From Candidatus Beckwithbacteria bacterium (GTDB lineage Bacteria > Patescibacteriota > Microgenomatia > UBA1400 > CG1-02-47-37), in assembly GCA_026397255.1 (NCBI GenBank), contig JAPLVF010000013.1, positions 85,030 through 149,029 of the forward strand: 64,000 bases of DNA. Direction: 5' to 3'. Numbering within the stretch: the stretch's first letter is position 1; each line of letters opens with the position of its first letter. This document shows, one piece after another, positions 1 to 64,000 of this stretch. The notes beneath the pieces are model-generated. The model saw only the letters and a program-made list of their open reading frames with translations. It made no database searches and had not been told where the DNA came from. The position numbers were made by a program, and so were the translations under genes.

Positions 1-747
1 GGCGTCAACATCACTGGCCCGCATAGATTTAATAAAAGCGGAAATGGTGTTGAAATGTTCTTCACCGGCCCGGTCGTAACGCAAAAACTTACTCTGCAGA
101 GCGTTTTTAATATTGGCAACAGTAATCCGGTGATAGAGTGTATGGGTGGCTTCCAAAAGATTCAAGAGTTGGCGGCAGTCGCCGTTGGCAAACTCCAAAA
201 TAAATTCTTCGGCCTCCCGGGCAAGATTCTTAATTTTTAGCTCTTTTAACCCGCGTTTTAAAACTTTTTTTAAATCCGTTTTGGCGACTGACTCTAAAAC
301 AAATACCTGACAGCGGGATAAAAGCGGACTGATAACCGTAAAGCTGGGATTTTCAGTCGTGGCGCCGATTAGAGTCAGGGTGCCGTCTTCCACAAACGGC
401 AGTAAATAATCCTGCTGGAGTTTGTTAAAACGGTGAATTTCATCTAAAAATAAAATTGTCTGCTGCCGGAATAAGGTCGCCTTAGCCTCAACCACCACTT
501 TTTTAATATCGGCCTTACCGCAGGAAGCAGCGGATAACCCGACAAAATTTGCCTCCATTTCTTTGGCAATCAGACGCGCCAAAGTAGTCTTGCCGCACCC
601 GGGCGGACCCCAGAAAATCATTGAATGTAAAGTTTTCTTTTGAATGGTTAACAAAAGAGGCTTATTCAAGCCGACTAAATGCTTTTGACCGACAAACTCT
701 TTCAAATTTTTAGGGCGTAATCGGTCAGCCAACGGAGCTTCAACCAT
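1..747 (-). CDS. rarA: Replication-associated recombination protein A (RarA/MgsA) AAA+ ATPase. The 5' end is complete with ATG at 747; the 3' end is cut by the window edge.
   Basis: Minus-strand translation from 747 reads MVEAPLADRLRPKNLKEFVGQKHLVGLNKPLL...MIFWGPPGCGKTTLARLIA (Walker A) ...ILFLDEIHRFNK (Walker B) ...LIGATTENPSF. This is the typical RarA order. The ORF runs open to position 1 and is absent from the ORF track only because it is truncated. Confidence 0.8.
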   Translation of the reverse strand, partial: MVEAPLADRLRPKNLKEFVGQKHLVGLNKPLLLTIQKKTLHSMIFWGPPGCGKTTLARLIAKEMEANFVGLSAASCGKADIKKVVVEAKATLFRQQTILFLDEIHRFNKLQQDYLLPFVEDGTLTLIGATTENPSFTVISPLLSRCQVFVLESVAKTDLKKVLKRGLKELKIKNLAREAEEFILEFANGDCRQLLNLLEATHTLYHRITVANIKNALQSKFLRYDRAGEEHFNTISAFIKSMRASDVDA

Positions 748-778
748 AATACCAAACTAAACCCAAAGATGAAGATTG

Positions 779-1543
779 TCAACCAATGTCTTTGCCTTTG
801 ATAACGGCCGTATATTTATCGCCCAACTTTTTCTTTGCCCAATAACGGTTGGAGCGAAAAAGCGAGTAAAAAGTGCCGGAATCAGACCAAAAACCGGTTA
901 GTTCCTGCCAATGAAGCTGGCCCTGCTTTAAATAAGCATTATTAATATCAGTAACTTCCAGCTCTCCCCGGCCAGATGGTCTTAATTTTTTGATCATTTT
1001 AAAAACTTCATGATCGTAAATATACAAACCAGTGACGGCATAGGGCGAGCTGGGACTGGTTGGTTTTTCAACAATATCAATAATTTTTTGCGGATCGGTT
1101 TTGGCAAAAACCGGGTTGCCAAAACGCTCCGGATCAGGAACTTTTTTCAAAAAAATGGTGGCGCCGGATTTAAAATTTTTAACGGCCGGAGAAATATCCT
1201 CATCAGTGGTATTATCACCTAAAATTACGGTGATCGCGTCGCCGTCAGCAAAATCTTCAGCATATTGAAGCGCATCGGCAATCCCTTTAGACCCGCCTTC
1301 CTGATAGGCGTATTCCAAATGAGTAATGCCAAATTCTTTACCGTTTTTCAAAACCTGCATAAATTGTCCGGCATGGATATCCCCCGTAACGATTAAAATA
1401 TTCTTAATCCCGGCGTTAACTAAAGTCTGGATGGGGTAATAAATCATCGGCTGGTCATAAATAGGCAGTAAATGCTTGTTGGTAGGATAAGTTAAGGGGT
1501 ACAATCTTGTTCCCTTGCCGCCGGCTAAAATAACACCTTTCAT
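779..1543 (-). CDS. Sugar-1-phosphate nucleotidylyltransferase, glucose-1-phosphate thymidylyl/uridylyltransferase-like, short form
   Basis: N-terminus MKGVILAGGKGTRLYPLT...K matches the G-x-G-T-R-L nucleotidyltransferase signature; length 254 aa. Confidence 0.8.
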   Translation of the reverse strand: MKGVILAGGKGTRLYPLTYPTNKHLLPIYDQPMIYYPIQTLVNAGIKNILIVTGDIHAGQFMQVLKNGKEFGITHLEYAYQEGGSKGIADALQYAEDFADGDAITVILGDNTTDEDISPAVKNFKSGATIFLKKVPDPERFGNPVFAKTDPQKIIDIVEKPTSPSSPYAVTGLYIYDHEVFKMIKKLRPSGRGELEVTDINNAYLKQGQLHWQELTGFWSDSGTFYSLFRSNRYWAKKKLGDKYTAVIKGKDIG

Positions 1544-1554
1544 AAAAAACTCCT

Positions 1555-1782
1555 TTAGGCCCGCAAACTAATAAAAATTAATACAATCGCACCCAATAAA
1601 CTAATGGCTAAATATTCCAAGACTACCGGTAAAAATAAAGTTTTATCCCGTTTATGAATAAACATTCCCCAGAGAAAATAACTGATTCCCATAACAACAG
1701 AAACAGGCAGGCGATATTGAGGCACTTTTAAATAGATTAACCCTAAAATTATCAGCCAAGTCAACAAATTTAAATATGGCAT
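1555..1782 (-). CDS. Small hydrophobic membrane protein (75 aa), function unknown
   Basis: ORF tightly packed between neighbours with two predicted TM helices. No recognisable motif. Confidence 0.4.
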   Translation of the reverse strand: MPYLNLLTWLIILGLIYLKVPQYRLPVSVVMGISYFLWGMFIHKRDKTLFLPVVLEYLAISLLGAIVLIFISLRA

Positions 1783-1783
1783 A

Positions 1784-2620
1784 TTAAAGGATTAAGCCTG
1801 GCTGGATTCCCACCAGCAAGATTAATAGTATACCTAAAAATATCAAGTGAGCCAAGCTGGAACCGGAAAGCCGGATAATTTTCTTTTTGGTCACAATCGC
1901 CGAATCGATTAAAATTACGGCTATAAGAATAATCGTTAAGCTGATAGAAATCGCTTTAGTTAAGTGAAAAGAGCTGATTAAGGGACTCGTTTTGATCTCT
2001 GCCAGAACGGCTTCGGCGTTGGCATTGATTTCTCCGGTTTTAACCGGCAGTGCCGAACTGACCTGCGTACCGAATAATTGAACGATTAAAGTAGTCGGCT
2101 GACCCTGAAAAGTATCCTGGATGACGGCAATACCGATTTCCCGGTAACGGCCGGAGAGAAGATTATCCCGGTGTGTCGGCGAGTTCATCCAAGCGGTAAT
2201 AACCGACGGAGAATCCTGAAAATCCCTGGCTAAATTCTCGCCGGCATAAAGATATTGATAATGAACATTTTTAAAAAAATCCCAAGGAGTGGTTCCGTCC
2301 GGCGACGCATGCGCCCAATAATTTTTGGCAATCATGTCCGCTCCTTTTTCCTGGGCAGCTTCGGATAAAAGCGGGCTAATCGTTAAGACCGGCAGGCCAT
2401 TTTCCTCCCGGGTTTTATTAGTCAGATTGACAATTTCGTCGGCAGTAATCGAAGAATTAATCCCTAAAACACCGGGCATCCTTGCCCCTAAGAAACTAAA
2501 ACAAACCTGGGTAAAAATTACTAAGACCAGCAAAACACTGAGCGAAGAAGCGTGAAGGGTTTTAGCTTTGTAGTTATTGGATTCCTGGGGGGTGAATAAA
2601 TGGGACAGTAAATGAATCAT
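1784..2620 (-). CDS. CAP/SCP (PR-1-like) domain protein, membrane-anchored
   Basis: Central region YWAHASPDGTTPWDFF...YAGENLARDF...AWMNSPTHRDNLLSGRYREIGIAV resembles the CAP/SCP family. Hydrophobic N- and C-terminal segments are present. Confidence 0.6.
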   Translation of the reverse strand: MIHLLSHLFTPQESNNYKAKTLHASSLSVLLVLVIFTQVCFSFLGARMPGVLGINSSITADEIVNLTNKTREENGLPVLTISPLLSEAAQEKGADMIAKNYWAHASPDGTTPWDFFKNVHYQYLYAGENLARDFQDSPSVITAWMNSPTHRDNLLSGRYREIGIAVIQDTFQGQPTTLIVQLFGTQVSSALPVKTGEINANAEAVLAEIKTSPLISSFHLTKAISISLTIILIAVILIDSAIVTKKKIIRLSGSSLAHLIFLGILLILLVGIQPGLIL

Positions 2621-2675
2621 TGATTCATTTTACTCAAGTTCAGCAGTAACAATCAAGCGCTTCAAGAAGTCTTGT

Positions 2676-5600
2676 TTACTTAATCTTCCGACGGCGATAG
2701 TAACGGATTAAAAACCAAGCCGGAAATAATGTTAATAACCAGGGCCACCAACCGAAATAATGTTCACCCAACACAGTTCCTGGAGATTCTACGCCAGAAG
2801 CAGGAGGGGTAGCTTCTTCTTCAACTCCAAGAACTTCCGGCGCCGGTAAAAATCCGGTTGCCGGTCCGATGGCTCCCGGAATGCCAGCTATGGTGGTAGC
2901 TGTATTAACTTCATTGGAATATGTGCCACGATTACCAACAGTGTCGTAAGCCGCGACGACGACATAATAAAGACCGGTTCCTAAGCCTTGAATTGTGTAT
3001 GAGGTAACGTTACCTACGTGTGCAGCATAATCATAAACGCCTGTTGCCGTACCGTACCACACAGAATAGTCAGTGGCATCAGAAATTGCATTCCAAGCCA
3101 AGCTGACAGAACCAGTTCCTGTGCCAACCATAGATAATATAGGAGCGATTGGTCCGGTCAAATCAACAGTGGCGGTTGTTGAAGTATCTGCTGTGAAACC
3201 GGCTTGATCATAGGCAGTTACTTTTATTGTCCAATCACCTTCACTTAAATTATCGGTGATAGTATATTCAAAAGTTGCTTCAGATACATCTGCGCCTTTT
3301 TCATCTACGCCGTCTTTCTTCCAGGTGACTCGGTAATGATTGATGCCAACGTTATCTTGAGCTGCTTCCCATGTTACTTTAACGTTATTTCCGTTAGAGG
3401 GATTTGGTGATACAGAAAGGTTTTGTGGTCCTTTATCCAGCGTTGTTTCGTCCCATGAAATATTTTTAATACCAACTTCTGAATAATTGTCTGCCAAATC
3501 ATGTGCTCGGTAGTATAAAATGTGAGCGCCTTCGCTTCCTGGTTTAAATGGGGCTGAATACGTAGTCCAAGAACCAGTCTGGGAATCCCATTGATATTCA
3601 ATCTTGTCAATATTTGTATCTGTTGCCGTAAGAGTCACTTCCGGCTGAGTTTTATACCAGCCATTACTCCCATCAGCTGTTAGAGGGTTGATTGATAAAG
3701 CTACTTCCGGGATTGTTTTATCTAAGATAATAGTTAAAGTATAGGTATCTTCTATATTACCGGCATTATCAGTGGCATGAGATTTTATGGTGTAGGTACC
3801 TTGAGCAGGTGAAGTAAGGCCAGCATATTCCCAATTCCCTGTTGCATAAGATGTATTAAGTAGGATTTCTGTCCCGCTGACTACAAATGATGTGCCATCG
3901 AAGTATTGAGTCAAGTCTTTTTGAATTGAAATTTGTACACCGTTCACGTGACTAAGAGTGTCTGTGGCGGCTCCCTTAATAGATCCGTTCCAACTATTCG
4001 TGATTATTGTACTATCAGTTCCCGAGTTTAATGGGTCAGTAATCGTACTATCTGGGTCGGTAAAATCAATATCAGCTCCATTTGAAGTAACAGTGGTTGT
4101 ATTACAGTTTCCCGCGGCGTCACAGACATTAGGAGTAATTGAGCAGGTTTGATTTGTCCCCTGAGTGGTTATGTCACAGGTTGGATTATTACCTGAGGCT
4201 ACTCCATTTGTATCTGCGTAAGTAAAGGTGGATGTTCTGTTTGTGTTATACCATCCGGAAAACGTTGTTTTGGAAGCCAAAGCCGGAGCTGTGGCATCGT
4301 AATAGTAATGCACCGGAGTGCTCCAACCACTTTCGTTACCAGCGTTGTCGATAGCTTGTACCCAAATGGTTACACCATCTTGTTCGTTAAGGCCTGGTGT
4401 GTGGTTGCGTGAGGTTCCGGAAACTGTACGTATAATGGTATCTTGTCTGCCGGCGAGGTGGTGGTCATAAGTATATTTGATTTGATATTCTTTGATGCCA
4501 CTACCGCCGGTGTCGCTCGATACGGACCATTGATTTAGAATGGGAATTGTTTTGAAATATTGTTCAGCAGTTGGTGAGGTTATAGTTGGTTTTCCCGGCG
4601 CTGTTTTGTCAATATTAGTTATTGTTACTGTTTTAGTGGTAATATTTCCCGCAGTATCAGTGGCGACAAAATCAAATGAACCGTTTGTTGTAAATTGGTG
4701 AGATGTAGTATTTAATATTCCTTCATTTGTCGAAGCAGTCACAGTGATATTTTGATTAGTCCAACTCGTATTGTAAGGATCAACTGTTATAACCGGTGCG
4801 GTTGTATCATAGGTGATTGCACATAAAGATGTCCAAGTACCTTTATTACCAAGGGCATCATAAGCGCGAATTCTGGTCCAATATGTATTTCCATTGGTTG
4901 CCCCACCACCATTTACATAATTTGTAGACAAGGAGTGACTTACAAGCAACGTTGTTGAATTTGGTGAATAAACTTCCCTATCGTAACCGGCTACTCCAGC
5001 GTTTGCATCCGTAGAAGGACCCCAAAGGTTTGTCAGTGGTAAATAGTTCAAACTTTGTCCACATGTTTTGTAATTATTAAAGTCAGCGCCACTTGCATAA
5101 TCGCTGCCAACTGGCGGATTTTCGCTAGACCAACCAATTTGTCCTGGAGTTGTAGGACCAGTTTTATCGATACCCGCTATTGCGTCAGACATTAGATACG
5201 TTGTATTAGTGGCAGCATCAACTGCCCTGTAGCAAACTTTTTTGCCATTATCGGATTCAGAAGTAAATGTCTGACTGGCATAAGACACAAAGGTTAAAGT
5301 GCCGTCACAAACCGAACCAGTAGTATTACTCATTTCTAAAGTGCCTTCGGAAGTACTAGCCGTAATCGTTTTACTCAGCGCTGGATTTGTGTTGGGATTA
5401 TTAATGGTGATTGTTGGAGCGGTGGTATCCCAAACCAAATTAAACTCATCAAATGAAGAATTGCCGGCATTATCGGTAGCCGTCAATCTTAAAACATAAG
5501 TTCCATCAACAGTCGCAGAAACGGTTGTTGAGGTTAAACTGGCAGTACCAAAAGATATCGTTCCCGGACCTGATTCTTTTGTCCAGAGAACACTGGCAAT

Positions 5601-7556
5601 CCCGGAGATTAAATCGGTTGCCGAACCAATTTGGGTAAATAAGGCATTTTTGGATTGATCAGCACCGGCGTTAACTGAGGGGGCAGTTTTATCAATATTG
5701 GCACCATTAGAAGTCACCGGAGCGGTACTGCAATTGCCAGCGTTGTCACAAACATTTGGCGTGACCGAGCAAGTTTGATTGGCCCCTTCAGTGCTGATAG
5801 TGCAGGAAGCCGGATTACCGGAATTTATGCCGCTCCTTGAATCTGTGTAATTAAAATAAGATGTTTTACTTATCTTATACCAATCCCAACCAGAAAAGGT
5901 TGTTTTCGATGAAAAAACAGGGGCTGTTTTATCTAATTTAATAGTGACTGAATTAGAACTGTTACCACCTGTGCTAGTGGCCGAACAGGTAATGGTTTGA
6001 CCGGAGGTCTCAGTGTTTATGGTTTGTGTATTACAACCGGTTTGAGAAGTGATTGTGGACTCGGGATCAGTAACGCTCCATGTCACAGTTGGGTTAGAAT
6101 TATTCCAGCCGGCGGCATTTGGCGCTGGGCTGACATTGTAGGTAATTACTGGAGGAGTGGGATCGCTGTTAACAGTAAAAGTAGAGGTCCCCTTATCTGC
6201 CCAAGACCAACAAGTAAAAAGCCAAAAACTACAGTTTTGGACATTTGCGTACCAAGTTCCAAGAGCGGCGTTGCTTGGTAATGCATATGAACAAGTTACT
6301 TCTTTACTTCCCCCGCCGTTATCACAACTGGCGATAGAACTGTTGCTTGGATTTTTGATATTTAGACGCAAAAGTTCGGTCTTAGTGGAAGTTGCTTTAG
6401 CAAAAACTGTTTGTCCGCGCACGTATGAAGTTTTCGGAGTTGAGTAACTATTAGACGAATAGGTTGATACAGAATACACCGCATCTGTAAATGTTGTTTC
6501 AGCAACTATTTTATTCTCGTCTTTAACTTCAACTTTATAATTCGGCCGATAGTTGCCGTCGAGTTGGTAGGCATAAGTAAATTCGCCTAGATCGTTGGTG
6601 GTAATGGAAGTCTCGAAATTAACCGTTGGCTCATCGGTGGAAGAAATAATTAAAGCATAATCTTTATTGGGAGCAAAGGAGGTGCCGGAAATAATGACGA
6701 TTTCGGTCGGGGCATAATCGGGTTTATCGGTAGACAGTTGGGCGCTGGAAACATTGGCTGAGTCAAGATCAAAGACGGGAAGGCTAGTTTCAGAATTAAC
6801 AATCACGGCAGATAGTTGGCCGGTTTCTTCAGGTTGAGTGGAGCCTAAAACTTCCGGGCTAGGCTGAATGTCCTCCTTCGCTGAAGCTTCGGCGGACGAA
6901 GGCGGACCGGTTTCTTTAGGCGGATCAGATGGTTGAACGGACGGACTGGGAAGGGATAACGGGGCCGGACTGACTGATGGTGTTGGGCTGGGAGTAATCA
7001 CCGGCGACGGACTGACTAGCGGTTGATTAGGATTTTCCAGCCAACTATTTTCGTCTGCGGAAAGATTAAGTGATGTATCAGCGGCTTCGGATACTATTTC
7101 CAATTGCTGACTAGTAATAGTAAACCTAGTCACATTGACGACGGATGCGCCGTCAATCTGGGTTTTAAGAATACCGCGGACAACCTGGTGTTTAACGCAG
7201 TTGCCATTTTCAGAACACGTGCCGGCATAAATTTCTTTGGTAAAAGTTCCGCTGTCAACTTTATCTTGACCACTAACGGCTTCGGTTTTATCATCGACTG
7301 TCCGATAGGCTAAAAGATAGCTAACTTCTTTATCAGTATCGACGGTAAAAGAAAAAGAGTTTTTAGCTGAATCGAAAGTAATTGGAGTTGTTTTGACAAC
7401 GGTTGAAACCAAATCTTCTTCAGCATAAACAGGCTTTATTAAAACTGAAGCGATCGGCAATAATTGATTAGCCAATAAAGCCCAGGCCGAAATAACAGAA
7501 AGCAGTTTTCTGGAAAAACTTTTTTTCATTCGCCTTATTATACCCTTGCTTGTCAA
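2676..7556 (-). CDS. Giant secreted or cell-surface protein (1626 aa) with a signal peptide, a Pro/Ser-rich linker, repeated FN3/Ig-like modules and a C-terminal TM anchor with basic tail
   Basis: N-terminus MKKSFSRKLLSVISAWALLANQLLPIASVLIKPVYA is a signal peptide. A linker reads PSPVITPSPTPSVSPAPLSLPSPS. Two roughly 85-aa Cys-containing modules are duplicated internally (TAPVFSSKTTFSGWDW...CDNAGNCS and TAPALASKTTFSGWYN...CDAAGNCN). The protein is T/S/N-rich with likely beta-sandwich repeats. The C-terminus reads ...PAPEVLGVEEE...HYFGWWPWLLTLFPAWFLIRYYRRRKIK. Confidence 0.8.
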   Translation of the reverse strand: MTSKGIIRRMKKSFSRKLLSVISAWALLANQLLPIASVLIKPVYAEEDLVSTVVKTTPITFDSAKNSFSFTVDTDKEVSYLLAYRTVDDKTEAVSGQDKVDSGTFTKEIYAGTCSENGNCVKHQVVRGILKTQIDGASVVNVTRFTITSQQLEIVSEAADTSLNLSADENSWLENPNQPLVSPSPVITPSPTPSVSPAPLSLPSPSVQPSDPPKETGPPSSAEASAKEDIQPSPEVLGSTQPEETGQLSAVIVNSETSLPVFDLDSANVSSAQLSTDKPDYAPTEIVIISGTSFAPNKDYALIISSTDEPTVNFETSITTNDLGEFTYAYQLDGNYRPNYKVEVKDENKIVAETTFTDAVYSVSTYSSNSYSTPKTSYVRGQTVFAKATSTKTELLRLNIKNPSNSSIASCDNGGGSKEVTCSYALPSNAALGTWYANVQNCSFWLFTCWSWADKGTSTFTVNSDPTPPVITYNVSPAPNAAGWNNSNPTVTWSVTDPESTITSQTGCNTQTINTETSGQTITCSATSTGGNSSNSVTIKLDKTAPVFSSKTTFSGWDWYKISKTSYFNYTDSRSGINSGNPASCTISTEGANQTCSVTPNVCDNAGNCSTAPVTSNGANIDKTAPSVNAGADQSKNALFTQIGSATDLISGIASVLWTKESGPGTISFGTASLTSTTVSATVDGTYVLRLTATDNAGNSSFDEFNLVWDTTAPTITINNPNTNPALSKTITASTSEGTLEMSNTTGSVCDGTLTFVSYASQTFTSESDNGKKVCYRAVDAATNTTYLMSDAIAGIDKTGPTTPGQIGWSSENPPVGSDYASGADFNNYKTCGQSLNYLPLTNLWGPSTDANAGVAGYDREVYSPNSTTLLVSHSLSTNYVNGGGATNGNTYWTRIRAYDALGNKGTWTSLCAITYDTTAPVITVDPYNTSWTNQNITVTASTNEGILNTTSHQFTTNGSFDFVATDTAGNITTKTVTITNIDKTAPGKPTITSPTAEQYFKTIPILNQWSVSSDTGGSGIKEYQIKYTYDHHLAGRQDTIIRTVSGTSRNHTPGLNEQDGVTIWVQAIDNAGNESGWSTPVHYYYDATAPALASKTTFSGWYNTNRTSTFTYADTNGVASGNNPTCDITTQGTNQTCSITPNVCDAAGNCNTTTVTSNGADIDFTDPDSTITDPLNSGTDSTIITNSWNGSIKGAATDTLSHVNGVQISIQKDLTQYFDGTSFVVSGTEILLNTSYATGNWEYAGLTSPAQGTYTIKSHATDNAGNIEDTYTLTIILDKTIPEVALSINPLTADGSNGWYKTQPEVTLTATDTNIDKIEYQWDSQTGSWTTYSAPFKPGSEGAHILYYRAHDLADNYSEVGIKNISWDETTLDKGPQNLSVSPNPSNGNNVKVTWEAAQDNVGINHYRVTWKKDGVDEKGADVSEATFEYTITDNLSEGDWTIKVTAYDQAGFTADTSTTATVDLTGPIAPILSMVGTGTGSVSLAWNAISDATDYSVWYGTATGVYDYAAHVGNVTSYTIQGLGTGLYYVVVAAYDTVGNRGTYSNEVNTATTIAGIPGAIGPATGFLPAPEVLGVEEEATPPASGVESPGTVLGEHYFGWWPWLLTLFPAWFLIRYYRRRKIK

Positions 7557-7595
7557 GTGAACAAATGACTCAATCCGAATCTTATTATACCTAAT

Positions 7596-8831
7596 CTATA
7601 TCTGCCAAGAAGTTTTTAGCTGAAATTGTTTGTCGCCTAAGTAGCCGTTGATTTCCGGCCGAATTATAGTTTGATTAAGCAAGGCTGCCGGATAAATCGT
7701 ATACTCGCCGTAACTTTGATTAATTAAATCAACTGTTTTTAAAATTTTATCTTGCTTTTGATCAGCAATAAATAACGGTTGAGGCAGTAAGTTCTTTTTA
7801 GTCAAAAGAGAAATCCAAACGCCGGCGAAACGAATGGGGCGGTGAATTTGCCAGCGATTATATATAGTATAAAGTTGCCGGAAAACTTCCCGACCGGAAT
7901 CAGTAAAAATTTGTCTGGTAACGTGCTTTAATTGATTAAAGTGGTCCCCACGGACAGCCAAACCAAACTGCCGGCCGACTAAGCCCATCTGCCGTAATTT
8001 CCAGACAGCTTCTTCCACTAAATTTCTGATTAAAGCTTTAATGACAGCTTGATTGGTGGTGGTGGCAAATAAAGTATAGGTGCGGGAAACAGACTTGGCT
8101 GGCTGTATCTCTTTCACTGTCACTAAAGAATGGTTGTCTTCCCCTTGACTGAAACGGGTTAATTCTTTGGCCCAAAACTGACCGAATTCGGCTTGAAGAA
8201 TCGATTGGGGCACAAGTTTAACTTGGCTTAAAGACGTAATCCCCAGGTTGTTTAATCGTTGACTCAAATGGCGACCAATGCCGCAAACGTCGGCAAATTT
8301 AGCCTCTTTTAAAACTTGGTTTTGATTCTGATCGTTAATCACAAAAAAGCCTTTTTTCTGGGCTAAGCTGGAAGCCAGTTTGGCTAAAAATTTATTTTTA
8401 GCAATGCCGATGGAAACGCCTAAACATTCCCCTAATTCTGACTGAATTTTGGTTTGGATTTTTTGAGCTAATTTGACTGAACCGCCGAAAAAGATTTGAG
8501 TATAGGTGACGTCTAAAAAAACTTCATCCAGCGAGAAAACTTCCACGACGTCGCTAAAATTATTCATCAGCTGAATAAACTGTTGGGTGACGGCGGCATA
8601 GCGAGTAAAATTGGCGGGAACTAAGATAATTTTAGGACAAAGGGTTTTAACTTCTCCTAAACTCATGCCGGTTTTAATCCCAAAGGTTTTGGCTTGGTTA
8701 GAACAGGCAATGACGCAAGTGCGGCCTAGGGCTTTTAAGATACCGACTGGTTTTCCCCGTAAAGACGGATTAAACTGTTGTTCGACTGAGGCAAAAAAAC
8801 TATTTAAGTCAACGTGGAAAATTAGCCGATC
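7596..8831 (-). CDS. dinB: DNA polymerase IV (Y-family, DinB)
   Basis: MDRLIFHVDLNSFFASVEQ...VIACSNQAKTFGIKTGM...FSLDEVFLDVT are Y-family polymerase motifs. The ORF track starts at 8912, but the internal Met at 8831 matches the conserved DinB N-terminus (hhhhvDmd.FFAsVE). The 8832-8912 stretch overlaps a terminator hairpin. Confidence 0.8.
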   Translation of the reverse strand, partial: DRLIFHVDLNSFFASVEQQFNPSLRGKPVGILKALGRTCVIACSNQAKTFGIKTGMSLGEVKTLCPKIILVPANFTRYAAVTQQFIQLMNNFSDVVEVFSLDEVFLDVTYTQIFFGGSVKLAQKIQTKIQSELGECLGVSIGIAKNKFLAKLASSLAQKKGFFVINDQNQNQVLKEAKFADVCGIGRHLSQRLNNLGITSLSQVKLVPQSILQAEFGQFWAKELTRFSQGEDNHSLVTVKEIQPAKSVSRTYTLFATTTNQAVIKALIRNLVEEAVWKLRQMGLVGRQFGLAVRGDHFNQLKHVTRQIFTDSGREVFRQLYTIYNRWQIHRPIRFAGVWISLLTKKNLLPQPLFIADQKQDKILKTVDLINQSYGEYTIYPAALLNQTIIRPEINGYLGDKQFQLKTSWQI

Positions 8832-8875
8832 CATTAATTCTAGTAAAGCCGAATAAAAGACGAATGTAAAGAGGG

Positions 8876-8909
8876 AAAAACCCCGTCCCGACATAATATC
8901 GGGGCGGGG
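8876..8909 (-). terminator. Rho-independent terminator for the small Pro/Thr-rich ORF
   Basis: The minus strand reads GCCCCGCCCCGA-tattatg-TCGGGACGGGG, an 11-bp stem with one mismatch, followed by TTTTT. It sits immediately downstream of the 8928 stop. Confidence 0.5.
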
Positions 8910-8927
8910 CAAAAATAAATTTATTTT

Positions 8928-9113
8928 TTACATCTTAGGTTCTTCAGTTACTGGTGCGGCCGGCCCGCCTGGAGTCGAGACAGGTTCCGGAGTCGGAGCC
9001 GCCGGAGTATCACCGGGCAAAGGTATATCCGTGGGTGTAGGGGTAGGTGTAGGCGTGGGTGTAGGAGCCGCCGGAGTATCACCGGGCATTACAGGATTTT
9101 GTGTATCATCCAT
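8928..9113 (-). CDS. Small acidic Pro/Thr-rich protein (61 aa) encoded on a (GGTGTA/GGCGTG)n-like simple repeat
   Basis: Strong SD (AGGGGGGTGA) 7 nt upstream of the ATG and a dedicated terminator downstream. The protein MDDTQNPVMPGDTPAAPTPTPTPTPTPTDIPLPGDTPAAPTPEP has the PGDTPAAPTP unit duplicated. Confidence 0.45.
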   Translation of the reverse strand: MDDTQNPVMPGDTPAAPTPTPTPTPTPTDIPLPGDTPAAPTPEPVSTPGGPAAPVTEEPKM

Positions 9114-9163
9114 AAATCACTCACCCCCCTTCTTTTTGCTATTATCTATTATAAATCACTATA

Positions 9164-9967
9164 TTATGAAAAGTGGATTGAACGCAAGTCAGATAAAGTC
9201 TTGGAGCTTAAACCAAGGCCGGATAATTTTTTGGCAGGAGCCTTAAGGACATCGCTGCATAACACTAAATTATTCTGAATTAAAATTTCCAGTTGGTGTT
9301 TTTCTAAAAAAGCAAAGCAAGTAACCGGATACAACTGATAGGTTTCAATTAATTGTTCCAGACTGTCTTTTGTAGGATAACGCCAAGCCAGCAATTTCAT
9401 TCCCCGACACTCACCATACTTAACGGCATTTTGAGTTAATTTGGTATTAGTGACCAACCACACTCCATGATAATCATTAACCGCGGTCACATCTTCAAAA
9501 CGGCCTTCGGTATAAAGGACATCTTTAGAATGGGATTTGGTGCCGGGCCGGTTATGAAATTTACACTCGATTAAAAATTTAAGATTATCTTTTTCGGCCA
9601 CCACATCAATTTCATGATCAATACAGCGGCCTTTAACGATCACTTGAGTTTGGGTGTGGAAACCCAGAGAGTTTAAAAGCCGGGCAACAAATTTTTCAAA
9701 CGGATAGCCGGACGGGCCTAAGGCCATCAAGGCTTCTTTTAAAGTGTAACGATAGCTATCACCGAATTGATATTGATTTAAAAGCGCAAAAACTTTGGTA
9801 TAAATTTCTTTGGTGGTAATGCCGTCGTAAAGCTGACCGATTAAGTTCACTAATATTTTATCGATAATGGCGGCTTTAACGCCGGCGCGCTGTAAAGACT
9901 GACGAACTTTACTTTCTAAAAAAACTTCTTTTTCTCCGGAAGCTTTAATAATATTAATGGCGGACAT
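9164..9967 (-). CDS. ATP-cone domain fused to an Mrr-like (PD-(D/E)xK) restriction-endonuclease domain
   Basis: The N-terminus MSAINIIKASGEKEVFLESKVRQSLQRAGVKAAIIDKILVNLI has an ATP-cone pattern like NrdR and RNR N-termini. The central region FEKFVARLLNSLGFHTQTQVIVKGRCIDHEIDVVAEKDNLKFLIECKF is a Mrr_cat-like D...E.K core. The start is moved to the internal Met (9967) because the upstream extension overlaps the divergent glycosyltransferase gene. Confidence 0.6.
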   Translation of the reverse strand: MSAINIIKASGEKEVFLESKVRQSLQRAGVKAAIIDKILVNLIGQLYDGITTKEIYTKVFALLNQYQFGDSYRYTLKEALMALGPSGYPFEKFVARLLNSLGFHTQTQVIVKGRCIDHEIDVVAEKDNLKFLIECKFHNRPGTKSHSKDVLYTEGRFEDVTAVNDYHGVWLVTNTKLTQNAVKYGECRGMKLLAWRYPTKDSLEQLIETYQLYPVTCFAFLEKHQLEILIQNNLVLCSDVLKAPAKKLSGLGLSSKTLSDLRSIHFS

Positions 9968-9989
9968 ACCCTTATGATAAACTAAAGCT

Positions 9990-10607
9990 ATGAAAATTTC
10001 TGCAATAGTGCCGGTTTTTAACGAAGAAAAAACCGTTAGCCGAATAATTAAAACTTTGCTGAAAAATAAATTCATCAACGAAGTTATTGTTGTCAATGAC
10101 GGATCGAGCGATTCGAGTCTAAAAATTCTTAAAAGTTTTAAGAAGAGAATTAAATTAATCGATTTAAAGAAAAATCACGGCAAGGGCAGGGCGATCGCCG
10201 AAGGCATTAAAAAAGCCCATGGGGAAATTGTGGTTTTTTTTGACGCGGACCTGACTAACTTAAACAATCAATACGTCAACCAATTAATTAAACCGCTGAT
10301 TAATAAAAAGTTCCGCGGGACTATCGGGATTTTAACCACCAAAAGTTACCTGCCCATCATTTTCCCGCCGCTGGCCGGGCTCAGAGCTTATTTTAGAAAA
10401 GATCTAATTGATCATTTTAAAGCAATCAGAAACAGCAAATATGGTGTCGAAGCTTTTTTCAATAAGTTATTCAAGGGGAAAGAGGTAAAAAAAGTCAGTT
10501 TAAGAGGTTTAAAATATTTGCGCAAAAATGAAAAACGCAGCAATAAAGAAGCGTTTAAAGAATACATCAAAATGTATAAGGAAATCGCTAAAGAAATGGT
10601 AAAATAG
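9990..10607 (+). CDS. Glycosyltransferase family 2 (short, dolichyl/undecaprenyl-phosphate sugar transferase-like)
   Basis: MKISAIVPVFNEEKTV...VIVVNDGSSDSS...VVFFDADL are GT2 motifs of the D-x-D type. Confidence 0.75.
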   Translation: MKISAIVPVFNEEKTVSRIIKTLLKNKFINEVIVVNDGSSDSSLKILKSFKKRIKLIDLKKNHGKGRAIAEGIKKAHGEIVVFFDADLTNLNNQYVNQLIKPLINKKFRGTIGILTTKSYLPIIFPPLAGLRAYFRKDLIDHFKAIRNSKYGVEAFFNKLFKGKEVKKVSLRGLKYLRKNEKRSNKEAFKEYIKMYKEIAKEMVK

Positions 10608-10634
10608 AGGGGCTTGCCCTGAACATCAGCGAAG

Positions 10635-10706
10635 GGCCCCATCGTCTAACGGTTAGGACAGCAGATTCTCAATCTGTAAATTCGGGTTCGATTCCCGGTG
10701 GGGCCA
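10635..10706 (+). tRNA. tRNA-Glu (anticodon CUC). CCA is not encoded.
   Basis: Cloverleaf folded by hand. The acceptor stem is GGCCCCA/TGGGGCC. The D arm is TCGTCTAACGGTTAGGAC. The anticodon stem is GCAGA/TCTGT with loop TTCTCAA (U33, anticodon CTC, A37). The T arm has GTTCGATTC. It closely parallels the E. coli tRNA-Glu architecture. Confidence 0.85.
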
Positions 10707-10797
10707 CAGTTTTAAATAAGGTTAGGTCATCTTTTATTCTCAATACTCTTCCCGAATTTTGGTCTAATGTATAATTAATCTGTTTAAACTCACGAAT

Positions 10798-11508
10798 ATG
10801 AGAAGATTATTAAAATTCATTGCTCCAAAAAGTTTTAACGATGGTCTCTCAAAATGTAATAATCTAGGAAAAAATCTAATAATAAAAAACAAAGTAAATA
10901 GATTTTTAGATCTTGGTTGTGCTGACGGTGAATTTACCCTAAAGTTCGCAAAAGTTTTACGGCCAGAAGAAATATATGGCGTAGAGATTGTTGATAAATA
11001 TTGCAATGAGGCTAAAAGGAAAGGAGTAAAGTGTGTAAAATTTGACTTAAATTCTAAATGGAAATTTGATAATAATTATTTTGATTTTATTTTATCCAGC
11101 CAAAACATTGAACATTTGCATAACACTAGACTTTACATGGAAGAATGCTATCGGTGCTTAAAAAAAGGAGGGCAATTATTAATACTAACTGAAAATTTAG
11201 CATCTTGGATTAATATTTGGTCGTTAATTTTTGGCTGGCAACCATTTTCAACAACTTTAATTAATGGTTGGAGTATTGGCAATCCATGTATTTGGCATTC
11301 TCAAAAACCTTCTAATAATACTGGCAAAACTAGCCACGTAAGAGTATTAGCCTTTAAGGGCTTAAAAGATATAATGCAACATATTGGTTTGAAAGATGTT
11401 CAAGTTTACTCCAGGGGTTATCTTCCATTCTGGGGAAAGCTATCAGATATTCTTTGTAGAGTTGATAAAAAACATGGACATTTTTTAATCGGAACAGGAA
11501 TAAAGTAA
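10798..11508 (+). CDS. Class I SAM-dependent methyltransferase, AT-rich and immediately downstream of tRNA-Glu
   Basis: FLDLGCADGEFT (motif I) ...CLKKGGQLLI (motif post-II/III). The codon usage is visibly more AT-rich than the flanks. Confidence 0.7.
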   Translation: MRRLLKFIAPKSFNDGLSKCNNLGKNLIIKNKVNRFLDLGCADGEFTLKFAKVLRPEEIYGVEIVDKYCNEAKRKGVKCVKFDLNSKWKFDNNYFDFILSSQNIEHLHNTRLYMEECYRCLKKGGQLLILTENLASWINIWSLIFGWQPFSTTLINGWSIGNPCIWHSQKPSNNTGKTSHVRVLAFKGLKDIMQHIGLKDVQVYSRGYLPFWGKLSDILCRVDKKHGHFLIGTGIK

Positions 11509-11599
11509 TATTATTCCTGATATATCCTTTTAAAATACTCTACCGAGGAGTTAGATATTCGCCCCTCCGGGCCACAAAATTATATTTATTAAATGTGTA

Positions 11600-11627
11600 T
11601 TGATTTTGGATTTCATAAGTATATAAT
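11600..11627 (+). promoter_or_regulatory. Putative sigma70-type promoter for greA
   Basis: TTGATT at 11600-11605, a 16-nt spacer, then TATAAT at 11622-11627, about 65 nt upstream of the greA start. Confidence 0.35.
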
Positions 11628-11692
11628 TCACCTTTGTAACTTCAGTTTGCCCGGTGAGGTAAAACTTTAATAATCTCCTGAAACAGGGTGAA

Positions 11693-12172
11693 GTGAAGTT
11701 TTCTTTTTTTATGCCGCAACAGGATTTTTATTTAACACCCGAAGGCTTAAAAGAGCTCAAAGAAGAGCTCAAGGTTTTAGTGGAAGAAAAAAAGCCGGCC
11801 CTACTGGAAAGAGTGGCGACCGCCAGGTCCCATGGTGATTTATCAGAAAACAGCGAATATGCTGCGGCCAGAGAAGATTTGGCGTTTGTGGAAGGCAGAA
11901 TTGAAGAAATTGAAACTTTGGTCGTTAAAGCCAAAATAATTAAAAGTAAAAAAACTGACGAAGTTAAATTGGGCAGTCTGGTGACAGTGAAAACCAATGG
12001 ATCAACTCAGACTTTTGAGCTGGTGGGCGAATGGGAAGCCGACCCATTGAAGCAGAAAATTTCCCACACTTCGCCTTTAGGCCAAGCGCTTTTAGGCAAG
12101 AAAAAAGGCGATAAAGTGGAAATTAAAGCCCCGGCCGGAAAAGTTATTTACCAAATTCACAAAATCGAATAA
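11693..12172 (+). CDS. greA: Transcription elongation factor GreA
   Basis: LTPEGLKELKEELKVL...ARSHGDLSENSEYAAA...SPLGQALLGKKKGDKVEI are GreA N-terminal coiled-coil and C-terminal FKBP-like motifs. 11693 is a GTG start; ATG at 11711 is an alternative. Confidence 0.8.
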   Translation: MKFSFFMPQQDFYLTPEGLKELKEELKVLVEEKKPALLERVATARSHGDLSENSEYAAAREDLAFVEGRIEEIETLVVKAKIIKSKKTDEVKLGSLVTVKTNGSTQTFELVGEWEADPLKQKISHTSPLGQALLGKKKGDKVEIKAPAGKVIYQIHKIE

Positions 12173-12204
12173 CTCCTCAAGGTTTTTGTTATATACTTAA
12201 AGAT

Positions 12205-14391
12205 ATGTTTTGGGCAGATGAATTGGCTGACGAAATCATTAAATCAGGGAAATATAAACCTTATCATGTTGATGACATGAAAACGCCTTCGGGCAAAATT
12301 CATGTCGGTGCCTTAAGAGGGGTAGTGGTCCACGACTTAATTTACCAAGCTTTGCTCAAACGAAAAGTTAAAGCCAGCTATAGCTGGGTATTTAACGACA
12401 TGGATCCAATGGATGCTTTCCCTTATTACTTAGCACCGGAATTTAAACAACAGATGGGAAAACCCTTATGTCAAATCCCCTCGCCGGAACCAGGATATCA
12501 GTCTTTGGCAGAAGGTTATGCCAAACAGTTTATTAAAGTCTTTAATGATTTGGGGGTGAAGCCGGAAATTATCTGGTCAAGCCAGTTTTACCGGCAGGGG
12601 AAATTTAATGAGATTATCCGGCAGGCTTTGGATAAGGTCGAAAAAATCAGACAGCTTTATCACGAAATTTCCGGCTACGACAAACCGAAAAATTGGTACC
12701 CTTACCAAGTAATTTGCCCTAAATGCGGCAAAATCGGGTCAACGATGGTGACTGACTGGGACGGCAAAATGGTCAGTTTTGAGTGTAAAAAGGATTTGGT
12801 CACCTGGGCAACTGGCTGCGGCTTTAAAGGCAAAATTGAACCGATTAATGCCAACGGCAAACTGATGTGGAAAGTGGATTGGGCCGCCCACTGGAAAGTG
12901 ATCGGGGTGACGATTGAGGGCGCCGGTAAAGATCATATGAGTAAAGGCGGTTCGCACGATTTATCCTCAGTCATCTGTGAACAGGTATTTAACTATCCCT
13001 CTCCGTTTGCTTTTAGCTATGAATGGTTTTTGGCTAAGGGCGGAGCAAAAATGTCGTCTTCCAAGGGTGTGGGGGTGTCGGCGGTAGAAATCAGCCAAAC
13101 ACTGCCGCCGGAAATTTTAAAATTTTTAATGGTAAAAACCAATTACCGGCGGGCAATTATTTTTGATCCGGCAAATAATGAAACAATTTTAAAATTGTTT
13201 GATGATTATGATGCCACCTTACCTCACAAAAATTTGCCCAGATTCAGAGATGTGGTTCAATATCTGCAGGACCCAAAAATTGATTTGAAAAAACAGTTTG
13301 CAAAAGCCAACAAAAAAGAATTGGAAAAACGAATTAAATATGGCAAAATCTGGCTGGATAAATATGCACCCGAAGAACAAGTTTTTCAAACAACTAAAGA
13401 AATTCCTGAATTTGTCGGGACTTTTACAAATACACAGCGTGAGATATTAACCAAAGCACATATTATCGCAATAGAAGCTAAATCACCTGAGGAGATTCAG
13501 CAAAAAATTTATGAGGAAGCTAAAACAATTGGGTTATCAACCAGTAAAGCGTTTGGAACAATTTACCAAGCAACAATAGGAAAAGATTATGGACCAAAAG
13601 CCGGATGGTTACTTTTTAACAATCAGCAAGCAATTAAAAGATTGGATGAAGCGGCTAAATTTAAACCAGCAGAAATCAAGTCAACAAAAACTGATTTAAT
13701 TAAATTAAGTCCGGAGTTTGTGAAAAAATACCCTTCGGCCAGTGTTGGGTTTGCTTTAATTAAGGGTGTTAAAATCGGGAAAATAAATACTGAGCTGGAA
13801 AAAGAAAAACAAGACTTTTTAAAAACAGTCAACGGCTTAACCACGGAGGCCTTGAATCAATCTCCGGAAATCCTGAGTTATCGAAAAATGTATAAACAAA
13901 TGGGGGTAGATTGGCACTCAAAACGGCCCAGCCCGGAAGCACTTTTAAGACGAATTGCCACCGGTAAAGGCTTATATAACCCGATTAATGTCATTGTCGA
14001 TGCCTATAATTTGATCGTTATGAAAAATAAAGTTTCCTGCGGGGCTTTTGATAGCGATAAAATTAAATTTCCCAGTGTGGTTCAAATAGCTCAGGGAGGG
14101 GAAACAGCTTTATTTCTCGGAGATAATCAACCAACGGTTTTAAAACCCGGCGAAGTTTGTTATTTTGACCAATTAGGGCCTTATAACATGGATTATAATT
14201 ATCGGGATGCTACCAGAGCGTTAGCCACGGAAAAAACCAAAAATGTTTGGGTTAACGTTGACGGCATATATGAAATTACACCGGATAAAGTTCAAAAAAC
14301 AGTGGAAGAAACAATCGCAATTATTATTAAATACTGCGGAGGCCAGGTGCTAGAAAAAGGCATCCTGGTGGCTAATGATCAAACGCGATGA
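12205..14391 (+). CDS. lysS: Class I lysyl-tRNA synthetase (LysK type) with a C-terminal B3/4-like domain
   Basis: KIHVGALRG is the HIGH-type motif of class I LysRS. KMSSSKG is the KMSKS motif. Zn-binding cysteines read CPKCG...C..C. The C-terminal 250 aa (...SCGAFDSDKIKFPSVVQIAQGGETALFLGDNQPTVLKPGEVCYFDQLGPYNMDYNYRDATRALATEKTKNVWVNVDG) match the B3/4 domain pattern of PheT. Confidence 0.8.
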   Translation: MFWADELADEIIKSGKYKPYHVDDMKTPSGKIHVGALRGVVVHDLIYQALLKRKVKASYSWVFNDMDPMDAFPYYLAPEFKQQMGKPLCQIPSPEPGYQSLAEGYAKQFIKVFNDLGVKPEIIWSSQFYRQGKFNEIIRQALDKVEKIRQLYHEISGYDKPKNWYPYQVICPKCGKIGSTMVTDWDGKMVSFECKKDLVTWATGCGFKGKIEPINANGKLMWKVDWAAHWKVIGVTIEGAGKDHMSKGGSHDLSSVICEQVFNYPSPFAFSYEWFLAKGGAKMSSSKGVGVSAVEISQTLPPEILKFLMVKTNYRRAIIFDPANNETILKLFDDYDATLPHKNLPRFRDVVQYLQDPKIDLKKQFAKANKKELEKRIKYGKIWLDKYAPEEQVFQTTKEIPEFVGTFTNTQREILTKAHIIAIEAKSPEEIQQKIYEEAKTIGLSTSKAFGTIYQATIGKDYGPKAGWLLFNNQQAIKRLDEAAKFKPAEIKSTKTDLIKLSPEFVKKYPSASVGFALIKGVKIGKINTELEKEKQDFLKTVNGLTTEALNQSPEILSYRKMYKQMGVDWHSKRPSPEALLRRIATGKGLYNPINVIVDAYNLIVMKNKVSCGAFDSDKIKFPSVVQIAQGGETALFLGDNQPTVLKPGEVCYFDQLGPYNMDYNYRDATRALATEKTKNVWVNVDGIYEITPDKVQKTVEETIAIIIKYCGGQVLEKGILVANDQTR

Positions 14392-15151
14392 ATTAATTAA
14401 ATTTGTTTATCAAACGATTGGCGAAGAACTAATCCAAAAAGCGCTGATTAAAGACGAGGTGGCCAACGGCGTGCAGTTTTTGGGCAGTGAAGAAATAAAT
14501 AAAGTGGCTTTAGGGGTCAGCTGCAATGAAGAGTTTTTGCTAGGGGCGGTAAAAGCCGGAGCGAATTTCTGTATTTTCCACCACGGGCTGGATACCCGAG
14601 TTTGGAAATCCCGTTTTCCTTTGTTTGCTCAAAAAAGATTAAAAGTTGTTATCGAAAATAAACTAACAATAATGGGGTTACATTACTCTTTAGACAGCCA
14701 TCCGAAAATCGGCAATAATGCCACTATAATTCGTTTGCTGGGGGCAGAAATTAAAGAAACTTTATTTGAAGAATGGGGCTATACAGCCACTTTTAATCAA
14801 CCACAAGACATTAAAGGATTGTTGGATAAATGCCAAAAATTATTTAATCATAAGGTTTTTAGCGTCCTGGCCGGGCCAAGCAAAGTGACAACAATAGGCG
14901 TAGTTTCCGGGGCCGGAAAACCAGATATGGCAGAGTTGGCAGAAATAGAAAGTAAAGGGGTCCAATTATATATTTCCGGAGAAACCAGCGAGTGGATTGT
15001 TCATCAAATAAAAGAGTCGGAAATCAATTATTTTTGCGGCGGACATTACGCGACCGAAGTTTTCGGGGTAAAAGAACTAGCTAAAAAAATTAAAGAAAAT
15101 TACCAAAATAAACTGGAAGTGGAATTTATCGACATTCCTAATGAAATATGA
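14375..15151 (+). CDS. Nif3-family (DUF34/YqfO-like) dinuclear metal-centre protein
   Basis: ANGVQFLGSEEINKVALGVSCNEEFLLGAVKAGANFCIFHHGLD matches the Nif3 N-terminal pattern (NVGL.vG...v....D.....A...gadl.i.HHPl). A C-terminal GGHYATE-type motif is present. Confidence 0.6.
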   Translation: MIKRDELIKFVYQTIGEELIQKALIKDEVANGVQFLGSEEINKVALGVSCNEEFLLGAVKAGANFCIFHHGLDTRVWKSRFPLFAQKRLKVVIENKLTIMGLHYSLDSHPKIGNNATIIRLLGAEIKETLFEEWGYTATFNQPQDIKGLLDKCQKLFNHKVFSVLAGPSKVTTIGVVSGAGKPDMAELAEIESKGVQLYISGETSEWIVHQIKESEINYFCGGHYATEVFGVKELAKKIKENYQNKLEVEFIDIPNEI

Positions 15152-15720
15152 TTTCCAGAGAAGAAGTTTTAGTTTTAATCAGAAAATACATTAAGACAGA
15201 AAATACAATCAAGCACATGTTGGCCACGGAAGCGATTATGCGGGCGTTGGCGAGAAAATTTGAGCCGGAAAAAGAAGATATTTGGGGAATGGCTGGTTTA
15301 ATCCATGATTTGGATTACGAAGTGATTAAGGATAAGGAAAAAGAGCACGGCAAAAAAACCGTGGAGATTTTAAAACAGGAGAAAGTGGATTTACCGGAAG
15401 AAGTCTACGCGACAATTTTAGCCCATTGCTGTAATCTTTATCCGGAATATCAGCCGAAAAATAAAATGGAGTGGAGTTTATTCATCAGCGATTCTTTAAC
15501 CGGTTTAATCACCGCCACAACTTTAGTCCGGCCTGACCGAAAACTAGCCAGTGTAGAAGTAAAATCAGTCATGAAAAAGTTTAAACAAGCGGCATTTGCT
15601 GCCGGAACCAGAAGAGAAGAAATTGCTCTCTGTGAAGAAAAATTAGGCATTCCCCTGGCCGAATTTGTCGAGTTAAGCCTTAAAGCCATGCAGGCAATTA
15701 GCAATGATTTAGGGTTATAA
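15148..15720 (+). CDS. HD-domain phosphohydrolase
   Basis: HMLATEAIMRALA...GLIHDLDYE is an H...HD metal-binding signature. Confidence 0.65.
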   Translation: MISREEVLVLIRKYIKTENTIKHMLATEAIMRALARKFEPEKEDIWGMAGLIHDLDYEVIKDKEKEHGKKTVEILKQEKVDLPEEVYATILAHCCNLYPEYQPKNKMEWSLFISDSLTGLITATTLVRPDRKLASVEVKSVMKKFKQAAFAAGTRREEIALCEEKLGIPLAEFVELSLKAMQAISNDLGL

Positions 15721-15727
15721 TTTCACT

Positions 15728-16972
15728 ATGTTAGATATTCAATTCATTAGAGACCATCCGGATAAAGTTAAAGAGTCGACGACAAATAAAAACTACGACC
15801 CGAAAATCGTGGATGAAGTGTTGAAAGTAGATAAAACCAGGCGGGAGTGGCTGCAAAAAATTGAAAGCTTAAGAGCTGAGCGTAATCAATTGACCAAGGA
15901 AGGAAAACCCCACTCCGCCAAGGCTACGCGGGGCAAGGAGATTAAAAAAGAACTAAAAAAGCTTGAGCCAGAATTAAAAGAAGCCGAAATAAAATTTAAA
16001 GATAAATTAAATCAAATCCCTAATTTATGTTCGGCTAAAGCGCCGGTCGGCAAAAGCGAAAAAGACAATAAAGAGGTAAAAAAGTGGGGTGAAGTGAAAA
16101 AATTCAATTTTCCAGTAAAGGATCATTTGGAGTTAGGGAAAAATTTAGGAATTTTGGATTTTGAGACCGGGGCAAAAGTGGCCGGTTCACAATTTTATTT
16201 TCTTTATGGAGACGGAGCAAGATTGGAGCTAGCTTTGATTCAATATGCTTTTGATTTACTGTCCAAAGAAGGGTTTTTACCGGTTATTACCCCAGACTTG
16301 GCCAAAAGCAGATATTATTTAGGCACAGGCTATATCCCCAAAGGCAAAGAGGCACAAACCTATGAAATAAAAGACCAAGATTTAGGGTTAATTGCTACGG
16401 CTGAAGTCACTTTAGCCGGAAAACACAGCGATGAGGTGATTTTGGAAAATAAACTGCCTTTAAAATATATCGGTTATTCGCATTGTTTTAGGCAGGAACA
16501 AGGTGCTTACGGCAAATACTCTAAAGGCCTTTACCGCGTCCACCAGTTTACTAAAGCGGAAATGTTTATTTACTGTAAACCGGAAGATTCGGATAAATAC
16601 CATGAATATTTGCTGACAATGGAGGAAAAAATCTACCAGGGATTAGGGCTACCCTACCGAATAGTGGAAATGTGCACCGGCGACTTGGGGGCAATGGCTG
16701 CAAGAAAACTGGACATTGAAGCTTGGATGCCCAGCCGCAATGAATACGGCGAAGTCACTTCCACCTCCAACTGCACTGATTATCAAGCCCGCAACTTAAA
16801 TATTAAGTTTAAAGGTAAAGAAAAAAATGAATATGTCCATATGTTAAACGGAACGGCGATCGCTACCTCCAGAACGCCGTTGGCAATTTTGGAAAACTAC
16901 CAAACGAAAGCTGGATACGTGGAAATACCTAAAGTTTTACAAAAATATATGGGTAAAAATGAAATTTCTTAA
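15728..16972 (+). CDS. serS: Seryl-tRNA synthetase
   Basis: MLDIQFIRDHPDKVKE N-terminal coiled-coil, then class II motifs YSHCFRQEQGAYGKYSKGLYRVHQFTKAEMF and TSNCTDYQARNL. The C-terminus reads GTAIATSRT. Confidence 0.9.
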   Translation: MLDIQFIRDHPDKVKESTTNKNYDPKIVDEVLKVDKTRREWLQKIESLRAERNQLTKEGKPHSAKATRGKEIKKELKKLEPELKEAEIKFKDKLNQIPNLCSAKAPVGKSEKDNKEVKKWGEVKKFNFPVKDHLELGKNLGILDFETGAKVAGSQFYFLYGDGARLELALIQYAFDLLSKEGFLPVITPDLAKSRYYLGTGYIPKGKEAQTYEIKDQDLGLIATAEVTLAGKHSDEVILENKLPLKYIGYSHCFRQEQGAYGKYSKGLYRVHQFTKAEMFIYCKPEDSDKYHEYLLTMEEKIYQGLGLPYRIVEMCTGDLGAMAARKLDIEAWMPSRNEYGEVTSTSNCTDYQARNLNIKFKGKEKNEYVHMLNGTAIATSRTPLAILENYQTKAGYVEIPKVLQKYMGKNEIS

Positions 16973-17612
16973 AAATTTATTCCCCCATTTAATTAAAGAC
17001 TATCACTTGCCGATTAACGGATTAATTGAAGTGGTGATGGCTCTAAACAGGCCAAGGTTAATGATCGGCGGCATGATCCAATCCGGCGGATTAGTCCGGG
17101 CGATTTGGGAAAAAGCCCTAAAAAATCTAAAAAATATCCAAAAGAAAATTGATAATGTTTTAATCATTGGTTTGGGTTGCGGCGATTGCGCTTTTGAGGT
17201 GCAAAAATATTATCCGGAGGCCCAGATGAAAGGCTTAGAAATTGACGATAAAGTCGTCGAAGCGGCCCAATGTTATTTTAATCTAGCCACTGTCAAAAAT
17301 CTAAAAATTAGCATTGAAGATGGAGCCAAATATTTAACTAAAATCGTCAAACAAAAAAATAAAATTAAGTTCGATTTGGTCATCATTGATGCTTACTTAG
17401 GGAAAACCATGCCGAAAAATTTCAGAACCAAGATATTTTTTACCCAACTCAAGAAAATATTAGCCACTAACGGGGTAGTAATTTATAATCATTTGTTTTT
17501 TGGAGAACATAAAAATCAGGCGAAAATTTTTATCAAAGAACTAGAAAATATTTTCCGCAAGATTACTTTACTAAGGACCGCTAGCAACCTGTTGATTTTC
17601 GGCTGGCAATAA
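16959..17612 (+). CDS. Spermidine-synthase-like or class I methyltransferase-fold protein
   Basis: VLIIGLGCGDCAFEV (G-x-G-x-G) ...FDLVIIDAY...NGVVIYN matches the SpeE-like or MTase fold pattern. Function uncertain. Confidence 0.5.
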   Translation: MKFLKNLFPHLIKDYHLPINGLIEVVMALNRPRLMIGGMIQSGGLVRAIWEKALKNLKNIQKKIDNVLIIGLGCGDCAFEVQKYYPEAQMKGLEIDDKVVEAAQCYFNLATVKNLKISIEDGAKYLTKIVKQKNKIKFDLVIIDAYLGKTMPKNFRTKIFFTQLKKILATNGVVIYNHLFFGEHKNQAKIFIKELENIFRKITLLRTASNLLIFGWQ

Positions 17613-17621
17613 ACATAAAGA

Positions 17622-20351
17622 ATGTTTAAATTTTTAAGCAAGCTTTTTGATACCAATAAAAAGGAGTTAAAAAAACTTAGAGTTTTGGTGGAAAAAATCA
17701 ATAACTTATCCAGCCAAGTTCAAAAGTATAAATTAACGGAATTTAAACAAAAAACAACGGAGTTAAAAAAAAGACTGGCCAAGGGAGAAACCCTAGACAG
17801 TTTGATGCCGGAAGCTTTTGCTCTGGCCCGGGAAGCGGCAGACAGAACCATAAATTTAAGGCCATTTGACGAACAATTGATGGCGGCAATTTGTTTTCAC
17901 GAGGGTAAAATTGCGGAACAAAAAACCGGAGAAGGCAAGACTCTATCGGCCGTTCCGGCTTTGTATTTAAACGCCTTAACCCAAAAAAGTTGTCACTTAG
18001 TCACGGTCAACGATTATTTAGCCCGCCGCGACGCCGGCTGGAATGGACCGGTTTTTAACCTTTTAGGAGTATCGGTGGGAGTAATTATTCACGAAAAAGC
18101 GTTCATTTTTGATCCGGATTTTACCGACGATTCCGTAGATGATCTTAAATTAAAACATTTAAAAGAAGTCAGCCGCCAAGATGCTTATAAGGCGGATATT
18201 ACTTACGGCACCAATAATGAATTTGGTTTTGATTATTTAAAAGACAACATGGTGCAAAGCCTGGACCAAATGGCCCAGCGCGGACACTATTTTGCCATTG
18301 TTGACGAAGTGGATTCAATTTTAATTGATGAAGCCAGAACGCCGTTAATTATTTCGGCGCCGGATACCGAACCGACGCAGAAATACTACCAATTTAGCGC
18401 TTTAGTAGCGAGCTTATCGAAAGACATGGATTATGAAAGTGACGAAAAACACAAAACCGTTAATTTAACCGAGCATGGGATTAAAAAAATCGAGAAAAAA
18501 CTGGGAGTGGAAAATTTGTATGAAAAAGATTTTGAAACCATTCATCATCTGGAACAAGCTTTAAAAGCCCGCGAACATTTCCAACGGGATAAAGATTATG
18601 TGGTCAAAGACGACGAAGTAATTATTGTGGATGAGTTTACCGGCAGATTGATGTTCGGCCGGAGATTTTCCGAAGGATTACATCAGGCAATCGAGGCCAA
18701 AGAAAATGTCACCATTAAGCAAGAATCAAAAACCCTGGCAACGATTTCATTCCAAAATTATTTTAGGATGTACGAAAAATTGGCCGGCATGACCGGAACG
18801 GCGGCAACCGAGGCGGAAGAATTTAAAAAAATTTACAATCTGGAAACGGTGGTGATTCCGACGCACATGCTGATGATAAGGAAAGATTTTCCGGACATGG
18901 TGTATAAAACTACCAGAGCAAAATACGCAGCAATCGTGGCCGAGATTAACGAACGGCACGCCAAAGGCCAACCGATATTAATCGGGACAACTTCGATTGA
19001 AAAAAATCAAATTATTGATGAATTTTTAAAACGTAAAAAAATCCCCCACCAGATTTTAAACGCCAAAAATCATGAAAAAGAAGCCAGTATTATTGCCCAA
19101 GCCGGTAGTGTCGGGGTAGTAACGGTAGCCACCAATATGGCCGGCCGGGGCGTGGATATTGTTCTGGGCGGCGACCCCAGCGGCCATAAAGATAAAAAGG
19201 CGTGGCAGAAGGCTCATAATGAAGTGGTTAAATTTGGCGGTTTACACGTTATCGGCGTGGAGCGGCATGAATCACGACGGATCGATAATCAGCTTAGGGG
19301 TCGGTCAGGCCGGCAAGGCGATCCTGGGTCTTCCAGGTTTTATGTGTCTTTGGAAGATGATATTATGCGGATTTTCGGCGGCGAACAAATTTCTAGGTTG
19401 ATGACGACTTTAAAAATGCCGGAAGACGTTCCCCTGGAGCACCCGATGGTATCCAAAGCGATTGAACAAGCTCAGGTCAAAGTAGAAAGTTTTTACTTTG
19501 ACTCAAGAAAAAATCTGGTCGAATACGACGACGTGATGAATAAACAGAGAGAAATTATCTATAAAAAACGAAAACAAATTATCGAGGAAGAAAATTTAAA
19601 AGAAAAAATGATCGGTCTTGTCAATAAAGAAGTTGACGATTTGGTAGTAAAAAATACGAACCCTGTAACTCGCGAATTAGACACAGAGAACTTGGCTAAA
19701 GATTTAGTTCTAATTATCCCCTTTGACCCAGATTCGCAAAAACGAATCCAAAAACAACTGGAAAAACAGCCGGAAGATTTAAAACAAATTGTTGCCAAAA
19801 CCTATGAACAAAGAGAGACGCAGTTAACTCCTTCATTAATGAGGCAAGTGGAAAAATTAATGATGCTGAATACCATCGATCACCTGTGGATTGACCACCT
19901 GGACGCCATTGACGATTTACGGGAAGGGATTGGCTTGCGGGGTTACGGCCAAAGAGATCCGCTGGTGGAGTACAAAGGCGAAGCATTTACGATGTTTGAG
20001 CGGTTGGTTAAAACGATTGATTTTGAAGTGGCTAGGCGCATTTTTAGAGTTCAAGTCATGGAGCAACCCCGGCCACAACCGATGACTCAAGCCCAAGAAA
20101 CAAAACCGGATTTACCTAAACCGTCTGCTCCAATAACCCCAACTTCGGCTTTTGCGAGCGCCTTTGCCAAAGCCGGCCAAAATTCACCTGCAAGGAGAGA
20201 ACCTGTAGGTACGAATCCCCCTTCGCCAGAGGCTTCGGAGGGACGCAAGCGAAAATTGGGCCGGAATGATCCCTGCTGGTGCGGTAAAATTGACGCCAAC
20301 GGCAAACCGGTCAAGTGGAAGAAGTGCCATTATCCCCAACAAGCACAGTAA
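17622..20351 (+). CDS. secA: Preprotein translocase ATPase SecA
   Basis: 909 aa. MAAICFHEGKIAEQKTGEGKTL is the Walker A / DEAD-like motor. FAIVDEVDSILIDEARTPLIIS is also present. The C-terminal Zn finger reads CWCGK...C.Y. Confidence 0.9.
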   Translation: MFKFLSKLFDTNKKELKKLRVLVEKINNLSSQVQKYKLTEFKQKTTELKKRLAKGETLDSLMPEAFALAREAADRTINLRPFDEQLMAAICFHEGKIAEQKTGEGKTLSAVPALYLNALTQKSCHLVTVNDYLARRDAGWNGPVFNLLGVSVGVIIHEKAFIFDPDFTDDSVDDLKLKHLKEVSRQDAYKADITYGTNNEFGFDYLKDNMVQSLDQMAQRGHYFAIVDEVDSILIDEARTPLIISAPDTEPTQKYYQFSALVASLSKDMDYESDEKHKTVNLTEHGIKKIEKKLGVENLYEKDFETIHHLEQALKAREHFQRDKDYVVKDDEVIIVDEFTGRLMFGRRFSEGLHQAIEAKENVTIKQESKTLATISFQNYFRMYEKLAGMTGTAATEAEEFKKIYNLETVVIPTHMLMIRKDFPDMVYKTTRAKYAAIVAEINERHAKGQPILIGTTSIEKNQIIDEFLKRKKIPHQILNAKNHEKEASIIAQAGSVGVVTVATNMAGRGVDIVLGGDPSGHKDKKAWQKAHNEVVKFGGLHVIGVERHESRRIDNQLRGRSGRQGDPGSSRFYVSLEDDIMRIFGGEQISRLMTTLKMPEDVPLEHPMVSKAIEQAQVKVESFYFDSRKNLVEYDDVMNKQREIIYKKRKQIIEEENLKEKMIGLVNKEVDDLVVKNTNPVTRELDTENLAKDLVLIIPFDPDSQKRIQKQLEKQPEDLKQIVAKTYEQRETQLTPSLMRQVEKLMMLNTIDHLWIDHLDAIDDLREGIGLRGYGQRDPLVEYKGEAFTMFERLVKTIDFEVARRIFRVQVMEQPRPQPMTQAQETKPDLPKPSAPITPTSAFASAFAKAGQNSPARREPVGTNPPSPEASEGRKRKLGRNDPCWCGKIDANGKPVKWKKCHYPQQAQ

Positions 20352-20399
20352 TATTTTCTAATATCTTCCAATATCTTCTAAAATCTTCTAAAATAATCC
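20349..20399. repeat. Short tandem array of a roughly 10-bp unit (TAAtATCTTC), 4-5 copies, between secA and fic
   Basis: taatattttc taatatcttcc aatatcttc taaaatcttc taaaataatcc read directly from the sequence. Confidence 0.4.
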
Positions 20400-20400
20400 A

Positions 20401-21345
20401 ATGAAGCAATTATTGCAGGAATTGGAAGCTTTACGTTTCGCTTTTAAATTAATTAAACCACCGGCGGTCGTGGTAGAAAATATCCGCCGGGAATCACTGT
20501 TAAAAAGTTCTCTTTATTCAGCGAAAATCGAAGGTAACCAATTGTCTTACGAGACAATTAAAACCAATCTGAATAATAAAACTAAAGCTAAACTGGAAGT
20601 ATTTAATTTATTGACTGCTTATAAATATGTTTATTCTAAAAAGGCCCAAAAAAAAATTTCTTTATCTTTAATAAAAGATCTTCATTTAAAAACGATGAAG
20701 AATTTAATGCCTCATCCTGGAGAATTCCGTCATGAAGCCAGTGCGATTTTTAATCAAGCCGGGGTGGCAATTTATTTGACACCGCCGCCAACGGAAATTA
20801 TTGACCGACTTAACCGGTTAATCAAACAGCTAAATCAATCCCCTGAACAGACACTAATAAAAGCAGTCATGACCCATTTTTGGTTTGAAAAAATCCATCC
20901 TTTTATTGATGGCAACGGCCGGGTCGGCAGATTATTGACTGCCGCAATTATGAACCAAGGGGGATTTGGATTTAACGGTTTAGTATCAATTGAAGAAGCG
21001 ATAAATGATAAAAAGGACGTTTATTACCAAGCCTTAAATGAAACAAAAAATTACCAACACTTAACTGAGTTTTTACTAAATCTTTACCTTGAACAGGGTA
21101 AAAAAGTTTTTACTAAATTAACCCAACCGCAAACAGAAGAAGAATCGACATTGCCGTTGAGGCGTCAGGAAATATTAAATATTCTTAAAGATCACCCCTA
21201 TGCCAGCTTTGATTTTATTCAGCGGCGGTTTTTGTCAATCAATCCGAAAACCCTCCATTATGATTTAAAAAAACTCCAAGAGCAAAAGTTAGTAATAAAA
21301 ATCGGTTCTACCCGTGGCGCAGTCTATCAGCTGATTTTCAGGTAA
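20401..21345 (+). CDS. Fic/DOC family protein with a C-terminal winged-helix region
   Basis: The canonical Fic motif HPFIDGNGRVGR is present. The C-terminal 60 aa (ILNILKDHPYASFDFIQRRFLSINPKTLHYDLKKLQEQKLV) resemble a wHTH. Confidence 0.8.
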   Translation: MKQLLQELEALRFAFKLIKPPAVVVENIRRESLLKSSLYSAKIEGNQLSYETIKTNLNNKTKAKLEVFNLLTAYKYVYSKKAQKKISLSLIKDLHLKTMKNLMPHPGEFRHEASAIFNQAGVAIYLTPPPTEIIDRLNRLIKQLNQSPEQTLIKAVMTHFWFEKIHPFIDGNGRVGRLLTAAIMNQGGFGFNGLVSIEEAINDKKDVYYQALNETKNYQHLTEFLLNLYLEQGKKVFTKLTQPQTEEESTLPLRRQEILNILKDHPYASFDFIQRRFLSINPKTLHYDLKKLQEQKLVIKIGSTRGAVYQLIFR

Positions 21346-21366
21346 ACCTACTAATATTCTGATATT

Positions 21367-22161
21367 ATGTTAAACATGATTGAAGTGAAAAACTTAGTAA
21401 AAAAATTCGGCAAATTCACAGCGGTTGATAAAATTTCTTTTGCGGTGAAAGCCGGAGAAATATTTGCGTTTTTAGGGCCAAACGGCGCCGGGAAAACCAC
21501 CACGATTAAAATGCTGACAACGATGTTGAAACCAACAGCAGGACAGATCAGCGTTAATGGTTTTGATCCAATCACTCAGCAAGACAGTGTCCGCCATTCT
21601 TTCGGCATCGTTTTCCAAGACCAAAGCTTGGATGACGAATTGACGGCAAGGGAAAATTTAAGTTTCCACGGCGTGTTATATAAAGTGCCGAAAGATCTAA
21701 GAGAAAAAAGAATTAAAGAGTTGTTACAAATCGTGGAATTGTATGACCGAAGAAACGCGCTGGTAAAAACTTTTTCCGGCGGAATGAAACGACGTTTGGA
21801 AATCGCCCGAGGCTTACTCCATCACCCAAAAATATTTTTCCTGGATGAACCAACTATCGGCTTGGACCCGCAAACCCGAAAGCATATTTGGGACTATATC
21901 TTAACTTTAAATAAAAAAGAGGGAATTACCATCTTTTTTACCACCCAATATATTGAAGAGGCAGAAAAAATCGCCCAAGAGGTGGCAATCATTGACAATG
22001 GAAAAATTGTCGGTCAGGGAACAGTGGAGGAACTGAAGCAAAAAACGAAAACGAAAACTTTAGAAGAAGCTTTTCTAAATATAACCGGGCACGAAATCCG
22101 AACCGAAGAAGCCAGCGGTCTAGAACATATGCGGATGAACCGCAGGATGTGGAGGCACTAA
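21367..22161 (+). CDS. ABC transporter ATP-binding protein (ABC-2 type)
   Basis: GPNGAGKTT is Walker A, LSGGMKRRLEIA is the signature motif and FFLDEPTIGLD is Walker B. Confidence 0.85.
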   Translation: MLNMIEVKNLVKKFGKFTAVDKISFAVKAGEIFAFLGPNGAGKTTTIKMLTTMLKPTAGQISVNGFDPITQQDSVRHSFGIVFQDQSLDDELTARENLSFHGVLYKVPKDLREKRIKELLQIVELYDRRNALVKTFSGGMKRRLEIARGLLHHPKIFFLDEPTIGLDPQTRKHIWDYILTLNKKEGITIFFTTQYIEEAEKIAQEVAIIDNGKIVGQGTVEELKQKTKTKTLEEAFLNITGHEIRTEEASGLEHMRMNRRMWRH

Positions 22162-22910
22162 ATATGAGCACAATTTATATTCTGTGGTTAAGACAACTAA
22201 AAAGATATTTAAGATCAAAGTCAAGAATTTTCGGCTCGCTGGGCCAACCGCTCTTGTTTTTAGTAGCATTAGGGTTTGGCTTAGGCCCGGTGTTCCAAAA
22301 AGCCGGCCAGGGCAATTACATCCACTTTTTGGCGCCGGGAATTATCGCCATGAGCGTTTTATTCACTTCAATATTTTCCGGAATCGAAATTATCTGGGAC
22401 CGGCAGTTCGGTTTTTTGAAAGAAACTTTGGTAGCGCCGGTATCCAGATTAAATATTATGATCGGTCGGACTTTGGGCGGGGCGACAATTGCTGTTGGCC
22501 AGGGGTTAATAATTTTTTTAATTTCTTTATTAATCGGTTTTAAGCCGCAAAGTCTGACTGGAGTAATAATGGGCTTGTTAATTATGCTGATTACGGCAAT
22601 TTTATTTACGGCCTTAGGCACAGCGATTGCCAGTAAAATGGAGGATATTCACGGTTTTCAGCTAATTATGAATTTTTTAATTATGCCGCTCTTTTTCCTC
22701 TCGGGAGCTTTATTCCCCTTGCAGGATTTACCTAGAGTTTTAAGCATTATTACCAGGATCGATCCTTTGTCTTACGCTATCGACGGCATGCGGGCGGCAT
22801 TCTTGGGAACGTCACAGTTTAGTTTAGGATTCAATTTAGGTATTCTGACTGGTTTGGCCTTGTTGTTATTAGCTATCGGCGGCTATTTCTTTTCGAAAAT
22901 AGAAATCTAA
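22149..22910 (+). CDS. ABC-2 family transporter permease
   Basis: 253 aa with 6 predicted TM helices. Its start overlaps the upstream ATPase gene stop. Confidence 0.75.
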   Translation: MEALNMSTIYILWLRQLKRYLRSKSRIFGSLGQPLLFLVALGFGLGPVFQKAGQGNYIHFLAPGIIAMSVLFTSIFSGIEIIWDRQFGFLKETLVAPVSRLNIMIGRTLGGATIAVGQGLIIFLISLLIGFKPQSLTGVIMGLLIMLITAILFTALGTAIASKMEDIHGFQLIMNFLIMPLFFLSGALFPLQDLPRVLSIITRIDPLSYAIDGMRAAFLGTSQFSLGFNLGILTGLALLLLAIGGYFFSKIEI

Positions 22911-22911
22911 A

Positions 22912-23847
22912 TCATTGAGTGGCAGACAAAATCGTTTGGCCGCTGGGAAGAAGATCAACATAATCCTCTTGAGTGGAAGTAGATATTAAATTTTCCGGGT
23001 CAGTAGTAACGCTAACTAACATTCCTTTTCGGGTTTGCGGACTGAAATACTGGTCGTAAACAAAGTTACCTAAAGAATAATAAATCGGCTGCCCCTGATA
23101 AATTTCCGATTGCTGAATCACGTGCGGATGGGTACCGATAACCAAGTCAGCGCCGTTGTCGATGAATTGATGAGCCATGGCCTGGATTGTGGGGCTAGCA
23201 ATCGGCTGATATTCTTCCCCCCAATGACAAAAAACAATTAAAACATCAACCCGGGGCCGAAGGGTTTGTAAATCTTCCAGAGCCGCTGACAGAGAGTCGC
23301 TGGCAAACTGATTGTAATTAACAAAACCAAAGTTTAACTGGTTAATTTGTTTAACGGCAGACCGGGCGGAATCCGATGCCTGGCCAGTATTACCGAAAAA
23401 ATCAACTCCGGCAGCAGTTAAATATCCTTTGGTTTGCTTTAAACCGTCGAGACCAAAATTTAAAGTATGATTATTGCCTAGATTAACTAATTTAATGTTA
23501 TGGCGGGCTAAGACGGCGGCAGTTTCCGGGGCAGAAGTAAACCGGTAATTTTGCGGCGAACCGATAACTGATCCGACACTCACAGAGGGATTATCAGTAA
23601 TCGGAGTTTCCAGATTAACGATAACTAAATCGGCGCTGAAAAATAAATCTTTAAGCGGGACCAAAATAAAATCATAGCTGTTTTGATCAGCCATTTGACG
23701 GATATGGCGGTCAAAGGATAAATCACCGGCAAAAATCAAGTTGACCGGACGGGGCGGAGACGGCATATCCGGAGACGGAATATCCAAGGGCTTTGGCTGA
23801 AATAGTCCGACAAACAGTGCAATTATTATCGCCAAAATTTTTTGCAT
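22912..23847 (-). CDS. CapA/PgsA-like metallophosphoesterase (poly-gamma-glutamate/capsule synthesis family)
   Basis: N-terminal signal/TM segment. ...LIVFCHWGEEYQPIASPTIQAMAHQFIDNGADLVIGTHPHVIQ...YSLGNFV are calcineurin-like phosphoesterase motifs typical of the CapA family. Confidence 0.7.
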   Translation of the reverse strand: MQKILAIIIALFVGLFQPKPLDIPSPDMPSPPRPVNLIFAGDLSFDRHIRQMADQNSYDFILVPLKDLFFSADLVIVNLETPITDNPSVSVGSVIGSPQNYRFTSAPETAAVLARHNIKLVNLGNNHTLNFGLDGLKQTKGYLTAAGVDFFGNTGQASDSARSAVKQINQLNFGFVNYNQFASDSLSAALEDLQTLRPRVDVLIVFCHWGEEYQPIASPTIQAMAHQFIDNGADLVIGTHPHVIQQSEIYQGQPIYYSLGNFVYDQYFSPQTRKGMLVSVTTDPENLISTSTQEDYVDLLPSGQTILSATQ

Positions 23848-23849
23848 AC

Positions 23850-24626
23850 CTAAATTACCAACGGCCAGTCAAAGGTAGGAGTTAGGACTTCAGGTTGATC
23901 TTTCACCACGACCATATATTCAAACATGCCAACTAAACCGCCATCCGTAGTTTTAACTGACCAGCCGTCGTCAGCCTGATAAACCTGATCGCTTTTCTCC
24001 ACCACTTGATTTTCCAGACAAACTACCATGTTGGGGAGAAAAACTTCCCCCTGATGCGGCTGGCCATGAGCCGGAATTACCGGTTTATCATGCAGGGTGT
24101 GACCAATACCGTGACCGGTATATTGTTTTAAAACATCAAAACCGGCCTCTCGGGCAACCTGATGCATATTGTGACCAACGTCACCGGTAGTATTGCCGGG
24201 AATAGCTAAAGCAATGCTGGACTGGACTGATTTTTTAGCTGTTTGAAGCAGTTTTTCCTGCTGGGGAGAGATTGATTTAACCCCAACAGTCACACAAAAA
24301 TCCGTATAATAATTTTGATAAATTAAGCCAAAGTCAATTTTAACCAGGTCGCCGATTTTTAACGGTTCGGTGGGGCTGGGAATACCATGAACAGCAGTAT
24401 CGTTAACAGAAATACAGGTAGCATACTGATAAGGATTGTCCGGGCGGCCGACCCCTAAAAAAGCCGGCCGGACATGAGCTTCGTGACAAAATTTCTTGGT
24501 CAAATCGTCTAATTTCAAGGGTAAAATTCCCGGCTTAACCGATTCCACAATATTCTTGAGAATTTTTAAGGAAATTTTGGCGGCCCGGCGGTAGGTAGTG
24601 AAATCCTGGTCGGTTTTAAGGATCAT
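23850..24626 (-). CDS. map: Methionine aminopeptidase type I
   Basis: FLGVGRPDNPYQYATCISVNDTAVHGIP...DFGLIYQNYYTDFCVT...GHGIGHTLHD are MetAP metal-ligand motifs. Confidence 0.85.
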   Translation of the reverse strand: MILKTDQDFTTYRRAAKISLKILKNIVESVKPGILPLKLDDLTKKFCHEAHVRPAFLGVGRPDNPYQYATCISVNDTAVHGIPSPTEPLKIGDLVKIDFGLIYQNYYTDFCVTVGVKSISPQQEKLLQTAKKSVQSSIALAIPGNTTGDVGHNMHQVAREAGFDVLKQYTGHGIGHTLHDKPVIPAHGQPHQGEVFLPNMVVCLENQVVEKSDQVYQADDGWSVKTTDGGLVGMFEYMVVVKDQPEVLTPTFDWPLVI

Positions 24627-24629
24627 AAA

Positions 24630-25862
24630 TTAAATGACAAATTGACCTTCTTTATATATTACTCTTTTTTGGCCATTGGTTAATTCGGCAGTCACCGTCC
24701 TATCAGTGGTAGAAATCATGTCCGTATGCTCGGCCGAATCGTTAAAACCAAGTTTGGCCCAATCTGTGGCGGTTAAATCTGGCGCTTTACCCTTAAAACA
24801 ATCTTTGTAAGCCATCCCGATGGCTACATGAGTATTGCCAAAAGGGCCGCCGATGTTTTCATCAAATAAAGTCTCGGCCATGACGTGAGTAATCCGGGAC
24901 AGGCGTTTATCGGTCAGAGAAAATTCACCTAATTTATCAGCGTTGGTACTTTTAAGCATTGCCTGAAGTAACCGATTGCCCTCAACGGCAGAAGCCTTGA
25001 CAACTAAGCCGCGCTTAAATTCCAGATAAATATTTTTAACAATGTGGCCGTAGCGGTAGAGCGGTTGGTTAAACTTCATCCAGCCTTTTGTCCCGCGCCA
25101 ATCAGGCGAGGTAAAAATCTCAAAGCTGGGAATGTTGCGGCCGGAACCACCAACCCATTGCCTATTGGCCCCAATTTGAATAATTAAATCAACGTCTTCA
25201 CCTTTAATATGGACACTTTGAATATTTAAAGTGTTAAGTTTAGTTAAAATTTTTTGCTGTAAGCGACTAACTTTTTTCCAGGCACTGATTGGGTTGGCTT
25301 TATCCAAAAAGCAGGCCTGAATAATTTGCTGCCAATAAGCTTTCAGGTTTAAACCGACCAATCTGGCCTTAGCCGGAGTGGCCCAAAGACCTATGGTCCA
25401 GGTAAATTTACCCTTGATTTCCTTCTCGTTTAACCAGTCGCGGTAAGGTTTTTGCGAGTCGCGATTTAAAATAATTTTTTTTGGGTTAATTGATTGCAAC
25501 TCCCGAGGATCAACATCAGCGATAACCCCAAGACTATGATCAATTAAATCGGTCTGGGCCTGAAGGTATTTTTGCGGGAAGTAAGTCAATTGAGTAGGGT
25601 TGGCTAAAGAAAGAAAATCCTTGGTAAAACCGGTAGGAATCAAACGCATAATCGGGTGAGCACCGGCTTTTAAGATTGTGTTTTGCAGCTCCCTGGCTAA
25701 GGGTTTAGCCACATCCGGAATTGCACACAAAACCACTTCCCCGGCTTTTACGCCCTGGCCGGAGTTTAAGGCATAGTTAACTAAAACTTGAGCATAGCGG
25801 CGCAGAATATTGACGGAAGGTTGATAATTTGACATATTGAGGTAGATTTTAACATAAATCAA
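24630..25862 (-). CDS. Aminopeptidase, M29 (AmpS/PepS-like) family, putative
   Basis: 410 aa. General resemblance to the thermophilic metalloaminopeptidase family (...EGNRLLQAMLKSTNADKLGEFSL...HVAIGMAY...). Called by pattern only. Confidence 0.55.
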   Translation of the reverse strand: MIYVKIYLNMSNYQPSVNILRRYAQVLVNYALNSGQGVKAGEVVLCAIPDVAKPLARELQNTILKAGAHPIMRLIPTGFTKDFLSLANPTQLTYFPQKYLQAQTDLIDHSLGVIADVDPRELQSINPKKIILNRDSQKPYRDWLNEKEIKGKFTWTIGLWATPAKARLVGLNLKAYWQQIIQACFLDKANPISAWKKVSRLQQKILTKLNTLNIQSVHIKGEDVDLIIQIGANRQWVGGSGRNIPSFEIFTSPDWRGTKGWMKFNQPLYRYGHIVKNIYLEFKRGLVVKASAVEGNRLLQAMLKSTNADKLGEFSLTDKRLSRITHVMAETLFDENIGGPFGNTHVAIGMAYKDCFKGKAPDLTATDWAKLGFNDSAEHTDMISTTDRTVTAELTNGQKRVIYKEGQFVI

Positions 25863-25880
25863 AAAGATGTTAATGAAAAT

Positions 25881-26414
25881 ATGAAGAGATTTAGCTTCTG
25901 GCTTTTACCAGACAAAGAAATTCAGGCAGTGTACCAACCAATTATTGACCTGTGGAGCCGCAAACTAAAAACACCGAACTTTGAACCGCATATCACGATT
26001 ACCACTAATGCGATGTTGAAAGGTGAAGAAAAATCAGTCATGCAAGTAGTGGGGTCAGTAATTAAAAACTTGCAGCCGATTCCAATTGAATTTAGCGAAG
26101 TCAGCGTCAGCACCACTTGGGCTCAATGCGTTTTTGCTAGAGTGAAACCAAACTATGAATTATTATTGGCAAACCAATATATTAAAAGTGCGGCTGGGCA
26201 TCCGGACCCGAGCATGTATACCCCGCACATGAGCTTGGTATATGGTAATTTAGATTTAAAACAAAGGTTGGAGATTGCCGAGAATATAACATTGCCGTTA
26301 ACTAAATTTGTGGCTCGCAAAATTTGCATTGTCCCGGCCGATGTCAGGAACCCGAAAACCTGGAAACACCTGGCCGAATTTGAATTAAAAAAGAAAGCAA
26401 TAATTAGGGTTTAA
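25881..26414 (+). CDS. 2H phosphoesterase superfamily protein (LigT/CPDase-like)
   Basis: Two H-x-T/S-x motifs, PHITITT and PHMSLVYG, at the appropriate spacing. Confidence 0.65.
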   Translation: MKRFSFWLLPDKEIQAVYQPIIDLWSRKLKTPNFEPHITITTNAMLKGEEKSVMQVVGSVIKNLQPIPIEFSEVSVSTTWAQCVFARVKPNYELLLANQYIKSAAGHPDPSMYTPHMSLVYGNLDLKQRLEIAENITLPLTKFVARKICIVPADVRNPKTWKHLAEFELKKKAIIRV

Positions 26415-26853
26415 TCTGATATTTCTGAACCAGGGTTTTGCCGCTTTTTAGGGCGGTTTTGACTTCCAAAATCATGTCGGTAATATTTTTATGGTAAGTG
26501 CAGACGTCTTTGGAACAAGTACCGAAGACCAACTCTTTTTGAGTGTTGCCCTGAGTGGCAGCGTAAGTCCCCTGCACCCCCTGACTGACATTATCAGCCA
26601 CATAAGTCAGGTTATAAGTAACCGAAGTGGCTTTAGTCATATCATCTAAAACCAATAAAAGCGCCTGGCGGTCAGCCCGAAGTTTGTGCTTGGCAGCGGA
26701 AGTAACGGTTGATTGAGGCAGACGGACTAATTTTTTCTTTGCCAAAACCATTGAAGCGGAAAATAAACTTAAAAAAATAATAACAATAACTATCAGTCTC
26801 AACTTCATGTCAACCTCATGATATACTGGAAAAAGCGGATATGTCAAAAACAA
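26404..26853 (-). CDS. Hypothetical secreted or membrane-anchored protein (149 aa)
   Basis: N-terminal TM/signal segment LIVIVIIFLSLFSASMVLA. No other motif recognised. Confidence 0.45.
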   Translation of the reverse strand: MFLTYPLFPVYHEVDMKLRLIVIVIIFLSLFSASMVLAKKKLVRLPQSTVTSAAKHKLRADRQALLLVLDDMTKATSVTYNLTYVADNVSQGVQGTYAATQGNTQKELVFGTCSKDVCTYHKNITDMILEVKTALKSGKTLVQKYQIKP

Positions 26854-27440
26854 AGATATTAATCATTGTTTTAATGCTAATTTTGGTCGCGGGAACAATC
26901 ATTTGGTTGGTAAAACCGAAAACTAAAGAAAATTTTGTCGAACAGGAAATCAGCATTAAACAGACAGAACCGGTGGAAGTGAAAACGGTAACTTATCAAG
27001 ACAGCAGCGGATTTTCTTTTGAGCATCCGTCAGATTTAAAAATTCAGGAAGTAGAATTGGATGATAAAACCGTGTTTTCTTCTTTAGAAATTACCGGCAA
27101 CCAACCCGGTAAGTTAAGTTTAAAGATCAGTGACACTAATTTTAAGACCTTAAAAGACTGGCAAAAAGAGTTCGAGCAGAAAAATATTATCATGGATGTA
27201 CGGGGAATCAGTTTTGACGATATAACCGGCGTTGAATTCACTTACACAGCGCCGAAATTAAGAAAAGCTGTCGCTATCGATAACGCTATAATTTATAGTT
27301 TAGAAGCGCCGGCTGACGATGGTTATTGGGATAAAATTCAGGAAGGAATTCTGAATAGTTTTAAGTTTGCTCTGCCAGCTGGCGGAGCAACGGCCACTAA
27401 TTCCGGGGAAATTACTTTGATCGAAGAGAAGTATGAATAG
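26841..27440 (+). CDS. Hypothetical N-terminally anchored protein (199 aa)
   Basis: MSKTKILIIVLMLILVAGTIIWL is a signal anchor. No motif recognised. Confidence 0.45.
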   Translation: MSKTKILIIVLMLILVAGTIIWLVKPKTKENFVEQEISIKQTEPVEVKTVTYQDSSGFSFEHPSDLKIQEVELDDKTVFSSLEITGNQPGKLSLKISDTNFKTLKDWQKEFEQKNIIMDVRGISFDDITGVEFTYTAPKLRKAVAIDNAIIYSLEAPADDGYWDKIQEGILNSFKFALPAGGATATNSGEITLIEEKYE

Positions 27441-29631
27441 GTACAAACGACTGGTTAAAAATTTATTGATTTTCCTAGACAACCGCTTGGCTTTGAGTTT
27501 AATGCTGCAAATGTTGTTTGTGCCTTTATTCCATGATGTGTCTTTTTTAGGCAGAGTGTTAAGTTTTATTTATCGGGTGGTAAGAATTGTTATTGGCAGT
27601 ATCGTGATGAGTTTAAGTATTATCGCGATAGGTTTTTGGTTAATTATCTGGCTAATATTATCTCCGATAATTAGCACGATTTCGTGGCTAATAAACTCTG
27701 TCAAGAAAAACATAAAAATAGAATCGTCATTAATTAAAGATCCGACGGTTAAAGAAATATTAAAACGCTTGGAAATTGCCGAAACGACGATCAATAATAT
27801 AGCGCCGGAAATCACCTTTGATGCCAGGAAAATAAAACCGGAACAGTTATTATTAACGATTTTGAAACAAGAAAATTGGCGATATAAAGAAGCACAAGAA
27901 ACAGTTAAGTGGCTTCAGAAAGAGAAAAGCTGGGGAAGAACCCCATTTATTTGGGATAAAGATTATGAAGCCAGACCGATTGGCGGCATTGACCGGGGTT
28001 TAATCGGCATCCCGACGCCGACTTTGGATAAATACAGCGTGGATTTAACCAAATTGGCCCAAAAAAGACAGCTAGCGGAAATGTTCTGTAAAGCCGAAGC
28101 CGTAACGCAAATTACCGAAATTTTATCCCGCAGGGAAAAAAATAATGTTTTAGTGGTCGGGGCCCCGGGAAGCGGTAAAACAACTTTGGTAAAAAGTATT
28201 GCCCAGGAAATTGTCCGGGGAGTCAAGGCAAAAAGCTTAAAGTTTAAGCGGTTAATTTCGTTAGATGTCAGCCGCTTGGCGGCCGGAGCCGGCAGTGGCG
28301 AATTGAACCAAAGAATGACGAAAATTATTGAAGAAATAACCACAGCCGGCAATATTATTCTGTTTGTGGACGAAGTTCATAATTTAGCCTCGATTAACCA
28401 AGATTCACCGGAGACCAGTAAAGTCTTTATTGCTTTAGAACCGGCCTTATCTGAAGGCGTCTTCCAGTTTATCGGGGCAACCACAACCGCCAATTATAAA
28501 AAAGCGCTGGAACCAAATGAGGCTTTTGCCAGGTTATTTGAGTTGGTAGAACTAAAAGAAGCCGATAATGAACAAACTTTAGCGGTCTTAGAATATCTGG
28601 CTTGGGAAAGAGAACAAAAAGAAAAAATAACGGTTTCTTTCCTCGCTCTAAAAAAAATAATTGAGTTGGCGGCTAAGTTAATCCATGACCGGGTTTTTCC
28701 GGACAAGGCAGTAAATCTTTTGGATGAGGTGGTGGCCGTGGCCAAAAATCAGGAAAAAACTTTAGTCATTGTTCCGGATGTCGAAAAATTGATTACCCAA
28801 AAAACTAAAGTTCCGGTAACACAATTAACTAAAGAGGAAACGGCACTACTTCTTAATTTGGAGAAAAAACTGCACCAGCGGGTCATCGGACAAGATAAGG
28901 CGATTAAAGCGGTGGCCGACGCCATCCGGCGGGCAAGAACGGGCCTAAAACAAGACAACAAACCGATTGCCAGCTTTTTGTTTGGCGGGCCAACCGGTGT
29001 AGGTAAAACGGAAACCGCCAAAACCTTAGCGGCCGAGTTTTTCGGCTCAGAAAAAGTAATGATACGCTTAGACATGAGTGAATACCAAAATTTAAACAGC
29101 TTAGATAGATTGAATAATCAGCTGACCGGGGCGGTGAAACATCAACCCTATACTTTAATCTTGCTGGATGAGCTGGAAAAAGCTCACTCTAAGATTTTAA
29201 ATCTGTTTTTGCAGGTTTTAGACGATGCTAGGCTTACTGACAGCACTGGAAAAACCATTGATTTTAGTAATACCATTATTATCGCCACCACGAATGCCGG
29301 GACTAAAATTGAACAAATTGAGAGTGCTTTTCCGCCGGAATTTTTAAACCGTTTCAGCGGAATAATTGTTTTTGAAACCCTCTCTAAAAAAGAAACCGAG
29401 GAGGTCATTAAATTAAAATTAAAAGAGGTGGCAGCAGAATTAGCAAAACAGGAAATTATTGTTAACTTTAATGAGGAGGCGGTAAAAAATTTAATTGCTG
29501 ATAGCTTTTCGACCAAATGGGGCGGCAGGCAAATTGACAGAACCATTCAGGAAAAAATTACTAATGTTATTGCCGAAAAAATTCTTCAGGGCGAGATTAA
29601 GAAAAACCAAGCGTTTGAGTTTAAGGTATGA
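27433..29631 (+). CDS. Membrane-anchored double-AAA+ Clp/Hsp100-like ATPase lacking the Clp-N and middle domains
   Basis: Two N-terminal TM helices (residues about 20-95). D1 reads [15 protein letters not shown]...[11 protein letters not shown]2 reads [19 protein letters not shown]...[11 protein letters not shown]...IIATTNAGT. Confidence 0.75.
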
Positions 29632-30638
29632 CTGCGCTAATTGACAGGCTGAACCAATTGAAAAAGGCGATTAATTTTGATGGGAAAAAAGCGGAATTGG
29701 CGGCGTTAGAAAAGCAAATTCAAGACCCGGATTTCTGGAAAGACCACCAGCGGGCGCAAAATGAGATGAAAAACTTAAGCCGATTACAGGAAGAATTGAG
29801 CGAAATAGACAGATTTGAGGAAAAATTAGGGGAAAATCAAGACCAAGCTATTTTAGAGGCGGAATTAGCGAAACTCGAGTTAAAGCGATATTTAGCCGGA
29901 CCGCACGATCAGGCTGACGCAATTTTAGCCATTCATGCCGGGCAGGGCGGGGTCGAAGCCATGGATTGGGCAGAGATGCTGAAACGGATGTACTTAAGAT
30001 ACAGCGAAAGAAAGGGGTTTAAAACCCAAATATTGCAGGAAAGCCAAGGAGAAGAAGCGGGAATTAAAAGTACGACGATTAAAATTGAAGGCAATCTGGC
30101 TTACGGTTATTTAAAGAATGAAAAAGGGACCCATCGTTTAGTCCGACAGTCGCCGTTTAATTCCGACCATTTAAGGGAAACGTCTTTTGCCTTAGTGGAG
30201 GTTTTGCCGGTTTTAGAGGAGACGGAAATGGTGACTATCCGCCCGGAAGATTTGGAAATTGAATTTTCCCGCTCGTCCGGGGCCGGCGGCCAGAATGTTA
30301 ATAAAGTATCGACGTCCGTCAGGTTAAAGCACAAACCGACGGGAATCGTTGTGGAATGCCAAACCCAGAGGTTTCAGGAACAAAACCGGAAGATTGCCAT
30401 GCAAATTTTAGCGGCTAAGCTTTGGCAGATTGAAGAAGAAAAACGGCAGCTAAACTTAAAAAATCTTAAAGGCGAACACAAACCGGCTTCCTGGGGGAAC
30501 CAAATCCGTTCCTATGTCCTCCACCCTTATAAACAAGTGAAGGATTTAAGGACCGGCCACACGGAAACTGACCCGGGGAAAGTATTAGATGGCGAGCTGG
30601 ATAGTTTTATTGAGGCAGAATTGGGACTTGTGGTATGA
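29628..30638 (+). CDS. prfB: Peptide chain release factor 2. The ORF is contiguous with no +1 frameshift site.
   Basis: The SPF tripeptide (RQSPFNSD) specifies RF2. The GGQ motif is [17 protein letters not shown]. Confidence 0.9.
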
Positions 30639-30673
30639 TTAAAGTATATTAATTTTTCGGGGAGGTTCAACCT

Positions 30674-31153
30674 ATGGTCGAAATAAAACCATTAAATTTA
30701 TCTTCGGATACAACGACGCCAATGATGTCTAAAAAACCACAGGCAAAAAGCAAGGGGAAATTAATCCTCTGGTTTTTAGTAATAATTCTTTTAGGCGCCG
30801 GTTCGGGTTTTGGACTATTTCGTTTGAAACAGCCCGGAGGTACGACCGGAGTAAAATATCTGAGCCGAACGGCAACAGATGAAACCATGAAAAAAGGCGC
30901 TACTTTTGGCGTCCAAGACGAGAAATCATTTCCAGATTTAGCCGAAGGCCAATTAGTCCAGGGAGGAATTGACGGAGAAGGTTCCCATCATTTAATCAGG
31001 GAGGGGGGCGAATCACAAAACGTTTACCTAACCTCATCAATTATCGACTTAGATCAATTTGTCGGGAAAAAGGTTAAAGTTTGGGGACAGACATTTCAAG
31101 CGCAAAAAGCCGGCTGGTTGATGGACGTCGGGCGCTTAGAAATTCAAGAATGA
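30674..31153 (+). CDS. Hypothetical N-terminally anchored protein (159 aa)
   Basis: GGGGAGG SD lies 8 nt upstream. One TM segment (ILWFLVIILLGAGSGFGLF) is present. Confidence 0.5.
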   Translation: MVEIKPLNLSSDTTTPMMSKKPQAKSKGKLILWFLVIILLGAGSGFGLFRLKQPGGTTGVKYLSRTATDETMKKGATFGVQDEKSFPDLAEGQLVQGGIDGEGSHHLIREGGESQNVYLTSSIIDLDQFVGKKVKVWGQTFQAQKAGWLMDVGRLEIQE

Positions 31154-31836
31154 TTGTTTTTCAAAAAGTCACCAAAATTTTTCCGGACGGAACTCAAGCT
31201 CTTCATGAAGCCTCTTTCCAAATAAAAAAGGGTGAGTTTGTGTTTTTCATCGGACCTTCAGGGGCAGGTAAAACCACGGTAATGAAATTATTGCGGCGGG
31301 AAATTATCCCCACTCAGGGAGAAATTTTAATTAAAGATAAAAATTTGGCGGAAATTAAACAAAAAGAAATTCCTTTTTTGAGGCGGCAGACAGCCATGTG
31401 CTTTCAGGATTTCAAACTATTGGGTGATCGAACGGTAAAAGAAAATGTGGCTTTAAATTTGGAGGTGGAAGGAATTAAAGATGAGGAAATTGATAAAAGA
31501 GTTCACGAGGTTTTAAAAAATGTCGGTTTGGAAAAAAAAGGCAATTTTTTCCCGAGGCAGATTTCCGGAGGCGAACTACAGCGGGTGGGAATTGCCCGGG
31601 CAATTGTCGGGAAGCCAGATATCCTGTTGGCTGATGAACCGACAGGCAACCTTGATCCTCAAGCCGGTTTTGATATTTTAAAACTATTCAAAGAAATTAA
31701 CCTAGCCGGGACAACCGTACTGGTCGCCACCCATAACGCCGAAGTGGTAAATAATTTTGAAGAAAGAGTCATTACTTTAAATAAAGGCAAAGTGATAACG
31801 GACACGAAGAAAGGAAAGTATAAAATAAAAATATGA
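31150..31836 (+). CDS. ftsE: Cell-division ABC transporter ATP-binding protein FtsE
   Basis: [14 protein letters not shown]...GPSGAGKTT...[16 protein letters not shown]...[11 protein letters not shown]. The start is set at the internal Met (ATGA overlap with the upstream stop). Confidence 0.85.
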
Positions 31837-32711
31837 CCTTTCTTAAAAAAACCTGGACACAGATAAGAAGAAGCCCTTGGCAAAATCTGGCAGCAGTAAT
31901 GACGACAACTTTAACTTTATTGGTAATCGCCGTTTTTGTCCTGATTTCTTTCGGTTCAATCAAAATTTTGAAATATTTTGAATCGGCCCCTCAGGTAATC
32001 GCCTTTTTTAAACCGGGGAAAGATTTAACCGATGCCAATATTGCCAATATCCGGGCGCAGCTGGATAAAACCGGCAAGTTAAATGATTTCCGCTACGTTT
32101 CCACCCACGAGGCGGAAGCAATTTATAAAGAAAAAAATAAAGATAATCCCCTGTTGTTGGAATTAGTCGATTATAGTATTCTACCCGCTTCAATCGAGAT
32201 CTCAGCGAAAGATTTAAAAGATTTAAAGGATTTAAGGCAAATTCTGCAGGTGCAAGATAATGTCGACGAAGTGGTTTATTACGAAGATATTATTAATAAC
32301 CTGGCCAAATGGATTAACAGCATTAAGACGTTGGGCCTCGGAATAATTATTTATTTGACCGTAGAGTCGATTTTGGTAATTTTGGTGATTACCGGTATGC
32401 AGATTGCCTCTAGGCGGGAAGAAATTGAGATTTTACGTCTAATCGGCGCCACTAGTTGGTTTATCAGAAAACCATTTATCTTAACCGGGATAATTTACGG
32501 AATCGTGGGTAGTTTTTTGGCCTGGGGAGTGTCATATTTACTGTTACTTTACTCGACACCCTTCTTAACTAATTGGCTCCAGGATATTCCGTTACTCCCG
32601 ATTCCTTTCTGGTTTATGATGCTGGTACTATTGATTGAATTATTTTTAGGTGCCTTGATCGGAGCAACCGGCGGTTTATTGGCCACACACAGATTTTTAA
32701 AAGAAGAATAA
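31833..32711 (+). CDS. ftsX: Cell-division permease-like protein FtsX
   Basis: Immediately follows ftsE. It has an N-terminal TM segment, a periplasmic domain and three C-terminal TM helices (FtsX topology). Confidence 0.8.
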   Translation: MTFLKKTWTQIRRSPWQNLAAVMTTTLTLLVIAVFVLISFGSIKILKYFESAPQVIAFFKPGKDLTDANIANIRAQLDKTGKLNDFRYVSTHEAEAIYKEKNKDNPLLLELVDYSILPASIEISAKDLKDLKDLRQILQVQDNVDEVVYYEDIINNLAKWINSIKTLGLGIIIYLTVESILVILVITGMQIASRREEIEILRLIGATSWFIRKPFILTGIIYGIVGSFLAWGVSYLLLLYSTPFLTNWLQDIPLLPIPFWFMMLVLLIELFLGALIGATGGLLATHRFLKEE

Positions 32712-32720
32712 AATTAAGCC

Positions 32721-33887
32721 ATGTGGAAAAAAATTTTAGGGATTTGCTTACTGCTATTATGTATATCGACGGTAGAAATTCAGGCTGATGATTGCGCTAA
32801 TTTTTCTACCGGCAGCAGTGAAAAAGTTAATTGCTACCAAAATAAATTAAACGAGAATCAGGGACAACAAAAAACCTTAAACTCCACCATTGTCTATTTA
32901 GACAATAAAATGGCTTTAACCATGGCCCAAATCGCCAAAACCGAACAAGAATTGAAGGTCCTGGAAGAAGACATTGCCACTTTAACGGTAAAAATCAGCC
33001 GGCTGGATGAAAACTTAACAGAGATTTCCAAGCTTTTGGTTTCCCGGGTCGGAGCCGGCTATAAAAGAAGTTTATTTAACCCGATACTGATGTTGTTTTC
33101 CAGCGATGGGTTAACCAGCTTTATGCAAAAAGCCAAATACCTGGAACTGGCCCAACAAAATGACCGAAATTTGCTAATGGAGCTGCAAAGTACAAAAAAC
33201 CAACACGAACAGCAAAAACAGCTTGAGGAAGAAAAACAAAAACAAGCGGAAGCTTTAAGACAAACGCTAGCAACGCAAAACTCCAACCTACTGACACAAA
33301 AACAAAGCAAGCAACAATTATTAGAAATTACTAAGAATGATGAAAAAACTTACCAACAATCATTAGCAGAGGCACGAGCAGAGCTCGAAGCTTTACTAAA
33401 TTCTAAGTTTACAGAAAAACGTAATGTGAAAAAAGGGGAAGTTATTGGAATTATGGGTAGCACCGGTAATTCTACCGGTCCGCATTTACACTTTGGTATT
33501 TATAATCTAAGGGAAAATGAGAGGGAAAATTTTAATTATTATGCTGACACTAACCCCTATGACTACCTATCATCCAAAACAGTATTATTTGATAGTAAGT
33601 CATGTGATGATGTTGGTAATGAGCCTGTTACTAAAACTGTAGGCAATGGAGGCCACGATTGGCCCATGGGGAATATTCGAGTTACGCAATGTTGGGGACA
33701 TACTCCATATTCATATAAATATCCAAATAACTTTCATAACGGTTTTGACATCGTTGATCCAAATGCCATCGTTAAAACCACTGATGATGGAATTGCTTAT
33801 TTCTACCGAGGAAGTTCCGCTATGGGCAATAATGTTCGGGTTTTTCACAATGATGGTAAGATGACCCTTTATCTTCATCTTCAATAA
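32721..33887 (+). CDS. M23 family peptidase with an N-terminal coiled coil (EnvC-like FtsEX partner)
   Basis: Signal peptide, long heptad-like coiled-coil region, then C-terminal GIMGSTGNSTGPHLHFGIY and H..F M23 motifs. It sits directly downstream of ftsEX. Confidence 0.8.
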   Translation: MWKKILGICLLLLCISTVEIQADDCANFSTGSSEKVNCYQNKLNENQGQQKTLNSTIVYLDNKMALTMAQIAKTEQELKVLEEDIATLTVKISRLDENLTEISKLLVSRVGAGYKRSLFNPILMLFSSDGLTSFMQKAKYLELAQQNDRNLLMELQSTKNQHEQQKQLEEEKQKQAEALRQTLATQNSNLLTQKQSKQQLLEITKNDEKTYQQSLAEARAELEALLNSKFTEKRNVKKGEVIGIMGSTGNSTGPHLHFGIYNLRENERENFNYYADTNPYDYLSSKTVLFDSKSCDDVGNEPVTKTVGNGGHDWPMGNIRVTQCWGHTPYSYKYPNNFHNGFDIVDPNAIVKTTDDGIAYFYRGSSAMGNNVRVFHNDGKMTLYLHLQ

Positions 33888-33910
33888 TTTTTTTTGATAC
33901 ACTATTCTTA

Positions 33911-34837
33911 ATGCCTGCCCGCATAAATAATATACGAACAAAAATTTTCATTAGCGCCCTCACCGGCGCTTTATTTTTAATTACTCCAAATAAAATATTG
34001 GGACAAATACGGATTAATGAATTTAGCTCAGACACTTCAAGTGATTGGGTTGAAATTTATAACGACTCTGATAATTCTGTGGATCTGAGCGAATACAGCT
34101 TAGTCGATGGTAGTACTTCAGGTAATCCAAAAAGTTTTAACTGCATTTTAGCAGCAAAAGGTTGGACAGTAACAGAATGGAGCAATAAATTAAATCATGA
34201 CGGCGATATTATTAAATTAAAGAGTGGTGAAAATGTAACTGATTGCGTTAGTTATGGTAACTGGACAGAACAATTTTGTTCAGAAGCAACTCAAGTTACT
34301 TTAGCTGAGATTAAAGGAAATGAGGTGGGAGCGCGAAATCCTGACGGCAACGGGACATGGATAGTAACGACAACAGTAACCAAAGATGGTCCTAATGGCG
34401 GTGGTCAAAAGGATTCGAATCTTGGTTGTTTTATGCCCAGCCCGTCACCAGCGCCGAGTCCGTCACCCTCATCTACTCCCTCACCAAGTCCTGAACCCAG
34501 CCCGAGTCGAAGTCCAAGTCCAACACCATTACCATCAAAATCCCCCAGCCCAAAACCCAGCCCCTCGAGTCCCTCGATTGCACTCGGGACAGGTTCGCTC
34601 GGGGTCGTTGATCCATCATTTGATCCTGAAGAAAATTTAATAGCTGAGTTGGCCACGCCTGAAGGCGAGGTTTTGGGGGAAACTGAGCCGGCGACGAAAG
34701 CCGGAAAAACCAAAAATCCTTATTTATTATCTTTTGGTCTAATCGGCTTGGGTTTAGCTTTGATGGCTACGACAGTGGTAGTTTTTACAAAAAGCAACCA
34801 TTATAATAAACCTCATGACACTCAAGGAAAGATTTAA
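33911..34837 (+). CDS. Lamin-tail-domain (LTD) surface protein with a Pro/Ser-rich stalk and a C-terminal TM anchor
   Basis: IRINEFSSDTSSDWVEIYNDSDNSVDLSEYSLVDGS is the LTD signature. The stalk reads PSPSPAPSPSPSS.... The C-terminus reads GEVLGETEPATKAGKTKNPYLLSFGLIGLGLALMATTVVVF. Confidence 0.65.
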   Translation: MPARINNIRTKIFISALTGALFLITPNKILGQIRINEFSSDTSSDWVEIYNDSDNSVDLSEYSLVDGSTSGNPKSFNCILAAKGWTVTEWSNKLNHDGDIIKLKSGENVTDCVSYGNWTEQFCSEATQVTLAEIKGNEVGARNPDGNGTWIVTTTVTKDGPNGGGQKDSNLGCFMPSPSPAPSPSPSSTPSPSPEPSPSRSPSPTPLPSKSPSPKPSPSSPSIALGTGSLGVVDPSFDPEENLIAELATPEGEVLGETEPATKAGKTKNPYLLSFGLIGLGLALMATTVVVFTKSNHYNKPHDTQGKI

Positions 34838-35186
34838 ATTGTGGCTGCCGGCAATGATTTGGATGGTAATAATTTTCTTCATATCCGGCCAACCGATTAA
34901 TAACCCGGGGGTAGCTTTCAGCTGGCTGGATTTTATTTTTAAAAAAACCGGCCATCTGACAGAATACGCTATTTTATACGGATTAATTTTCCGGGCAGTC
35001 TCACAAAAAGGAAAATTTACTTATAAAAAAATTTTTATGACTGCGTTTGTTTTAGGCTTGATTTATGCTTTAACTGATGAATGGCATCAGACTTTTGTGA
35101 CCGGCAGAGAAGGAACCTTAAGAGATGTAGGTTTTGATTCTTTGGGGATGTTGGCCGGATTAATAATCACCAGAAATTGGTTATGA
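34815..35186 (+). CDS. VanZ-like family membrane protein
   Basis: ...LTDEWHQTFVTGREGTLRDVGFDSLG matches the VanZ-like D-E-x-x-Q-x-F-x-x-G-R...D signature. It overlaps the LTD gene end by 23 nt. Confidence 0.6.
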   Translation: MTLKERFKLWLPAMIWMVIIFFISGQPINNPGVAFSWLDFIFKKTGHLTEYAILYGLIFRAVSQKGKFTYKKIFMTAFVLGLIYALTDEWHQTFVTGREGTLRDVGFDSLGMLAGLIITRNWL

Positions 35187-36115
35187 AAATATTAGTGACC
35201 GGCGGCAAAGGCTATATTGGCTCGATTACGGCTAGTGCTTTAGAAAAAAACGGACAGAAAGTGGTAATTTTTGATAAAAAAGACGGACAGGATATTCAAG
35301 ATATCAACAAATTAAAACAACTGTTAGCAACGGAAAAAATCGAGGCGGTGATGCATTTTGCCGCTTATATCGAAATGGGTGAATCAATGACTAATCCGCA
35401 AAAATATTTTGAAAATAATTTTGTCGGTTCACAACACTTAATCCAAGCAATGGTAGACACTAAGGTTAAATATTTAATTTTTTCTTCCACCGCCGGAGTG
35501 TACGGCAATCCGATCAGAATTCCGATTAAAGAAGATGACCGGAAAGAGCCGGAAAATCCGTATGGACAGTCAAAATTAATGGTGGAGGAAACTTTAGATT
35601 TTTATGACCGGATTTACGGTTTAAAATCGATTTCTTTAAGATATTTTAACGCGGCGGGGGCTTCGCCTGCTGGCGAAGGATTAGGAGAAAACCATCAACC
35701 GGAAAGCCATTTAATCCCTAACCTGATTAAAGCGATTTTGGAAAACCGGGAGTTCTCTTTGTTCGGCAACGATTATCCGACTAAAGATGGAACTTGTATC
35801 CGGGATTACATCCATGTTTTGGATTTGGCCGAGGCGCATATTTTAGCCTTAAAAGCACTTATTTCCGGTCATAAAAGCGAGGTTTATAATGTGGGTGCCG
35901 GAAAAGGTTATTCTTCTTTAGAAGTGATCAAAATGGTGGAAAAAGTCAGCGCTAAAAAATTAAAGTTAAAAATCGGACCAAGGCGACCGGGAGATGCTAA
36001 TGAGTTGGTGGCCGACCCGACAAAAATTCAAAAAGACTTAGGCTGGCGACCAAAATATTCGGATTTAGAAACAATTGTTAGATCTGCCTGGCAGTGGCAC
36101 AAAAAACAGCTATGA
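35177..36115 (+). CDS. galE: UDP-glucose 4-epimerase
   Basis: MKILVTGGKGYIGS is a Rossmann motif. YGQSK is the Y-x-x-x-K catalytic motif. Length and overall pattern fit the SDR-extended epimerase family. Confidence 0.85.
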   Translation: MVMKILVTGGKGYIGSITASALEKNGQKVVIFDKKDGQDIQDINKLKQLLATEKIEAVMHFAAYIEMGESMTNPQKYFENNFVGSQHLIQAMVDTKVKYLIFSSTAGVYGNPIRIPIKEDDRKEPENPYGQSKLMVEETLDFYDRIYGLKSISLRYFNAAGASPAGEGLGENHQPESHLIPNLIKAILENREFSLFGNDYPTKDGTCIRDYIHVLDLAEAHILALKALISGHKSEVYNVGAGKGYSSLEVIKMVEKVSAKKLKLKIGPRRPGDANELVADPTKIQKDLGWRPKYSDLETIVRSAWQWHKKQL

Positions 36116-36708
36116 ATATGATTGGTTCTGCAATTGAAAAGGGTCTGGGAATTTTAGGGATAAGGGAGAGTGTAAAATTGGTCGCTCCGATTCAAAAACT
36201 TGATTTTTCTATTAAAGAAGTAGCCGATCCTGAGTTTTCTGCCATTGTGCAAAAAGAACCGGAGGCAAACAGAATCTTTGTTTTACCTTTTAAGGTTAAT
36301 TCCTCAGATTATTTTTCTTTTTTGCAATTATTGCAAAATTTAGGTTTTGATAATTTTGCTATGCTGAGTATGCCTCATGGGGAAAAATTATCACCTGTCC
36401 ATAGCAATATTGCCGGACTTCGCCAACAATTACTGGAAAATCCTATTCCCACAAACAGGAAAAGCGAGCCTAGAAATAAATTTTCTTCACTGAATATTTT
36501 CAAATCAGGAAGATTGCACCTGCGTCTATTTGAATTTGGACAAGATACGGTAATTGCGGCACATATCGACCAACCAAATACAGAACATTTAGATATCAGA
36601 AAACATCTGGCAAATAAGTTTGTTTCTGATTATCCGGGTGGAGAAACATTGTTTCAGGAATTACTTGAAAATGTAAAATCGGCTTTGGAGCCAAGCATTA
36701 CTTCCTAA
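36094..36708 (+). CDS. Hypothetical protein (204 aa)
   Basis: ORF in the same operon-like run after galE. No motif recognised. Confidence 0.45.
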   Translation: MAQKTAMNMIGSAIEKGLGILGIRESVKLVAPIQKLDFSIKEVADPEFSAIVQKEPEANRIFVLPFKVNSSDYFSFLQLLQNLGFDNFAMLSMPHGEKLSPVHSNIAGLRQQLLENPIPTNRKSEPRNKFSSLNIFKSGRLHLRLFEFGQDTVIAAHIDQPNTEHLDIRKHLANKFVSDYPGGETLFQELLENVKSALEPSITS

Positions 36709-36709
36709 C

Positions 36710-36729
36710 ATTCCGTTCCGGAACGGAAT
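36710..36729. repeat. Perfect 20-bp palindrome ATTCCGTTCCGGAACGGAAT directly after the 36708 stop codon
   Basis: Read directly from the sequence. No U-tract follows. Confidence 0.6.
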
Positions 36730-36739
36730 AAACGAAACC

Positions 36740-36769
36740 ACCTCTATCACACACCGGGTGTGTGATAAG
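36740..36769. repeat. 30-bp direct repeat, copy 1 (ACCTCTATCACACACCGGGTGTGTGATAAG), containing a 23-bp perfect palindrome
   Basis: Identical to the copy at 36992-37021. The palindrome TATCACACACC-G-GGTGTGTGATA spans 36745-36767. Confidence 0.75.
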
Positions 36770-36801
36770 ACTATAGCAAGGTAACGTGTTAAAATGCCTT
36801 T

Positions 36802-36975
36802 ATGTGGTTAATCTGGGCGTTGATATCAGGACTGTTTTATACCGGGGATAATTTAATTACCCGCTATATTCTCAAAGGGAATAAAGACGCTTGGGCGTTC
36901 TCATTTTATTTTAGTTTTATTGGCGCGCTGGTAAGTTTGCCGCCGTCATCGCCGCCACCCTCGGCGCAATTTTAA
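36802..36975 (+). pseudogene. Possible N-terminal fragment of an EamA/DMT-type transporter gene (57 codons) trapped between the two direct repeats
   Basis: MWLIWALISGLFYTGDNLITRYILKGNKDAWAFSFYFSFIGALVSL... resembles a DMT transporter N-terminus, then degenerates into PPSSPPPSAQF-stop. Confidence 0.3.
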
Positions 36976-36991
36976 TCCGCTGGAGCTAATT

Positions 36992-37021
36992 ACCTCTATC
37001 ACACACCGGGTGTGTGATAAG
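36992..37021. repeat. 30-bp direct repeat, copy 2, with the same 23-bp palindrome at 36997-37019
   Basis: Exact match to 36740-36769. Confidence 0.75.
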
Positions 37022-37027
37022 AAAAGT

Positions 37028-37047
37028 GGCGGAAAGGCCGCCTTTTT
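37028..37047 (+). terminator. Rho-independent terminator-like hairpin GGCGG-AAAGG-CCGCC followed by TTTTT, 15 nt upstream of the yidC start
   Basis: 5-bp GC stem, 5-nt loop and T5 tract read directly from the sequence. Confidence 0.55.
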
Positions 37048-37061
37048 ACTACAATAACCAT

Positions 37062-37835
37062 ATGGGTTGGTTTACGACCTTTATTTATCAGCCGTTTTTT
37101 AATCTATTGGTAGGAATTTACTGGGCTTTAGGGAGGGTGGCGCCGCAATATTTGGACATGGGAAATGCGGTGATTATTTTTACGATAATTTTTAGAATTA
37201 TCTGGATACCCATCTCTCTTTCTTCCTCTCGCAGCGCTAAAGAACGGCATGAAATCTCGGAAAAATTTTCAGAAATTCAGGCATTACACGCTAAAGATCC
37301 TATCAGAGAACGGGAAGAAACGAAAAAATTAATGAGGAGAAACAGAAGAATCATCTTTATGTCCTCGTTCGATATCTTTTTTCAGATAATGGTGATGCTG
37401 ATGCTTTACCGGATTTTTACCACCGGTTTGGAGGGGGCAGATTTTCATTTGATTTATAAGTGGATGCCAGCGCATCCGGAACACTTTAATTTAACCTGGC
37501 TAAACGGCCGGTTTGATTTAACCCACCCGAATGTAACTTTAAATCTCATCAATTCGCTGGTTATTTTTGTCGCCGAAGGACTGTCGGGGTTGCTGTCGCC
37601 CTTCCCAACCGGCAGAAGCGAACTATTAACTTTATTTATCTTGCCGATCGGGGCGTTTAGTTTTTTTGCTTTTATGCCGGCCGGGAAAAAATTGTTTGTG
37701 ATTACCACTTTACTGTTTTCAATTGTAATCATGCTTGCTAAGGCCGTAAAAATTATCTATTATGAATCCAGGGGCAGGCTGAAGAAATTAGCCTACGGCC
37801 TAATTATTGATAAACCCAAAGAAGGGGTAAAATAA
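37062..37835 (+). CDS. yidC: YidC/Oxa1-family membrane protein insertase (short form)
   Basis: MGWFTTFIYQPFFNLLVGIYWALG...AVIIFTIIFRIIWIPISL and the following TM helices match the YidC core. The start is set at ATG 37062; the track GTG start at 37014 lies inside the palindromic repeat. Confidence 0.8.
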   Translation: MGWFTTFIYQPFFNLLVGIYWALGRVAPQYLDMGNAVIIFTIIFRIIWIPISLSSSRSAKERHEISEKFSEIQALHAKDPIREREETKKLMRRNRRIIFMSSFDIFFQIMVMLMLYRIFTTGLEGADFHLIYKWMPAHPEHFNLTWLNGRFDLTHPNVTLNLINSLVIFVAEGLSGLLSPFPTGRSELLTLFILPIGAFSFFAFMPAGKKLFVITTLLFSIVIMLAKAVKIIYYESRGRLKKLAYGLIIDKPKEGVK

Positions 37836-38453
37836 ATGGAGTTTGATAAATTAGTGGTTTCTTTCTTAGCCGATGAGGTGGTCGGCGGATTTTTTGTCAA
37901 TGTGCCGCCGGGACACGTCGCCTGCATCCATGACTTAGGACGAGGGGTATTAAAAAAAGTTAAGGGTCCGGGATTACATCTTAAAATCCCCTTTTGGCAA
38001 AGAGCCAAGCTGTTTAACGCGCAGATTCTGGAATACTTAATCCGGCATGACTTTGATTTAACTTATAAAGAAGCAATGGGCGATGAAGCGATTACCGGCA
38101 AGACTTCAGACGGAAAAAATATCCAATTAGAAGGTTCAATCTTATTTAAAATCGATAAAACCCGGGCCAATGAACTGTGGGAAACGATTGGAGAGAATTT
38201 TATCAGTAAAATTGTCCGGCCGGTTTCCCGGAGCCGCATCAGAAGCGTTTTATCAGAGGTCTCCTTAAATCAGTTAACCTCTTATCGAACCCAAGTCGAG
38301 GAAAAAATCAAAAAAGAGTTGAATAATATTTTTTCCAAATCAGGTATTATTTGCGACGGATTTTTATTATCGGAATTAAAAGATTTAGGAGTTTTGAAAA
38401 CCACCAGTGATGATAAAGTGATTTTTAAAGAAGAAAAATCAGACGAAAGCTAA
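37836..38453 (+). CDS. SPFH/band-7 (prohibitin-like) domain protein, putative
   Basis: ...VACIHDLGRGVLKKVKGPGLHLKIPFWQRAKLFNAQILE...GSILFKIDKTRANELWETIGENF pattern resembles the SPFH domain. Weak call. Confidence 0.5.
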   Translation: MEFDKLVVSFLADEVVGGFFVNVPPGHVACIHDLGRGVLKKVKGPGLHLKIPFWQRAKLFNAQILEYLIRHDFDLTYKEAMGDEAITGKTSDGKNIQLEGSILFKIDKTRANELWETIGENFISKIVRPVSRSRIRSVLSEVSLNQLTSYRTQVEEKIKKELNNIFSKSGIICDGFLLSELKDLGVLKTTSDDKVIFKEEKSDES

Positions 38454-39331
38454 CGGAAATAATTTAAGATAAGTTTAGCGGTCAGTTCGTGACCAGCCAC
38501 AGAAGGATGAAGGCCGTCATGACTGATATAGCGGCTATTACCTTCTCCGTCTGGAGATAAACTCGCCTCATAGACATTAATTAAAGGAATGTTTTGGCTG
38601 TGAGCAAAGTTAATAAAATTATTCAAATATAACTTAACTGTTTTAGCCTGATCAGCCCGATCATTGGCTGATAAATTTAATCCTTCAATGTTGCCGGCAA
38701 AAAGCTTGGAGTTGGGGGCAATGGTGGCCAAAAATATCAATTTCGCGTGACTGTTGTTTCTGACCGTCTCGACAATTTTGCCTAAAGTCAGCCACTGTTT
38801 ATCCAAATCCTCCTGGGACTGGCTCCCATGATTGTAGGCCATGGACTCAATAATAATAATATCCGGCTGGACAGAGAAGAGAGCCGGAATGGTTTGGCCT
38901 AAATATTGATAATCATTATTTAACCGATGCAGGCCAAATTCTAAGTTGGTAGCGCCGGCGCCGTAATTGAAAATTTGAAAGGCGGCGGCGGGAAAATAGC
39001 GACTGAGCTCCTGCTGTAATGCCGGAAACCCCGGACCGGCAGTATCGATCATGGAATCACCTAATAGGGCAATTTTATATTCCCCTTTGAGTTGGTTATT
39101 GGTTTTTGGCTCAACTTCTGGTTTAGTTGAGGGAACACGAGGAATTTCGATTACTTGGGCTTGGATAGTTCCGGCCGGAATCACAATCTGTAAAGGCACT
39201 GAAGTATCTTCACTGCTACTGCTTAATGGGGATAAAAACGCCGGTTGATTGACAGAAAAGCCGCCGACTGAAAAAACGCCGACAATCAGGCCTAAAGAAA
39301 AAATAAAGCCAGCCTTTTGCCAGTAAGCCAT
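38450..39331 (-). CDS. SGNH/GDSL-family hydrolase, secreted or membrane-anchored
   Basis: IALLGDSMIDTAG is GDS(L) block I. DGLHPSVAGHELTA is the catalytic D-x-x-H block V. An N-terminal TM segment is present. Confidence 0.7.
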   Translation of the reverse strand: MAYWQKAGFIFSLGLIVGVFSVGGFSVNQPAFLSPLSSSSEDTSVPLQIVIPAGTIQAQVIEIPRVPSTKPEVEPKTNNQLKGEYKIALLGDSMIDTAGPGFPALQQELSRYFPAAAFQIFNYGAGATNLEFGLHRLNNDYQYLGQTIPALFSVQPDIIIIESMAYNHGSQSQEDLDKQWLTLGKIVETVRNNSHAKLIFLATIAPNSKLFAGNIEGLNLSANDRADQAKTVKLYLNNFINFAHSQNIPLINVYEASLSPDGEGNSRYISHDGLHPSVAGHELTAKLILNYFR

Positions 39332-39355
39332 GATGCAACCATCTTAACCTTAAAG

Positions 39356-41716
39356 TCAGACGAAGGCTAATTTAAGCACTTCATCCAGGTGGGAAACGAA
39401 TTCAAACTTAATTTCTTTTTTAACTTTAGCGGGAAGTTTGTCTAAATTTTTCTGATTGTCTTTCGGTAAAATTACCATGGTGATGCCGGCACGATGAGCG
39501 GCGATGACTTTTTCTTTAACCCCGCCGATTTCCAGGACCCGGCCCCGAAGGGTAATTTCACCGGTCATGGCGACAGTTTTTTTAACTTTTTTCTTAGTTA
39601 AAGCGGAAATAACGGCGGTGGCCATGGTAATACCGGCCGACGGACCGTCTTTAGGCACCGCCCCCTCAGGCACATGAATATGGATATCCACGGTTTGATA
39701 AAAATTCTTGTTGAGTTTTAGCTGCTGCCAGCGGGAACGGACATAAGAGATGGCGGCTTGAGCAGATTCTTTCATCACTTCGCCTAAATGACCGGTAAGG
39801 GTAATTTTGCCTTTGCCGGGAACAATCGCTACTTCAATAAATAAAACATCGCCGCCGGCTTCGGTCCAAGCCAGGCCGGTAGCCACACCAATATCATCTT
39901 TTTGTCCGGCCAAAACAGGAGAAAATGCTTCCGGGCCAAGATATTCAAATAAATTTTTAGGGATAACTTTAAAGGGACCACGTTTTTTAAAGGCAATTTT
40001 CTTGGCAATTTTGCGAAAAACCTTAGAGATTTCTCTTTCTAAGCCGCGAACGCCGGCTTCATGAGTGTAGCCGGAAATAATTTTTTTCAAACTTGATAAG
40101 GGTAAAATCGCCTGTTTTTTAGTCAGACCGCTGGCATTTAAGCTTTTATTGATCAAGTATTTTAGGGCAATTTTTTCTTTTTCATCAGCGGTATAACCGG
40201 AAAAATGAATTACTTCTAAACGGTCTCTTAAGGACGGCGGGATCGTATCTAAAATATTAGCTGTGGTGATAAACATCACCTGGGATAAATCAAAAGCCAC
40301 TTCCAGATAGTGATCGGAAAAATCTTTATTCTGCTCGGGGTCCAAAGCTTCCAATAAAGCGGCCGAGGGGTCACCGCGAAAATCTGCCCCAACCTTGTCA
40401 ATTTCATCCAGCATAAAGACCGGATTATTGGTCCCGGCGGTTTTAATCCCCTGAATAATCCGGCCGGGCAAGGCACCAACATAAGTGCGGCGGTGGCCGC
40501 GGATTTCGGCTTCGTCGCGAATACCGCCTAAAGAAACTTTGACAAATTTACGATTTAAGGCCCGGGCAATCGAACGGCCAATCGAGGTTTTACCAACTCC
40601 GGGAGGGCCAACGAAGCAAAGAATCGTCGGTCCGGCCGGAACAACAGATTTATTAGCGCCCTGACGTTGTTTTTTCAACTGGAGCACGGCTAAATATTCC
40701 ATAATTCTGTCTTTAACTTCTTCAAGACCATAATGATCGGCTTCGAGGATACTCTCAGCCTTATTCATACTGACATTATTGGGACTACCAACACTCCAGG
40801 GCAAGCCACAAAGCCAATCCAAATAGGTACGAATATAGCCTGTTTCTGGATTATACATATGCATTTCTTCCAGACGGTTTAATTCTTCCAAGGCTTTTTT
40901 GTTTGCCTCATTAGGCATCTTGGCGGCGGTGATTTTCTCCCGATATTCTTTAATGTCTTTATTTTCACTGTCATCGCCCAGTTCTTTTTGAATGGTTTTT
41001 AAACGTTCGCGCAAAACAGTCTCCCGCATGTTTTTATCGAATTTCTTCTGGGTTTTAGTATTAATATTGCGTTCAATTTCCAAAATTTTTAATTCCTGCG
41101 AGAGGTGGTCGGAAACTAATTCCAAACGTTTTTTCACCTCCAGAGTTTCCAAGAGAAACTGTTTTTGACTGGTAGAAATATCCAGATTGGTGGCAATTTG
41201 ATCAGCCAGCTCGGAAGCGGAAACCCCGCTCATTACCCGCATAAACATGAAAAAATCGACGGATTTACCCATATTGACGGCTTGTTTATAGTTATTGCTA
41301 ACCAGCTTCAGCAAAGCCGTAACCTCATCAGATTCTTCGGTAATTTCCGCTAATTCTTCCACTTCGCCAACTAAAAAAGGTTCACTGGCAGTTAAACTGT
41401 TAATTTTGACCCGGACTAAACCCTTGACCAGAGCGTTAATTTCCCCATCGGTCTTTAAAATTCTTTCCAGGCTGCAAAGCGTCCCGATTGTATAAATATC
41501 GTTTACCCCCGGTTCGGCAACTTCAGGGTTTTTTTGCGCCACGAAAACAATTAATCGATCGGTGCGAAAAGCGGCCTCGACACCGGCACTACTTTTGGCC
41601 CGGCCAAAAGTCAAGACCGACTCACTGTGAGGAAAGACAACCCCTTCACGCAAGGGCACAAGCGGAACAACCCTTTTGGTTGGTTTATTCTGGTGCGGAC
41701 CTAAAAGAATAGCCAT
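39356..41716 (-). CDS. lon: ATP-dependent Lon protease
   Basis: 786 aa. GPPGVGKTS is Walker [20 protein letters not shown] is the Lon catalytic Ser region. An N-terminal LON domain is present. Confidence 0.9.
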
Positions 41717-41742
41717 AATTTAGCAGTATAAACAAAAGAGTG

Positions 41743-42384
41743 CTAACGGTCAAGTCCCAGTATTAATTCTTTTAGAGTTTGTTCCTGATTATCTGATTTG
41801 GCAAATTCGGAAGCGACTAACACTCCGGCACCGCCGGCGGCTAAAGCTTTTTGAACATGGAGTTTGTTTCTAATTCCCCCGCCGATAATTAAAGGTGCCT
41901 GAGCCACTTGAACGGCTTTTTTAATTAAAGCCTCATGGGCATCAATCATAGCGACCGGCCCGCCAATCAGCCGGGGATCTTCAAAAGCGATAAAATCAGG
42001 TTTTAAGGTGTTAAATTTGGTAATCATGGCCAAATCGGATGCCATTAACATAAATTTGAGCCCTACCTTCCGGCAAAAAGCCGTGGTTTTGATAATAGTT
42101 GACCAATCAAGCAGGTGTTCGGCGTGATTTAATAACACCCCTGAGGCTCCGGCAAATTTTAAACTTGCTGGTGCCTGCCAGCCGGTAAATTTTCCAGACT
42201 CAACCGGGTCGGCGTGCTGGGCCCAGATTTCTAAATCAGGCAAAGCTTGCTTAACCTGGTAAATATCCACAGCCTGAAGACAAGGAATTACAAGTTTGTC
42301 TGCCAGTTGGCGGATCAGACGGCAAAGTTTAAGAGTATTCTCCCCGCAGGTTTGGCGATAAATCTTAAAATTAAGAAAAATCAT
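41743..42384 (-). CDS. tpiA: Triosephosphate isomerase, archaeal type (short, about 213 aa)
   Basis: MIFLNFKIY (N-x-K) ...WAQHADPVESGKFTGWQAPASLKFAGASGVLLNHAEH...FEDPRLIGG...IIGGGIRNKLHVQKALAAGGAGVLVASEF parallels archaeal TIMs such as the Pyrococcus type. Confidence 0.6.
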   Translation of the reverse strand: MIFLNFKIYRQTCGENTLKLCRLIRQLADKLVIPCLQAVDIYQVKQALPDLEIWAQHADPVESGKFTGWQAPASLKFAGASGVLLNHAEHLLDWSTIIKTTAFCRKVGLKFMLMASDLAMITKFNTLKPDFIAFEDPRLIGGPVAMIDAHEALIKKAVQVAQAPLIIGGGIRNKLHVQKALAAGGAGVLVASEFAKSDNQEQTLKELILGLDR

Positions 42385-42387
42385 ATT

Positions 42388-42789
42388 TTATTGACATTTA
42401 ATTTCTTTAGCGACATTACAAATGTCTTCCTCTAAAAGATTTTCGCAGGCGCCGATTTTAATCTTTCTTACCTGTTGGGCCGGAAACTGCCTAATTTGAG
42501 TAGTGGTAGTTTCTAAAATCTGGGTAATTTCCTGCTTGACTGCCTGGCTAATTGCCTGACTAACCTCCTGGGGAGTTAGATCTTTTAAATTGTTTAAATT
42601 CAGAGGCTGGGGAGATTCACCGGAGGAGACAAGGCTGCCCTGAACACCTTTAATTAAACTTGAAGTGGCCAGATTTTTGGGAAAATCAGGATAATACTGC
42701 TTAATAACGATGTATAAACCAAAAGCACCGAAAGCAAACCAGGCCAATTTCAGTAAATTTTTCGGCCGGAAAATTTTTAACAAAAACAT
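42388..42789 (-). CDS. Hypothetical N-terminally anchored protein (133 aa)
   Basis: One TM segment. No motif recognised. Confidence 0.4.
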   Translation of the reverse strand: MFLLKIFRPKNLLKLAWFAFGAFGLYIVIKQYYPDFPKNLATSSLIKGVQGSLVSSGESPQPLNLNNLKDLTPQEVSQAISQAVKQEITQILETTTTQIRQFPAQQVRKIKIGACENLLEEDICNVAKEIKCQ

Positions 42790-42807
42790 TGATTTATTGT
42801 AACATCC

Positions 42808-43374
42808 ATGCTAATTTTAGGATACATGAGAAGGTTGATAATTATTTTGGCTTTATTCCTGATTAGTGCGACCCCGGTATTGGGTCAAAAAGAAGCTTCC
42901 GAAACAGGCAAAAATCGCCTCTTAATACAGCAAGAAAACCAGGCATTTAAAGAAAAAGTAAAAACAATTAAAGATCAGAGGAAACAAAAAATTGCGGAGA
43001 GAATTAATCAGCAGCTGGCTCATATCAATGACCAGGCGACTAAAGCCATGACTAATGTATTAGACCGAATGACTCAACTGTTAGAAAAACTGTCCAGTCG
43101 AGTGGCCAAACTTAAAGAGCAAGGCAAAAATACAACCGCAGCCGAAGCAGCAATTGCTAAGACCCAAGATTCAATTACCGCCACTAAGGCGGCAGTGGAA
43201 GAGCAAGCTAAAAAAGTGTACGTAATTGAATTCACTGAAGAAAGCGGTTTAAAGGTTGGCGCATCCCAAGCAAAAACCAGCTTAAGGGTAGACTTAAAAG
43301 CTCTGCGAGAAAAAGTCCAAACCACCAGACAAATGTTGGTTGATGCCCTTAAAGCCGTAAAGAATAGTTTATGA
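42808..43374 (+). CDS. Hypothetical secreted coiled-coil protein (188 aa)
   Basis: Signal peptide MLILGYMRRLIIILALFLISATPVLG, then an Ala/Lys/Glu-rich helical sequence. Confidence 0.45.
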   Translation: MLILGYMRRLIIILALFLISATPVLGQKEASETGKNRLLIQQENQAFKEKVKTIKDQRKQKIAERINQQLAHINDQATKAMTNVLDRMTQLLEKLSSRVAKLKEQGKNTTAAEAAIAKTQDSITATKAAVEEQAKKVYVIEFTEESGLKVGASQAKTSLRVDLKALREKVQTTRQMLVDALKAVKNSL

Positions 43375-43604
43375 AAAAAATATTTTTTATCACAATAGTT
43401 TTAAGTTTAGGAATTATTTTGTCCGGTTGCTTGCCAAAAAAAGTTGATGAAACAACAACAATTGGACAACCGGAATCAACTCAACAAGAACAAATTAACA
43501 ATGATGATTCTGTGGAAACCATCGAAAAAGAGATAGATCAAACAACTGTGCAAGATTTTGACAAGGAGATTAACACTCTGGATTCGGATATCAATCAATT
43601 GTAA
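43371..43604 (+). CDS. Small putative lipoprotein (77 aa)
   Basis: MKKIFFITIVLSLGIILSGC has lipobox LSGC. Confidence 0.4.
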   Translation: MKKIFFITIVLSLGIILSGCLPKKVDETTTIGQPESTQQEQINNDDSVETIEKEIDQTTVQDFDKEINTLDSDINQL

Positions 43605-45093
43605 GCGACTGATAAAGTTGCCTGTCAATAAAGCCCAAACGGCGGTAATACTCACGGGTGCCGACGCTAGAGATAACCCTAACTCTTTGATATTTAAATT
43701 TTTTAGCAATCTGGGCGGCTCTCATTATTAATTTTTTACCTAAACCAGCGTGCTGTACCCGAGCCTGGCCACCTAAAGCCAAAGCCTGACCATAAACATG
43801 AAGTTCGCGGATCATGGCCGTAGTTTTATTTTTAGGTAATGACAAACGCAAGAAAGCGCATAGTTTATTTTTTTCCGTCACCCACTGCAAAAACTTCTCT
43901 TCGCCGACTGAAGTCTGATAAGAGATAATTTTTAGGGTTAAATTTTTCCAAGGCTCGTTCCTGATTTCCCGAAAGCGGATTTCTTTAATCTTATTGGTGG
44001 TTTTTTGCTCGACTAACTGACGTAAATTACTGGTTTTGTTACCACTAACAATATCCGAGGCAGAAAAATCGCGGATCATCCGGGAAACACGGCAGTAAGG
44101 CGGCACGAGCGGCAAGGTTTGAGTTAAAACTTTGATTAATTCTGATTGAGTATAAGGCCGCCATAAATTTTTTTGATAATATAGATAGAGTGGGGCGGAT
44201 TTAATTAAGCTACAAGGGTAGATTTTTAATTCATCCGGCCGAAAATTTTTATCGCTAAATAATTTTTTAAAATCAGCAATATCTGTTTTAGGGGTGGCGC
44301 CGTATAAGTTAGCCATCCAGTGGGCCTGAATTTTAAAACCATATAAACGCAGTAATTTAATTGCCTTTTTGGTGGCGGCCACGGTGTGCCCGCGCTGATT
44401 CAATTTTAAAATGCGATCACTTAAACTCTGAATACCGATTTGAACTTTGGTACAACCTAAGTGGCGAAAACGAATTAATTCTGGCTTGGTAATCCAATCC
44501 GGGCGGGTTTCCAGACTTAAACCAACACAGCGGTTGGTGGCGGTTTCGTTGATTTTTTGCGCTACAGCTAACGAAACAGACTTTTGACCGTTAAGGGCTT
44601 CAAAACAACGCTTAATAAACCAGATTTGATAAGCTCTGGGGTAAGCTGACCAGGTACCCCCTAAAATGATTAACTCGATTTTGTCAGTGGGATGACCGTT
44701 AGCCTGATAGGTTTTTAAACGGGAAATCACTTGGCGGTAAGGGTTAAATTGGTTGGCAACTGCCCGCTGGCCGCCGGGCTCGTTCGGCAAGTAGCTTTTG
44801 GGCATCCTGGGATCATTAGGGCAATAGAGACAGCGGCCGGGACAAGGATAGGGCTTAGTTAAAAGCGTGACCGGAACCACGCCGGATAAGGTGCGGACCG
44901 GCTTAGCCACCAAAGAAGGAGGATAATTAAAATATCTTAAACCGCTAATCACCTCCGCTTTAGTAAAAAGTGTGGTTGCAGTTTTGGGGAAACGGCGCAA
45001 AACCTGGTCGTAATTTTTGCCAGCCGCCAATTCCTTAATTAAAGGCTGAAGTTTTTTCTCATAGGTTTTTGGGTTAAAATCAAATTTAGCCAT
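43591..45093 (-). CDS. Elp3-like radical SAM + GNAT acetyltransferase (tRNA wobble-uridine modification family)
   Basis: YPCPGRCLYCPND is the CxxxxCxxC radical SAM cluster. C-terminal ...GLGKKLIMRAAQIAKKFKYQRVRVISSVGTREYYRRLGF has a GNAT fold. Length 500 aa. Confidence 0.8.
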   Translation of the reverse strand: MAKFDFNPKTYEKKLQPLIKELAAGKNYDQVLRRFPKTATTLFTKAEVISGLRYFNYPPSLVAKPVRTLSGVVPVTLLTKPYPCPGRCLYCPNDPRMPKSYLPNEPGGQRAVANQFNPYRQVISRLKTYQANGHPTDKIELIILGGTWSAYPRAYQIWFIKRCFEALNGQKSVSLAVAQKINETATNRCVGLSLETRPDWITKPELIRFRHLGCTKVQIGIQSLSDRILKLNQRGHTVAATKKAIKLLRLYGFKIQAHWMANLYGATPKTDIADFKKLFSDKNFRPDELKIYPCSLIKSAPLYLYYQKNLWRPYTQSELIKVLTQTLPLVPPYCRVSRMIRDFSASDIVSGNKTSNLRQLVEQKTTNKIKEIRFREIRNEPWKNLTLKIISYQTSVGEEKFLQWVTEKNKLCAFLRLSLPKNKTTAMIRELHVYGQALALGGQARVQHAGLGKKLIMRAAQIAKKFKYQRVRVISSVGTREYYRRLGFIDRQLYQSLTID

Positions 45094-45738
45094 ATGGATT
45101 TAAATAAATTAAACGAAAAGTTTTACTTAAAAACCCAAGAGTATTTTAACACTTCCCGGCAGTTTTACTGGGAAGGGTGGAAAAAGCTCTTGCCTTACCT
45201 GCCTCGCCGGCAGGCGGGCCTACAGGGAGAGAACCTGCAGGTATTGGACCTGGGGTGTGGCAATGGCCGGTTCGGCAAATTCTTGGCAGAACATAAAAAT
45301 ATTGATTATATTGGCATTGATAATAATCAGTATTTACTGGATCAGGCGAAAAAATCTCTACCGCAGGCAAAATTGATAAAACAAGATTTACTGCTCCCCT
45401 GGCCGGTGAAAGAAAAATTCGATTTAGTAGCAATTTTAGGAGTAATGCACCACTTATCTGAACTTGATCGCGCGCCGCTGCTCCGGCGCGCTGCCGCTTG
45501 TTTAAAATCTAACGGAGTTTTATTTTTAAGTTTCTGGCAATTTAATCCGGCCAAAGGAAAATCAATTGGCAACCATGATTATCTTTTACCCTGGCATTTA
45601 GGCGTAGACGCCGAACGCTACTGCCATCTTTACAGTCAAGAAGAAATTAATAAATTAATTAAGCCGCTTAAATTAAAATTGCTTGATAACTTTATCGCCG
45701 ACAAGAACAACCGCTATTTGGTGCTTAAAAACTGTTGA
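45094..45738 (+). CDS. Class I SAM-dependent methyltransferase
   Basis: VLDLGCGNGRFG is motif I. ...LKSNGVLFLSF is also present. Confidence 0.7.
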   Translation: MDLNKLNEKFYLKTQEYFNTSRQFYWEGWKKLLPYLPRRQAGLQGENLQVLDLGCGNGRFGKFLAEHKNIDYIGIDNNQYLLDQAKKSLPQAKLIKQDLLLPWPVKEKFDLVAILGVMHHLSELDRAPLLRRAAACLKSNGVLFLSFWQFNPAKGKSIGNHDYLLPWHLGVDAERYCHLYSQEEINKLIKPLKLKLLDNFIADKNNRYLVLKNC

Positions 45739-46160
45739 ATAATCTCTAAATGGTCAAAGGCAAAAGATTTAGCCGGAGGAAGCTTGTCTAAATCAAACCA
45801 TTTAATTTCACTGACTTCATGATCATGACCGCCGAGCTTTTTAAGCGGTTTTAGTAAATAAACTAAGGAAACGTTTTGACGGTTTAATTCGTGAGGCCGC
45901 TGAGGATTGTCATTAACCATAAATAGCTTGATTACTTTGGCCTCATAACCGGTTTCTTCGCGGATTTCGCGCACTGCCGCCTGAGCCCCAGTTTCATTCA
46001 AGTCTAAAAATCCACCCGGTAAAGCCCACTTACCGGTCTCCACCCACTTGCCGCTGCGTTTAACCAGAAGAATTTGGTTATCTTTTACTAACAGCATATC
46101 CACCACCATGTGGCGCAAAAAAACTTTTTTCTTTGATTTTTCAAAATAACAGGTGATCAT
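45714..46160 (-). CDS. NUDIX hydrolase
   Basis: Nudix box GGFLDLNETGAQAAVREIREETGYE (G-x5-E-x7-REUxEExGU). Confidence 0.75.
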   Translation of the reverse strand: MITCYFEKSKKKVFLRHMVVDMLLVKDNQILLVKRSGKWVETGKWALPGGFLDLNETGAQAAVREIREETGYEAKVIKLFMVNDNPQRPHELNRQNVSLVYLLKPLKKLGGHDHEVSEIKWFDLDKLPPAKSFAFDHLEIIQQFLSTK

Positions 46161-46938
46161 AAAGCTGGTTGGCCAAATTTTCCGAGCCGATGACCATTGA
46201 ATACTGATATGTTTTCAAATTATCGGTGCCTAGATTGGGTGGAGCGGAAGTGTATTTTATTGTTAACCCGGCTTCCTGACACAATAAAATGATGGCGCCA
46301 ATATCCCAAACTGCCTGGTTAACAAACACCCCGGCATCAATCCGACCTAAGGCAATATTGACGCCGTGAAAAACACAACTACCATAACTGCGGGGGACGG
46401 AAGAAACGTGACAAATCTTAGCAAAAACCGCTTGCTTTTCTTCGGCTGAACCCACCATTGAGTAAACCAGCAACTTTTGTTTTAAGCGGTTAAATTTGGG
46501 TTTAATTTTTTTCTGATTCAGAAATATACCACCGCTTTTAAGCGCATGAATGATTTCATTGGATATCGGGAAAGAAGCTAACGTATAAACCGGCTGGTTT
46601 TTATACCACAAGGCAATAGAGACAGCAAAAACCGGAATTTTATTGGCAAAATTTAAAGTGCCGTCAATCGGATCAATTATCCAGTTATATTCCGGCCGGA
46701 CATTAACGCCGGTTTCTTCACCGATAAAACCGGCCTGAGGCAGAATTTTTTTCAAGGCTTTTTTTAAGAAATTTTCTATCTGACTATCAAGATGGGTAAC
46801 AACCGAGACTGACAGCTGAGGACTGGTTTTATAGCTAACTTTATTAGTCTTAGAAAAACCCAGCCGCAGCCGCTCGTTAATTGAGGGAATTAACTTAACT
46901 ACCTGCTGGTGAATTTTAGAGAGAGATAATTCGGACAT
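46141..46938 (-). CDS. Inositol monophosphatase / FBPase-family phosphatase
   Basis: ...GEETG..., WIIDPIDGTLNF (the D-P-I-D-G-T motif) and ...WDIGAIILL are IMPase-family motifs. Confidence 0.75.
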   Translation of the reverse strand: MSELSLSKIHQQVVKLIPSINERLRLGFSKTNKVSYKTSPQLSVSVVTHLDSQIENFLKKALKKILPQAGFIGEETGVNVRPEYNWIIDPIDGTLNFANKIPVFAVSIALWYKNQPVYTLASFPISNEIIHALKSGGIFLNQKKIKPKFNRLKQKLLVYSMVGSAEEKQAVFAKICHVSSVPRSYGSCVFHGVNIALGRIDAGVFVNQAVWDIGAIILLCQEAGLTIKYTSAPPNLGTDNLKTYQYSMVIGSENLANQLYDHLLF

Positions 46939-48016
46939 CTGTGGTTATTTGATTAATAATCTGGTCTATTTTAATCTTTTTTTCTAATATTTGTATCCGG
47001 GAAAAATTAGCCTTGATGGCTGGGTGAGTAGAGATAAGCGAGCAACAATCTTTGTAAGGTTTAATTGTTTCTTCATACAGGCCAATACCTTTCACTAAAG
47101 CGATAATGTCTTTTTTGTCAGTACCGATTAGGGGGCGAAAAATGGGAATTTTGACAGCCTCATCAACGCTACAGATATTTTCCATGGTTTGAGAGGCCAC
47201 CTGACCTAAACTATCACCCAAAACTAAAGCCTGGTAGCCGTATTTTTTAGCCAAGATTTCCCCCACTCTGGCCATCAACCGGCGATAAACCACTAATTCC
47301 TGCGGTTCATCACGACTAGTTAAATCTAAAACAGCCATTTGAAAGGGTAAATACGAGGCCAAATAAATATTCTGGGATAAGGTCAGGCCGGACAATTTAT
47401 CAACGATTGTTTTAATTTTGCTTTGCAGAACTGTCTTTGAATCAGGAAAAACATGAAAGTGTAAGAAATCCACCTGCGCTCCCCGCTTGGCTAATAAATA
47501 CGAGGCGGCAATCGAGTCAAAGCCGCCGGATAATAAAGATAAAACTTTGCCGGAAGTGGCAACCGGCAGGCCACCTGGTCCGGGGATTTTTTGGTTAAAA
47601 ATAAGCGTCTGATTATTAAATTCAGTAATGTAAATTGTTTGTTGGGGATGAGATAAATCGACTTTTATCTTTTTCTTGGTTCTAATCACATCGCCAATGG
47701 CCACTTCTAAATGACGGTGGGCTCTGACACTAAAAGTTTTTTTAGAAACGGCCATTTGTAAAGCAATTTTAGAAATTGATTCCAGGTTATTGGTTGACTC
47801 TTGAACCGGAGCAAACCAGGCAATGCCAAAAACGTTTTTTAATTTATCCAAGTCAATGTTTTCGCCGGAAATCATAATCTGTTTTTGCCCTTTAATTATT
47901 TGAAGTGAGGGATTTTTCAAGGCGATTTTAATATTGGTAATCAACCGGTTTTCAAAAAACGGCCGATTACCGCCTTTTAGGCCAATTTCGGCATAACGAA
48001 CGAGAATTTTTTGCAT
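46916..48016 (-). CDS. thiI: tRNA 4-thiouridine synthase ThiI (THUMP + PP-loop)
   Basis: MQKILVRYAEIGLKGGNRPFFE is the ThiI N-terminus. The PP-loop reads LSLLSGGFDSIAASY. Confidence 0.85.
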   Translation of the reverse strand: MQKILVRYAEIGLKGGNRPFFENRLITNIKIALKNPSLQIIKGQKQIMISGENIDLDKLKNVFGIAWFAPVQESTNNLESISKIALQMAVSKKTFSVRAHRHLEVAIGDVIRTKKKIKVDLSHPQQTIYITEFNNQTLIFNQKIPGPGGLPVATSGKVLSLLSGGFDSIAASYLLAKRGAQVDFLHFHVFPDSKTVLQSKIKTIVDKLSGLTLSQNIYLASYLPFQMAVLDLTSRDEPQELVVYRRLMARVGEILAKKYGYQALVLGDSLGQVASQTMENICSVDEAVKIPIFRPLIGTDKKDIIALVKGIGLYEETIKPYKDCCSLISTHPAIKANFSRIQILEKKIKIDQIINQITTDVRIISL

Positions 48017-48070
48017 ATTAGTTTATTTTACTCTCAAAGCTGCAAAATCTGTTAAAATAAGCTATAAAAC

Positions 48071-48141
48071 TGCCGGATGGTGAAATGGCATCACAGGCGG
48101 CTCTGAACCGCCTATTCCAAGTCCGAATCTTGGTCCGGCAA
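48071..48141 (+). tRNA. tRNA-Gln (anticodon CUG), with U1-A72 and an unusual T-loop TCCGAAT
   Basis: Hand-folded cloverleaf. The acceptor is TGCCGGA/TCCGGCA (7 bp, perfect). U8 is present. The D stem is GTGA/TCAC with loop AATGGCA. The anticodon stem is GGCGG/CCGCC with loop CTCTGAA (U33, CTG, A37). The variable region is TATT. The T stem is CCAAG/CTTGG. The discriminator is A. Confidence 0.65.
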
Positions 48142-48281
48142 CACTACTGGACGGAAAGCGACCGTAAGCTCTTAAATAGGTTGATGGCACTTGCTAAACC
48201 TCTACTTTGTTTTTAGGAGTTTCGGACCGTCCCCCTTATTGTTCAGGGTCCTAAATATTTTTCTTCAGACAATTTTTGAAC

Positions 48282-49391
48282 TTAATTATTCTTTTTTCGT
48301 CTTATGAAGAAAATGTAGCCTGCTGCAAGAAGCGTGATTCCTATTCCAAAAAAGATTATATTTTTGCGACTACGACTTCCTTGGGAAACTGGGGAAATTG
48401 TGGGCGCTGGAGAAGAAGTTGCTTCTTTACCCAGCACTTCTCCCGCGGCTGAAACTGTTTCACCAAGCACTCCTGGAGCAAAACCTTCCGGAACCTCATT
48501 TATTACTTGACCATAAACATCGGTTGATAGCTCATTGGAAAAATCGCCTGGCATACAATTATTACCGGCCCTAACTTTGAAAAAATATTTAATTCCTGAC
48601 GACAGTCCTTTTACTGTATAGGATGTTGTATTATTTCCACCAACATTTGGATTTCCATAAAGCATTTCTCCGGATTTAGTTCCAAATGCAATTAAGTAAT
48701 AAGTTACCGGGTCCTTTGCTTTCGACCAGATTAAGGTAACTTCATTTGATCCACCTTGAATTATGGAAACAAGAGAAGGAGCGCTTCCAGGTTTTTCATC
48801 AGAACATACAGAAGAAGTAGAAGTTGTTGTTGTTCCCACTACTTCCCCTCCGCTACTTGTGTTATTTTCAGTCGCAAAACTTTTTTCATCACCAACTACC
48901 TCTGGTGAACCATGTGAAATTACACGGTAATAATAGGTAGTTTCTGCGGTGAGCCCACTGATTGTCACAGAATGTGAAGTAACTTTTGGAGAATTATCTG
49001 CTTCTATTGTAGAGTTAGCATAGCCATAGTTTGGAGCAATATCCAATACAGCGTGAGAAACAGTATCGTAAATCACTCTACTGGTACTTTGATGGTCAGT
49101 AGTCCAAACTATTGTTATGCTCGTTTCACTTGGTGCGTTAGTGGTTTCCTGTGAGATTGTGGGAGGTGGATTAACAGTAATGCTAATAGTGGCCGTATTG
49201 CTGTCAATCGTCCCGTCATTAGCTTTAAAGGTAAAAGAGTCTGTACCAGTGTAGCTGGCGGTTGGAGTGTAATCCACCTGGCTATCAGTCAAATTGCTTA
49301 AAATGCCATGGGAAACTCCGGAAACAATTGAGATCCAAAAAATAATTGATAAATTATACCTTAAAAAAAGGTAAGCAATGGTAAAAATCAC
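48282..49391 (-). CDS. Secreted FN3-like surface protein (369 aa) with a C-terminal TM anchor and basic tail
   Basis: A signal peptide, beta-rich T/S-rich repeats (ETTYYYRV is FN3-like) and C-terminal ...GEVLGKEATSSPAPTISPVSQGSRSRKNIIFFGIGITLLAAGYIFFIRRKKNN. Confidence 0.65.
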   Translation of the reverse strand: MIFTIAYLFLRYNLSIIFWISIVSGVSHGILSNLTDSQVDYTPTASYTGTDSFTFKANDGTIDSNTATISITVNPPPTISQETTNAPSETSITIVWTTDHQSTSRVIYDTVSHAVLDIAPNYGYANSTIEADNSPKVTSHSVTISGLTAETTYYYRVISHGSPEVVGDEKSFATENNTSSGGEVVGTTTTSTSSVCSDEKPGSAPSLVSIIQGGSNEVTLIWSKAKDPVTYYLIAFGTKSGEMLYGNPNVGGNNTTSYTVKGLSSGIKYFFKVRAGNNCMPGDFSNELSTDVYGQVINEVPEGFAPGVLGETVSAAGEVLGKEATSSPAPTISPVSQGSRSRKNIIFFGIGITLLAAGYIFFIRRKKNN

Positions 49392-49522
49392 TGACCCCTT
49401 TATTGATAAAATGGCTCCCTCTATCCAAAAAAAGGCGAAAGAAATTTTAGTTTATTGTAAAAATGATATTGTCAGAATTAAAAGAGAAAGGCCTAGAAGA
49501 AAAAAGCCAATAAATATTAAAA

Positions 49523-49909
49523 ATGACCATTAAAAAAGAGTCAGCCGAAGAATTTATCAAAAGAAAAGGAAACCTTTTTAAAAAACATAACACTATTCAA
49601 GTTAAAGATATTGGTAGGACTGGGGTTCATTATTTTATCCGTGAAGCTTGGACGTTTTTAGCACAGAGTAATCTTAAGGAAAAAGTGTTTGTTATCGAAC
49701 GATTAAGAAAAGAGTCGACTATAGGCAAACTGGCTTATGATAACTGGAAAAAAGGAGACATTGAATACAGAATCGGTTACTACATCGTAGGTAGAGTTGG
49801 TCGCGCCAAAGGGAAGTGGATTTGGGGGCAGTTTTGTCCAATGATTCCTCAAAACGATTTAGGTAAATTATTGGACAAAGCTCGGAAAGAAAGAACAATT
49901 ATTTACTAA
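49523..49909 (+). CDS. Hypothetical basic protein (128 aa), first gene of the island operon
   Basis: ORF with intergenic gaps of 16, 5 and 21 nt to the next three genes. No motif recognised. Confidence 0.5.
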   Translation: MTIKKESAEEFIKRKGNLFKKHNTIQVKDIGRTGVHYFIREAWTFLAQSNLKEKVFVIERLRKESTIGKLAYDNWKKGDIEYRIGYYIVGRVGRAKGKWIWGQFCPMIPQNDLGKLLDKARKERTIIY

Positions 49910-49925
49910 TTTGAACTAGGATTAT

Positions 49926-50525
49926 ATGCCTTTATCTGACAAAGCTATTCAAGAATATAAGGATATTTTTAAGAAAAAGTATGGTAAGGATTTATCTGAT
50001 GCTGAAGCCAAAGAACAAGGAGAAAACCTATTAGGATTTTTTGAGCTTTTGTTTAAAATGGCCGAAAAGGAATATTTAAGGAAACAGAGACTTAAAAGAG
50101 AAAAAATTAAGGGATTTTTCCTTGATGCCGATGAAGGAGCTTATTCTTGCGGGATTTGTGGAGAAAATTACCCCGGAAATAATATTTGGTGGAACCCAAA
50201 AGGATTAAAATGCCGAGATTGTTGGAGAAATATTAAAAATAGAGTAATCCCCGATTTGAAATATAAACATGATCATAATGAAGTTTGGATTCAAGATTGG
50301 CAAATAAAATACGACTATGGCGTTCACCCATCAACAGCAAGAAAACTTAGTCGAGAAGGATTGCTTCATGGGAGAGATTTAAAAAGAGAAAACGGAATGA
50401 CTTACTGTACGATTTATTTGGTGAAAGAAAATAAAGGGTTTTTAAAGAAATATCCGAAGAAGCCGGCAATTAAAGTTAAATTTGTTAATCCCGAGATTAA
50501 TAAAACAATGCAACAAAAAACATAA
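49926..50525 (+). CDS. Hypothetical protein with a C4-type zinc ribbon (199 aa)
   Basis: SCGICGEN...(13 aa)...CRDCW gives two CxxC pairs after an N-terminal helical region. Confidence 0.5.
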   Translation: MPLSDKAIQEYKDIFKKKYGKDLSDAEAKEQGENLLGFFELLFKMAEKEYLRKQRLKREKIKGFFLDADEGAYSCGICGENYPGNNIWWNPKGLKCRDCWRNIKNRVIPDLKYKHDHNEVWIQDWQIKYDYGVHPSTARKLSREGLLHGRDLKRENGMTYCTIYLVKENKGFLKKYPKKPAIKVKFVNPEINKTMQQKT

Positions 50526-50530
50526 GTTCT

Positions 50531-51367
50531 ATGCATTTTAATAAACGCCAGGAAGAATTAATTTCAGAGTATAAAAAACTTTTACTTTTTGGTTATCAAA
50601 AAATAAGCACAATCGGTCTAAATATTAAAAAAACTAGAGTAAGGAAAAGAGTTCTATATTTCATGATGGGTGCGATGCAAAATTTTTCTGAAAGTATATT
50701 GAAATTATTAGGTTCAATACCAATTTATGAAAGACCTGGAGAATCTCTATTAAGATCTCAGTTTGAATTATTGCTAAACGTAAGGTTTATTTATTCGGGC
50801 AGAACAGAAGAAAATGCAAGATTATTTCTTTCGGATTTATTACTAGAATCTATTAGCTTTGCAAAAAAACATCATAGGCTATGGGACAAATATCCCAAAT
50901 GGGATCTAACTTTCGGATCAATAAAAAAACCGTGTGATTGGGACAAATTTATCTTGGGAAGTTTATATGATCTACAAAAATATAGAGAAAGGCACGGTGA
51001 TAATAATGTTAATAAGCTACCCAGCTTATACGATAGAACTTTACAAATAGATAAATATCTTAAAAAGATAGGTACATTCTCCGAAAACAACAGCGCTGAG
51101 AAATATTATATTTACTATTATCAATTTTTTTCTCAAGCAACTCATTTAAATATGTCAGGGTTGCAAAGATATTTGAGAAGTAAAAAAGATATTTTAAAGG
51201 AACCCTTTTTTGATATTGATTCAAAACCTGAAGATGCTGAAAGAATATTGGCAGTTAGCTATCAAGCCTATTTTGTAATGCTTCGTCATTTTTTACAGGT
51301 ATTTAATAGTTTTGATAGCCATGAATTAAAGTTTTTTAACAAATATTCAAAAAAAATAGCAAAATAA
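50531..51367 (+). CDS. Hypothetical all-alpha protein (278 aa)
   Basis: ORF in the operon. No motif recognised. Confidence 0.5.
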   Translation: MHFNKRQEELISEYKKLLLFGYQKISTIGLNIKKTRVRKRVLYFMMGAMQNFSESILKLLGSIPIYERPGESLLRSQFELLLNVRFIYSGRTEENARLFLSDLLLESISFAKKHHRLWDKYPKWDLTFGSIKKPCDWDKFILGSLYDLQKYRERHGDNNVNKLPSLYDRTLQIDKYLKKIGTFSENNSAEKYYIYYYQFFSQATHLNMSGLQRYLRSKKDILKEPFFDIDSKPEDAERILAVSYQAYFVMLRHFLQVFNSFDSHELKFFNKYSKKIAK

Positions 51368-51388
51368 AGAATTATCTTTAAAAAAATT

Positions 51389-52645
51389 ATGGGTCCAACG
51401 ATAATATTTGATAAATCGTTCCTTCAAAGTATAAGCGTTGATGAATCCGTATTTCTTCAACAGTTTTTTATAACCAACGTAACCCCACTTTTTTATGTAG
51501 AGACTCTAGGAGACCTTGATTTAGGAAAACACAAAAGCGGGAAACCAATCACAGAAATTATTAGTGCACTAGCAATAAAAGTACCATCAACTAGTGTTGC
51601 GCCAAATATTCATCATAGAAGATTAATTATGGGTAATTTAATAGGCATGGACGTTGAAATGGATGGCAGAATTATTCGTGAAGGTGGTATCGAGAAAGTT
51701 GATCCTGACGGAAACGTTGGTATTCACTACTCTGAATCTCAAGAGGAAATGGCCTTAAATAGATGGCATAAAAGAGAATATTTTGCTGTTGAAAAATTAT
51801 TTTCTAAATCATGGAGAAATATGTTATCAAATCTAACCTTTGATCACATATTAGGAATCATTAAAAATCTTCTACCTAATAATGAAAAGTTATCAAATTA
51901 TTCACAAGTAAAAAAATTCGTAGATAAATTTATCACAAAAACAAAGATCGAGCTTTTACTTTATCTCGTTATTGAATTTTCAGGGATTAACCAAAATTAT
52001 TATCATAAAGCATTACAAAGATGGCGTAGAGAATCTATTTCGGATTTTGAGAAATTTGCCCCTTATGCAGCATATGTTTTAAAAATCGACTTGTTTTTCT
52101 ACATTTGCATGTTTCTTGGCTTGGAGTCGAAAAATCGTCCAAGCCATAAAATCGATCTAGCCTATTTATATTATTTACCTTTTTGTAATGTTTTCGTATC
52201 AAGCGATAAACTACATAAAAGAATTGTTAATTTTTTTTTGAGAAAAGATCAAATTTTTGTAGATGGCCCAGACTTTAAAAGAGGCTTAAGTAAATTAAAT
52301 GAATACTACTTGCATTATTTAGATCAAATTAATAAAGAAGGATTTATGAGATTTGCCCCTCAGCCTCCAAAAGATTTAGACAATACCGTTTCTAAAATAT
52401 GGGACAAAATATTTCCTAATTGGAGAGGAACAAAGCTAGATAAAATAAAAGAGAGAAATCCGGAAGAAGAAAAAATATTATTAGAAAAGTTAAAAAGAAT
52501 TCAGAAAGAATCAATTGTAGTTGATAGAAAAACACCTATGGATGACATTCATCACATTATCGAAACACATAAAGTTCTGGTTCAAAAAGGAAAATGGAGA
52601 ATTCTTCCCGAGGGAATAGAAAATAAAAAGTCACAAAATAAATAA
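51389..52645 (+). CDS. Hypothetical protein (418 aa), possibly with PIN-like features at the N-terminus
   Basis: N-terminal TIIFDKSFLQS...YVETLGDL and later NVFVSSDK segments loosely resemble the PIN acidic-residue pattern. Very tentative. Confidence 0.45.
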   Translation: MGPTIIFDKSFLQSISVDESVFLQQFFITNVTPLFYVETLGDLDLGKHKSGKPITEIISALAIKVPSTSVAPNIHHRRLIMGNLIGMDVEMDGRIIREGGIEKVDPDGNVGIHYSESQEEMALNRWHKREYFAVEKLFSKSWRNMLSNLTFDHILGIIKNLLPNNEKLSNYSQVKKFVDKFITKTKIELLLYLVIEFSGINQNYYHKALQRWRRESISDFEKFAPYAAYVLKIDLFFYICMFLGLESKNRPSHKIDLAYLYYLPFCNVFVSSDKLHKRIVNFFLRKDQIFVDGPDFKRGLSKLNEYYLHYLDQINKEGFMRFAPQPPKDLDNTVSKIWDKIFPNWRGTKLDKIKERNPEEEKILLEKLKRIQKESIVVDRKTPMDDIHHIIETHKVLVQKGKWRILPEGIENKKSQNK

Positions 52646-52755
52646 TATATCAAACTATATCAGCAATATTAAAGACGTCCCTTTTTATACTGTCTCATTT
52701 GTCTCATTTAGTCTGGGGATGATACACTATGGGAGTTTAGTTATAGCGACTTAAT

Positions 52756-52781
52756 GGTCCCAGACCGGACCGCTCAACTAA
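52756..52781 (+). promoter_or_regulatory. Conserved hairpin motif copy 1: GGTCCCAGACCGGACCGCTCAACTAA
   Basis: Stem GGTCC/GGACC. The motif ends 32 nt before the ATG at 52814. Confidence 0.5.
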
Positions 52782-52813
52782 TACGAGCAAAATTAATAAA
52801 AAAACAAAATTAT

Positions 52814-53626
52814 ATGGGTAATACATTAATTACTTACAAACAAAAATTAAATCTTAATAATGGATTTGTTATTAATATTAATGAATTTAAACGTATTTAT
52901 AGGGCTGTAGAGGAAACAATCAAAAATACCTCGGAATACAAAAAAGATATCAGTATCTACTCAAGCATAGAAGGTGAAACAAGTGCCGGAGATATAAAAG
53001 GACAATCTTTTGAAGATTTTCTAAATGAAATTATAACTCGACAGCTTGAGCTACAGTCTGTCAGAATATATCTGAGTTATAGTACTTATTCAAAAGAAAA
53101 TCCCTATTCCTATACAATCGACATGTATTTAGGAAGAGCTTTTGGTAACCAGATAAATCTGAGTGGATCAGACGAAAAATGGGTTTTAGATTCAAAAGAC
53201 AAACTTGAATTCACTTTTAGCAAGGTATCTCTATACCCCAAAGCTAAAAAGCCATTACCAACTAGATTAGTTGACTTTATATTTAATGGTAAGTTGGTAG
53301 TTACGGCGTGGATAATGGTGATTTTCTCTCTTTTGTTTTCGAAATTTTTCCCAAACATTTATTATGCCTGGATAAGTTCGTTTATTATCGCATATGCGTT
53401 AATGGGTGTAGCTACATTGGCGCTTATTAACCAAGGAGACAAAACTCCAATCGCAAAATTCATGTTTGTAAATAAAGAAAAGCAGGCTACCAAAAAGTCA
53501 ATTGTTGATTATGCTGTGAAGCAGCCGAGAATAATTCAAATAATCCTTTTCATTTTTGCTTTGGTAGGTTTTATTTCTGCGATATTTACAATAATAGACA
53601 TTGCTAAAAGATATAACTGGATATAG
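52814..53626 (+). CDS. Hypothetical protein with an N-terminal soluble domain and two C-terminal TM helices (270 aa)
   Basis: The start is set at MGNTLITYK because the upstream in-frame extension is the conserved nucleotide motif. The C-terminus has hydrophobic helices VVTAWIMVIFSLLF... and IIQIILFIFALVGFISAIF. Confidence 0.5.
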   Translation: MGNTLITYKQKLNLNNGFVININEFKRIYRAVEETIKNTSEYKKDISIYSSIEGETSAGDIKGQSFEDFLNEIITRQLELQSVRIYLSYSTYSKENPYSYTIDMYLGRAFGNQINLSGSDEKWVLDSKDKLEFTFSKVSLYPKAKKPLPTRLVDFIFNGKLVVTAWIMVIFSLLFSKFFPNIYYAWISSFIIAYALMGVATLALINQGDKTPIAKFMFVNKEKQATKKSIVDYAVKQPRIIQIILFIFALVGFISAIFTIIDIAKRYNWI

Positions 53627-53653
53627 TTATTTAGTTATTTATAAGGATAGAAT

Positions 53654-53679
53654 GGTCCGAGATCGGGCCACTCAACTAA
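53654..53679 (+). promoter_or_regulatory. Conserved hairpin motif copy 2: GGTCCGAGATCGGGCCACTCAACTAA
   Basis: Extended stem GGTCCGA/TCGGGCC with one G-T position. It ends 2 nt before the ATG at 53682. Confidence 0.5.
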
Positions 53680-53681
53680 AT

Positions 53682-54362
53682 ATGAAATTAAAAGTGGGAT
53701 ACTACAATGAAGAATACAATCTAAAAGAATTCTATGAATTGAAGAAGAAGAATTTTTGGATTGTAATTGTTGTTTTATTATTAACCTTTTTAATAGTTAC
53801 TTTTAAACTACTCCCAAATAATTTTACGGCGGTTTTAATTTCCTTTGTTGCTGTCGGTGTAATATCTGATTTATTGATAAATATGATTGTGGGTAATATT
53901 TGGAGCCGTAAGTCTTTAAGAGATGTTGATGGCGTTCAAAAATATCTATCTCCATTAGAACAGGTGTCTTGGTTACCCAGAATAATTGGTATTTTTGAAC
54001 GAATAATCTTTACGGCTAGTTTTATTATGCAAAAACCTGAATTCATTGGTATTTGGTTAGGTTTGAAAGTTATTGGAAGCTGGAAAGACAATTCTCCTGA
54101 AAATCTGGAGAAAGAAAGAAAGAAAAAAGAAAAAGGGGAAAAAGTAATTAAACTCTGGCGCATAAGAGAGAATATTTTTCTTATAGGGACAGCTTTATCA
54201 CTTTTTTCGAGTTTTTTCGCATCCTACATATATTCACAAATAATTCATTTAACCAATTCTTTCGATAATAAATCTATCCATCTTCAGAAAAAAATTATGT
54301 ATTTACAACATAATTATTATCATTTTCCAGCGTACGATAATTTTTCAAAATCAGAAAAATAA
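53682..54362 (+). CDS. Hypothetical polytopic membrane protein (227 aa)
   Basis: The start is set at MKLKVGYY. About 4 TM helices and a KE-rich loop (EKERKKKEKGEK). Confidence 0.5.
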   Translation: MKLKVGYYNEEYNLKEFYELKKKNFWIVIVVLLLTFLIVTFKLLPNNFTAVLISFVAVGVISDLLINMIVGNIWSRKSLRDVDGVQKYLSPLEQVSWLPRIIGIFERIIFTASFIMQKPEFIGIWLGLKVIGSWKDNSPENLEKERKKKEKGEKVIKLWRIRENIFLIGTALSLFSSFFASYIYSQIIHLTNSFDNKSIHLQKKIMYLQHNYYHFPAYDNFSKSEK

Positions 54363-54428
54363 ATTAGTCATAGACCAACTAGTTAAGTAAATTTGAGACA
54401 AATACGGAGATTGTCTTTAAATTTGAAT

Positions 54429-55025
54429 ATGCAACAATATATATGGGGAACATGCCAAACGAAAAAATATTCAATATTAGAAGTAAGCCAATCACAAAAT
54501 CAAATAGTTATAAGGCCAATTGGAACAAAAACACATTTAACTTTACACAAGCTCGATGTTAAAAAGGAAACTGATCAGTACTGGATAGTTAAATATCAAA
54601 ATTCTCCACTTAAGTTATATAAAAATTCGTATGCGCCTATATCATTTAGTTGGAATAGTTCAGCAATTAGAGGAGTCTGGTCAGATTTAATAGTAGATGT
54701 GGCAAGGAAAAGTGGATTTTTAAATCCGGAAAAACACGCCACCTCTTCTCAAGGTTTATTAGTTAAATGTGTAAACACAATGGGTTACGATATCGGTACA
54801 ACTAGAATAGAATTGAATCATAGCTCTATCAAGGCAAAATATCTTAAACAGGCTGATAAGATCGCTGAATTAGATCTAAAAAATACTAAATTTATGGTTA
54901 GGATAATTCTTTCAACTCCAGATAATGAATATAAAAACAAGTCAGATTGTTCATTTGAAACTAATTTAGGTAAATTATTTATTGTTAATGAAGAGGTACC
55001 AGTTATCAGGATAAAACGGTCCTAG
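54429..55025 (+). CDS. Hypothetical soluble protein (about 198 aa)
   Basis: The ATG at 54429 (MQQYIWG...) is preferred over the TTG start at 54393. The stop codon TAG lies inside motif copy 3. Confidence 0.45.
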   Translation: MQQYIWGTCQTKKYSILEVSQSQNQIVIRPIGTKTHLTLHKLDVKKETDQYWIVKYQNSPLKLYKNSYAPISFSWNSSAIRGVWSDLIVDVARKSGFLNPEKHATSSQGLLVKCVNTMGYDIGTTRIELNHSSIKAKYLKQADKIAELDLKNTKFMVRIILSTPDNEYKNKSDCSFETNLGKLFIVNEEVPVIRIKRS

Positions 55026-55043
55026 ACCGAACCGCTCAATAAA
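55018..55043 (+). promoter_or_regulatory. Conserved hairpin motif copy 3: GGTCCTAGACCGAACCGCTCAATAAA
   Basis: The most diverged copy. It contains the stop codon of the upstream gene and ends 39 nt before the ATG at 55083. Confidence 0.45.
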
Positions 55044-55082
55044 TAGGTACTTAATACACCTAAAATTTGATATTATAAAAAT

Positions 55083-55979
55083 ATGAATATAAATATAAGT
55101 ATAAATACAAATAAAAATCAACTTTCCCTGACCCCATTGGAAATTGCATCTAACAAACTTTTTGCAGTTTTGCTGGCCTTGTCCACTCTCATGTATTTTT
55201 TAAATATATTTACTCTCCCGACAATCATTATCTATATAGTGTTTGTCTTTTTCCTCTGGTTCGGTAAAAAATATCGCCTGTTTGCCAACATTATTTTTTT
55301 AATTTTCGCTATAGGTGTTTATTTTATCCCAATTACGCCCATTGGCTGGGGGCTTTTCCGCATGCTAAAAGAACTTCGACTTGGCGATGTTGATTTTAAT
55401 TTTGCCTTAATTTTTTACCTTGCCGCACTTATTTTTATTTCTTTTTCGGTTAGAAATGTTTTAGGCAATATTTTCGCTTACTTTAAAACCAGCACCGCGT
55501 CGCGTAATGTTTATTATTTTATTTCTCTAGTTATTGTTTTGGCAACACTCTTAGCTTATCCGTTTTTGGATAGCGTAAAGTTACGCGATCAATCTTTTCC
55601 AGCACAAGGAACCGGAGATCTGAGTACAATTGTCATACGACAAACACTTACTTTTATAGATCGTTATCATAAAGAGGACGGTTTCACTTCGAGGTTTGAT
55701 TCTTCCACTAAAAAATATGTTTACCGTTTGCGATTACTTGAGCCATTAAATAAAGACCTTCAATTTACAAAAGTTGAAACTGACGGCGAAAAAATTAATT
55801 TTACAACTGATAACCGGGTAAAATGTTTGAATTGTCAAAAGGATATGGGCAATCCCTACGGCTTAGTTTTCCCGGCTGGCAAAGACATTGATTTCATCAT
55901 CTCCAGTGACCAGTTGATTAGGACAATAAATTTCACTGAGCAGGAAAATAAGCTGGCTGAATTTGTTTTTTGGAAATAA
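55083..55979 (+). CDS. Hypothetical membrane protein with about 4 N-terminal TM helices and a soluble C-terminal domain (298 aa)
   Basis: Hydrophobic segments FAVLLALSTLMYFL, IIIYIVFVFFLWF, IIFLIFAIGVYFI and ALIFYLAALIFISF. Confidence 0.5.
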   Translation: MNINISINTNKNQLSLTPLEIASNKLFAVLLALSTLMYFLNIFTLPTIIIYIVFVFFLWFGKKYRLFANIIFLIFAIGVYFIPITPIGWGLFRMLKELRLGDVDFNFALIFYLAALIFISFSVRNVLGNIFAYFKTSTASRNVYYFISLVIVLATLLAYPFLDSVKLRDQSFPAQGTGDLSTIVIRQTLTFIDRYHKEDGFTSRFDSSTKKYVYRLRLLEPLNKDLQFTKVETDGEKINFTTDNRVKCLNCQKDMGNPYGLVFPAGKDIDFIISSDQLIRTINFTEQENKLAEFVFWK

Positions 55980-56024
55980 TTTCGGAGGATAAAGTTTGCA
56001 AACTACACTTATAATGATATTAAG

Positions 56025-56049
56025 GGTCCAGACCGGACCGCTCAACTAA
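56025..56049 (+). promoter_or_regulatory. Conserved hairpin motif copy 4: GGTCCAGACCGGACCGCTCAACTAA (one nt shorter)
   Basis: It ends 1 nt before the ATG at 56051. An in-frame TAA within the motif rules it out as coding extension. Confidence 0.5.
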
Positions 56050-56050
56050 G

Positions 56051-56710
56051 ATGAAATTTTTTAGATATTTGCTGGCGTTTTTAACTATCTTAATTTTTAT
56101 TTTGGCCATTTATTTTGGGTTTTTTAAGACGAAAAATAAAGAACACACGATTCTTTCACCGATCGCAGAAGTAACTACCCAAAAAACTTCAAATTTCTCA
56201 CTAGAAAAAGCACCAACGGAATCACTTAAAGGAAAAATTGTGACTATGACAGGAGAAATTAGCTGGCAGTCAAGAACGGCAACTGAGGCAGCCAGAATTT
56301 TTTCGCCCAGCGAAATTCAACAAGGAGAGAAATTAATTACCGGAGAAAAAAGCAATTTAGCTTTGGTTTTTACAGAGGCCTGTTCGGTAACACTTTCGGA
56401 GAAAACAGAAATGGAGATTGTGCAAACTCTTCCGGCCAATATAGTTTTTTCCCAAACTAACGGGACTGGCGAATATGTTAAAACAGGTGGTTATCCTGTG
56501 ACTATCAGGGTGATGAACCTTTTGGCAGAAGAGGATGGTGATATGATCGTCTCTATTGATCCAAAAAAACCGATTATTAGCTTGACTCTAAGGTCAGGAA
56601 AAGCGACGGCGGCCTTTAATGATTTAAATTATGTCAGTCATGAAATGACAGTGGTTGCCGGACAAACTTTTATTTTCAATTATGATACGCGGAAAGGGGT
56701 TCTAAAATAG
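56051..56710 (+). CDS. Hypothetical signal-anchored secreted protein (219 aa)
   Basis: MKFFRYLLAFLTILIFILAIYFGFF is a signal anchor. The 3' end overlaps the convergent GH18 gene by about 35 nt. Confidence 0.5.
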   Translation: MKFFRYLLAFLTILIFILAIYFGFFKTKNKEHTILSPIAEVTTQKTSNFSLEKAPTESLKGKIVTMTGEISWQSRTATEAARIFSPSEIQQGEKLITGEKSNLALVFTEACSVTLSEKTEMEIVQTLPANIVFSQTNGTGEYVKTGGYPVTIRVMNLLAEEDGDMIVSIDPKKPIISLTLRSGKATAAFNDLNYVSHEMTVVAGQTFIFNYDTRKGVLK

Positions 56711-57848
56711 TTTCTCCCTCGTACCCTAAAGCCCAAAGAGCAATGCCGCCAAGGGAATTTTGTTTGGCTAACTCAGTTTTATACTGGATGGCCGCTTTAT
56801 CCGGATAAAAAATTTGGTAATAAGTTTTAGTTGTCTGGTCCTCATAAATAAAGTGGCTTTCTTTATCAATTTGGTCAAACTGGGCACTGCAAGTAGCACA
56901 GTCTGCCAACAAAGTCTCCGCCCGGACATTGCTGATAATAAAGCCTGTTCCCGGAATAATTGCCGAGCGGGGAACATTGCCGATGGCTTCCCAGCCGTAG
57001 CCATAAAGAGGAATGCCTAAAATAAGTTTTTTGGCAGGCATTATTTTAAGAGCCGCCTCAACTGCAGCTTGAGTGTCGAATTCGGAAACCACTCCTGCCC
57101 CCTCTCCCGGAGCCACCGGTCCGGTGACATAAGAACCGATGTAGTGATAGTCATAAGCCATGAGAATTACTTTATCAACCAGCGAAGCCAGGATAGCCGG
57201 ATCGGAAAGGTTTGTTTCTTTGACAAAAGCAAAGGCAGTAATATCAATAGACAGGCTTTTTACTTTTTTAGGATCGAGGTTGCTTTTGACTGCTTGAACA
57301 AAACGGGTAAATTTTACCCGGGCTGCAGGAGAGGCATCTTGAGTCTGTTCAATGTCTAAATTTAAATCAGTAAAACCATAATTCTCCATTATGGGAGTAA
57401 CTGCTTCGACTAAATTTTTAGCGCTGGCTTCCGGATCAGCCAGCAGATTATTTATGGTTTCGTCATCAACGCTGAAGACAGCCAACGAAAGCTTAACTTT
57501 TTTTTCTTTGGCGCTATTAATGAAAGGGTCAATTTTGCCGCTGGTGAGGGCTAAATAGCCGGGTTCACTTTCTCCGGGATTGGTATATTTTTGAATGGTC
57601 CCGTCACCGGCAACGGTCAAGCTAAAATAGGTCAACGTAGTAATATATTTTGAGTAATCGTTTTGGGCCCGGCTGACCAACCAATAAGGCAGGAAACCGA
57701 CAACTTCCCGACGGGGAATGACAATATTAACCAATGAGACTTTTTCGCCGGAGATTTTTGGCAGGAAGTAATTATAAATTGTCAGATATCCGGCAAAAAT
57801 TACGGCGATTAAAATTAGAAAGATTAAGACGCTTTTTCGCTTCATCAA
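56676..57848 (-). CDS. Glycoside hydrolase family 18-like protein (YdhD/YaaH-like), N-terminally anchored
   Basis: YGFTDLNLDIEQ aligns to the GH18 DGxDxDWE region with the catalytic Glu retained. LILGIPLYGYGWE is a GH18 hallmark. A TM helix is at the N-terminus. Confidence 0.7.
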   Translation of the reverse strand: MMKRKSVLIFLILIAVIFAGYLTIYNYFLPKISGEKVSLVNIVIPRREVVGFLPYWLVSRAQNDYSKYITTLTYFSLTVAGDGTIQKYTNPGESEPGYLALTSGKIDPFINSAKEKKVKLSLAVFSVDDETINNLLADPEASAKNLVEAVTPIMENYGFTDLNLDIEQTQDASPAARVKFTRFVQAVKSNLDPKKVKSLSIDITAFAFVKETNLSDPAILASLVDKVILMAYDYHYIGSYVTGPVAPGEGAGVVSEFDTQAAVEAALKIMPAKKLILGIPLYGYGWEAIGNVPRSAIIPGTGFIISNVRAETLLADCATCSAQFDQIDKESHFIYEDQTTKTYYQIFYPDKAAIQYKTELAKQNSLGGIALWALGYEGETILEPLSAYHN

Positions 57849-57869
57849 AAGAAATTATATAATACTTTA

Positions 57870-58706
57870 ATGAAGAGGACCTTAATATTTATTTTATTAC
57901 TAGTAATCGCTGGGGGGATTTTGGGGGTAGTAAAATATTTCTCTCAGCGTAAGACTGATTTCCAAGCCGCAACTGCACATCAACCAAAAATCCCCTTTCA
58001 AAAACTAATCAAGGAGTCAGAAACGGTAAAAGTGCCGATCCTCATTTATCATTACGTGGAATATGTCAAAGATGAAGGAGACACAATCAGAAAAAGCCTG
58101 AACATCACGCCGAATATTTTTGAAAAACAAATTCAGACACTTTTAGATAATTCTTATTCTTTCATTTTTATCGATGAGCTGGCGGATTATCTGGATGGCA
58201 AGGTCAAATTAGCGCCAAAACCGATTATTTTAACTTTTGATGACGGCTATGAAGACTTTTATACCGTGGTTTTGCCAATATTAACAAAACATAACGTCAA
58301 GGCGACGGTTTATATTGTGCCGGGATTTTTGGACAAACTAAATGCGATGACGAGTAAACAAATTCAGGAAGTAGCTAACAGCGGCCTGGTGGAAATTGCC
58401 TCGCACACAGTTCATCATATCAATCTTAAATATGAGTCGGCTAAAATAGCCGAAGCAGAAATTATCGACAGTAAAAACAAACTGGAACAGCTAATTGCCA
58501 AAAGGGTGAATAATTTTGCTTACCCTTACGGCGGTTTTAATGAAGAAACAATCAAATTGCTTAAGGAAGCGGGGTACCGAACGGCGGTGACGGATACAAA
58601 CGGCAGTTACCAATCTGAAGTTAATCGCTATTATCTTTATCGTCTGCGTCCAGGAGCCAAAACCGGCAAAGAGTTAATCGACTGGTTGGAGAGTTTGGAA
58701 AAATAA
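57870..58706 (+). CDS. Polysaccharide deacetylase (NodB homology domain), N-terminally anchored
   Basis: ILTFDDGYEDFYTVVLPIL is NodB motif 1 (TFDDG). ...HTVHHINL is also present. Confidence 0.8.
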   Translation: MKRTLIFILLLVIAGGILGVVKYFSQRKTDFQAATAHQPKIPFQKLIKESETVKVPILIYHYVEYVKDEGDTIRKSLNITPNIFEKQIQTLLDNSYSFIFIDELADYLDGKVKLAPKPIILTFDDGYEDFYTVVLPILTKHNVKATVYIVPGFLDKLNAMTSKQIQEVANSGLVEIASHTVHHINLKYESAKIAEAEIIDSKNKLEQLIAKRVNNFAYPYGGFNEETIKLLKEAGYRTAVTDTNGSYQSEVNRYYLYRLRPGAKTGKELIDWLESLEK

Positions 58707-58707
58707 A

Positions 58708-60486
58708 TCAGTGTAAATCGTATTTGGCGAGAAGTTTTTGGTTACCGGCAATTTGGTAGCGCAAGAGTTCGGAATAAACCCCGGGTTTTTGGGCTAATTC
58801 ACCCGGAGTGCCAACATTAACCAATTTCCCTTCATCAATCACCAAAATTTGGTCGGCGGCCTGAATGGTGGAGAAGCGGTGGGCAATAATAATCACTAAT
58901 TTATCTTTCATTAAATTTTCCAGAGCAGATTGAATTGTGCTTTCAGACTGAGAATCAAGGTTGCTGGTAGCTTCGTCCAAAATTAAAATCGGTGAGTTGC
59001 GCATAATCGCCCGGGCGATTTGAATCCGCTGTTTTTGGCCGCCGGAAAGCTTAACTCCCCGTTCGCCGATTTCGGCATCTAATTTGCCTGGCAATTGCCT
59101 CACAAAATCATAGGCATTGGCTTTTTTTAAAGCAGAAATAATCGCTTCATCTGAGGCTTTAGTCAGTCCATAGCTGACGTTTTCCCGGACAGTGGTAGAA
59201 AACAATTCATTATCCTGGAACACCAGAGAAATATGGCTACGGATCTGTTGGTGGGTCAATCGGCTGTAAGGTTGATTGTTTAAATAAATCTCGCCGGAAG
59301 CCGGCTGATAAAATTTTAAAACCAAGTTGATAATGGTGGATTTGCCGGCGCCGGAGTGACCGACTAAGGCAATAGTTTGACGGCCGGGAGTCGAAAAACT
59401 TAAATTGTGCAAAACTTCCTGACCGTCAGCCGAGTAGCGAAAAGAAACTTTATCAAAACGCAGGCTGGGGGGTTTAATAATTTTGACCGGCGGCAAAGGC
59501 AACAGATTTAATTTTTCTTCTGACTCTAAATCCATAACTTCAAAATATTCCTTAGAACCGCTTTCCGCCGCCTGAATTCTTTCCAAAATAAAACTCATCG
59601 CAAACAACGGCCGGCGCATCAGGTTAATCAACTGTAAAATCAAAACCATTTCGCCTAAAGTTAATTTGCCGGTAAAAGTTTGGCTGAAAGTAATCAGAGA
59701 AATTAGGACTAAAACCAGCTCGAGGCTAAATTCACGGATAAAATTAATGATGTGATAAGTAGTGGATTGACGGTCATAAATTTCGTTAACTTTGGCCAGG
59801 ATTTTGGAAACTAATTTCCATTCCAGCGCCTGGGCCATAAAACCCCGGACCAAACGAATATTGCTGATGACTTCGCTGATGCGGCCGCGGGCAATATCTT
59901 CCAGTCGGTTTTTTTTAACTTCTTCTTTGCCCCATTTTTTGGTCGAGTAATTACTCATTAAGATATAGGCAGGAAAAATCAGAAAGGCGAGCAAGCCGAT
60001 CGGCCGGCTGTAATAAAACAGAATCCCGACGGTAAAAATGCTTTGGAAAATGGCCGGCAAAACAAAGTTGGTGAACATCCCCATAAAATCCTGAATGGAT
60101 TGGATGCCGCGGATAAGTTGATTTAAGATTTTTCCGGAAATCTCCGAGTCAAAATATTTTTGGGGCAGGGTAAAAACGTGCGAGTAAAATTTTTCGGTTA
60201 AAAAACGGCGCAAACGACTGTTAATGTAGTCGCCAAAACGCATACTTAAGGAATCAAGCAGGGAAGATAAAAGATTAACTACCAATAAGCCCAACATTAA
60301 CAGGCTGACGGTTTGAAGATTGCCGTTATGGGTAGTAATCTCTTTTTGAATGTTATCAACGATAAATTTTATAAAAAACGGTTGGACCTGCTGCAAAACA
60401 GACATCACTAAAACCAACAAGCTTAAAAGCAAAGTCAGCCGATACAAAGGTTTGGATAAGGCGATAATTTTGCGGATGTTCTTCAT
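58708..60486 (-). CDS. ABC exporter, fused permease-ATPase (MsbA/lipid A exporter-like)
   Basis: 592 aa with 6 N-terminal TM helices. GHSGAGKST is Walker A, LSGGQKQRIQIARA is the signature motif and ILILDEATSNLD is Walker B. Confidence 0.85.
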   Translation of the reverse strand: MKNIRKIIALSKPLYRLTLLLSLLVLVMSVLQQVQPFFIKFIVDNIQKEITTHNGNLQTVSLLMLGLLVVNLLSSLLDSLSMRFGDYINSRLRRFLTEKFYSHVFTLPQKYFDSEISGKILNQLIRGIQSIQDFMGMFTNFVLPAIFQSIFTVGILFYYSRPIGLLAFLIFPAYILMSNYSTKKWGKEEVKKNRLEDIARGRISEVISNIRLVRGFMAQALEWKLVSKILAKVNEIYDRQSTTYHIINFIREFSLELVLVLISLITFSQTFTGKLTLGEMVLILQLINLMRRPLFAMSFILERIQAAESGSKEYFEVMDLESEEKLNLLPLPPVKIIKPPSLRFDKVSFRYSADGQEVLHNLSFSTPGRQTIALVGHSGAGKSTIINLVLKFYQPASGEIYLNNQPYSRLTHQQIRSHISLVFQDNELFSTTVRENVSYGLTKASDEAIISALKKANAYDFVRQLPGKLDAEIGERGVKLSGGQKQRIQIARAIMRNSPILILDEATSNLDSQSESTIQSALENLMKDKLVIIIAHRFSTIQAADQILVIDEGKLVNVGTPGELAQKPGVYSELLRYQIAGNQKLLAKYDLH

Positions 60487-60524
60487 AAGAAAGATTTTAT
60501 AAGGAATTATAATATAATTAATTA

Positions 60525-61052
60525 ATGAAATCTCTAAAATTAATTATTTTTATTTTAGTTTTGGGGCTTGTTGGCAGTATAATTGTATTGAGCCAGAAAA
60601 AAGGGGTAAAGATGCAAATATTCAGTTCCGCTTTTGAAAACGGGGAAACAATACCGAGCAAATATAGCTGTGATGGTGACAATGTTGGCCCGCCGTTAAC
60701 TTTTGCGAACGTACCGGAAACAACTAAATCACTGGCGTTAATTGTTGATGATCCGGATGCGCCGTCAGGAACCTGGATTCATTGGTTAATTTGGAATATT
60801 GACCCGAAAACAACAACGTTAGCAGAAAATTCCGTACCGGCAGGCGCAGTTCAGGGAACCGCCAGTTCCGGACAAGCCAAATACGGCGGGCCGTGTCCGC
60901 CATCAGGCGAGCATCGCTATTTTTTCAAACTTTATGCCTTGGACAGCAGACTCAATCTAATTAGTTCGGCAAGAATTGAAGAGTTGGAAGCGGCAATAAA
61001 GGGGCATGTTTTAACCCAAGCCCAAATTATGGGCCGCTACGGACGAGAATAA
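60525..61052 (+). CDS. PEBP/YbhB-YbcL family protein, secreted
   Basis: LIVDDPDAPSGTWIHW...GGPCPPSGEHRYFFKLYALD are PEBP signature motifs (DPDAP, GxHR). A signal peptide is present. Confidence 0.75.
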   Translation: MKSLKLIIFILVLGLVGSIIVLSQKKGVKMQIFSSAFENGETIPSKYSCDGDNVGPPLTFANVPETTKSLALIVDDPDAPSGTWIHWLIWNIDPKTTTLAENSVPAGAVQGTASSGQAKYGGPCPPSGEHRYFFKLYALDSRLNLISSARIEELEAAIKGHVLTQAQIMGRYGRE

Positions 61053-61435
61053 ACTGGATTTAACTGGATATTTTGAGCGGTCACACTGCCATCGGCATTA
61101 GTAGTGCCAAAAACAGCGACCTTTTGTCCAACAGTTAAATCAGCAGTGGTCGCTTCACTGGCTTTATTGATAGTCGTGCTAGCAGAAAAGAGAATGATTT
61201 TGCTGCTGCCATCAGTCAATTTAACGGTGATGGATTTGTCAGTACTGGCAATAATATCGCCATTAACCGGCCCTCCTCCGCCAAGGCTACGGCGGGGCGA
61301 GCCTCCCCCCTGACCATTTCCCAGTTGTCGATTAAAGATAGGCTGTTTTCCTTGCTGATATTTTATGCCACCAACAAAGCCACCGACACCAACAATCACC
61401 ACTAATAAAAGAGTAATAATTAAGTTTTTATTCAT
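61037..61435 (-). CDS. Hypothetical N-terminally anchored Gly-rich protein (132 aa)
   Basis: TM anchor followed by GNGQGGGSPRRSLGGGGPVNG. It overlaps the neighbours by a few nt. Confidence 0.4.
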   Translation of the reverse strand: MNKNLIITLLLVVIVGVGGFVGGIKYQQGKQPIFNRQLGNGQGGGSPRRSLGGGGPVNGDIIASTDKSITVKLTDGSSKIILFSASTTINKASEATTADLTVGQKVAVFGTTNADGSVTAQNIQLNPVYSRP

Positions 61436-62654
61436 ATCTTAAGGCTTCGATGGGTTGGAGATTGGCGGCTTTTCGGGCAGGATACCAACCAAAAATAATC
61501 CCAATGGCTCCGGACACGCCGATGGCCATAATAATTGATGAGGCAGACATGGTAAAAGGTAAATTAATTAATTTGGAAATAATTAAAGAGATAATAATGC
61601 CTAAAATCATGCCAAAAATTCCACCGGTAATGGTTAAAATGATTGATTCGATTAAAAATTGGGCAACAACAGTCTTTTTCTTCGCCCCCAGGGCTTTTCT
61701 TAAACCAATTTCCCGGGTTCTTTCCGTCACCGTAACCAGCATAATATTCATAATGCCGATGCCGCCGACCAATAAAGAAATGGCGGCAATGCCGGAAAGC
61801 ATACCGGTAAAAGTGCTGGTAATTGAGGAGGCAGTATTTAAAATGTCCTGTTGGGAAAAGATAGAAAAGTCGGCTTGAATCGGATCATTAAATTTATGCC
61901 GGGCTAATAATAAATAACCGATTTGATTTTGGGCATCAGTCATAACGTCAGCGTTGATGGCTTCAACGGCAATTGAACTAAGGTAGTTAACGCCAAAAAG
62001 TTCTTTTTGGGCAGTCGACAAGGGCACGTAAATAATGTCGTCCTGATTTTGAAATCCGCTGCCGCCTTTGGAAGTAGTCTCGCCAATAATAGTAAAAGTT
62101 TGACCACTGATCCGAAGGGTTTGTCCTTCGACGGGCTCAGGATTATCGCCAAATAAATCGCTCACCACCTGGGGACCAACCACCGCTACCTTACCCAAGG
62201 TATCCACATCTCTCTGGCTAATAAAGTTCCCGGAAGAGAGAGTGACTTTATGAACATCGGTATAAACAGGCGTGGCTCCAACTACCTGAGTATTGGTGTT
62301 ATTAGCCCCAGTCGTTACCTGACTTCTTCGGGAAAATTCCGCTGAAACATTTTTAACGGTAGTAATTTGAGGAGAGTTGGTAATGGCCGCGGCATCATCA
62401 TTAGTTAAAGTTGTTGAACCACCACCGGCTCCCCTAACGGCACCGCTTCTTTGGGCCCCAGGACTAACTGTTAATAAATTAGTGCCTAAGGCTTGAATTT
62501 GGGATTGAACCGCTTGCTGGCTGGCCCGGCCTAAAGACACCAAGGCAATGACGCTGCCGATACCGATCACTATGCCCAGTATGGCCAAACCCGTCCGCAG
62601 TTTATTGACAGTCAGGGTGGTTAAACTTTCTAAGAATAGTTGAGTAAAGTCCAT
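61428..62654 (-). CDS. MacB/FtsX-family ABC transporter permease
   Basis: 408 aa with an N-terminal TM helix, a large periplasmic domain and three C-terminal TM helices (MacB topology). Confidence 0.8.
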   Translation of the reverse strand: MDFTQLFLESLTTLTVNKLRTGLAILGIVIGIGSVIALVSLGRASQQAVQSQIQALGTNLLTVSPGAQRSGAVRGAGGGSTTLTNDDAAAITNSPQITTVKNVSAEFSRRSQVTTGANNTNTQVVGATPVYTDVHKVTLSSGNFISQRDVDTLGKVAVVGPQVVSDLFGDNPEPVEGQTLRISGQTFTIIGETTSKGGSGFQNQDDIIYVPLSTAQKELFGVNYLSSIAVEAINADVMTDAQNQIGYLLLARHKFNDPIQADFSIFSQQDILNTASSITSTFTGMLSGIAAISLLVGGIGIMNIMLVTVTERTREIGLRKALGAKKKTVVAQFLIESIILTITGGIFGMILGIIISLIISKLINLPFTMSASSIIMAIGVSGAIGIIFGWYPARKAANLQPIEALRYE

Positions 62655-62656
62655 AA

Positions 62657-63367
62657 TTATTGTTTTAATTTAACTTGTTTATTAAGACTGTCTTTGATAA
62701 TTTTTCCGTCACGGATTTGGATAATTCTTTTTGAATGTTCCGCGATATCCGGCTCATGGGTAATCATGACAATCGTATGCCCGGCATTATTTAATTTTTG
62801 AAAAATGGCCATAATTTCTTCGGCTTGATTAGAAGCAATGTTCCCGGTCGGCTCATCGGCTAAAATCATGGACGGATCTAGCACTAAGGCACGGGCGATG
62901 GCTACCCGCTGCTGCTGGCCGCCGGATAGTTGATTGGAGGTGTGGTTTAAACGATCGCCTAAACCAACCAGCTGGAGATATTTTTCCGCCTCTTGTTGAC
63001 GTTTGGTTTTATCAATCCCGGCATACATCATCGGCAACATCACATTTTTCAAAGCCGTGGTGCGGGGTAAAAGATTAAAAGCCTGAAAAACAAAACCAAT
63101 TTTCTGATTGCGGATATCGGCCAATTCGTCGTCAGAAAGCTTATTTACACTCACTCCGTCAAGAAGATACTCACCACTGGTAGGTTTATCAAGAGCACCC
63201 AAAATATGCATCAAAGTGGATTTACCGGAACCGGAAGGACCCATGATCGCCACAAATTCGCCTTGATTAATGCGAAAAGAAACATCGGAAATAGCAATCG
63301 TTTCGAGAGTATCAATCTGATAAATTTTGGTCAGATGGCTGGTTTGAATAATCGGACGGAGACTCAT
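62657..63367 (-). CDS. ABC transporter ATP-binding protein (MacB/LolD-type)
   Basis: GPSGSGKST is Walker [16 protein letters not shown] is the signature motif and [13 protein letters not shown] is Walker B. Confidence 0.85.
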
Positions 63368-64000
63368 CTTCCCCCAAATCCCCGATTACCGCCAAGACTA
63401 AAAGGGGAAGTAGTGGTTTGAGTCCGGCTGGTAGTGGAATTGGTAGTACTAATAACAACCGTGTCGCCTTCAGACAAACCGGAAGTGATTTCTGTCTGAG
63501 TACTGGATGATAAACCGGTGACCACAGCAACTTGGCTGACCTGATTATTTTTCATTATCTGAACATACGTCTGGCCGTTTTGGCTATGAACCGCAGCCGA
63601 AGGAATCAATAGAATGTCATTTTTTGTCTGGGTGATGATATTGGCTTGACCGGTCATATTAGGGAAAATCTCGTCCGCGCCAAGATCGAGCTTGATGACC
63701 GCCGGATAAGAGGTGACGCCAGAACTGACAATACCGGTAGTATCAATACTGACAACTTTGCCGGTATAGGTTTTTCCCGGGAAAGCATCTAGGGTTATTG
63801 TCGCTAAATTTCCCGGTTGGACGTTGGGAACATCAATTTGAGTAAGATTAACGGTGACTGCCGGTGCGGCTTGGGTTTTAATGTTGGCGATTCTTTGAGA
63901 CGTAGAGCTACCAGTAGAACTGGTTTGCGCAGTCAAAACCGAACCGACCTGAAGCGAAAGACCGCTAATAACACCGGAAATCGGGGCATAAATTGTCGGG
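63364..64000 (-). CDS. Periplasmic adaptor (HlyD/MacA-like membrane fusion protein), C-terminal part. The 5' end lies beyond the window.
   Basis: The reading frame stays open upstream of the annotated TTG start to the window edge. It is a beta-rich T/S-rich C-terminal domain directly upstream of the MacB-like genes. Confidence 0.6.
   Translation of the reverse strand, partial: PTIYAPISGVISGLSLQVGSVLTAQTSSTGSSTSQRIANIKTQAAPAVTVNLTQIDVPNVQPGNLATITLDAFPGKTYTGKVVSIDTTGIVSSGVTSYPAVIKLDLGADEIFPNMTGQANIITQTKNDILLIPSAAVHSQNGQTYVQIMKNNQVSQVAVVTGLSSSTQTEITSGLSEGDTVVISTTNSTTSRTQTTTSPFSLGGNRGFGGR

Follow-up and report, generated by a model that had tools for sequence, protein, structure and literature searches.

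Module M, a direct repeat of ~45 nt, most likely delimits gene modules that move independently of one another and is a recombination or junction site rather than a conserved RNA hairpin. It is a member of a family of intergenic elements in Microgenomates that had not been described before. The window, i.e. the whole 64,000-nt stretch of Candidatus Beckwithbacteria DNA analysed, carries four copies, all in direct orientation within 3.3 kb and all inside an AT-rich island that a first-pass annotation of the sequence had noted and that extends from ~49.4 to 56.0 kb (28–35% GC against ~41% elsewhere). Among the roles that this annotation had listed for the element without choosing one, a cassette boundary or recombination site fits best, because orthologues of gene 1 occur in two other organisms, in unrelated neighbourhoods, and are again flanked by the motif. 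The island and its flanks comprise the following features.

48071–48142 (+): tRNA-Gln(CTG), found with ARAGORN and Rfam
49523–52645 (+): AT-rich block of four genes 5′ of M copy 1 (128, 199, 278 and 418 aa)
49926–50525 (+): Zn-ribbon/HTH-like protein of 199 aa (Pfam; weak HTH_17, MerR and excisionase-type matches)
50531–51367 (+): DUF5677 protein (Pfam)
52681–52691 (+): head of the composite element, a T-rich tract with the −10-like hexamer TATACT (52686–52691)
52692–52709 (+): U block, two tandem GTCTCATTT direct repeats; sole occurrence in the window, 0.1 expected
52720–52726 (+): TGATACA, inverted partner of the TGTCTCA repeat; present in every composite copy
52739–52782 (+): M copy 1, the 3′ part of the composite element, 5′ of gene 1 (R1 cmsearch 43.9 bits, E 1e-12; R2 39.6 bits)
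52814–53626 (+): gene 1, an orphan of 270 aa with C-terminal TM helices
53636–53681 (+): M copy 2, beginning 10 nt past the gene 1 stop and reaching the gene 2 ATG (R1 42.4 bits, E 3e-12)
53682–55025 (+): second module, genes 2 and 3, with no significant M between them
53682–54362 (+): gene 2, 226 aa (ORF list), no family match
54429–55025 (+): gene 3, 198 aa (ORF list), no family match
55000–55045 (+): M copy 3, overlapping gene 3 by 26 nt at its 3′ end, TAG included (R1 43.4 bits, E 1.4e-12)
55083–55979 (+): gene 4, an orphan membrane protein of 298 aa (ORF list), no family match
56006–56050 (+): M copy 4, the right edge of the AT-rich island, 1 nt short of the core-gene ATG (R1 41.8 bits)
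56051–56710 (+): conserved Microgenomates core gene outside the island, 219 aa, 35 homologues

The first-pass annotation had described a 26-nt motif, and we recovered its four plus-strand copies at 52756–52781, 53654–53679, 55018–55043 and 56024/5–56049, with 0–3 mismatches to the consensus given there and with 0 copies expected by chance (100 shuffles); the genes start at 52814, 53682, 55083 and 56051, as it had noted. The unit is longer than described, however, and the 26-nt motif is the core of M, whose consensus is AGTTAT(A)RGGAY-N4-6-GGTYCYAGACC-N6-GCTCA(A/G)C... The core is laid out as 10+8+9 nt, with the inner 4–6 bp palindromic and the outer arms unlike each other, and contains small dyad symmetries (GGA..TCC and GGTC..GACC). 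Copies 1 and 2 do share an upstream block, TTTAGTTAT, copy 3 does hold the TAG stop of the preceding ORF, and copy 4 is indeed one base short, ending 1 nt before the ATG. Past GCTCA(A/G)C(TAA), the similarity between copies stops sharply. The degenerate fifth copy proposed at 54371–54390 (54359–54391 in wider bounds) is not significant, with 3.1 bits (E=7.9) when the whole window was searched and 1.1 bits (E=5.8) when the search covered 10 kb. The copies and coordinates of the earlier observation were thus borne out, while its repeat length, its fifth copy, its co-varying arms and the significance that it gave to missing Shine–Dalgarno sequences were not; only 4 of the 46 window genes have such a sequence, so its lack at the island genes is uninformative.

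It is scarcely credible that the copies have no function and arose by a recent duplication in place, resemble one another by chance or were created in assembly. Their clustering within 3.3 kb would suit such an origin, but the window copies diverge pairwise by 21–28%, and L034, a Logan assembly made independently, has the same sequence throughout copy 4, which excludes an assembly artefact; we found no alternative assemblies of the array. The condition under which the repeat would be a local duplication lacking homologues is refuted by the family in other genomes. The sample is a small one, ~20 copies from ~0.6 Mb of related DNA, which limits the case for a cassette junction; diverged copies are present in other Microgenomates contigs and in one phage-like contig. 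The first model detected members in other organisms that were outside the training set at E 1e-5 to 1e-3, and the second did so at 1e-9 to 1e-5; related loci hold 0–4 copies per 20 kb. Copy 3 is 82% identical to L116_d, compared to 72–74% to its window neighbours, indicating that M copies are not homogenised within the genome, a point in favour of a cassette junction.

One indication of module movement comes from gene 1. A search of 5.8 billion proteins returned only two homologues, P0037 (79% identity) and P0038 (54%), which are 270–271 aa long and begin at the same start Met as gene 1 (MGNTL...). Gene 1 and its orthologues (54–79% identity) stand in three contexts, with M on both sides each time and with unrelated neighbouring genes. 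In the window, gene 1 follows the composite element and precedes an M copy. The Gottesmanbacteria-like locus L111 (79%) has a diverged composite, gene 1 and M in a row, with a DEAD helicase gene on one side and a convergent YkuD gene on the other; in the locus of the 54% homologue, L116, one M copy separates gene 1 from gene A before it and another separates it from gene C after it. Since the downstream M of L111 faces the convergent gene, it is not a promoter or leader there. The ~30–40 nt of leader that separate M from the gene-1 ATG remain attached to gene 1. Both the travelling of the orthologues with M and nothing else, and the sharp 3′ end of similarity together with this leader, argue for a cassette junction. 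The products of the motif-adjoining genes in the window are mutually unrelated, as had been claimed, and no protein family is common to the M-adjoining genes of different loci, which counts against a cassette junction; gene 4 had no relatives in viral contigs.

The placement of M points the same way. All nine M-only copies adjoin the stop codon of a co-directional ORF, either overlapping it or starting 0–30 nt beyond it, and none lies between divergent genes; such strict post-ORF placement is in line with a cassette junction. The next start codon, where there is one, is 1–172 nt away, and a co-directional downstream gene is missing at L111_d and L089. At the right edge of the island, the core gene pairs with a convergent GH18 gene in relatives, and model searches found no M beside it in 69 metagenome loci and in L035, L036, L039 and L143; the core-gene loci L037, L038, L040 and L041 were searched by mismatch scan. 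In relatives, the tRNA-Gln gene lies directly 5′ of the core gene (synteny in L036 and L143) and the island is absent, so that the tRNA marks the ancestral left flank of the insertion. A low-GC island of orphans that relatives lack likewise speaks for a cassette array.

Copy 1 is lodged in a longer composite element of roughly 100 nt (52681–52782), in which the −10-like TATACT is followed by the two GTCTCATTT direct repeats, their inverted partner and M. The sequence CTTTTTATA(C/G)T stands immediately 5′ of the GTCTCATTT repeats in the window, L046a, L046b, L134 and L135. The TATACT head may function as a promoter, although a consensus promoter scan gave no site at 52681–52691. The U-block 18-mer or a near variant lies on the same strand 40–80 nt 5′ of M at L039a, L039b, L046a, L046b, L097 and L135, and at L134 it precedes an M-like core that the models left uncalled. 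The partner (TGAGACA, TGATACA or TGAGCCA) follows the repeats across a variable loop of 13–45 nt; the 5′ arm is invariant. Composite copies are found at array heads or alone, some in divergent or convergent intergenic regions, and about four of nine face the 3′ end of a convergent gene. ARAGORN and Rfam recognised nothing in the composite element, be it a tRNA, a tmRNA or another RNA already known.

Taken as the junction element of a cassette-type array, M would be the site at which modules are joined, excised and exchanged. The composite element at 52681–52782 would form the array head, and the modules behind it, with one or two orphan genes apiece, would each close with an M of their own (gene 1, genes 2–3 and gene 4), the entire AT-rich block having been placed directly before the start codon of the conserved core gene. 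Exchange could be catalysed by a putative site-specific recombinase acting in trans, in an integron-like manner with the composite comparable in role to attI plus Pc and M to attC, or could proceed by repeat–repeat recombination as in PeSLs. The GTCTCATTT repeats may serve as accessory sites to which a protein binds, perhaps the island's Zn-ribbon/HTH protein. This specific form, an integron- or PeSL-like junction with a head platform followed by ORF+M units, is our leading but tentative reading. Pfam detected no recombinase, integrase or transposase in the 30 window ORFs scanned, all island genes included, and no excised or empty state was seen, the empty-site comparison at L111 having met non-conserved synteny. 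The 1-nt indels in the palindromic centre of M (copy 4 and L046a) also speak against a fixed-spacer recombinase core, in which they are poorly tolerated.

We compared the array with systems of known organisation. The head of an integron contains attI, with direct repeats DR1 and DR2, and the promoter Pc, and the composite is comparable, standing apart at the head of the array and bearing two direct repeats along with a putative promoter. The genes after it are co-oriented, mostly orphan and promoterless-looking, each followed by a repeat of recombination-site size. Clusters of attC sites lacking an integrase are known as CALINs (PMC4889954). As in these, there is no integrase nearby and the sites are more alike in sequence within a lineage; the CALIN definition (at least two sites, no intI within 4 kb) applies in architecture only, with four M copies in 3.3 kb. 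M itself lacks the attC signature. It is 45 bp long compared to 57–141 bp, has the order GTT...AAC on either strand, the reverse of R″ (RYYYAAC) ... R′ (GTTRRRY), and is conserved in sequence; attC sites conserve structure, with little conservation of sequence, in a long imperfect palindrome with R and L boxes and extrahelical bases, which M does not form. A regex scan of 49–57 kb on both strands gave 2 attC-like sites per strand versus 2.1 expected, none at the M junctions. Nor was a complete integron recognised: Phage_integrase (Pfam) had no match beside copy 1 or elsewhere in the 30 ORFs scanned, all of them from the window part of the 359-kb contig, and no IntI was found.

PeSLs (promoter-early stem-loops) are regulatory cassettes of T4-type phages for which the insertion and deletion of modules via mini-circles has been both proposed and shown (PMC2839356, PMC4122927). 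Like M, they are conserved intergenic motifs (~50–100 bp) that fill the space from upstream stop to downstream ATG and flank orphan ORFs in hyperplastic AT-rich regions, and the same ORFan is bracketed by the motif among differing neighbours, as gene 1 is in the window, L111 and L116. In contrast, PeSLs have a strong sigma-70 promoter, a G/C-rich terminator stem-loop and a Shine–Dalgarno sequence. M shows no such promoter or Shine–Dalgarno sequence; the consensus scan gave no promoter site, leaving only the −10-like TATACT/TATAGT before the GTCTCATTT repeats. Small hairpins are predicted for M (−6 to −13 kcal/mol; z-scores of −0.8 to −2.9 for the three M-only copies folded), but they differ between copies and have no T-run, and a terminator scan found none on the plus strand. 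Furthermore, M resides in a CPR bacterial chromosome (plus one phage-like contig) rather than a T4-like phage, and recombination, seen for PeSLs, is inferred for M.

Other repeat classes were compared as well. REP/BIME elements (REPINs) are also short, sequence-conserved, imperfectly palindromic and extragenic, can form composite mosaics with other motifs, and are typically transcribed at ORF 3′ ends or between convergent genes. However, REPs number in the hundreds, are spread over core operons, are often paired in inverted orientation and go with a RAYT transposase, whereas M has only four direct, island-confined copies in 64 kb and no RAYT/IS200-like gene in the 30 window ORFs scanned. In tandem islands at tRNA/tmRNA-type sites, the longer element stays intact at one end and every inserted unit is followed by a partial 3′ copy of it, a pattern left when the 3′ end of a small gene is the target of successive integrations, and M versus the composite shows such a topology; M units differ in being only 0.9–1.4 kb and in lacking an integrase. 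Duplication of a tRNA-type att site was rejected, as M is unlike the 3′ end of tRNA-Gln (48071–48142) and the island has no integrase. The M core matches the size of dif/Xer sites (IMEX, pdif modules), but pdif sites flank their modules in inverted orientation and M is direct, the GC-skew profile shows no terminus at the locus, and there are several M copies per genome.

The main alternative, which we consider somewhat less probable, is that M is a transcribed RNA element. The composite would then join a promoter to a small RNA or a 5′ leader, and the M-only form would be an intercistronic or 3′-UTR copy with a role in processing, mRNA stabilisation or protein binding, like REP/BIME or intercistronic stem-loops; the link of M with mobile genes would be secondary. 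M is non-coding, and the earlier statement that conservation lies at the nucleotide and not the protein level holds, the gene-1 homologues starting at MGNTL... and the frame being broken in copies 3 and 4. A 9–10 bp imperfect hairpin (GUU.AU.RGGAY-loop-RUCCY.A.GAC) is possible in 79% of cells versus 53–55% in slid controls, and M contains many T.G (U.G) pairs on the sense strand only, which, with the strict co-orientation of all array copies with genes and the transcribed intergenic spaces that M-only copies occupy, would also fit a role at the RNA level. The −10-like box and the convergent 3′ ends faced by composite copies recall stand-alone sRNA genes, terminator-like hairpins follow the element in L122, L039a and L046b, and solitary copies, one with a canonical terminator (L122), resemble small transcription units.

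The folding data nevertheless count against this alternative. Both arms had been said to change together, yet pairing was no better than in column-shuffle controls and RNAalifold gave no consensus structure. The minimum-free-energy structures differ between copies, and most fold z-scores are unremarkable, 7 of 10 sequences lying between +0.1 and −1.4; the strongest are −2.9 (copy 2) and −2.3 (L046b). A known RNA family (self-cleaving ribozymes, riboswitches, tRNA-like) was rejected with Rfam 15, as cmscan at E<=5 over 47.5–57.5 kb returned only tRNA-Gln and two chance matches elsewhere. Moreover, an RNA role alone explains neither the bracketing of the same gene in three unrelated neighbourhoods nor the restriction of M to the AT-rich orphan array within 64 kb. 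Conservation of sequence rather than pairing is what would be expected of a DNA site recognised by a protein.

Such a site could also be the operator or promoter of a regulon, with each island gene switched on from its own copy of M plus the GTCTCATTT block by a mobile-element regulator (e.g. the Zn-ribbon/HTH protein) or an alternative sigma factor, which we consider unlikely. Consistent with it are the small dyad symmetries conserved without covariation and the motif 5′ of four consecutive window genes. On the other hand, the consensus scan gave no sigma-70-type match at any M copy or composite head, which also weakens the promoter proposed earlier, and the TAT(A)RNN box has no conserved final T in most copies. 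The variable start-codon spacing and the copies without a co-directional downstream gene are difficult for an operator and, with the general scarcity of Shine–Dalgarno sequences, for the suggested translational operator; four composite copies would fire into convergent genes, and the island's own four-gene block has no GTCTCATTT-like site 5′ of it. Of the earlier interpretation, nucleotide-level conservation and the cassette boundary are supported, and the hairpin, translational operator and promoter are not. At L122, direct and inverted GTCTCATTT repeats sit just 5′ of a Zn-ribbon operon in an arrangement like that of an autoregulatory operator, a further point for the regulon reading. For the cassette junction, homologues of the 199-aa Zn-ribbon/HTH protein lie 0.2–0.6 kb from GTCTCATTT repeats in the viral contigs L134 and L122, both chosen by the GTCTCATTT DNA pattern alone, which lends it further support.

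The first-pass annotation described a 26-nt motif in front of four successive genes of the AT-rich island. All four copies were recovered where it had placed them, as GGTCCNAGACCGGACCGCTCAACTAA matches at 52756, 53654, 55018 and 56024 with zero to three mismatches, and no match occurred in 100 dinucleotide-preserving shuffles of the window. The motif itself therefore stands, but its length does not, as alignment and repeat finding give a conserved unit of ~45 nt (M hereafter) with the consensus AGTTAT(A)RGGAY-N4-6-GGTYCYAGACC-N6-GCTCAAC(TAA). With a sequence-only covariance model, the four copies score 42–44 bits (E ~1e-12), and the rest of the 64-kb window holds no further significant match. 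The degenerate fifth copy proposed at ~54371 scored 3.1 bits (E 7.9) against the full window and 1.1 bits (E 5.8) when 10 kb was searched, and was dropped, as was a suspected extra copy near 49483-49515, which was not significant with the covariance model. The copies are not an assembly artefact, because the window agrees base for base across copy 4 with a separate Logan assembly (L034). The observation is thus real and larger than first described. The window features concerned are as follows.

48071-48142: tRNA-Gln
49926-50525: island gene for a 199-aa Zn-ribbon/HTH-like protein
52681-52782, plus strand: composite element (-10-like box, two GTCTCATTT repeats, inverted partner and M)
52739-52782, plus strand: M copy 1, within the composite element
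52814-53626: gene 1
53636-53681, plus strand: M copy 2
55000-55045, plus strand: M copy 3
55083-55979: gene 4
56006-56050, plus strand: M copy 4
56051-56710: conserved core gene

The sequence at the 5′ start of M recurs in part at copy 1 (52730-52745, ACTATGGGAG, next TTTAGTTATAGCGAC) and at copy 2 (53624-53645, TAGTTATT TAGTTATT TATAAGG); these reiterations may be scars of exchange near the M 5′ border.

The source is a Candidatus Beckwithbacteria MAG (Microgenomates, CPR), in which GC falls to 28–35% over ~49.4-56.05 kb versus ~41% elsewhere. The gene after copy 4 (~220 aa) is a conserved core gene with a convergent GH18 partner in relatives, and in the closest relatives a tRNA-Gln lies 50–130 nt upstream of it; the upstream neighbour is tRNA-Gln CTG in two relatives (L036 and L143) and a set of three tRNAs in a third (L035). 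In the window, a minus-strand fn3-domain gene of normal GC and the AT-rich block lie between the tRNA-Gln and the core gene (48282-56050). The GC contrast and the adjacency of tRNA-Gln and core gene in relatives therefore indicate that the island is an insertion, bounded on the right by the 3′ end of copy 4, and the interval from tRNA to core gene looks like an insertion hot spot. An M-like stretch 3′ of the tRNA-Gln in the closest relative (L143) was not significant. The 3′ ends of the core gene and the GH18 gene overlap by ~35 nt (56676-56710), an arrangement kept in distant relatives (L036, L039 and L143). The island genes are not related to one another and have no match in Pfam, PADLOC, PHROGs or NCBIfam except DUF5677 and a weak DUF7809. 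The AlphaFold model of the 418-aa protein encoded by the last gene of the four-gene block upstream of copy 1 was unusable (pLDDT 36), no GTCTCATTT-like operator was found upstream of that block, and no viral relatives of gene 1 or gene 4 were found.

Gene 1 has only two relatives among 5.8 billion proteins. One (54% identity, contig L116) has a clear M copy on either side, in a row of three co-directional genes. The other (79% identity, contig L111, Gottesmanbacteria-like) stands alone, with a DEAD helicase gene on one side and a convergent YkuD gene on the other; a diverged composite element lies upstream of it and an M copy downstream. The neighbours of gene 1 in the three contigs are not related. 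L111 also carries a large serine recombinase (4533-6059) ~4 kb upstream of the gene-1 cassette, and EngB-like GTPase genes, one on each side of the cassette region (7811-8404 and 11440-12018). Further M copies outside the training set were called by covariance models in contigs L039 (three), L046 (two), L066 (two), L097 and L089, all retrieved for an unrelated reason, as core-gene homologues (the first model gave E 1e-5 to 1e-3, the second 1e-9 to 1e-2). Altogether there are ~20 M copies in ~0.6 Mb of related DNA. The M copies in one genome are not homogenised: copy 3 is 82% identical to the downstream copy of L116 versus 72–74% to its window neighbours. Searches farther afield gave only chance matches to the strict window-type pattern, all single, high-GC and within coding regions (5 in viral contigs and 28 in species-representative genomes). 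The TATGGGA-subtype pattern had no match in viral contigs, and blastn of the element against GenBank phages gave nothing relevant. M and the composite GTCTCATTT+M family appear to be undescribed, being absent from Rfam and without match in the literature searched, where a string search for GTCTCATTTGTCTCA was also negative.

Several M copies, window copy 1 among them, are preceded 40–80 nt upstream on the same strand by a second conserved block. It consists of CTTTTTATA(C/G)T, two tandem GTCTCATTT repeats and, after a variable 13–45 nt, an inverted partner TGAGACA or TGATACA. An 18-mer scan of viral contigs returned 22 loci, mostly unrelated tandem repeats. Among viral contigs, L135 has the full composite arrangement, including a model-called M, before a NUDIX gene in a phage-like contig, and in L134 the repeats precede a diverged M-like core (GGTACCAGAC..GGCCAGCCA) left uncalled by the models. 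The copies fall into two classes.

Composite elements: window 52681-52782; L111, upstream of the gene-1 relative (L111_u); L039a; L039b; L046a; L046b; L097; L134; L135
M-only copies (n=9): window copies 2–4; L111, downstream of the gene-1 relative (L111_d); L116, upstream and downstream of the gene-1 relative (L116_u, L116_d); two in L066; L089

Composite elements head an array, occupy divergent intergenic regions, or stand by themselves opposite a convergent gene. Each of the nine M-only copies either overlaps a co-directional ORF's stop or starts 0–30 nt from it, and none lies between divergent genes; the next start codon is 1–172 nt away or the next gene is absent. Similarity between copies ends sharply after GCTCA(A/G)C(TAA), and the 30–40 nt between M and the gene-1 ATG are kept together with gene 1. 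The composite elements at L046 17672-17795 and L134 430-579 (minus strand) both lie immediately past a convergent macB/ftsX-type ABC permease gene, on its 3′ side, and the position shared by L046a and L134 suggests a preferred location or an inherited one.

The first-pass annotation had argued from paired changes in both arms that the hairpin is what is conserved. This was not borne out. Three helices (GGA..TCC, GGTC..GACC and a 10-pair extended hairpin) are paired in 72–87% of cells, and shuffles of the 3′ columns pair equally well in 458, 85 and 424 of 500 cases, respectively. RNAalifold on 17 copies gave no consensus structure, and the minimum-energy fold is not the same between copies; seven of the ten sequences folded had z-scores of +0.1 to -1.4, the lowest values being -2.9 (copy 2) and -2.3 (L046b). 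An RNA-level role of M is nevertheless a serious rival, as the copies are co-oriented with genes and lie within transcribed spacers, the sense strand alone can form an imperfect hairpin rich in U.G pairs, and some solitary composite copies, one of them with a canonical terminator, resemble small transcription units. A tRNA-like (T-loop) reading of GG-UUCNAGA-CC...CCA was rejected, since the T-stem is not kept between copies and ARAGORN and Rfam were negative. Also rejected was the coding reading (MVPDRTAQL): the gene-1 homologues (270–271 aa, N-terminus MGNTL/MSKAL) have their start 20 codons farther downstream, and copies 3 and 4 do not keep the frame. The lack of a Shine–Dalgarno sequence, singled out earlier as a feature of these genes, is uninformative because only 4 of all 46 window genes have an SD-like sequence (GGAG, GAGG or AGGA at -22 to -4) in front of them; translation initiation in the source organism appears to be mostly independent of it.

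Among the roles first proposed, a cassette boundary is the best fit, with gene 1 bracketed by M in the window, L111 and L116. By analogy, M is best read as a cassette-junction repeat, and the ORF+M units behind a head element as a cassette array, because a head with a putative promoter and accessory repeats is followed by such units, and because the orphan, low-GC genes of these units turn up in other genomes with M still on both sides. The conserved sequence, its lack of covariation, the short dyads (GGA..TCC, spaced by ~8 nt, and GGTC..GACC) and the accessory direct repeats would be in keeping with a DNA site recognised by a protein. Such a site could also be a pure operator or promoter, but this is less likely given the variable spacing to start codons and the copies without a downstream gene; on the plus strand M matches no sigma-70 promoter or terminator consensus. 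The closest functional analogues would be PeSL cassettes of T4-type phages, in which conserved intergenic motifs flank ORFans and recombine into mini-circles (PMC2839356, PMC4122927), and CALIN, integron arrays without a nearby integrase (PMC4889954). However, neither the sigma-70 promoter, G/C-rich stem-loop and SD that define PeSL nor the R″/R′ boxes, structure-only conservation and IntI that define integrons were found for M, which also has no attC signature. M arrays would therefore work like these systems rather than belong to them.

Confidence in the cassette-array reading is limited by this RNA-level rival and by three negative results: the island and the 30 window ORFs scanned yielded no recombinase; no protein (a possible transposase or recombinase) is common to M-adjacent genes; and neither an excised nor an empty nor a polymorphic state was encountered, the single empty-site test, on DEAD-helicase relatives of L111, giving neighbourhoods that are not syntenic and are without M. 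The 199-aa Zn-ribbon protein has homologues in two viral contigs, L134 and L122, which were retrieved solely for containing GTCTCATTTGTCTCATTT. The L134 homologue (912-1634, minus strand) lies 0.55 kb upstream of the composite element bordering a host-like macB gene, and the L122 homologue (1590-2126, plus strand) belongs to an operon preceded by the repeats and an inverted third copy in an operator-like arrangement. The family (333 representatives) has a CxxC...CxxC pattern and weak HTH_17, MerR and excisionase-type matches; many members form the C-terminus of ~540-aa proteins whose N-terminal 370 aa have no Pfam match. In one tentative scheme, a composite platform made up of a promoter-like box, arm-type GTCTCATTT repeats and a core would accept single-gene cassettes, each bringing its own 45-bp M site, through recombination by a putative enzyme that might be helped by this Zn-ribbon/excisionase-like DNA-binding family. 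That M marks a new gene-capture system of Microgenomates and their phages, analogous but unrelated to integrons, is in our estimate improbable.

CPR bacteria have tiny genomes, and to our knowledge very little is known of the ways in which accessory genes reach them. Should M be a recombination junction, it would be a simple searchable marker of mobile single-gene modules in CPR bacteria and their phages and would point to cognate machinery other than an integron integrase; should it be an RNA element, it would be an intercistronic or leader motif not described before, found in organisms mostly without Shine–Dalgarno sequences. The alignment and covariance model now allow the family to be modelled.

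Two of the viral contigs have further features. The stored L135 contig (IMGVR_UViG_3300020195_001307) is a concatemer of a 9117-bp unit, with 1-300 equal to 9118-9417 and a recurring ORF order; the unit encodes terminase-like, ParB-methylase, methylase, RNR, PfkB and NUDIX proteins, and a divergent intergenic region within it holds one composite element. In L122 (1290-1425, minus strand), the GTCTCATTT repeats are followed downstream by a ~115-nt unit with the appearance of a gene for a small RNA. A canonical intrinsic terminator (AGACCTGG-TTCCTAGA-CCAGGTCT, then the T-rich tail TTCTTTTTTT) closes this unit, and the terminator loop resembles the M core.
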